64,000 nucleotides of DNA from Iphione sp. A-MEVVRFRX5. Lineage: Eukaryota. Under the pieces are notes generated by a model. The model was given only the letters and a program-made list of their open reading frames with translations, was not told the DNA's origin and did no database searches. Positions 1 to 64,000 of the stretch are shown in pieces. Position numbers and translations under genes: made by a program. The DNA lies in assembly GCA_976226885.1 (NCBI GenBank), contig OZ320316.1, positions 63,798,001 through 63,862,000 of the forward strand, in the 5' to 3' direction. How positions within the stretch are numbered: position 1 is the first letter of the stretch; every line of letters begins with the position of its first letter.

Positions 1-330
1 TAATCAGTTATCAACTGACTTCATATGGTTATAACATGCTTAGAATATTCTTGGTTGGTAAAATACTAAAGTAACGTCACCAAAGGCTGAGAATTTTACA
101 GTGTCTTTTTTTCTAATCACACTTGGCATCAAAAAGGTCGTAAAATCCAAGAAAACGTCAATGATGTATCACACTGCCTGACGAATTCCCAGCGATAGGA
201 AGGCTGAATCCTTTTCAAAAAACTCCTTAATGACCTGAAAACATCGCAATTTGTATGGCTGAGTTTTCCCTTTTTAAACAAACATGTATATTCGTACACA
301 CTTCAGGAGACATGTGAGGAAGAATATCAC

Positions 331-348
331 TATATATATATATATATA
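331..348. repeat. (TA)9 microsatellite
   Basis: Directly visible. Confidence 0.9.
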
Positions 349-2548
349 CATGACTTTAAAAAGCTCACTGGGGAAAGCTCACGTCACGTCCTCTCCGTAC
401 ATGCACATACATGTATGTGTGTGTCATTACTGGAATGAGTTTGTATGCACTGAAAGGTATTTGTTCGTGACAAGTGCCACAGGTATGTTATCAAGAACCT
501 CTGAAGATTTGCATTTGTAGCACGTCGCTCTTGAATGCCTAATTCGGTGTATTCAAATGTCCATCCACATGTCTATACGTCCAATAGGATTGCAACAAGC
601 AGCCACCCTACACAATTAATTTACATAACATTATATTAATATGGGGGTCTACATGTAGGGCTGTAGAACCGGACCAGTTGACCCCACTGGCACAGTGCTA
701 TGTGTGCTCCATTCATGGACTGTCAAATACATGTACCTGTATATACATATGGATCACACGCTGTAGGCTGGTGGGAGCGCTCTGTCATTACTAGGTCTTC
801 TTGGTGAAATGCTCATCTTCCATAGATTAAAAAAATGATACAGCACGCTTCGCATCGCAAGCAAACCACGATCAATTATATTTCCGTCGGGAAACACTGC
901 TGCTGGCAAGTGTGACGGTTTCCCAGCACGTTGATTGAGCACAAATGCTTATGCGGACCTCTTGTTTGACAACACCCAACGAGCGGTGCGGCTCACCTTT
1001 GGCCTGCTTGGGGTGGTGGTACGTCAGCCGAACGGATGGGGGCCGCTGGCAGGTCCAGCCGCGCCTATACGTGGTCAGGAGTGTGATAAGTGGGCAGCCG
1101 AGCAACACAAAGACTATTTTGTGTGCAGAGGGACTACAAATTCCCTCGGCCAGCAAATCGGAACAGGCTCGGAGGCTCTTTACTAATGGTGGTGGTCTGC
1201 TGGCAGCAGTGGCGGTGGGCGCCGACAATGATCTACAGGCCACGTTACGCCCCAATAGGCGAGTCCAGAGTCCAGCCAGTTGTGTCTTCATAATTGGGCA
1301 CAGTCCCACGATGCGCGAACAAGAGGAAACCTGTGCGTCTCTCTTAAGTAATTGCACGGTGGCTGACACACCATGATGATTTGTGAATGTTAAGAAGGAG
1401 GGGGGCATGGTTATTTAAACAAAGAACGTCTGATTATCCCGCTTTAAAAAACGATTTCAGAAGCATCGTGATCTTTTATGGACTGCTTCAGCAGAAACAT
1501 ATATCATATCTATGATCACATTATACGGTATGTTCGTACAATACCGCCAGTGTATTCTACCAGTTCAATGGACGGAAAGGTTTAAAAGGATTTTCATCTT
1601 TCAACGTATACAGCTAGCGAGCCTGAAATTCTGTTTGTAAGTAGAGGAAAAAAGTGAATAAACATCAAAGAAATTAGAGGAAACGGCTGAGACAAAGGAC
1701 AGATCAAAGAAGCAATTTGAGTGTAATTCTGTGAAGCTTCGAAAATGTATAAACTACGAATATCCGTAGCCCTCCACTGAGATAATCTATTAAGATAACA
1801 CGCTCTGTGATAAGGCTGCAGTGCACGACCTCTTTCGGGCAACTGAAGCATATGAAAGTAATTGACTGCTCTTGTAGAAAGAGGAATGTTCTATGGACCA
1901 CGCCTCTTTGAAAGATAAACAATCTCTAGATTTAAAATGCCAAAGGTGCATCCAGGTTGTTCTTATCGCATCGACAAAACGTGCACATGGAATATTATGA
2001 GGACAGCGACTAAACCGGAAATTCATCACACGATTCTAAAAAATGCTGGTAAATATACCCCATTTGAGCATGTGGAACTTCCAATTAATTTCCTCAAAAG
2101 TCCAGTAGGAAACCATGTAAACTCGCAACCGTGTAAATTTCTATTAGAACGTATGAAGAAGCCTCCATATTTTCAGATTATATAAAACGTAGTTTTGCAG
2201 CTATGCACAACTTACTTAAATGCTCTTTCAGGAAAAAGTGAATGACTAATTTTCAAATCATACTGACGGTTTGCAACGGTTTGTGAGAATTGTTGAAACC
2301 AAAAGCCATTGTTTTCTGGTAATGATCTGAATAAATCCCATGCCAGAGTGAAAGCAAAGAAGACAGAAAGACACAGGCAAGAAACAAAGACAACAGGCAG
2401 GCAGAAAACAATGTCGACAAATATGGAACGGAATACCGCGGGATGGGGGAAGCCATTCAGTTCAAGACACGCCGTGTCCTACGAAAGAGAGGAAAATGAT
2501 ACTGGGACGAAATGTAAAAGGTAATCAGACATTATTAGTAAGGCTCAC

Positions 2549-2824
2549 CAGTCATGATGGAGTAAACGATGACTGCGTTGTTGCCCGTGTCCTTGTCGGT
2601 GGCCAGCACCTGTACGACGGCCGTTCCCACGACCGCCGTCTCAAAGATGCGCGCCTCGTAGGCAGGTGTGACGAACTGGGGTGCGTGGTCATTGTGGTCC
2701 TGCACGTTGATGACAACACGGGCCAAGTTGCGCTTCGAGGGCGTGCCCTGGTCACGCACCATGACGACCAGCTCGTGCTGCCTCACAGCCTCACGGTTGA
2801 GTGGCTGCAGTGTGGTGATCACAC
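2549..2824 (-). CDS. FAT1: Fat cadherin exon, 276 nt: (G)VITTLQPLNREAVRQHELVVMVRDQG...QDHNDHAPQF...LATDKDTGNNAVIVYSIMT
   Basis: Acceptor ttcttgccgtgtacAG, donor GTGAGC; phase 1-1; DHNDHAPQF and ATDKD motifs. The next exon must lie left of position 1, as no cadherin-coding sequence is visible in 1-2548. Confidence 0.95.
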
Positions 2825-5800
2825 CTGTACACGGCAAGAAAATGGTACATGTTTTTTTTATTTTTGAACCTGACCCATTCGAATGGCAGACACGCTCAGA
2901 GCAAAAGGGCACCAAACACATCAGCTGGGACCACAGGGGAGGTAGGTCATGGGAATTTAATGACTTAACGTGTTAAGGTAAATGTAAAAAGAGCTATAAT
3001 TCCAATCAAGAGCAGTGCAAACTACGTGCTCACTCTAACGCCATTTTTCCGCAAGAGTTGTGGTGCTTGGACAAAGGAATATCTAACTTTACGGTGTTTT
3101 ACGCTTCGACTACTTATTTTTAGAACGTATCGTTTACGAGCCTGTCCACAAGACAAGTACATGTACATAAAGAACTGCTCAATGGATTATTAGAAAACAC
3201 AACACAAATCAACTACGTTATCTTCTTGTCCATGCGGTAGGTATCAGTTATACTTCAGAAAGTAAGTGTGAAGCCGTGGCCAACCTGTTCAGATAAGATA
3301 CCCAAGAGGGCATTTTATAAATTAAAGCACAGGCTATGCCACCAAGCGGAGTAAGAATCTACAAAAGAATTCTTTACATAACTCAAAAAAAAATTGGAAA
3401 CATACTAATTAACGAAAGAGTACGTTTGCAAATTAAATTCTGAAAATTCCGCGGCTAAAAATAATGCAAATCAAGTTAGCTAAAGACACAGCCCCGTCTG
3501 TAGAAAATAAGGTATCAGTTTTAGCACCAGAGGCTAGGGAGAAACTACAAAGAAGGAAGAACTAAAATAGAGGGTACACCTAGTATACATATACATGGTG
3601 GAGTAACATGAACACAAGGACAGGTTCAGCTATTTGCAGGAGCTTCCGCATCGGTAGCTCTCACGGAACCACTCCTGGCTACCACCCGCACTGCTGCACT
3701 CCATAGCTATAGGATAGGTTCAGTCGGAGTGGAAACAGTCAACACCTTGACCCCTGTCTTAATAGTTCCCGTATGAGAATAATTCTTCTAACTCGAGCAT
3801 CTGTACTGCATCACATTTTTCGAGTTAGAAACGACACTCATGTGCAGCGAGAAATCCAAGAGGTTATGCTGTGGTTTGCTACTGGTTATATTTTTCAAAT
3901 ATATATTCATACATACATACATATGCAGGTTAAAAAGGAGCATAGCAAATTCAAGCGAGATGTACAGTTTTGCTGTATGTGCGTAGCACGGCAGTGCGGG
4001 GCGGTGTGGGAAGGCAAAGTGTCGATGACAGTGCAAAAATGAAGGGCCGCACAGAACATTCTTGGACACGCTATTCACAAAATATGCCTCTAGTACAGAA
4101 ACGATAGTCAGAATGAAAATAATGACACATTCTGACAGAGTGAAAGGAGCCTTTCGGAAGGGAAATTACTAGTACTCTCCCAAGAGTCGTCTGAATATGG
4201 GATTAAATTAGATAAAAACGGTTTGTCTGGATGGGCTTACAGAATAATGACAGATCACTACTACACTGGAGGCTTGCTGAATGCTCTGTGCGTATAGGAG
4301 TGTGAGTGGTGAGGGGGGTGGGTTACCTTTCCAGTTGCCATGCTCGTCTGAAAGGAAAGTGACAATGATTGTGAGGAGGGGGCGTGGCGACTTTCATTTT
4401 GGGAAGGATTGGGGAGGAGAAGCTTACGTGTACCACAAAAAGGACACAACTACTGAGTGGCTTTGGTTCTACTCGAATGAATGTGTATCCTTCACACGTC
4501 AGGATGAGTTGGCGTGGAATGTTGCAAATTAAGGAATTTCACCTTGAACGGATTTCCTAATATTGGAACTGCATTCATGGGCTACTTAATGGTAATTCTG
4601 AAGGCGATTATTTCATACCTAAAGCATTCAAAAGAAATTAAATTCATCATGCAAGATTTCCGATTTCACTGGTTAGTCGATTAGTAAATCCGAAGGGAAT
4701 ATGGTCGACTTAAAAGTAAATTTGTCAGGAAGGGGCAGAGTGAACCTTCGGAAAGATCCGACTCTAGACGACATGATCTACGCTCTAGGAGTCTAAAAGG
4801 TGCAACTCTGTGTACGACAAAGGCTAGTCCGTAATATAAACATAAACAGTGCTTCACATTAACACTGAGGATGAACAGATAACTTGTAAGGGGAAAAATG
4901 TCGTCTAAATATGATCTGGAATCAAACGAAAACTTATCTGTGTGATATCTGTGTGTAGTTCTTAGCAATCGTCTGTAAGCGTCTATCATATGCGTAGCTT
5001 AATTTTTATATACTACTAACATCGCTTTATGAGTGGCCAGCATAGTGAACTGCATTACGCTTTGTAATTAACGTATATCATAGTATGGTGACACTTGCAT
5101 TTTTAGAATCTTATTCATGGTCCTAAATAGCATTTTTAGAACCTTATTCACAGTCCTAAATTAGAACCTTATTCATAGTCCAAAATAGCAATCACGATTC
5201 ATTTGCTTTCCTTCATAAGATTCAATACGACGAGGAAGGCATTAAGTACTGACGGCCATGTAACAGGAAATTGAGCAATATGTTATCTCCAGAAAACTAA
5301 TCTTCTCGATGGCTAGATTGATTCTGTCACGTCTAATTTGCTAAATGTCTGCAGAGACGCTTTGGGTACATCTTAACGTTAATGCTCGCCTCTTTAATGC
5401 TAAGGTTAGAAATAATATGCAACGGAGGCAAATACTATATACCGCAACCACATCTGCATGGATATAACCTACAGTATGTACAGCAATCACGCGGGAGTTA
5501 AAGCAATATTTCGCCTTACCAAGTTATTGTGCACCTCTTTCTCTTACACAATCACGAAGAGGAGGTATTTCATTGATAAATCCTATGAACATTCACGTGG
5601 GTTTGCTCAAGGCAATGTTTAACCTTCTTAAACATTAATATACATATAACAGAATTGGTCGCTATATTCAATCGGCAATAAAGGAAAGCGCATCTTGCAT
5701 CTGTATTATCAGGTGTCAGAACTGAGTTAGCATGGTTCTCACTAACCTGTCTCTGAGTTGATCTGAAACTTGGTTTTAGAGGAGAGGTCAGTAAAGGAGT

Positions 5801-8800
5801 GGATGGTGTAGAAGAGACGCGAGTCCTCGTCCCGGTCAGTGGCCACCACCTGGAGAACGCTGGTGCCTGGAGGCGCGTTCTCCGGGACACTCTCGTCATA
5901 GACACTGGATGTAAACTGTGGCCGATTGTCATTTATATCCAACACATTTATGTAGACCTACAATAAAAAGAGTAAAATGCATTTGTATGAACATTGGTCA
6001 CTTCTTCTGAAACTGTTGCACCATTTTGGACTAGCTCATGTGCTGAACTGGGTACTCATTCAAGAATCTAGAAACCACATGTGCATTTGTAACCAGCTCT
6101 ATCATCATTTTCATACATCTCCTGTGTTTTTACACCCAATGTGAAATTCTGATGAATAAGAGTATGAAACTTAATCAATGTAAGTAACAGGAAAAATAGT
6201 CATATAGTCATTTCTTCCAAATTTCATCAGGCATTTATACCTCTGGAATCAAAATATACTTAGATGAGTTCCATAATGTCACATCGATGCAAAAAGCTTG
6301 GACAGAGGCACGTTATTTCGTTATAAAGTTTTATGATACATATATTAATTTCACTTTATTTACTAGTAAATCGTTCGGCATTTTAGCGATACAGGTAAGT
6401 GCCCGTAAGATACAGGTAGGTTGTCACTTCTGTTTTCGCTTAACGAAAAACAGTCTGAAAGTGGTCTCCGACCACAAAGTTTCTAGCCATAATCAACTTG
6501 GTTAAAAAGAAGCTTCTTTATCAGAGCATTCAATACGAGAGGTAAACCCGTACTGTCACATTCTGCCACCTACGACATCGACGTTCAGCCCGTACATACA
6601 TACAATCCCACAAGCCCATGTTTTCAACTCACCTCTCACTTACAGATTTTGTTTACCTCATCATCAACAAAATGCATTGTAAGATATATACAATACCCAA
6701 TCTATTATACAACTCTGCAAAAAGAAATATATACACATAGTCATATTCCTTTCCGTGTGGATTCGCATAAGAGACCTTGTATAGGGCAGACAATGTCCTA
6801 GGGCGCGATGGTGGAGAGTTATGGACAGGTCTGCAGGGTTAATCTTACCCATGTGAGCGTCTGGTGGGTGCAATCCGACGCCTCGATGGTAAGGTTGTAG
6901 GAGCGCCGGGCCTCCCAGTCTAAAGTACCAGCCACCAGTATATTCCCGGTTTCCGTATCAATGCTGAACTTGTTCTCCTCGTTTCCATCTGCAATGATGG
7001 GAAAGGGCCATCCGATATGAACATATTACAGACTATCGCCGCCTTTCTGGTGTTTTTTTTTAATCAGGAAACAATAATGTTATACAGTGGAAACAGTCTG
7101 ACAAGTATTTGTAAACACAAGTACATGTACACTGTAAATCCAAATAAATGAATCTATTAAACAATGCAACAGAGTGAGGAGAACAACTGCACAGAACAAC
7201 TTCGAGCACGAATATGTACATAATGAAATCATCCCTCGAGTGCTCGTTAATGTCTAGGAACGTACATATATTATAGTGTTTGATGACTGACTAGCAAGCG
7301 ATTGTTAGTAATGATATGGGGCTGAACTTTCTTATAAATATTACTATACCATGTTGGGGAGATAATGGCAAGGGGCAGGGGACCAAACATAAAAAGACAG
7401 ACACACGGTTTTAATTTATTTCATAACGTATCCCGTCATGACAACTTTTGCGTCGACAGCGTTAGCTCAAACACAATCAATCAACTGGCAGTATTCTTGA
7501 AACGTCTGAGGTGAATGTTTTCAGTCGGCGACTGAAATCTTTCAGCTTAAGTACATATCACTGACAGTTAAATGAGCTAAGGGTTGATTCTCAATCCAAT
7601 CAATCATGTTTAATCCCCCTTCAAATAAATGGAGTATCAACCGTGGGAGGAGCAAGGCTAAGAGTTGAGAATGACAGTCACATTGATCAATGATATCACA
7701 ATCCAAAGAAATTTCAGTCTATTGGGAAATACACGACTCATGAGGTTTGGATACTGTAAAGAGAAAACAAGAACCTTCTTGGAAGGAAAGATTAATCTAA
7801 TAGGCTAATCAAGTGATAATCCTGTCTTTGATTCGTTCTCTATATTCCTTTTCTATCTTTTCCTTCAACCGAGCACCAGCAGTGGGAAGACGACTGTCAA
7901 CCTTGGATCTTACCGCATTCATGGAGAATTTTCTCATGTAGAGAGATCTACAAAGCGAGATCTGCTTAACTCCACTGAACGAGTGGTCTCCAGATGGAGG
8001 TTCTAATAGCTCCATTCGAACTCATCTCAGCCAATAGACCAAAGACGCGGTGATAGAGGGCATTTGCGGACGCTGGACTGACCCACAACTGGGTAGCCTC
8101 TAAGGCTAAAGACTGAGACAGTTGCGACCTACTGCCCCATCAAGACCTTTCTGGCCGCGGGCGATGTCTTGGTCGGCGTGTTCGGACCAGTCGTCCCTTG
8201 TATGGACCGAACCCACGTGGCTTCAATCAGGCATGATTACCTTACCTTCAATAAGAAGTCTCCGTGGCGATTTGTAATAGAGACGGTATGCGGGTTTGTC
8301 ACAGGGGTTGGGATGGGGGAGCTGGGTGAATAAGAAAGACAAATGGCCGACTGACTGTCCCATCGACTCTCGACTGACCGACGGCCAAACATCCAACCAG
8401 CCAACCAGACAGACGCAAGTACAAACACACAAAAAACAGACAGGCCAGAGTGGGGCTGGGGTGAGCAGTGAGCTAGACGGGCGGACCAAACAACCAACCA
8501 CGGTTTAGTAGTTGATAGAAAAGACATATAGTCACAACCACCAGCCCTACTGGGATGATCATGTAGAAACTGCCAAGGAATGGCAGTAAATTATAGCAGC
8601 AAACAAGACCTGGGAGCCTTGCTTATCAGGACGGTCATCTGGGAGGGAATCCATCTCAACCCTACGCCTCAGTGAGGTCTGCCCCTATTTCCTGACCGGT
8701 AACTGTACACGCCGATCAGGCGGGCGGGGAGAGCGCATCCTATCCTAACGACGCGCGCCCCCAACCGACCGCCCGGTGACCCGCTTAGGCAGGGATCAGC

Positions 8801-11800
8801 ATCGGGGTGTAGCGGGTCTGATGATCACACGCACCTCCCCAGAGGAGCCTATCACAACTTCCAAGACCGCTCCACCTCTGCGATCCGTTTCCTACCTCAA
8901 TCCTCAGCGCCCAATCCCTCCGGCGCTATAAAATGCCCGATCAGAACGGGCCTGTCCTCCAGCCCTTCCGAGCGAGGTCGAAAAATATAGGCATGATTTA
9001 CACCGGTTTTTTTTTCACTTAAAAAATACATTCCCGATGCATAAACGGCAGTTATAAAACTATTTTGCTTGCGGTTTACACTATATCAATCAGATCCGAT
9101 TAGCTCAGTCGGAAGATGTCCTTTATGCAATACGGCACCCGAGGGTTGCCTAGCGCACTTCCGGAGTGTAAACCTCACATAAGCTCCGAGGCCGGAGCCC
9201 GGTCCCGCCGGGGACGGCGGGTCCCGATGGGTTTCTTGATGGAACGGGCGGCCACTGATCCGTCAGACTTGTGGTCGCAGTAATAAGGACTCTTTTATCG
9301 ACGTGGCTCATGACAAATGGTGGATGCCATTGCGAAGGAGAGAGGATGCCAGCGAGGGAAGGATTGGGCGGAGGGGAAGCGGCAGACAATAAGGGCGGGG
9401 GAAGGCTGGAAAATGAGTTATACGGATACCCCCAAAAAAGTTCCTATACAGGATGGCGTGAGAAAGTGGGACAGAATAACCAGTAGCATTGGAGAGACCA
9501 ATGCAAAGTAGCATTAGACAAAAATACAAATATATGGACAATCTTATGAGAATCAAGAAAATGCAATGATAGCAGTGGGGCATTAGGAATGTTAATGCAC
9601 TGATTTGAGGGGGGCACATCTTATTTCAGTTCTTTCAACTAATGTCTAGGAACAGGTCTATATTGGTCTAGTAAGATTTATATGTATAAACAAGTAGATT
9701 TATAGCGTGCACCAGCTATCTCGCGTATATTTACATCTATTTACCTGTATGGAGTCAGATTTTTAAAAACTGAACTGTATGGCAAGGCTTCTGTTAAGAA
9801 GGCCGGTGATCACATAGTGAAAACCCTCCACTATTTATTCATACTATATAATACATTGCCGTACTGTAAGTACACTGTCAAGACGGCTTCCGTCCGTTGC
9901 TGTCAAACGACCTAGCATGATCACTGATGCATCCATTAAGTTCATCTTGCTCTTACGCTCCATTGTTGAAAAAAGTCCTTCGATTCTGTGACTAATACTC
10001 CTTTGATTACTCTAGCAGAACGTATAAACTACCCAATAGTTGCCATGGAGTGAGCAAGGCTCTTGATGTTCATGCTTACCCCTCGGCCAGATGAGGTTCT
10101 GTGACCCAAGCGACCCTTCACATGGCGTCCGTCCTTGACGCCTTAAGGGTGTTATAGAGGGCTGCGCCCTGGCGGTGATTCATGCATGTCTCCGTATGCC
10201 ACGGTCGTGTCGACCACAGCAAACGGGCATATGGGGCCAGCAGAAAATCTCTAGAGGTGAGGGGGCCATTCGTATCGTAACATACATGTACGTGCAACTC
10301 CGACCATAATAACTAGGTGGTTGCTGTTTTCTTCCTTTCCCCGCGCGTTTCCATTTTTAAACAGAAATCTGTCGTTGAGAAAGTTTACGGTGCAAGCATT
10401 TGCCACTGACACTAATTGTAGCCCGATAAATCAATAGAAATAATGCATCGAGTCGTCCTAAGCGGTAAAAGACGCACGATTCCATCCTATTCAGATTAGC
10501 TGTTATTGCATCTCGGAGAATGTTGTGAATATGAAACAGCAAGATAAAGAGATAAAACATGGAATCCCAAATGTCCCATCCCATCGAGAATCGGCCGCGC
10601 CCCAAGCCCCAGGCTTAGCTTCTATATTTACATGCGGTCAGGTAGAAAAGACTGTTAACTGCACACCGATGCCCGCCTTACATCAGGTAGATTACTACAG
10701 TCTCTCATCACATCCGCCTGGCAACTCCCCTTGTCGGGCTCTCGGGGCGCAGCCTGAAGGCGAGGCGTTAAGCTGCAGCGCGGGCCACGTTGCTTTACTG
10801 CGGATAGGGGAGGCCAGGACGCCTAATACAGCACCGGCAAATTATCACACGACTCGGGAGTAAATAACACATCGTTATGCCAGCCGACGGTGATGAAGCA
10901 CCGGCACAGAGTCGGCTCTAATCGTGCTCGGAGGGTTGGTCGCTCTGATCAGGTCCCTCCCTTCCTCAGGCATTTGAGGAGCTGCTCTGGCCGCGAGTGG
11001 CTCGGGAGCGCCTTCGACGCTACTAGTTTACAACCTGCCTATCAATATGGCCTGTGTTTAAGGAAACGGCGTTGACGGGAAGAGGGGCATAGCGCGACAG
11101 CTGTTGCTATCATAAAGTGCTGCGGCCTACCAAGGTTGTACATCAAGCTGCTGTCAACACTAAACAGACTCACACGCCCATCTAACACCTCAGGACCAGT
11201 AAGTTATTTATCACTAACGGCATGGTCAGGCTGGAGGTCAACTCCTTTTAATAAATTTTAAACAAGTGAAAACCTGTCAACAGGCCAGTCATTCCAATAA
11301 CCACGGCACAACTGCCTTATTTGATAACGGATTGTTCACTATTCTACATGGCTGGTCAGACTCTTAATATCAGTGTGCAAACACGCACTCATTCCACCTG
11401 ACAATTTCGAGACTTCAAGAAACAGTGTAGAATTCTTTTTTGTCAAGACGGTTTGCCTCGGGATTCCGAAGAACGCCCCAATGCTTACTTCACTGAACAA
11501 GCATGCTTGATCAAAGAGTCTTTAGGTAGATTGTGCCTGCCGTTTTCAACCACAGAAAACAATTACTGGTTCACCTAGTGCATAGAAATCTAAGCACAGC
11601 AAAGAGCCTTTTCCCGCTTTTGATACGGTGACCACGTGAGCTCTGCCTGTAGGTTCATACACAGCGATGGAGCTGCTCACCACTCAGGTGGTTAGAACCT
11701 GGAGACAGGAACAGTCATCTGTTCGGCAGCTTACTGATGAAGGCACAAATTCAGACCGACAGCTTTAGTATAACAGTTTCTTCCCGTCTATTCCCCCCCC

Positions 11801-14800
11801 CCAGTCTTCCTTGCCTTATTTAACACCCAAAGCATATAGATACACCTGTGGGTCCAATGCGGCAGCCTTGATGGGATGAAAGCAGCCTGTGTGGCTTTCG
11901 CACAGGTCTGGCGCCCGGTGGACGCTAATAAAGCCCTTGGGCGCCAGCACCCGACGGCTAAGTGCGCGCCCTGGGCAATGCTAAGGAAACCCCCTGCAGC
12001 GAGTTTGGACGTACAAGCTGGATGGGGAGGTTAGATAAAACTAAAAGCCAAGCACTGTCAGACTGAGGCCGGTGTCCGGAGACCGTCCAATTGGCCATTC
12101 TGGTCAAGGAGCATGATGGAGAGGTAGCCATTAGGCTCGGAGATGGCTCCCCTTGTCACCGACCGCAAGGAGCAGAATGTGGTGGGATGGAGTTCATCTC
12201 TGAAGCAGCCGAGCTAAAATTCCTCTCTGACGAAACAAGCAGCATTGATCTAGCTTATGGGTCACTGTTAACCTTTTCCCCCACTTTGCGTGCTGCATAC
12301 AAAAGATAATCTAATAAATGTCTGCTAAAAAAAGGTAGGGCTCCTGATCGTACAGATGCGATAGTATAGTAACAACAAAAATGGAAAGTATTAGCATTTT
12401 TTTCATCACATTCCCTTCAAACGTGCCTAGCGACTTGACTCTTGCTCGTATTGTGAAAGTTGGTGCATTGTTGTTCTTCTCGACATGTAAGTGGAATAAG
12501 CCATCCCTGCGTTAAAAAGAGAGAAAACAAAAAAGTCTCTTTCAACTATTTCTATCGCGCTGAAGTCTTATATTTTTTTTGTGGTGAATGGCGCTAAAAA
12601 GTAGTGCGTCTCTGAGCGCGATAAGCCGGGACTGCGTCTCTGTGTGCAGACGTGAGGAAAATCCCTGCTGATACTTCCTTGAAATGGACGAGTAGATTCA
12701 ATTACAGGACTGATTGGGTTTCTTCAGAGCCTCCTCTAATTAGACCAAACAATCATTTGTAACATAAATCAACTGCGAGAGAATAATCCGTCCACTTCGA
12801 AAGCTTCCGGTTGAAGCAAATTATTTAATTTTCCGATGTTATCACTGGCATTGGTTGGCCTACCTGCTTTGAGCAGAACTGAAAGCTGTTTTATCGAATG
12901 CCCTGCAACTTCGCTTTAGTAGCCGTTGCCATTACTGCCGAGGTAAACACTATAGGCAGCACAGCCGTCCGACCTCACGAAGTGGTCAGGCAGCGTTTGA
13001 GTCACCGCATTTGATCGTCTGAAATGGGTTTACAGAAACCGGTATTCTCCTTGAGACCCTCAACAGTTCCAGCCGGTCAACCCGTTTGCAACTCAACGAA
13101 GGACCCTGGGCAACAGCTAATCATCATTCCCTTTCCAAAGGCCAGATATTTCCAAAAGAAAACCCCACCAGATGTATGACTTACGACACTAACTCTCTCA
13201 TTGATTAAGCGTTTAACTAGATAAGAAAGGAGGTTATCAATTGGTGGTTGGATCTGTCACAATCTGGCCCGGAACAAGTACATTTAAATGATGGAAATAT
13301 TTTTCTATCGTTTGGGCAGATTATAACAGGATGCAAGTGAGCGATTAGAGGCCACACACGAAGCCGTTGCTCACTCGATCATCTACAAGAGTTTGGTTTT
13401 CTTTCGATTTAATAAGAATTTACGCTTCGTTGTACCTTTCAGTTTCCAGATGGATAGCTTTGTTATCACAAGCGTAATCTGTAATCCTCCCATTAATTAG
13501 TAAATATTCTCGGTGCGGAGATCACCAATGGGAAAGAGGAGGGGGGAGGTGTCGCTGGGCGCGTACTATGTATGAGTGATACGAAGGAGTGCAGGATTAG
13601 TTTACCTTTCCAGGCTGTATAGCTCGGAAATTCATCATAAGCAATGGTGAAAAAGACAAGGTGCCAGGCATGCAATCATTCACGGTCCCAGTACTTCAAA
13701 ACTACAGAAACTCGTAGACAGAGTATTTAAGCCCTAATAACACAAACGAAGCTCACTACTATCGGTTAACTGCTGCCGAGCTCTTGGACCTTGGCCTTCC
13801 TCAGATTTATAGTCTCGTAACTAGTGAGGACCATTCCTCATTGCTTGTCTTCACCCATAACGTACCGTTTCGTCTACGGCAAAGCCACTTTCTATCGCAA
13901 CGTTTGTTTGTTATACTGTTGCTCTTACTTCTAACTTTCTACTTGTGCTTCTTATTTTCTCCCCTTCCCTCGACTATTAGGCATCTCCAACTCTTCCCTG
14001 TCTAATGTTAGTCGCATCCAACCATACTCATCCAATTCAACCTAACTCACTCGCTCCCTGCCCATGCCTTCTCCAGTCGATCAAATTTATCCCCATCCAC
14101 AACCTCTTCCACCCGAGCTTCCCTATGTCATTCGTTGGAACGACCTGGCTGACTGGCAATTTGATTTCTTCGTCGTTTGGATATCCCCTTTATGTTTATC
14201 AGCTTTCGCCAAATAGAGACTCGATGGCTGCCCTAAAGCACTCACGTCTGGGAGCGGACACGACCCGCCGTGACCGCTGGAGAAATTCAGACTTTAATAC
14301 ATGGGATCGATCGCTATGAAACATTCGTCCGGGTCGACATGCTGTGGACGGAGCGGCTGTCACAGGACGCTGATTGGCATGGGTTTAGCATGACAAATAA
14401 CTCATCGACACCACTGTTTTATAGCGACCTCTTCTGCCTCCTGTTCCTATGGCACTTTTATTTGGTTCTGAATCACCGCTGTTTCGGCCGGATTACGGGC
14501 AGGATGCTGCCTCAATATCCCCATGAAAAGCCCCTCGGACTTGGCGGGCCCCGGCTGCAGGCCAAGTAGGCCTACCATGAGCACCATCAGATAGCGCTAT
14601 TCCAATAGCCAATTAAATGTTCCCATTCCGAGAAAAAACACAAGGCCCCAACGCGAATTTTCAGTTACATAATATTAAATCCATAAGAGCCACCAGGCAG
14701 ATCTTCTGCCGCTTGAAAGATCTCAACAAGACGCAAAATTAAGAAACCTTTGTACATGTATAAACTTTCGCGGCGGCCGCAACAATATATTTCTCTTCGG

Positions 14801-27657: not shown

Positions 27658-30600
27658 AACACACACATACACAAATATTCTGATCTGCGAATAGAGTGAT
27701 GTGAACTTATGGCGAGGGTCGCTTGGTCGACTTTCTCACGTCGGTACAGACTTCCAGAGGGCGGGAGTCGGCATGGGAAGGTACACTCCATCATGGCCGC
27801 GCCAGGTGTGCACCGAACCCGCTTTCCCAGCCACATACAGCCCGACAGAACAGTGGTCCCGACCACAGGGAGGGGTTAGGGGCAGGGTAGAGGTCAGCAC
27901 TCACAGCAAGCGAAAGCCACGTGCTGATAGACGCCAGGCCCCTATAACAGAACCCTGTAGATCTTGTGATCTTCGCCGATAACATGTAGGATCAAAGACA
28001 GTCGCTATGACGGCAGCATGGTCACTGGTACCGACAGCAGACGCCGCGTTCTGAGAAGAATGTCAACTGCACCTAAACCACAACAACCACCGCACGCCTA
28101 TTCTAAACGTGACACACTGGCAGAGGCGCAAATCTGCACAGAGCCATTTTAGAATCCCTTCTAATTGTTTTACTGAGTGTGTTTTTGCTCAAAAGCCAAA
28201 TGCCTTGGAAATCTCATCTGAACGTTCAAACTGTGTGCGCGAAATATGGACTGAGAGACAACTAAAAAGTGAGAAAGATTAGATGACGACCTCCCTTTCG
28301 GGACTATCGAATACTATCAGTGCACTGCTAACCAACAGTACTCCTCAACAGGATTAGCCTTGACTGGCTGCCGTACTGTCTATAGATACGGAACAAACAT
28401 TTGATATTGGAACCATCTCATCTGAAATGCGATGGACTTAGCTTGTGCTCTGTACCTGACACAGAGCCGCTAATCACTCAAATGGCTGTGTACCAATGTA
28501 TATGCGGCATCGGATTACATTACTCCATAGTGGCTATGGGGAGTACGATGGAACACATTCTGTCATTCGACAAGCTGTCAGGACGGATGTCTTTGGGGCC
28601 TATGGGTAGGTAGATCAAGATATTATGAGAAAGCGCAATATCTTCTTCGGTCGATCTAGTAGTAGTGCCAACCCTAGCCCTGCCACACCATCACACCCGC
28701 TAGCCCCCAGTTATCAATGCAAACGATTCGGTTGATCCGCGGCGTGCCGCTCAGCGCCGTCGAATGCCCCAAAGTGTTTCCGCACGTTCTATCAACCACC
28801 AGGCGGCGGCCCGTAAGCAGCCGCCCACTCCAATTTCCTGCCACCGCACGCATCCTTCAGCGGCGCGGGAAATCAGCGCCGATGCGACGGTCGTCGATGG
28901 CGCCGTCGAGGGCGGCGCCATGTGGCCCATCACGTAGGGGGCGGTTGCTGTTTGTCCCGGCGACAAATGCCGAGTCCGTTCAGTGCGCTCTTCTATCTAG
29001 CACCCATATCAAGTGGTGGGAGAGGAAACTGCACGCGGTTATCTGCTTGGCGTTCTTGCCATTAGAACTGTCGCAAACCAACAGGCATACAGGGGCGATT
29101 TTCACCGAAATACATGTACCAAGAGTTCATGGCGTGACCTTTTCGGTGCGATGGTACTACTACACCAAAGGGTAGTCCCTTTTGCATTGATGAGAAAATG
29201 TACTCTAAGACTTCCTCCAGAAAAGGTTGCTATACTTGAGATGAGGATTTCTGCCAATGTGCATTCATATTGAAGTTTCAAAGGGAAATCTGACCTCTGA
29301 TGCCTTCCCCTATGCACGCATAAATGTGCACTGGCTTGACTGGAGGTAAGAAAAAGACTTCAAACCAATCCGTCGCTGGATTCTCTATCATTCTGGGAGT
29401 GCCCGTAGTCAGGGTAAGAAAACTCCCCCAAAGCTAAGATGACAATGAGTGAGCAGGATTTCCCCATCTTCTCTCCCTATTCGACATCACTGATATCGAT
29501 GGCGCATTGAAAAGACTGGTAGCAATATCAGCGGACCTCTCCCTCCTCTAACACTGTTACCTCAAATTGCATGTCATTGGCGTAATAGCGACCAATTTCC
29601 CCGAGCGCGCGCGACCATTTCCGATGCGCCGGTCGCCACAGCCTGCCGCCGCGCCCACCTTGTTTGCCATATAAAGCCCGACTTCCGGGGAGAAGACGAC
29701 AGGGCTTCTGACTGCCGCTAGCAGGGGGCGTAGTGTCGGTTTGATGGAAGGTAGAGGTTGGTGAAAGATATCAATGGCAGGACCCAATCCTCCCTAAAAC
29801 ATACGCACAAATAGACTACTGAGGTCAGAATGGGTCCTCAGTAACCCGGCAATATAACAACTCAGTCGGTTTTCCTATCCCCAACCCTCCCCGTTGCCCT
29901 TTAACTAGTCCTATTCCTAACGTCAACCCTAACCCTTCTCCACCTGCTGTCGCCACATCTGTCAATATGATTTGTTGCCGAACCGTCACTTTGCTAGTCA
30001 TTGTGTCAACAATTTGTAACGCTCGCAATCAGCATGCGAGGAAAGGCCAGTTCAGATTGTCTACATTTTATTTCGCCTCATCAACACACAGTCAATCAAG
30101 CATAAACTAATATGAACCTTGCTTATAATAATATGATACAAATATCTTGGTCGAGGACAAGTACCAACTGTTTCAAAGGCATAGCAATCAAACCCAGGAA
30201 GAATGTGAAGAGGACATGATATTGAACTAGCTTCAGCGAAATGAAAGTTTGTTACAACTGTGCACAGAGTACAAGCTGATAGATTCAGTCCAGGTTCTGT
30301 TACCGCCTCAAACATGCAGTATCTTAATAGGCTCTATCGAAAAAGATGCGGTTAGGTACAAAATATGAATACCTCTTCCGTCCTTCCAAGAGCCTACAGA
30401 GACGACCTCTCTTAGTAAATTACAGAACTCCTAGGTCTCTTTAGGTTGAGAGATCCACAAAGTTGGAATGCCAGATGATCAGCAGCGGTATGCCCAAGTT
30501 TTCACATAAGTGAGAGGGTTAAATGATATAGTTTACAGGAAGAAAACGGAACTGAAAGACGCCTGTTGACAGTTTTACATCGACCTGTGAGGAGAAAAGA

Positions 30601-33600
30601 AATAAAAGAAAGTGGACTTTTGAGATCTAGTGTGTGTGTATTGGTGGGCAAAATATATTGAAATGTAATCATTTCTTCTTCGAATCAAACGAAACAAAAA
30701 TACACCAGCAGGTGGGAGGTGGGAGACACAAACATAGCAAATTAGAGGTTCATATTGCTAGCCTGCAACATTTTTCCTTTAACTTATACAGGATATTTCA
30801 ATATGCTTGGTTTGTGAAAGGACTAGCATGATAATAGAAATCACTTTCATTATGAGAGCAAAATAAAAAGGGATTACAGACCTTTTGTGAAAGGTCACCG
30901 CCCTTGTCTGATGTATCCCTTCATACTGTACAGTCTGTAAAGCAGCACAGCCAAAAAGATTACACTGCCTCGAAAAAGGCTTTCACAAGAACACGTACAT
31001 CTAACAACCATAAGGTGAACACTGTGTTTGCCTTCTTCTGTGGGATCTTCAAACAGATGCAAGTATCATAAAGATGAAAGAGGTAGCTTTGGGAAAACGG
31101 AGTCCTTCATTTTCTGCCGTTATACATCCTCTTCAAAGACGTGAAAAGCATTTACCTCACACATGATGGAGCAAAACAAATGACCAGGGGAAAGCTAAGC
31201 ATGCGACATCAATTTGGAGTTACAAAAGGATTTCTGAGACAGTGCTGAAGATATCCAACTGTGAACTACCGTGAATGGAATGGCCATGCAAACAAGATAA
31301 ACAGTGATACACGAACATTCGCACTACTGAATAATTGTTCCTGAGATTAAATTGATAATGATGATGATTCCATATGCAACGCCTTCAGGTAAAAAGCCTT
31401 CGATGTATTGTGTTATGTTTTCCATCACGTTTTCCGCATAACGACATGTTATGATATGTACATGAATGCAACGGGAACTTTGGCATTACTAGATTTTGGA
31501 ATTCACAGTCACCCAGTGACCACTGGTCAATATTTTAGGGTGTGGACGTCAATAATTATTCTGGTAAGGCTGTGTACACATGTATCTGTAGAAAAGAAAC
31601 GTCTACGGGTCCGTAGCCGTGAAATACCTCCTGTTGTGATTATTTAAGTCCTCCTGTATGCAGTCCCAGATGTTTTTCTACCACTGGAGTCTGAGAAATG
31701 GATGGGTCATCTTAAAAAAAAATCCGTCGGCGACGGATTCAGAAAACGGATATGGAGCCGGATACATTTGAAACGGAGCCATGGTTAGATTTTTAAAAAA
31801 CGTCTACGGAGCCAGGTCCATTTTGAAAATATACGGATGCATGTGAACACTGCCTAACACTGTAAAATTTTGACACGAGTTGGTAAAATCACTGAGAAAA
31901 ACGTAGTGTATCATCTANNNNNNNNNNNNNNNNNNNNNNNNNNNNNNNNNNNNNNNNNNNNNNNNNNNNNNNNNNNNNNNNNNNNNNNNNNNNNNNNNNN
32001 NNNNNNNNNNNNNNNNNNNNNNNNNNNNNNNNNNNNNNNNNNNNNNNNNNNNNNNNNNNATAGGCCTTGGGTGTTTCTGATTACTTTTACTTGTATCGGA
32101 GAGGGTAACCAAAATGCCCTCTGGTTACATCTCGGGAATGGCTGCCTTCTGTTGTATTTGCCACTAAAACATATGATGTAACAGGGAATACATGCATTAA
32201 ACCTGTATGTACTGCTTGGAGGGGATGCTATTCATGGATGGAAATCGAGATTATCTTCAAGGAAAACAGATTTTCTACTCTCCATTCGGGACTGCTTTAT
32301 CTGCAGAAGTTTTTAGATTCAGTTCTCTAATATGGCCCTGTTATTACGTGATGCTTTTGTAACCTACTGTTAAGTTACCTCAACATTATTAACTTCTGGC
32401 ATTACGCTTACGTTACTATTCTTGTAATCCCCACTTTATTGTTGCGATAGCCATTAATATAGGTCGAAAACCTCACAAAAGGTCAAATGTATGGTGCTGT
32501 TCTACAATATGACGTGAGAGATAAACACGTAAAAGTACTACCAGTTTCGTAGGCATTCATTATTGAAAAGGTGGATGTGATGTGTTTTCAGGACCCTTTA
32601 CCCTGACGTGATTGTGCCCAATACTTTATGGGTGTCATTAGTGCGAAAAAAATCTATACATGCATTCGATAGCGTGCTTCAGATTACTGCAGCCCGCTGC
32701 AGCATCGGTCATATATGATGTTTAAAAAAGATAGTGAAACAAAAATGATCGGTGTCCCACCCCATCATCAGCAGATGAATCAGCGACCTTGCACGAATAT
32801 GTCCTTGTCATAATTGGAGTGCTGAACATATGTAATAATTCTTTCGAAGCGAAGTTGAAAATGCAGCAAGACAATAACACCATGGGAAAACAGCGGCCCT
32901 GCGTAACTCAACTGCAGAATATGGTGGCTGGCTCTATGATTTCAGTTGCGTGTCATGGTGGCATTTGCACTGCCATATCTTGAAGACACTGCGATTGATC
33001 CATACCGAACGGGATTGGGCGTCAAGAAATCCCAACCGACAAAGATAACCAGGGTGGGGATGACACTTCGCAAAACGTACAACCTCGCCTGCCTGGTGCA
33101 CTTTTTTCCCTCAGGAACATAGTGGCTCAACGTTGGCACTTGCCATGCGGCCGCCATCGGACTGACTGTTGAGGCGTGAGGTGCTCCCTCCACCTAAACC
33201 TTCACGGCTCGTGCTTCTCGCTATACCCTTCACACGAGGAAGGACTTCACGAGCCAACTCGGCAAAAAGACAACCCGTGCCGTGTCGCCAGCTTTGAAGC
33301 GCAGCGCCATCAGGCGGGCAAAGCGCGCGCTGCCATTAACGTCGAAGATTGCAGCGTATCTCATCGCACCTACAGGTTCTGCCTGACTAATGCCGGCGGC
33401 GATGGTTCAACCAGCCACACCAGCAGCTCGCAGTCTATCCATAACGTACAATATACCCGAAAAATACATGTTACTCAGTTCTTGACGCCCCCAACATTCT
33501 ACAGATTCACGGATATATACATATACACGTGTACATGTGTGTAACGCTATGTTATGTGTGTTTGGACACTGTAACGGCTGCCATCAACAAAGGCAGTGTT

Positions 33601-36600
33601 TCTGCTAGGACATGGCTGTATTTTCCATTCTGCCGTGTCCTGCTTCAGTACTCTATCGGAGGTAAGGATATGTATATTTAGATCTGCCTACATACGGTTT
33701 ATGTCTAGAGTGACATTTATGCGCGTCTTGGGGGAAATAGTTTTGTTATTTTTGTTGTTGAACTATAACTACGGAATCTTAATAATATCGTTGTCATTTC
33801 ATTATTAACACCACAACAAACTGGGCGGCACTAAAATTCTAAACACACCGATGAACATGATCTCATGCGTCTAGTGATGGACACACTATTAAAGGACGCC
33901 ATGTTTACAAGGACAGGCTAGGCTTCAAAAGAGGAGATTCACACCGCATGGATTTCAGCATGCGACTAGCGGGGAGTTTTTCCTCTGTTAGATTGATACT
34001 GACGCTAACCGTCCATCTGCGGGGGAAGAATCGTATATAGGATTTCGGTAGTTGATGTTAATATGCGGTGTCTGCGTTTGCAGATGGTACAGAGCCACTG
34101 TTTGGCTCTGAAACGTGACGAACCAACGTTCGCGAAACATTAAACAACGTCCATTTATAGTATTCTTTTGAGGGCAGGATCAAAGGGAGCAGTTGGTGTC
34201 AGAGGGTGGGTTCTGTTAATTCATTTGGCACAGAGCTAAAGGAATGACTCTCGAGGGAGACTACCGGACGGTGGGTGACATGCCAAGCAGGTCAGCTAAC
34301 CGTAAAAAAATCCATCCAGTTTTAAGTTGTTAGCATCTGCCTCCTTGCCAAGATAAGACAAGAACGCTTCTCTGAGACTCCCTATCCATCTCTCTTATTC
34401 GTGGAGGGAGTGGGAGGGGCGCTGTCATATGCAGGCAGGTAAGATTTTCTCACTTTTGCTACAGATGATACATGCGACGGATGCAAGTTTGCCGGGGTCA
34501 AAAACTACACACTGGAAAGGACATAATGCCATGGTGTGTATAAGCAGGCGTATCTTGTTAACCCATGGCGCATGTCAACTGCAGACACGGCCTGTCGCGA
34601 CACCCACGGGCTGTAGGACGTTAACCATGCGCCCAGCTTGTAAAAGGTCCACCAGGGCCTCGCAACCATCATGCCGCTCCTGAAGCAGCAATATGTGTGG
34701 TCCAACACGCTGCTTCAGTTTTCCAACCTACATCCCATTCCTGTGTTCAATTAAACCCCCCGCGCAACTAGAACATCTTCCGAGTATCTATACCCCCCCC
34801 CGGGCTTACAGCGGTACATAAAAAACGTGTATCAATCTACAGTTACCTACCGTTGAGTCATATCCCTAAATAATACAGAATCCGAATTTTTAAAAGAAAA
34901 AAGGAATCACCCCACGGTGTGGCCGTTGATGGCTTTATGTTGGATTTCAAAGCCACCGGCGTTGGGACTGTGGGGCTATCTCTAGCTGGTGATAGACTGG
35001 GCTGACTGAGGTCATTCCTGTGCAATGTCTTCGGCTCAAGAAGCTCACGTTCGCTGATAACTAGTGGTTGACATACGGAGCTGTCCAAATGTACACAAAC
35101 AGTGGGGCTGGTGATTAGAACCTTCCAGGGGAATGGTTTACACAAGCAGTCAACGTTTTACCCCTCAAGTTCCTCCACGCCTGACTTGAAAGTGTGCTGC
35201 TGCTGTTTTGTGGATAACGCTTCAGCCAAGAGCGTCACAGGATTTGTTTCGAGCCAATTCGACTTTAACATTAATTATTTCGAGGTAGTTTTAAAATACA
35301 AGCTGCGCACGACAGGCATAATGTAATGGACGTTGATACTCATCAATCACGACGTCACCACAGTGCCATGTGATAACCGCCATACGACTCACCTGCAAAA
35401 AATAAGACGAACACAACATATTAGTGAACATGGAAAAGTTTAGCATCAACAGCTTGAAATATCAGCATTCGGTAAGTTTTTAACAACAAAATGAACTTCC
35501 TTCCACACTCCTATTGGGCTAGGCCTGAAAGTTTTATGATGTAAAATTATTACTAGTGTAACAATATACTGTGATTGCGTTCGAAACCAAAATCTCCAAA
35601 AAAAAAATCTACACAATGATAAGTTACTACCAGAGTAGATTAACTGAAGACCCAAGAAATGTAACCATTGTCCATATATTTTTTATATTGTTATAACTAT
35701 TGCACATTGTTTTAAGCCCAGGTGTGTTAAGCCAGGTACAATGAAGTTATAAATTATGAAAGTTCACACAAATGATTAAAGATGAATCTTACATTACAAT
35801 ACATGTATATGCCTATGTTTGTATTATGCTTGTAAGCATGTATGTGTACACAAGCATGAAATCATGCATATATGTAGTTCTGCAGGTCAGTACATTCTTA
35901 GAATTGGGAATAAGGCCCCTTTTGCCCAGTAAACTGTAAACACAGGGTTGTCAAACCAAATTTGATCCTGAATTCTATGGGATCATATGGATGCAGTGTG
36001 GTATATTCATGGATTTATTGTTAATTTAAATGACCAACATAATATCAGGATTTATATCCTTGTCTAAAAATTTGAATTTAGCAAAAAAACTACAGAGCTG
36101 AAGAATGGGTGATAGTCAGGGAGTTTCTACATATTCTTATGTGACCTCTAAGGGCTGGTGAAAAGAAACTAATGATAATTTTGACATGGACTTAATCTAA
36201 AGGTAGTTCTACAGATGTCTTCATTATATCAGTGTTAGCTTTGAAATCAGTGCTAAATGATTATCATAGGCATAAAAATCATAATAGCTCAAAGAAGGAA
36301 ACCCGCTACCTTTCACCTCCACACTAGGTACACTGACCTATATATGGGTAAGGGTACCAGGCTTATCAGCTACTGTGATGTCAATCCCACTTGAAGAATG
36401 TTTTTATGAATATCTGTGTTCACACTCACACTTACCATAATAATGTGTGAGTTGTAACAGTTTCCACCACCAGTCCCAGTTTCAAGTCTATTTATTGGGT
36501 ACACAGGGCCTATATTTATAGCTGAGGTCACAAGACCAACACCAGGTGTAACCAATAAAAGTGGAGCATAGAATTAAAGGATACTAAGTAATCAAGCACA

Positions 36601-39600
36601 ACTCCAATGGAATGTTTCTGACCAATTCGAGACAGCAGCAAGATATAGTATAACCTCTCCAGTACAGGAGACCAATTACTGGGCAGTGGCCCTACAAAAA
36701 TGTAACTTTAATTTCCTAGGTGCCATTTGTGGTGCCACAGGCCTGCATTAGTAACCTGAACAGTCCTTATTTGGCTCTGTAGTGCCATGGACATGCAGTG
36801 GACGAACTCACTACTTCCTTATCTGGTAACAGGTGGCTACATGGTGCCATGTACATGTGCACTGAAACCCTTACTTGGTAGTGGATGATCCAGTGGTACC
36901 ATGGTTATGCAATCAATGACCCTAACAGTTCTGTGGTACCATAGTTATGCATTTATTGACCCTGGCAGTTCTGTGGTGCTACCAAGACTAGTACACATAA
37001 ACCATGCCATCTGGTAGACAGTTTCCAACTTTAGCAAACAGCAATACAATCATTTTATAACCTTTCTACACTATAGACAAATGCATTCAATGCCCTGGGA
37101 TAAGGTACCTATATGCTCAGAGATATAAGCCATCAATTGTACACATTTTCGACAAATAATCTACGTACATATCCAGTTCTATGTTCACAGTGGTCTTGGA
37201 TTTTGATTGAATTCCTATGTAAATATTTGAATTCAATGAAGGTGCATGTGTTTGCATCTGACGGGCAAAAATTAGGCATTTGTTGCACTGTCACACTATA
37301 TGTGCGACCACCCCTTCATTCCGAGCTGCAGTGCTTGTATTAGCGGTTTTGGTCGCATACTGGTCTGAGCTTATATATCATGAGAACACATTCCAAGCTC
37401 ATATATGGTCATTTTAAGGCTTTGGTCACTAAACAGTATGCTCCAAAATTGGCATCCGACTGTAGAAAGCCATCTTAGGGACATGTCTCTAATAGGAACA
37501 AGTCTCGAATGGGGACACTTTGAAGAAGAACGGATTGTCTTATCTACATATTGAAAGGAGGCTCTAAAAGGGACAAGTCACAATTAGGGATACTTTGGGC
37601 AAGAGCCATGAGTGTCTTGATTAGAGACTTTTCACTGTAATAGTAATTAGAAAAATATCCCTTCGCAATCACAGGGATGGGAGAGAGGACCCACATCGAT
37701 TGTAATGACGACATAGAACAGAGTTGGGTAAGAGAAGTGTTCATGTCACAGACAGTAGCTGTCCTGGCGAGTCGGCCCAGTCACCGCTGCTCTATGCAAG
37801 CCGGGGTGGTGTCGGTGGCCGCCCATACTGATAGGCAATCATCAAATTAACGGCACATCTCAAATGCTAATCTGGTATTTGCAAGAATTTACATAGCACA
37901 CAGCTTTCTCATTAGACAGGGAGGGCGAGACAATGGCTTCTATTATTTCATTAGAAGGGCTCAATCCCACAAAACATTTAATTAGCAACCTCATGAATAG
38001 AGGGAAAGAAGGCTTAATAAAAGTAAAAAAGAGAGCGTTGGCCCCATGACTGAGTCAAAGAGGAAGTCTTAATCTGCCTTACCCGATTTAAACGGCTCCT
38101 TCCAAAGGAGAAGCTGGAGTACCACACGTTTATCATAATTGCTGGATACGTGGGTATGTCTATGTGGTCCAGGGTGTCGAAAAGGATTCCCGTAGCAGTA
38201 CCTCTTTAAAGGAGGCTCGAGTGCAGAGAGGTGTATTGTGTTTTATTTCTGATAGGCAATGCTTCACGACTCACTGAACGCTATGTTCACGCTCAGCATC
38301 GATTAGTGGCTGAGTAAAAAGGCCGTGGGTGCTGAGGCGTTCTGCCAGCGGCTGGTGCCACGCGTCGCGACGCCCGCTGCCGCGCTGCGCGCCGGTCGCT
38401 TTGAAGTGTAAGCTGTCACACGCAGCCTGGCGCCCCTCGGCCCTCCCCCTGAAGCCCATGCTTCGATGGACGTGCATTAATGGCGTCCATAATAGCGCTG
38501 CCTGGGCGCTGTCTCGGCGCCAGCAGCCTCGCGCCCGTGAGGAACAGTACCAAACAACTTGTAGCCACCGGCAGCAACCCAAGCATGGCGTGCTCCTGTG
38601 TTTAGACCGCTGGGAATATTTCACTGCGAGGGGTCTTGGTCGCCCCAAACTTGGTCGGGGGCGGTCGATAGGCGGGATCTAATTCAATGGCGAGAACCAC
38701 GCGCGTCAAGCCACTCGCAAACGGCTCTCACCGCTTGTATCTTTGCCCTGTCAGACCGCGTCCGGGCTCCAACGGTGAGGCGGCCCGCCTCGATCAGTAA
38801 TCATCTCATCCAGGCCCGCCATTCACTCACCACTGCCCTCTATCAGACCCGGTATCGACCGTCCGCTGGTCTGCAGCCTACTGCCCTAACACCGCTCATT
38901 GCCACGGCCTCCTTCCTGCTTGATTCACCTCCAAGGGTCCTGGTCCGGGCCATTTGTCACACACAACCTTTAACGGCCTCACCACTCAGAGCCTACCAAT
39001 GTGCCTATGCATGGTCAACCAATCTGGTTTAGATCTCCCGGTATTATGGCGTCGGTCTTGATGGTGGCGATTCAAGCACATGCACTCCTTCACAGTTGGG
39101 TTCTTGGCTGGATGTATAAGTGACGGAATAAAGTTCCACCTCGGACATGCGCCATCGAGCTATACGATGCACACGGTTCGTATAAAACCGATACAGAATC
39201 AGACCCAATAATCTACAGCTCATTCATATTACATAAAATCGCAATATATGTATTCTAATAGCATCAGATAAGAAAGACCCATATGCATGTATAACAAAGA
39301 CCTTGGTTCTATTCCGTTCAAATGACCCCTCTCTGGCGGAGAGAGAAACACGACCCGCGCTCTGATAAGACCCTCTGTGTCAAGCCTGACCAGCATGGAT
39401 TATCTGAGAAAGCCATTCACTTTGCGCGATCATCAACAGTGACGGACCGAATTTAGGTCGGGCACAGGGGGTTCTAAATCACCGCGTTAGTGTGGTTGTT
39501 AATAATGAGATGAACCGGTCCAACTGACCCCTAATGGTCCTAGGCGTTCATCGAGAGACGCCAAAGAAACCCAAGCAACCTTACATCGGGTGTGCCTGCG

Positions 39601-54600: not shown

Positions 54601-57600
54601 GGATCAGATAAAGAGAACTTACGCCATTTTAAAACAGACTAGAAATCACTCGTACTAATTCAAAAATTGTCAGAAAATCTGCTGTCTTTATTGGAAAAAG
54701 CATGTGGAATAATCTAAACATTGAATTGAAATCATATACCAATATGAAATTATTTAAGAAACGGATAATGTAAATTTGTTAAGAGGTTTGGGAGGGAACA
54801 TATCTAAGATTACAAAGTACCTTGATGGTATCACATCATCCAAAAAGAGTAGTATGGGGCCATGCCTCTTCTATAACTGATGGGCTGGAGAAATTAATAA
54901 AATTTCATGTCTCAAGAAGTCAATTATCAAATAACAACATGGGGCAATGCCGATGTTGTTAATCAAAACCATGGGGATACTGTGTGAGAGAATTTGATTG
55001 GCATAAAACATGACATGTTAGTAAAGAAAAAACACATAGACAGCTTCGTTTGACTATCTCTCTCTGTTAGGTGCACCCATCACATTTCAATTCATGCCTA
55101 ACACTGTATATAGGCCATAATGTTAAGGGAAATTGGTGTATGTATATTTTTTAAAAGCTGGGAAAATATACTTTATGTGTACAAGTTCAGTGAAAATAAA
55201 GGTTTAATTTTTTTTTCTAAATGTGCTGAGAGTAATAATTTATTTTATGAAGCTATATATGCTGAAGCATGTTTTCCCATTCATTTCACGCCGATACACT
55301 ATCCATTACATCATGTATCATTCAACAGATGTGCTCCTTACCAAAATAAACAATATGCGCATGAATATGGACTAGTGTTATTTGTGTTGCTGCACTGGGT
55401 ACTAAAATAATGCTACCCGAACATAAAGCAAACTACATGTACGGTTTTAGTATATGACTTGTTATTTCCGGTACTGCTCGCTTTTACACGAGCGGCTGAC
55501 AATTTCTCAATAATTTGTTTCTGTCATGGAAGCATATAGTTGCCATAATGCACCACATGGCAGGAGGCACCAGAGAACAACTAATTCCAGATGAAAGAGG
55601 ACAGTAGTTTGGCCACCGCAAAATATGCAGCAAAGTCCTACCAAGCATCGGCGTCCTCTTTACAGGGAACAGTGGAGGGGAAAGTTGAGATGAGCTGCTC
55701 TTGTTAAACAACTGTTCATCTGGGATGGTCCCCTGACGTGCGCTGTAAGGACGCACATCAACAGTGGGACGACTGGGAAGGCCACCTTGTCATGAGTTGC
55801 TCAGGACGACCTCCGGGGAAGCTACTCTACAGGAAGGCCTAGAGGACCTAATGAGCCGCGTGATGCCCTAACCCCAGGGTCATGTTGCTACACCGCTCAG
55901 ACAGTGTTCTTTTCTAATAGCTTCCCACTATCAAGTTCTTCGGTTTTTTTTGCATTCACCATGACAAGGCCCGTCGGTCAACCTTCAAAGTCTGGGTGTA
56001 ACCGAGACCTAACTGTTGCCTTCCTGCCTGCCGAAAATGACATGATAGTCTTGGCGCAATGACCGCAGACCTATTGGCTGCCATCAATAAAACAAGGCAA
56101 AGATCCATAACTGTGCATCTTTGATGTGGATGAGTGGTGTGGACACCGGTGTCTGCCTGGACCCTAACGACCTGAGGCGACTACACCCGCCCGAGGGCCG
56201 ACCATCAAACATTCATTCTTCACTGCGGATCAAAGTCACTTTGTATTGATTATTGGCAGCTGTCTGCAAGTGGACGGGTGCAGTCCTCTTGTCAAGGTAA
56301 CAAAGACAGACACTGCATTCCCTGAGCCTGGGCATTAATACCAATCTTTGTCTTTACGATTAACCCCGCCAAACAAACAAATCAAAATCAGGAACAGCAG
56401 GTAATGGGAGGGCATTTGTTTGCCCATCTGAAAGATATTGGATCACTGTTGGCTAACAGAATAAACCTGCCCTCACAATAGTATGCTTTTCCTACTGCTG
56501 ATAAAAGTTGCAAGCGTGCGTATCTAATGCAAGACAAAATTGGCCAAATATATCCCCATCAACCCGGCGTGTGTACCTATTGATCCCGTCACCAACGTGT
56601 ATCTTTGTGGCCTTGGTCGGACCTCTTGTTCTCGGCCGCTATCGAAGAAAACACCGACAATACCATTTGATGGTGTGGTATCCACATCATCGCGCGCACA
56701 CGAAAGGGGTGTCTGAACGCTCCACAAATGTTAATTGGCTTTCCGCATGGCTGCAGTGGCAAAAATATTCCGCCCTCTTCACTTAACGAAAGCTCAACTC
56801 CGCCCTGCCCGTTTGGCCTCTTTTCTCCTGACGCCTCCGCAATGTGTACACCAAACACGAAAATCCCATTCATTGATTGATGGCACACTATCCTTTGTTC
56901 GTTCAGATTTTTTCCCCACTGTACAGGTCTCTCTCTCTCTTCTTATCAAACCAGCGACCTTACCTGCATTTATGAATATAAACTGGTTTTCGTATCCCAA
57001 CGTTGGTTTCATGGTTCGATGAGCGGTATGGATAAAGCGCACGGTGAGGTCCAACACACTCACCACCATACTGAACCATGTGTAGTTGAGGAAGACTAAT
57101 TAGGTACTTTCCTTAATGGTGACAAAAATGATTTGCGTCTTGAGAACAGATGGACGGCCATGCAATTTGACTCAATGAAGAGCATTTTTGTGCAAACTGA
57201 TTCTTCTCATCAATGGTCGGGCACCTGTGGTCGCGGGGCGTGAGGCGTGCGCCGTGCCGCTGATTACCTCTCCAGACTGTCAGCACCCAACCCATCACGT
57301 CATGGTGACACGTTTGACACCGTAGATCTGACATGTCGCCTTCAGCAAATGCCGCTCGGACGCAAATAGTTTTTAAAGAAACCTGCCTCTCATCGCATCA
57401 ACTAACCATAATTAAAGGCATCATTAAAAAATAGACGACATTCCTTCTTCCAAAGAGTGAAAAAGAGCAGAGGTACGTTTTGGCAGATTCCCCTTGGTAA
57501 ATGGCCTGGAAATAATAAAGTGGGATTTCCGCAACCACCAATGTTTCATAAAAACAGAGCTGTATGAGGAGGAAATACTGCAAGTTACTCCCCACGTCAG

Positions 57601-59885
57601 ATTGTACACATTCCTAACTGTGCCTCTTGGTGGTAATTTTCTGAGAAAAACATCTGCAAATGCCTTTATGTCCTTTCATCTTCTCGCTAAAGTAAGGTTT
57701 AATCTGTGCTCCATTCTGCCGCTACTGATGGATATCGTACAAAAGCATGTTGTAATAATGCAAACCCCACAGCTGTAACGATTTCCAAACAACGGTTGCT
57801 AATAAATACTACACCTACTGTGTACACACCGTTCTCTTATATACAACAATGCTAATAGCCTCCAATCATGTAACTTTTGTGATATCCATTTACCATAATT
57901 TTTCAATTATTTAAAGGGCTTAAAGTTTATGTAGTTCTGTTCATATTGACTTCTTTTGCAACGACAGGGTCTTTTTCGCCATTGCTACATCCATAACTAT
58001 ACCGTGCGTGCATACATGCGTAGACCGTTCTGCAAGTCCGCAATTTTTTTCTCAAATACTTCCACCTCCCGACAAGCCATTAAGGGTAGAACTCCTTCTG
58101 CAGATGCTATAGCTGGAAAGCTATGCTGGATGCAAGCAGCTTCGGCATTCCCGGCGCGCTCCTTTCCGTGCGAGATATGACACCTGTTTAAAAGAGCTCG
58201 TTATTCGCGCTGACCTTTGTGAAACCGTTCGTCGTGTGCAAGGAGAGTCTCCATAACACACACCTTCCTGGCATCACCTTTACTGTTCGACACTGTAGCT
58301 AATTGAGGTGTAAGGTAGAAGGCATAATATCTAATTTAACAGCTCGGGTGGCCTCTGGATGACCTGCAGTGATTAGCCTCCTCTAGCAGACATATGCTGC
58401 TCATGGAGGAGCTTCCGACTTCATTTACTTGATTACATTCGTTTCTAAGTAAAGCCAGCCCCGCTTATCCGAAGAGGGTGTCTTTCGTTTGATAGGGTTC
58501 AACTAAGTAGGGAGCTCAGATAAGCCAACATGAAATGTAGGAAAGTAAGCAAAACATGTTTGTGTGCATTGGGAATCCGGATACTGGTCCGGTTAACCAC
58601 GTCTGACATCAAACATAAATATATTTGTTTCCTATGAAAGTGTCTTTTACCGCGTTCGCCTCGAACGAAAAAAAACAGAGCTACATGTGACAGGCTCCAT
58701 GCTACTTCCAAAAGCCAATCTTCATCAGTACTCGGTAAGTTCCTTGCCTCATTAGTACGTGTATTTGACATCTAGGATGGTCCGGTTACATGCAACAACT
58801 GACCGACGGTAATGCATATAAGGCCATGCATGGGACATTTATCAAATTTTGATTACGTAAGCCCCACATTACATAGAGTGTCTACTGCCATACTTAAGAA
58901 AGCTGCTAGTTAGTGGGAAGAATATGCACCTTGCTTCGGCTGGCGGTTACCAGTCGCAGCTATCGGCACCCACCAGCCACCACAGCTCGACTACAGCTGC
59001 CAGACCAGAGCTCCGGACATTTCCTTTGGGGCCCAGAGGCTCGCTACAACGATTGGCGAATGGACTGTTTGGTAGCTGCGGTCTAGACACATTCCGATGC
59101 TGCAAGCGGTAGGGTCCATTGGGAACACACTGGCGAGCACTCCCCACGACACGACCTCCCTACTCTCTTTATAGACTGACGGATCTTATGGTGTCTATTT
59201 CCTTCAGCACATATCCGACAACAATACAGATACAAGCACATATTCACGGAAACGAGTCATGGATTCTCTGAGATCAACGACCAGGTGACATACAAAAATG
59301 GCAAGTCCACTTATATCGTTCAGCTAGTAAGACATCGACAGAATGCCACGCTTAGCCCTACACGCTCGTGGCACTCGTGTGCACTCGTTCCTTGCCTGTA
59401 GAGACTGCGTTTATGGCAATAAATGAGCAAATATCAGCGCAAGCACCAACCCTTGTCTACCAGGCGTCCATCCGGCAATGTTAGGCCAAGGAGCCGTCGA
59501 AGGGTCTGTCTGGACGGCGGCCGTGTTGGCGCTTATAACACAATTACAGCGCGCGCTGACCGCGCTCGACTCAAGCCTGATATCATTAGACCTTTTAGGC
59601 CCTGGTTGTGGAGTCCAGTCGAGCCTGTAATGGGCGAAGGCGGGAACCAAAGCTTCACTGCAGGAGAATGATCTAATCTAGGCCGTATCCGTCATCACCC
59701 GCATCGCTGGGCCTGCACCTTCTATACCGCCACACCCTTCCTCAATTACCCTCTTTGCATCCACTGGTACTTTCTTGCTCCCTCCCTGTCCTGTTATCTC
59801 CTATCACTTTCTAAACCTTTCTTTTCACTGGAATCTTCCAACCTGCCTTGGTGTCATCCCTCCAATCTATTTAATTATTAAGCCC

Positions 59886-59924
<39 letters not shown>

Positions 59925-62900
59925 ACAATACATCACAATTTCTTTGTACTATTGTCCTGCAAGAGATTACGTGTACGAAATGAGTTGCATGTATTTCATC
60001 TGGCATGTGTATGCCCATCAGCGTGTGTGTCTGTGTGGAGCACGTTTGAATTGTAATGGTTCTAACGCCTCTAAGAAACTAAAGTACCATTTCCCACAAA
60101 TTGAGTAAATATGGAACACATACAGTACGTCTCACAGCAACGCCTTTCAATCGCTGTGCTTACTGTCAACAGTGCTACTAAAACGCTCACCCCGAAATCA
60201 AGCATCACCTCGACATCACAGTTGTCCTACTCCGGCAATTTACTCCATTCCCCGAGCTAGGACTCTTACGACCGCATGTGAATTTCACTTTCGCTTCCCT
60301 CTGATATTACTTCCATCTCTCGAGAGCAGAGAACGGCGCTTGCTTGGCTCACCTGCCTACTACAAACGACATTGTCGAAGTGTTCTCGAATCACCCGCAC
60401 CTGCGGTTCGCCTATTACCCACCGTCGGCTGGCGCCCTCACCCACCTGTGTCTATTAATGTTGGGGAACTCTCTCTAATCACCATAGTAGTATGCTGAGA
60501 GCAGACCGGGGCCGGGGAGGAGGAGCAGCAGGACCAGGAGCAGGAGCATGCTCGGCAAGGCAGGAAGGTACTGAATCTCTCATGAGAAAATGTCCGCGTG
60601 CATTCAACGACCTGTACCCAGCAAGTAGCTTTTATTCAGATAGTATTATTGTCAAACGTCCCATTCACACACAAGAATACGTGACAGTGGATCCCTCTTA
60701 TGTTTGAAACAAAGCAGGAATGCCCGGTAAAAAAGGCGATTTGTTAACCAATTGCCTTCTCAAAACAGGTGGTGGGGCTTCTCTTAAGGGAAAAAGGTTT
60801 AAAAACTGTCCTGGTTAAAAAGGAAGGAATGCCCAGGTCCCCTCAATTAGCCCTCACACATGGTTTTGATCAGTAAAGCCGGAGCATTTTATGTGACTGA
60901 GGAGATGGGGAACAAAAGAGAGCGCGTGTGAATGAGCTGGGCGGGATTAAGGCGAGCTTAGGATGGAATGGGTTATGATAAGCGTGCCGTGGGTACCTTT
61001 GAATGGCCCCGAGACGAGGGAGGCTTCTCGCACTATAATGTAAGGGTCGCCGTGCCGTAGGGCCTGTGTTTTCACGGACAACAACCTCTCTAATTCCAGG
61101 TGCGTGCTGTCCTCTACGTGGTCATACTCAACTACTGTGTTCACTAATATGCCGGAGCGAGCCTCGCCTGCGGCTACACGAGGTGAACGATAGCTTTTGG
61201 TTTTGCATGGCATGGGATACATAAAGAGAACCTGGAGCCAATACTCTCGTGATATATAATACTTCCTGGCATGACGCGCCTATATGTAAATAGAGTTTCA
61301 CGCGTGGATAGCACTGACAGGGCAAAGCAGGCCCAATCTGACTACGTTTTCAGACGTACAACCTTTGATAGGTACAAGCACTTGTGAATTTATCCCCCCA
61401 AACTGGAAATTCCTCCGTTGGAGGTTTGGTCGACCTTCCAATTCAATATGATGAGTACCTATTTGGTTTGGCCTAAGCTGGACACTTTGCTAACGTTTCA
61501 GTGATGAGATGAGTCCTCTGGACATCAATGTTTCTTTCACTTCTGTCGCAACAAGGCACTGAACAATTCTATCAGGTGCTCTCCCTAAACTTCCTGCCCA
61601 ATGATGGTCCAAAGTTGCTGTCATTTTCTACCATGCTCTCTCCTAGATTTACTGTCTGGCATTGCTGAATACGATACCAACGACCCAGTGCTGCCCACCA
61701 ATATCCATCAACGATCTCGTAAACAGCTGCCAGGGTGATTTCTCATTTTATTTTAGCGCCCTCTTTGAGTACGAATGAAGCAAACCGCAATGCTGGGAAC
61801 CTCACCTGGCTACATGTCAATTTAACGACTACATTTACCATGAAATCCAAGCGGTAAATACATCATGGTGCAGGCGAAAGTGACAGCGTAAAGATGACTC
61901 TCCCGAGAGGCATGTTTCTGTAAAAGGCAAGCTTTCGATGGATTTCTTGCTGAGCTTAATGCAAACAGTTCCCGTTTGTGTCTCACGCGATTACATCACT
62001 CTGTAATGAACGCATTGGTTTAAGCTTATATATAAACTGCACGTGTCGGCGGTGCTGAGAGCGGATGGTGTACATCAGCGCTGATGTCGCTGCAGTATTA
62101 AATCCATAGACAGGGTACAGTGCTTTCACAGAAGACAACCCAGCGATAATGTTTCACCAAATGAGACATAAACACGCATATATCTGACCAAATAGGATTA
62201 TTAATTCACTTCTCTCCGGGAGAAGAGTACGAGCACCCTCTCCGAGAATTGGACAAACGGGAATGTACAGGATAGCTGTCTTGAAACTAGGACCCGGTTT
62301 CCATATGTGAAGAAACATGTGTAGAGGGTTTGGGAAGTGTTTGTGTGCATGTGTATGCGTGACATCACAGAATTACTTTTCCGCAAGCTCATACACAAGG
62401 GTGTCCTTTGAGGGGCAGTGTGTGAAAGAGGGGAAAAACAGGGAATACAACAAAACACACCAAAAACAGCTTATTTCTTTTTTAAAAATCACAAAAAACA
62501 GGAAATTTAATTGAAAATTGGCCAAATAATGGCTTATTTCATGGAAATTCAGCAGAAAAATAGCAAATATAATTGGAAAAGTCCAGAAAAAGACAAAATT
62601 GTGTGTAAATGTGCATAAATGACAGTGAACAGAGCGCAAAAATGAGTAAATATGAAACGGCAGTGCGTTACCATGTGTGTGTGCATGTGCCTGGGAAATT
62701 ATCAGGCACGCACAGCTATGCATGTGTACACACATGGCCACGGACATATGGAAACCAGGCCTTAGGCCAAGCCAGGNNNNNNNNNNNNNNNNNNNNNNNN
62801 NNNNNNNNNNNNNNNNNNNNNNNNNNNNNNNNNNNNNNNNNNNNNNNNNNNNNNNNNNNNNNNNNNNNNNNNNNNNNNNNNNNNNNNNNNNNNNNNNNNN

Positions 62901-63228
62901 NNNNNNNNNNNNNNNNNNNNNNNNNNNNNNNNNNNNNNNNNNNNNNNNNNNNNNNNNNNNNNNNNNNNNNNNNNNNNNNNNNNNGAGGGTGGGATAAAAA
63001 TGGGTGTCGTCTCGTGTTTTCATACTCTTTCCAGGAGATGAAAGATCTGTCCACATCAGTCTCCGTAGCAACTCGTACAAATAAAACCTAGTGTATATAA
63101 ACATACTATCGGTGCCCTCATGACTGAAATGCAACAAGCCAGCATAACAGGAGGATGTAACCTTACCTCAAGTATATGCTCCTCTTGTTTCTCTCGGTCT
63201 AATCGCCGATTTGTTGTAGTAATCAGTC
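2549..63228 (-). CDS. FAT1: Fat-type atypical cadherin (FAT1/2/3 subfamily, Drosophila kugelei/Fat2-like), internal partial CDS: join of 63228-63167, 16534-16220, 15475-15262, 6988-6849, 5957-5747, 2824-2549
   Basis: Six exons with canonical GT-AG ends join in compatible phases (1-0, 0-0, 0-1, 1-0, 0-1, 1-1) into one stop-free frame of 1218 nt carrying cadherin motifs (LDRE, DxNDxxPxF, AxDxD, DxG). Peptides such as LDREKQEEHILEVTVTDNG, VKAVDNGRPQK and [31 protein letters not shown] match my recollection of vertebrate FAT1/FAT3 in the same order. The symbol denotes the subfamily; one-to-one orthology was not tested. Confidence 0.93.
5097..5190. repeat. Tandem repeat, about 3 copies of a 30-33 bp unit (gcatttttagaaccttattcatagtcctaaata)
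   Basis: Copies start at 5097, 5130 and (truncated) 5161. Confidence 0.9.
5747..5957 (-). CDS. FAT1: Fat cadherin exon, 211 nt: VYINVLDINDNRPQF...VATDRDEDSRLFYTI...FQINSET
   Basis: Acceptor actctttttattgtAG, donor GTTAGT; phase 0-1; canonical DINDNRPQF, PEN and ATDRD motifs. Confidence 0.95.
6849..6988 (-). CDS. FAT1: Fat cadherin exon, 140 nt: (D)GNEENKFSIDTETGNILVAGTLDWEARRSYNLTIEASDCTHQTLTW
   Basis: Not in the ORF track; found by reading the minus strand. Acceptor cattgcAG, donor GTAAGA; phase 1-0; F-x-I-D-x-x-T-G and LDWE motifs; bridges the flanking exons in frame. Confidence 0.93.
6989..15261 (-). other. Intron of the Fat gene (8,273 nt)
   Basis: GT at 15261-15260, AG at 6990-6989; the phase-1 junction gives codon GAT (Asp). 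Confidence 0.9.
8345..8445. repeat. Degenerate tetranucleotide-like low-complexity tract (ccga/ctga/ccaa/caga)
   Basis: Reads gactgactg...gactgaccgacgg...ccaaccagccaaccagacagac. Confidence 0.6.
15262..15475 (-). CDS. FAT1: Fat cadherin exon, 214 nt: VKAVDNGRPQKRQSARVIFTVVACTSGSTTAPTF...QATDEDGDKIWYSIK
   Basis: Acceptor ttgtctccAG, donor GTAGGC; phase 0-1; ATDED motif. Confidence 0.93.
16220..16534 (-). CDS. FAT1: Fat cadherin exon, 315 nt: VTVTDNGRPRQSSTTRVVVTVADLNDEEPQF...SDKDFKSGDQYDLT
   Basis: Acceptor ttcttttttcttattcctcAG, donor GTAAGT; 105 codons, phase 0-0; DLNDEEPQF and AHDAD cadherin motifs. Confidence 0.95.
23581..24020. mobile_element. Non-autonomous element starting TAA|ggctgggtgtccat, with internal tttccatgaa subrepeats
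   Basis: TIR-like start after TAA (23578-23580). Three gtttccatgaa units lie in about 23900-23980, with inverse similarity to about 62520-62565. Right end not found. Confidence 0.5.
25894..26008. repeat. Compound simple repeat: G15, purine (GA) tract, (GT)n, (CT)n
   Basis: Directly visible; the source of the THTHTH ORF at 25876-26106. Confidence 0.95.
26084..26174. repeat. Three spaced copies of ctcggttctgc...gcac
   Basis: ctcggttctgc starts at 26084, 26113 and 26152. Confidence 0.85.
27624..27672. repeat. (TA)n followed by (CA)n microsatellite
   Basis: Directly visible. Confidence 0.9.
31568..31854. mobile_element. MITE of PIF/Harbinger (Tourist) type, 287 bp
   Basis: Terminal inverted repeats ggctgtgtacacatgtatctgta and (reverse complement) ggcagtgttcacatgcatccgta, 19/23 identical. 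Identical TAA trinucleotides flank both ends (31565-31567, 31855-31857). No ORF; internal short acgga/ccgt subrepeats. Confidence 0.8.
31918..32060. other. Assembly gap (143 N)
   Basis: Run of n. Confidence 1.
35387..35426 (-). other. Candidate recursive splice site (ratchet point): CACTAAT branch point, pyrimidine tract, CAG|GTGAGT
   Basis: Minus strand reads CACTAATATGTTGTGTTCGTCTTATTTTTTGCAG|GTGAGTC. The junction is between 35393 and 35392, the branch A is about 28 nt upstream, and no AG intervenes. Sequence only; no transcript evidence. Confidence 0.5.
36893..36983. repeat. 40-bp-period minisatellite (about 2.3 copies), with more decayed copies back to about 36680
   Basis: gtggtaccatggttatgcaatcaatgaccctaacagttct at 36893 vs the copy at 36933, 34/40 identical; a third start at 36973. 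Upstream gtgccat-type fragments recur. Confidence 0.85.
40481..40777. mobile_element. Harbinger-type MITE with two right-hand TIR copies
   Basis: TTA on both sides (40478-40480, 40778-40780). Left end gggtattttacatgtatcctgatttttct is an imperfect inverse of 40669-40697. The terminal atgtgaatagccc occurs twice (ending at 40697 and at 40777). Confidence 0.65.
48055..48082. repeat. (GTAT)7 microsatellite
   Basis: Directly visible. Confidence 0.95.
49138..49511. mobile_element. Partial copy related to the 53.4-54.0 kb foldback family, ending in a TIR-like tggaaaccagccc|TTA
   Basis: 49138-49169 is the reverse complement of 53625-53656 at 30/32 nt. A T-rich arm follows, and the terminus resembles 62748-62761. 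Confidence 0.6.
49549..49649. repeat. Direct repeat pair tccgtccccgtgtgcaga(t/c)acaga, 77 bp apart
   Basis: 49549-49572 vs 49626-49649, 23/24 identical; next to an assembly gap. Confidence 0.85.
49724..49860. other. Assembly gap (137 N)
   Basis: Run of n. Confidence 1.
50363..50410. repeat. (CAGAGA)n/(CAGA)n microsatellite
   Basis: Directly visible. Confidence 0.95.
51814..51865 (+). pseudogene. Degenerate tRNA-like relic (possible SINE head)
   Basis: Ordered blocks TGGCGCA, GCGTCTG, GAAGGCTG and a B-box-like GGGTTCAAGCCCC resemble tRNA-Trp as I recall it. The D and anticodon arms are shortened, so no cloverleaf forms. Confidence 0.3.
53430..54025. mobile_element. About 600-bp imperfect palindromic (foldback) non-autonomous element
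   Basis: Nested inverted blocks: 53448-53463 vs 53990-54005 (15/16), 53498-53532 vs 53914-53947 (clearly alignable), and 53641-53656 vs 53744-53759 (14/16). The left arm is A-rich and the right arm T-rich. Ends are approximate. Confidence 0.7.
54651..54773 (+). mobile_element. 3' relic of a CR1/L2-group non-LTR retrotransposon ORF2
   Basis: Translates without stops to RTNSKIVRKSAVFIGKSMWNNLNIELKSYTNMKLFKKRIM*. This fits the RT...S...G..(L/M)WN.L...K....(F)KK pattern typical of the extreme C-terminus of CR1/L2/Crack ORF2 proteins. No RT core is visible upstream (5'-truncated or decayed). Confidence 0.7.
59894..59927. repeat. (CA)n microsatellite
   Basis: Directly visible. Confidence 0.95.
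62394..62761. mobile_element. Non-autonomous element of the same AT-skewed family, ending atggaaaccaggcc|TTA
   Basis: Start gggtgtcctttgagg resembles 53422-53436. The A-rich arm contains atttcatggaaa, the inverse of the tttccatgaa units at 23.9 kb. The terminus is an inverse match (11/14) to 23581-23594. It abuts an assembly gap. Confidence 0.55.
62777..62984. other. Assembly gap (208 N)
   Basis: Run of n. Confidence 1.
63167..63228 (-). CDS. FAT1: Fat cadherin exon, 62 nt: (G)LITTTNRRLDREKQEEHILE
   Basis: Acceptor cctatcattttcctcttgttgcAG and donor GTAAGG on the minus strand. Contains LDRE. Ends in phase 0 and continues exactly into VTVTDNG of the exon at 16534. Confidence 0.9.
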
Positions 63229-64000
63229 CTGCAACAAGAGGAAAATGATAGGTTAGCTCTAGCACTGATTATATACATGTACTCTTAACAGAACAGTACA
63301 GCCAGAATAATACATGTACATGTACTGTAAATTTATGTGTCTCCATACAATAGAAATTAGCGCCTGTTAAAAACAATTTTAAATAACCTTTAATGTGGTA
63401 TCCTATTCACTGACAGACATCACGAATATCAACATAGGTACAAGCAGCACAACGGTCATTCAGACAAATCTCGGACATCATTTTTGCGTAGGTATAGCTT
63501 AATGGAATCCACGTCCATGCACTACTGGTCTACAAGACTGGATCTTTTATGCGAATCTAGGTCAAAATGCCCTCACGGCTGCAAGCCTAAAATATAAAAC
63601 TTGCTGAAGGATGTCGGCCCCTTAGGCCCTGTGGTTTACACGAAAACCATTTATTTTTCTGAAAGTAGAGAAAGACAAAACTTCTTGAGTACACCTGGAC
63701 ATGATAACTTAAGAAATACTGACAATTTTTTAAACCAGCGTCACAAAACTATTGACGCATTTCACTTCAGGCGTCCGCTTATGATCAACACCTCATCCAA
63801 AGTATTAGCATGCTCTTGCGCGTACGGACAGCGCGTGCATGCTAAACAAACGTAGCGATCTGTAGTAGGCATGTTTCTCACTCGAATCAAGTCTAGGAAT
63901 GACAGTTTTAGAAATTAATGGGCTCATGTTTAGGATTCATGGAGAGCCGATAGTCTAATGACCATCATACCGCCGCAGTGGCTTCATTTCCCGCCCTGGC

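What the first reader, a model, noticed from the sequence alone, without database searches (positions are those of the whole stretch)
35291..35426. Textbook recursive-splicing (ratchet) site near the middle of the 46.6-kb Fat intron
Seen: on the gene's sense (minus) strand the intron contains CACTAAT-ATGTTGTGTTCGTCTTATTTTTTG-CAG|GTGAGTC. This is a consensus branch point 28 nt upstream, an AG-free pyrimidine tract as strong as the real acceptors of this gene, and a CAG immediately followed by a consensus 5' splice site. It is the only such full-strength juxtaposition I found in the window, and it splits the intron into 27,774 and 18,858 nt. If read as an exon in phase 0, the downstream sequence gives VSRMAVITWHCGDVVIDEYQRPLHYACRAQLVF and then TAA (35293-35291), i.e. 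a premature stop. Established: recursive splicing at AG|GT sites is known from long Drosophila introns (e.g. Ubx) and from long vertebrate neural adhesion genes (e.g. CADM1, ROBO2), where RS-exons often carry stop codons. Inference: this Fat intron is removed in two steps, or the site gates a poison or truncating exon. I know of no report of recursive splicing in a Fat gene or in lancelets.
Basis: partly seen in the sequence, partly recalled or inferred. Interest (0 to 1): 0.8.

Follow-up and report, generated by a model that had tools for sequence, protein, structure and literature searches.

The report
Probable recursive splice site, Fat intron
A 46.6-kb intron of a lancelet Fat1-type cadherin gene contains one exceptionally strong fused acceptor-plus-donor site, and a ribbon worm has the same kind of site at the same relative place in the matching intron, so the intron is probably cut out in two steps, although no RNA data could be examined.

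Summary
On the minus strand, CACTAAT, a 24-nt AG-free pyrimidine-rich tract and CAG|GTGAGT sit at 35393|35392. The site lies in a 46,632-nt phase-0 intron of a Fat1/kugelei-type cadherin gene.

It is the only AG|GT on either strand of the intron with both halves at real-splice-site strength. Null models expect 0.005-0.02 such sites per intron.

I found no repeat copy, inverted-repeat flank, Pfam domain, Rfam family or polyadenylation signal at or near it.

I compared 837 kb (both strands) from the window and five relatives' Fat1 loci. Only one other AG|GT comes close. It lies in Lineus longissimus, in the same orthologous intron (19.8 kb), at fraction 0.592 versus 0.596 here, and has a 31-nt cryptic exon. 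Relatives whose intron is 5-11 kb have no such site.

No RNA runs were listed and no other lancelet sequence could be reached, so use of the site is inferred, not shown.

The scan has already flagged the same kind of site elsewhere in this genome, including the neighbouring 55.8-kb intron of this gene and a Dachsous intron.

A human FAT3 candidate recursive site is already tabulated (PMC6110456).

Verdict: a probable fly-type recursive splice site, a new member of a known kind.

The parts
63167..63228 (-). Upstream 62-nt exon, (G)LITTTNRRLDREKQEEHILE. Its last bases, GAG, would be joined to the site in the first splicing step.
   Evidence: It is 80-85% identical to fish Fat1a residues ~1194-1213. 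The same 62-nt exon is present in Tubulanus and Lineus, and homologous small exons sit at the same position in Chelmon, Ptychodera and Albula.
16535..63166 (-). The 46,632-nt phase-0 intron ('intron C'), which includes three N runs totalling 487 nt.
   Evidence: Homologues align across HILE|V without a gap, so no coding exon is missing.
35420..35426 (-). Branch-point-like CACTAAT, with the candidate branch A at 35421, 28 nt before the AG.
   Evidence: It matches the yUnAy consensus. Use as a branch point is inferred.
35396..35419 (-). AG-free pyrimidine-rich tract (75% pyrimidines in the 20 nt scored) with TT at -5/-6.
   Evidence: The 3'ss PWM score is 13.0, against 9.3-16.2 for the six real acceptors in the window.
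35393..35395 (-). CAG acceptor. The last intron base of the first segment is 35393.
35386..35392 (-). GTGAGTC donor directly abutting the acceptor. After the first step it would read GAG|GTGAGT.
   Evidence: The 5'ss score is 12.7 in place and 11.7 when regenerated, against 6.7-10.7 for the six real donors.
35359..35392 (-). Possible 34-nt cryptic recursive exon, ended by the weak donor GTG|GTGACG. Inclusion would shift the frame and reach a stop six codons into the next exon.
   Evidence: This is inferred from layout only. The Lineus site has a strong donor at +31.
35291..35293 (-). TAA stop reached in phase 0 if the sequence after the site is read as exon.
16220..16534 (-). Downstream 315-nt cadherin exon (VTVTDNGRP...), the final ligation partner.

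Best explanation
The site is a fly-type recursive splice site (ratchet point) that lets the spliceosome remove the 46.6-kb intron of this Fat1-type cadherin gene in two steps. In step 1, the donor after the 62-nt exon (63167|63166) pairs with the acceptor CAG at 35393, probably using the branch A at 35421, and a 27.8-kb lariat is released. Ligation puts ...CTTGAG next to GTGAGTCG, which recreates a strong donor, GAG|GTGAGT. In step 2, this recreated donor pairs with the true acceptor at 16535|16534 and an 18.9-kb lariat is released. The mRNA is identical to that from one-step splicing. Initial recognition may use exon definition across a 34-nt cryptic exon ending at the weak donor GTG|GTGACG. 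Because the recreated donor is far stronger (11.7 against 4.6), that cryptic exon would normally be skipped. Shown here: the sequence layout, its strength, its uniqueness and the parallel site in a relative. Inferred: every RNA-level step.
For: (1) The motif is present as described. (2) Both halves reach or exceed real-site strength. The 3'ss scores 13.0 against 9.3-16.2 for real acceptors. The 5'ss scores 12.7, or 11.7 when regenerated, against 6.7-10.7 for real donors. The next best AG|GT in the intron has a weaker-half score of 6.0 on the sense strand and 7.8 on the antisense strand. (3) Chance expectation is 0.005-0.02 per intron. Among 2,895 AG|GT sites in 837 kb (both strands; window plus five Fat1 loci), only two have a weaker-half score of 9 or more. 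They are this site (12.7) and L004:32027 (10.7). (4) Both outliers lie on the sense strand of the same orthologous intron, in the two species where that intron is longest: 46.6 kb here and 19.8 kb in Lineus. Their fractional positions are 0.596 and 0.592. The Lineus site has TTTTTAG|GTAAGT, a 30-nt AG-free zone and a strong second donor at +31. (5) Relatives whose matching intron is 5-11 kb have no full-strength mid-intron site. This fits the fly rule that recursive introns are 11 kb or longer, averaging 45 kb, with segments averaging 18 kb (bioRxiv 10.1101/006163). In flies, 63% of introns over 40 kb carry a site, usually near the midpoint (PMC6110457). (6) TT at -5/-6 is found in 99.5% of fly ratchet points and is present here. 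(7) There is no sign of a repeat or coding origin and no Rfam match.
Against: There is no RNA evidence of any kind: no runs were listed, so no junction reads, sawtooth coverage or lariats could be examined. Conservation in other lancelets could not be tested. The window and Lineus sites share no flank similarity, so the parallel is at motif level, and the matching position was noticed after the fact. The downstream donor that would define a recursive exon is weak here (4.6). The first-stage reader scans hundreds of windows, so a few chance sites of this strength are expected genome-wide. One antisense chance site passed a slightly looser filter in 837 kb (L002:56368). The splice-site score matrices are approximate and human-like, not lancelet-specific.
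Confidence: 0.6

Rival explanations
1. Chance juxtaposition with no role. A consensus donor happens to follow a pyrimidine-rich acceptor, and the site is ignored or used only as splicing noise.
For: The core AGGTRAGT occurs at the chance rate: 0.9-1.5 expected per intron and 1 observed. The genome-wide scan gives many opportunities. One antisense site in a fish locus passes a slightly looser filter. No RNA or conservation data are available.
Against: The full composite is expected only 0.005-0.02 times in this intron. It exceeds every other non-exonic AG|GT in 837 kb by about 4 bits on its weaker half, apart from the Lineus site, which lies in the same orthologous intron at the same fractional position. 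A site this strong on the sense strand would be hard for the spliceosome to ignore.
Confidence: 0.2
2. A regulated poison exon rather than a constitutive ratchet. The acceptor at 35393 plus a downstream donor (+34 or +344) defines a cassette exon, and its inclusion introduces a premature stop that lowers Fat mRNA through nonsense-mediated decay.
For: All three reading offsets after the site hit early stops, and including the 34-nt exon gives a stop six codons into the next exon. Vertebrate recursive exons behave this way (established knowledge, Sibley et al. 2015). The Lineus site has a strong second donor at +31.
Against: In the window the downstream donors are weak (4.6 and 6.3), while the regenerated donor scores 11.7. 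Competition should therefore favour skipping.
Confidence: 0.1
3. A by-product of a mobile element or an insertion junction. The motif would belong to a repeat consensus, or would have been created where two unrelated blocks abut, and it acts at most as a cryptic site.
For: Base composition changes near the site. A 1.5-kb CpG-free, AT-rich block ends about 200 nt upstream, and the sequence downstream is CpG-rich. Genome-wide copy number could not be checked.
Against: There is no second copy in 64 kb, no terminal inverted repeats, and no Pfam domain in any of the 18 intron ORFs tested, which include the longest and those nearest the site. An insertion junction would not explain the equivalent site in Lineus.
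Confidence: 0.07
4. Only one half is real. Either the donor belongs to an alternative first exon, or the acceptor belongs to an alternative terminal exon that yields a truncated, secreted Fat ectodomain.
For: A TATA-like TATAAATA (36520-36513) and an ATG|GTAAGT donor (36436|36435) lie about 1 kb upstream, so cryptic transcription units are conceivable. The phase-0 reading ends after 33 codons.
Against: There is no AATAAA or ATTAAA within 2.5 kb downstream. The 500 nt upstream are AT-rich and CpG-poor with no promoter-like island. Either reading leaves the other consensus half to chance (about 1/2000 for GTRAGT at an exon start, about 0.02 for the tract).
Confidence: 0.03

Closest known systems
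Drosophila zero-nucleotide ratchet points (Ubx, kuz, luna and others; Duff et al., bioRxiv 10.1101/006163; Pai et al., PMC6110457)
   Same: A fused 3'ss/5'ss around AG|GT on the sense strand, a prominent pyrimidine tract with TT at -5/-6, a host intron of 46.6 kb (fly mean 45 kb), segments of 27.8 and 18.9 kb (fly mean 18 kb), a position near the midpoint, and a host gene for cell adhesion and morphogenesis.
   Different: The organism is a cephalochordate, where the process has not been reported in the searchable library. No junction, lariat or sawtooth data exist. The donor is GTGAGT rather than the fly-preferred GTAAGT. The cryptic-exon donor is weak.
Vertebrate recursive exons (CADM1, ROBO2, ANK3 and others; Sibley et al. 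2015, cited from general knowledge; Zhang et al. 2018, PMC6110456)
   Same: A long intron of a neural or adhesion-type gene, AG|GT with a regenerated donor, and stop codons in the sequence that would be included.
   Different: Vertebrate sites depend on a defined recursive exon with a competing donor. Here that donor is weak. The host intron is far shorter than most vertebrate recursive introns.
Human FAT3 candidate recursive site (supplementary file 7 of PMC6110456)
   Same: The same gene family (Fat1/2/3 group) and a giant intron in the 5' third of the coding region.
   Different: It lies in a different intron, the 169-kb one after the first large coding exon, two introns upstream of the one here. 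It sits 8.6 kb from the 5' end, not near the middle. It is supported only by a few junction reads in one table.
L004:32026|32027 in intron C of Lineus longissimus Fat 1-like
   Same: The same orthologous intron after the same 62-nt exon, the sense strand, the best AG|GT of its 94-kb locus, TT at -5/-6, an AG-free zone, a fractional position of 0.592 against 0.596, and a short cryptic exon ending GTG|GT (31 nt against 34 nt).
   Different: There is no alignable flank similarity. The intron is 19.8 kb. The second donor is strong (9.7). It too lacks RNA evidence.

Membership tests
Recursive splice site, fly-type ratchet point | Juxtaposed consensus 3' and 5' splice sites around AG|GT on the transcribed strand | tested here: met
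   3'ss 13.0 and 5'ss 12.7, both within or above the range of the gene's real sites.
Recursive splice site, fly-type ratchet point | Prominent pyrimidine tract with TT at -5/-6 (99.5% of fly sites) | tested here: met
   (TTTTTTGCAG); criterion.
Recursive splice site, fly-type ratchet point | Lies in a very long intron (11 kb or more, typically over 40 kb) and divides it into segments of some 10-30 kb | tested here: met
   a 46,632-nt intron split into 27,774 and 18,858 nt. Criteria.
Recursive splice site, fly-type ratchet point | Ligation to the upstream exon regenerates a functional donor | tested here: met
   GAG|GTGAGT scores 11.7, above all six real donors. This is a sequence prediction only.
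Recursive splice site, fly-type ratchet point | RNA intermediates: exon-to-site junction reads, sawtooth intron coverage, segment lariats | not testable with these tools
Recursive splice site, fly-type ratchet point | Motif conserved in related species while the flanks diverge | tested here: inconclusive
   No lancelet orthologue could be fetched. A distant relative, Lineus, has an equivalent site in the matching intron at the same fraction but without alignable sequence. Relatives with short introns lack it.
Recursive splice site, fly-type ratchet point | Short cryptic exon with its own downstream donor for exon definition (Joseph et al. 2018, from general knowledge) | tested here: inconclusive
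   within 200 nt only GTG|GTGACG at +34 (score 4.6). Lineus has GTG|GTAAGT at +31 (9.7).
Vertebrate-type recursive (poison) exon | Included sequence carries a premature stop, and inclusion is decided by donor competition | tested here: inconclusive
   stops are present in all offsets; the competing donor is weak, so inclusion is predicted to be rare. No RNA data.
Transposon-borne splice-like motif | Surrounding sequence is repeated or carries element hallmarks | tested here: not met
   no copy, no terminal repeats and no element domains within the window. Genome-wide copy number was not testable.

The most novel reading that the evidence does not exclude
The recursive site in this particular intron of Fat1-type cadherin genes may be ancient. 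On this reading it has been kept since before lancelets and nemerteans diverged, or regained repeatedly, at about 59% of the intron's length whenever the intron is long, while all flanking sequence turned over. That would imply selection on where a giant intron is subdivided. It would also imply that recursive splicing is a general bilaterian solution rather than a speciality of flies and vertebrates.
Probability: 0.12. Interest if true: 0.8.

Novelty: new member of a known kind. Interest (0 to 1): 0.55.

Why it matters
Recursive splicing has been demonstrated in flies, mice and humans, and tested in lungfish. Whether it is a general animal mechanism for very long introns is still open. Here a compact-genome chordate outgroup (a lancelet) and a nemertean each carry a full-strength site in the same orthologous giant intron. 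This gives a concrete pair of loci that one RT-PCR each could test. If both are confirmed, the phylogenetic range of the mechanism widens and the length-dependent rule seen in flies gains support. It would also give a route to ask why the subdivision point sits where it does. For annotating this genome, the site is a strong decoy acceptor and donor that gene predictors could mistake for an exon boundary.

Tried and rejected
RNA evidence:
- Two run searches were made, one on the intronic 2 kb and one on an exon-bearing 1.3 kb. Both listed nothing, so read laying was never possible.

Lancelet orthologues:
- A search with the ORF spanning the site found no protein sharing words.
- An exhaustive HMMER search with the 105-aa exon was swamped by multi-repeat cadherins.
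- A region search with the Tubulanus orthologue and a profile that included the window's exons returned no Branchiostoma protein (checked by BLAST).
- A 24-nt exact scan of metagenome contigs found nothing.
- Conservation among lancelets therefore remains untested.

Relatives:
- Haliotis, Limulus, Liolophura and Gigantopelta genes span more than 100 kb, so no DNA was served.
- Four proteins could not be fetched: three were not on record and one exceeded the tool's 5,000-residue limit.

Other readings of the locus:
- Repeat or transposon origin was rejected within the limits of the window.
- No known RNA family matched.
- No polyadenylation signal for a terminal-exon reading was found.
- A hidden coding exon inside the intron was rejected, because homologues align without a gap across the junction.
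- Sequence-level homology between the window and Lineus sites was rejected: flank alignment scores are at or below the shuffled mean.

Literature:
- A search for recursive splicing in fly kug, CadN, fat2 or dachsous in the supplements of PMC6110457 found nothing under those symbols.
Full report
**What is there**

Read on the minus strand, the window shows CACTAAT (35426-35420), then 24 nt without any AG and rich in T and C (35419-35396). CAG follows (35395-35393), directly abutted by GTGAGTC (35392-35386).

**The host gene**

Six minus-strand exons in the window are colinear with residues 1242-1646 of a protein named 'protocadherin Fat 1-like' in Tubulanus polymorphus (P0067). The exons are 63228-63167, 16534-16220, 15475-15262, 6988-6849, 5957-5747 and 2824-2549.

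The best single-domain matches lie at residues ~1200-1350 of Fat1, Fat3 and kugelei-type proteins of 4,200-4,900 residues. The gene is therefore a Fat1/kugelei-type atypical cadherin.

The 62-nt exon ends with a complete codon (...HILE), and the next exon begins VTVTDNGRP. Homologues align across this junction without a gap. The interval 16535-63166 is thus one phase-0 intron of 46,632 nt with no missing coding exon. It contains three N runs totalling 487 nt, so the length is slightly uncertain. The site divides the intron into 27,774 and 18,858 nt.

**Is it more than chance?**

- **Core octamer.** AGGTRAGT alone occurs at the chance rate: one in the intron against 0.9-1.5 expected.
- **Composite site.** The full site needs Y at -3, at least 75% pyrimidines over 20 nt and an AG-free zone. 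Markov order-1 and order-3 models expect 0.005-0.0225 such sites per intron, and 0-0.005 if a YTRAY branch motif is also required.
- **Score matrices.** I used approximate, human-like matrices, which is a stated limitation. The acceptor half scores 13.0, against 9.3-16.2 for the six real acceptors in the window. The donor half scores 12.7, or 11.7 once joined to the upstream exon's GAG, against 6.7-10.7 for the six real donors.
- **Other AG|GT in the intron.** The next best has a weaker-half score of 6.0 on the sense strand and 7.8 on the antisense strand.
- **Other AGGTRAGT in the window.** The two others have no pyrimidine tract.

**Is it something else?**

- There is no second copy of the surrounding 1.2 kb in the window and no flanking inverted repeats worth the name.
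- No Pfam domain was found in the 18 intron ORFs tested, which include the longest and those next to the site. No Rfam family matched.
- No AATAAA or ATTAAA lies within 2.5 kb downstream.
- The ORF that spans the site has no relative in the protein collection.
- The site therefore does not look like part of a gene, a known RNA, a terminal exon or an autonomous element. A non-autonomous repeat cannot be excluded without the whole genome.

**The same intron in relatives**

An earlier scan note on the neighbouring intron of this gene (s1-334834) prompted me to fetch Fat1-type loci from five other animals.

The small exon homologous to the 62-nt exon, and the two intron positions that flank it, are conserved in all five. 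The exon was read as exactly 62 nt in the two nemerteans. The five species are two teleosts (Chelmon, Albula), a hemichordate (Ptychodera) and two nemerteans (Tubulanus, Lineus).

| Species | Length of matching intron | Full-strength mid-intron site |
|---|---|---|
| Lancelet (window) | 46.6 kb | yes (score 12.7) |
| Lineus | 19.8 kb | yes (score 10.7) |
| Tubulanus | 11.4 kb | no |
| Ptychodera | 10.2 kb | no |
| Chelmon | 5.7 kb | no |
| Albula | 5.0 kb | no |

I pooled the window and all five loci on both strands, giving 837 kb and 2,895 AG|GT sites. Only two sites have a weaker-half score of 9 or more: the window's site (12.7) and L004:32027 in Lineus (10.7).

The Lineus site is on the sense strand, inside the matching intron (L004:20329-40099). 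It splits that intron into 11,698 and 8,073 nt, a fraction of 0.592 against 0.596 in the window. It reads TTTTTAG|GTAAGT after a 30-nt AG-free zone, regenerates GAG|GTAAGT (11.7), and is followed 31 nt later by a strong second donor, GTG|GTAAGT (9.7). The window has GTG|GTGACG (4.6) at +34.

The relatives with short introns have no full-strength mid-intron site. Ptychodera has only a weak one (6.5/6.2) at 58% of the intron. Tubulanus's best site lies 185 nt before the real acceptor.

The flanks of the window and Lineus sites are not alignable. The parallel is therefore one of layout and position, not of inherited sequence, and the positional match was noticed after the fact. A slightly looser filter (70% pyrimidines) also passes one antisense site in a fish locus, which shows that chance sites do exist at about one per several hundred kilobases.

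**How this compares with what is known**

In Drosophila, ratchet points are fused 3'/5' splice sites, and 99.5% carry TT at -5/-6. Their host introns are 11-133 kb (mean 45 kb), with segments averaging 18 kb (bioRxiv 10.1101/006163). In that species, 63% of introns over 40 kb carry at least one high-confidence site, usually near the midpoint (PMC6110457). The window's site meets every one of these sequence and geometry criteria.

The phenomenon has been described in flies, mice and humans, and tested in lungfish (10.1101/2024.12.11.627982). In the searchable library, no paper connects it with amphioxus: two papers contain both terms, and by title and abstract neither is about this.

For Fat genes, a candidate site in a 169-kb intron of human FAT3 is listed, with junction-read counts, in a supplementary table of PMC6110456 (table descriptions). 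It lies two introns upstream of the one studied here.

**Mechanism proposed**

- **Step 1.** The donor at 63167|63166 is spliced to the acceptor at 35393, releasing a 27.8-kb lariat.
- **Regeneration.** The exon's GAG now abuts GTGAGT, which recreates a donor stronger than any real donor in the window.
- **Step 2.** That donor is spliced to 16535|16534, releasing an 18.9-kb lariat. The mRNA is unchanged.
- **Recognition.** A 34-nt cryptic exon may help initial recognition. If it were included, the frame would shift and a stop would follow six codons into the next exon. Donor competition (11.7 against 4.6) argues that inclusion is rare.

All RNA-level steps are inferred.

**Weighing the evidence**

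For one pre-specified intron, the chance probability is about 1-2%. However, the first-stage reader has looked at hundreds of windows of this genome (712 with notes), so a handful of chance sites of this quality are expected among everything scanned.

Four points raise the odds above that background:
- The site is on the sense strand of a giant intron and near its middle.
- The only comparable site in 837 kb of related loci lies in the same orthologous intron, at the same fraction.
- Presence tracks intron length.
- According to unverified scan notes, the adjacent 55.8-kb intron of this gene and several other giant introns of this genome carry similar sites.

I put the recursive-site reading at 0.6 and pure chance at 0.2. 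The remainder is shared among a regulated poison exon, a repeat or junction artefact, and a half-site of another transcript.

**What could not be done**

No sequencing run was listed for either stretch I tried, so no reads could be laid. No lancelet orthologue could be reached through the protein tools or through a metagenome scan. Four relatives' genes were too long to be served. The decisive tests are listed under next steps.

Noticed in passing
window 35600-37200: A block of about 1.5 kb that is almost free of CpG (observed/expected 0-0.11 in 250-nt windows). The rest of the 46.6-kb intron runs at 0.5-1.0. The block ends about 200 nt upstream (in gene sense) of the site, and the sequence just downstream of the site is CpG-rich. 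It could be an old, heavily methylated segment or an element of a different origin.
   Followed up: partly
window 63167-63228; L001:11608-11679; L002:27182-27253; L003:24804-24869; L004:20267-20328; L005:26166-26231: The small exon encoding ...TTT.RRLDRE.QEEHILE, and both flanking intron positions, are conserved from lancelet to teleosts, a hemichordate and two nemerteans. It was read as exactly 62 nt in the window, Tubulanus and Lineus. In every species it is bordered by some of the longest introns of the gene.
   Followed up: partly
L004:32026-32058 (Lineus longissimus Fat 1-like): A full-strength recursive-type site, TTTTTAG|GTAAGT, with a 31-nt cryptic exon ended by GTG|GTAAGT. It is the best AG|GT of the 94-kb locus and is not repeated within the locus.
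   Followed up: partly
window 16534, 15475, 5957, 2824: Four of the six real acceptors in the window are followed by GT (AG|GTG..., a valine codon opening a cadherin exon). As donors they score up to 8.6. Real exon starts are therefore the main look-alikes in any AG|GT scan of cadherin genes.
   Followed up: yes
window 36431-36520: Inside the CpG-free block on the gene strand, a TATA-like TATAAATA (36520-36513) is followed about 75 nt later by ATG|GTAAGT (36436|36435). This may be a cryptic promoter plus first-exon donor, or chance.
   Followed up: no
L001:22865 and L003:30795: In Tubulanus the best AG|GT (CCCAG|GTGAAT, scores 11.1/8.8) lies only 185 nt before the true acceptor of the matching intron. 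Ptychodera has a weak AG|GT (6.5/6.2) at 58% of its 10.2-kb matching intron.
   Followed up: no
window 31918-32059, 49724-49860, 62777-62984: Three N runs (142, 137 and 208 nt) lie inside the intron, so its stated length and the split fractions are approximate. They were left as they are.
   Followed up: no
window 38000-40000: A GC-rich stretch (0.52-0.57 GC, CpG observed/expected 0.9-1.0) with overlapping ORFs of 125-155 aa on both strands and no Pfam match above threshold.
   Followed up: partly
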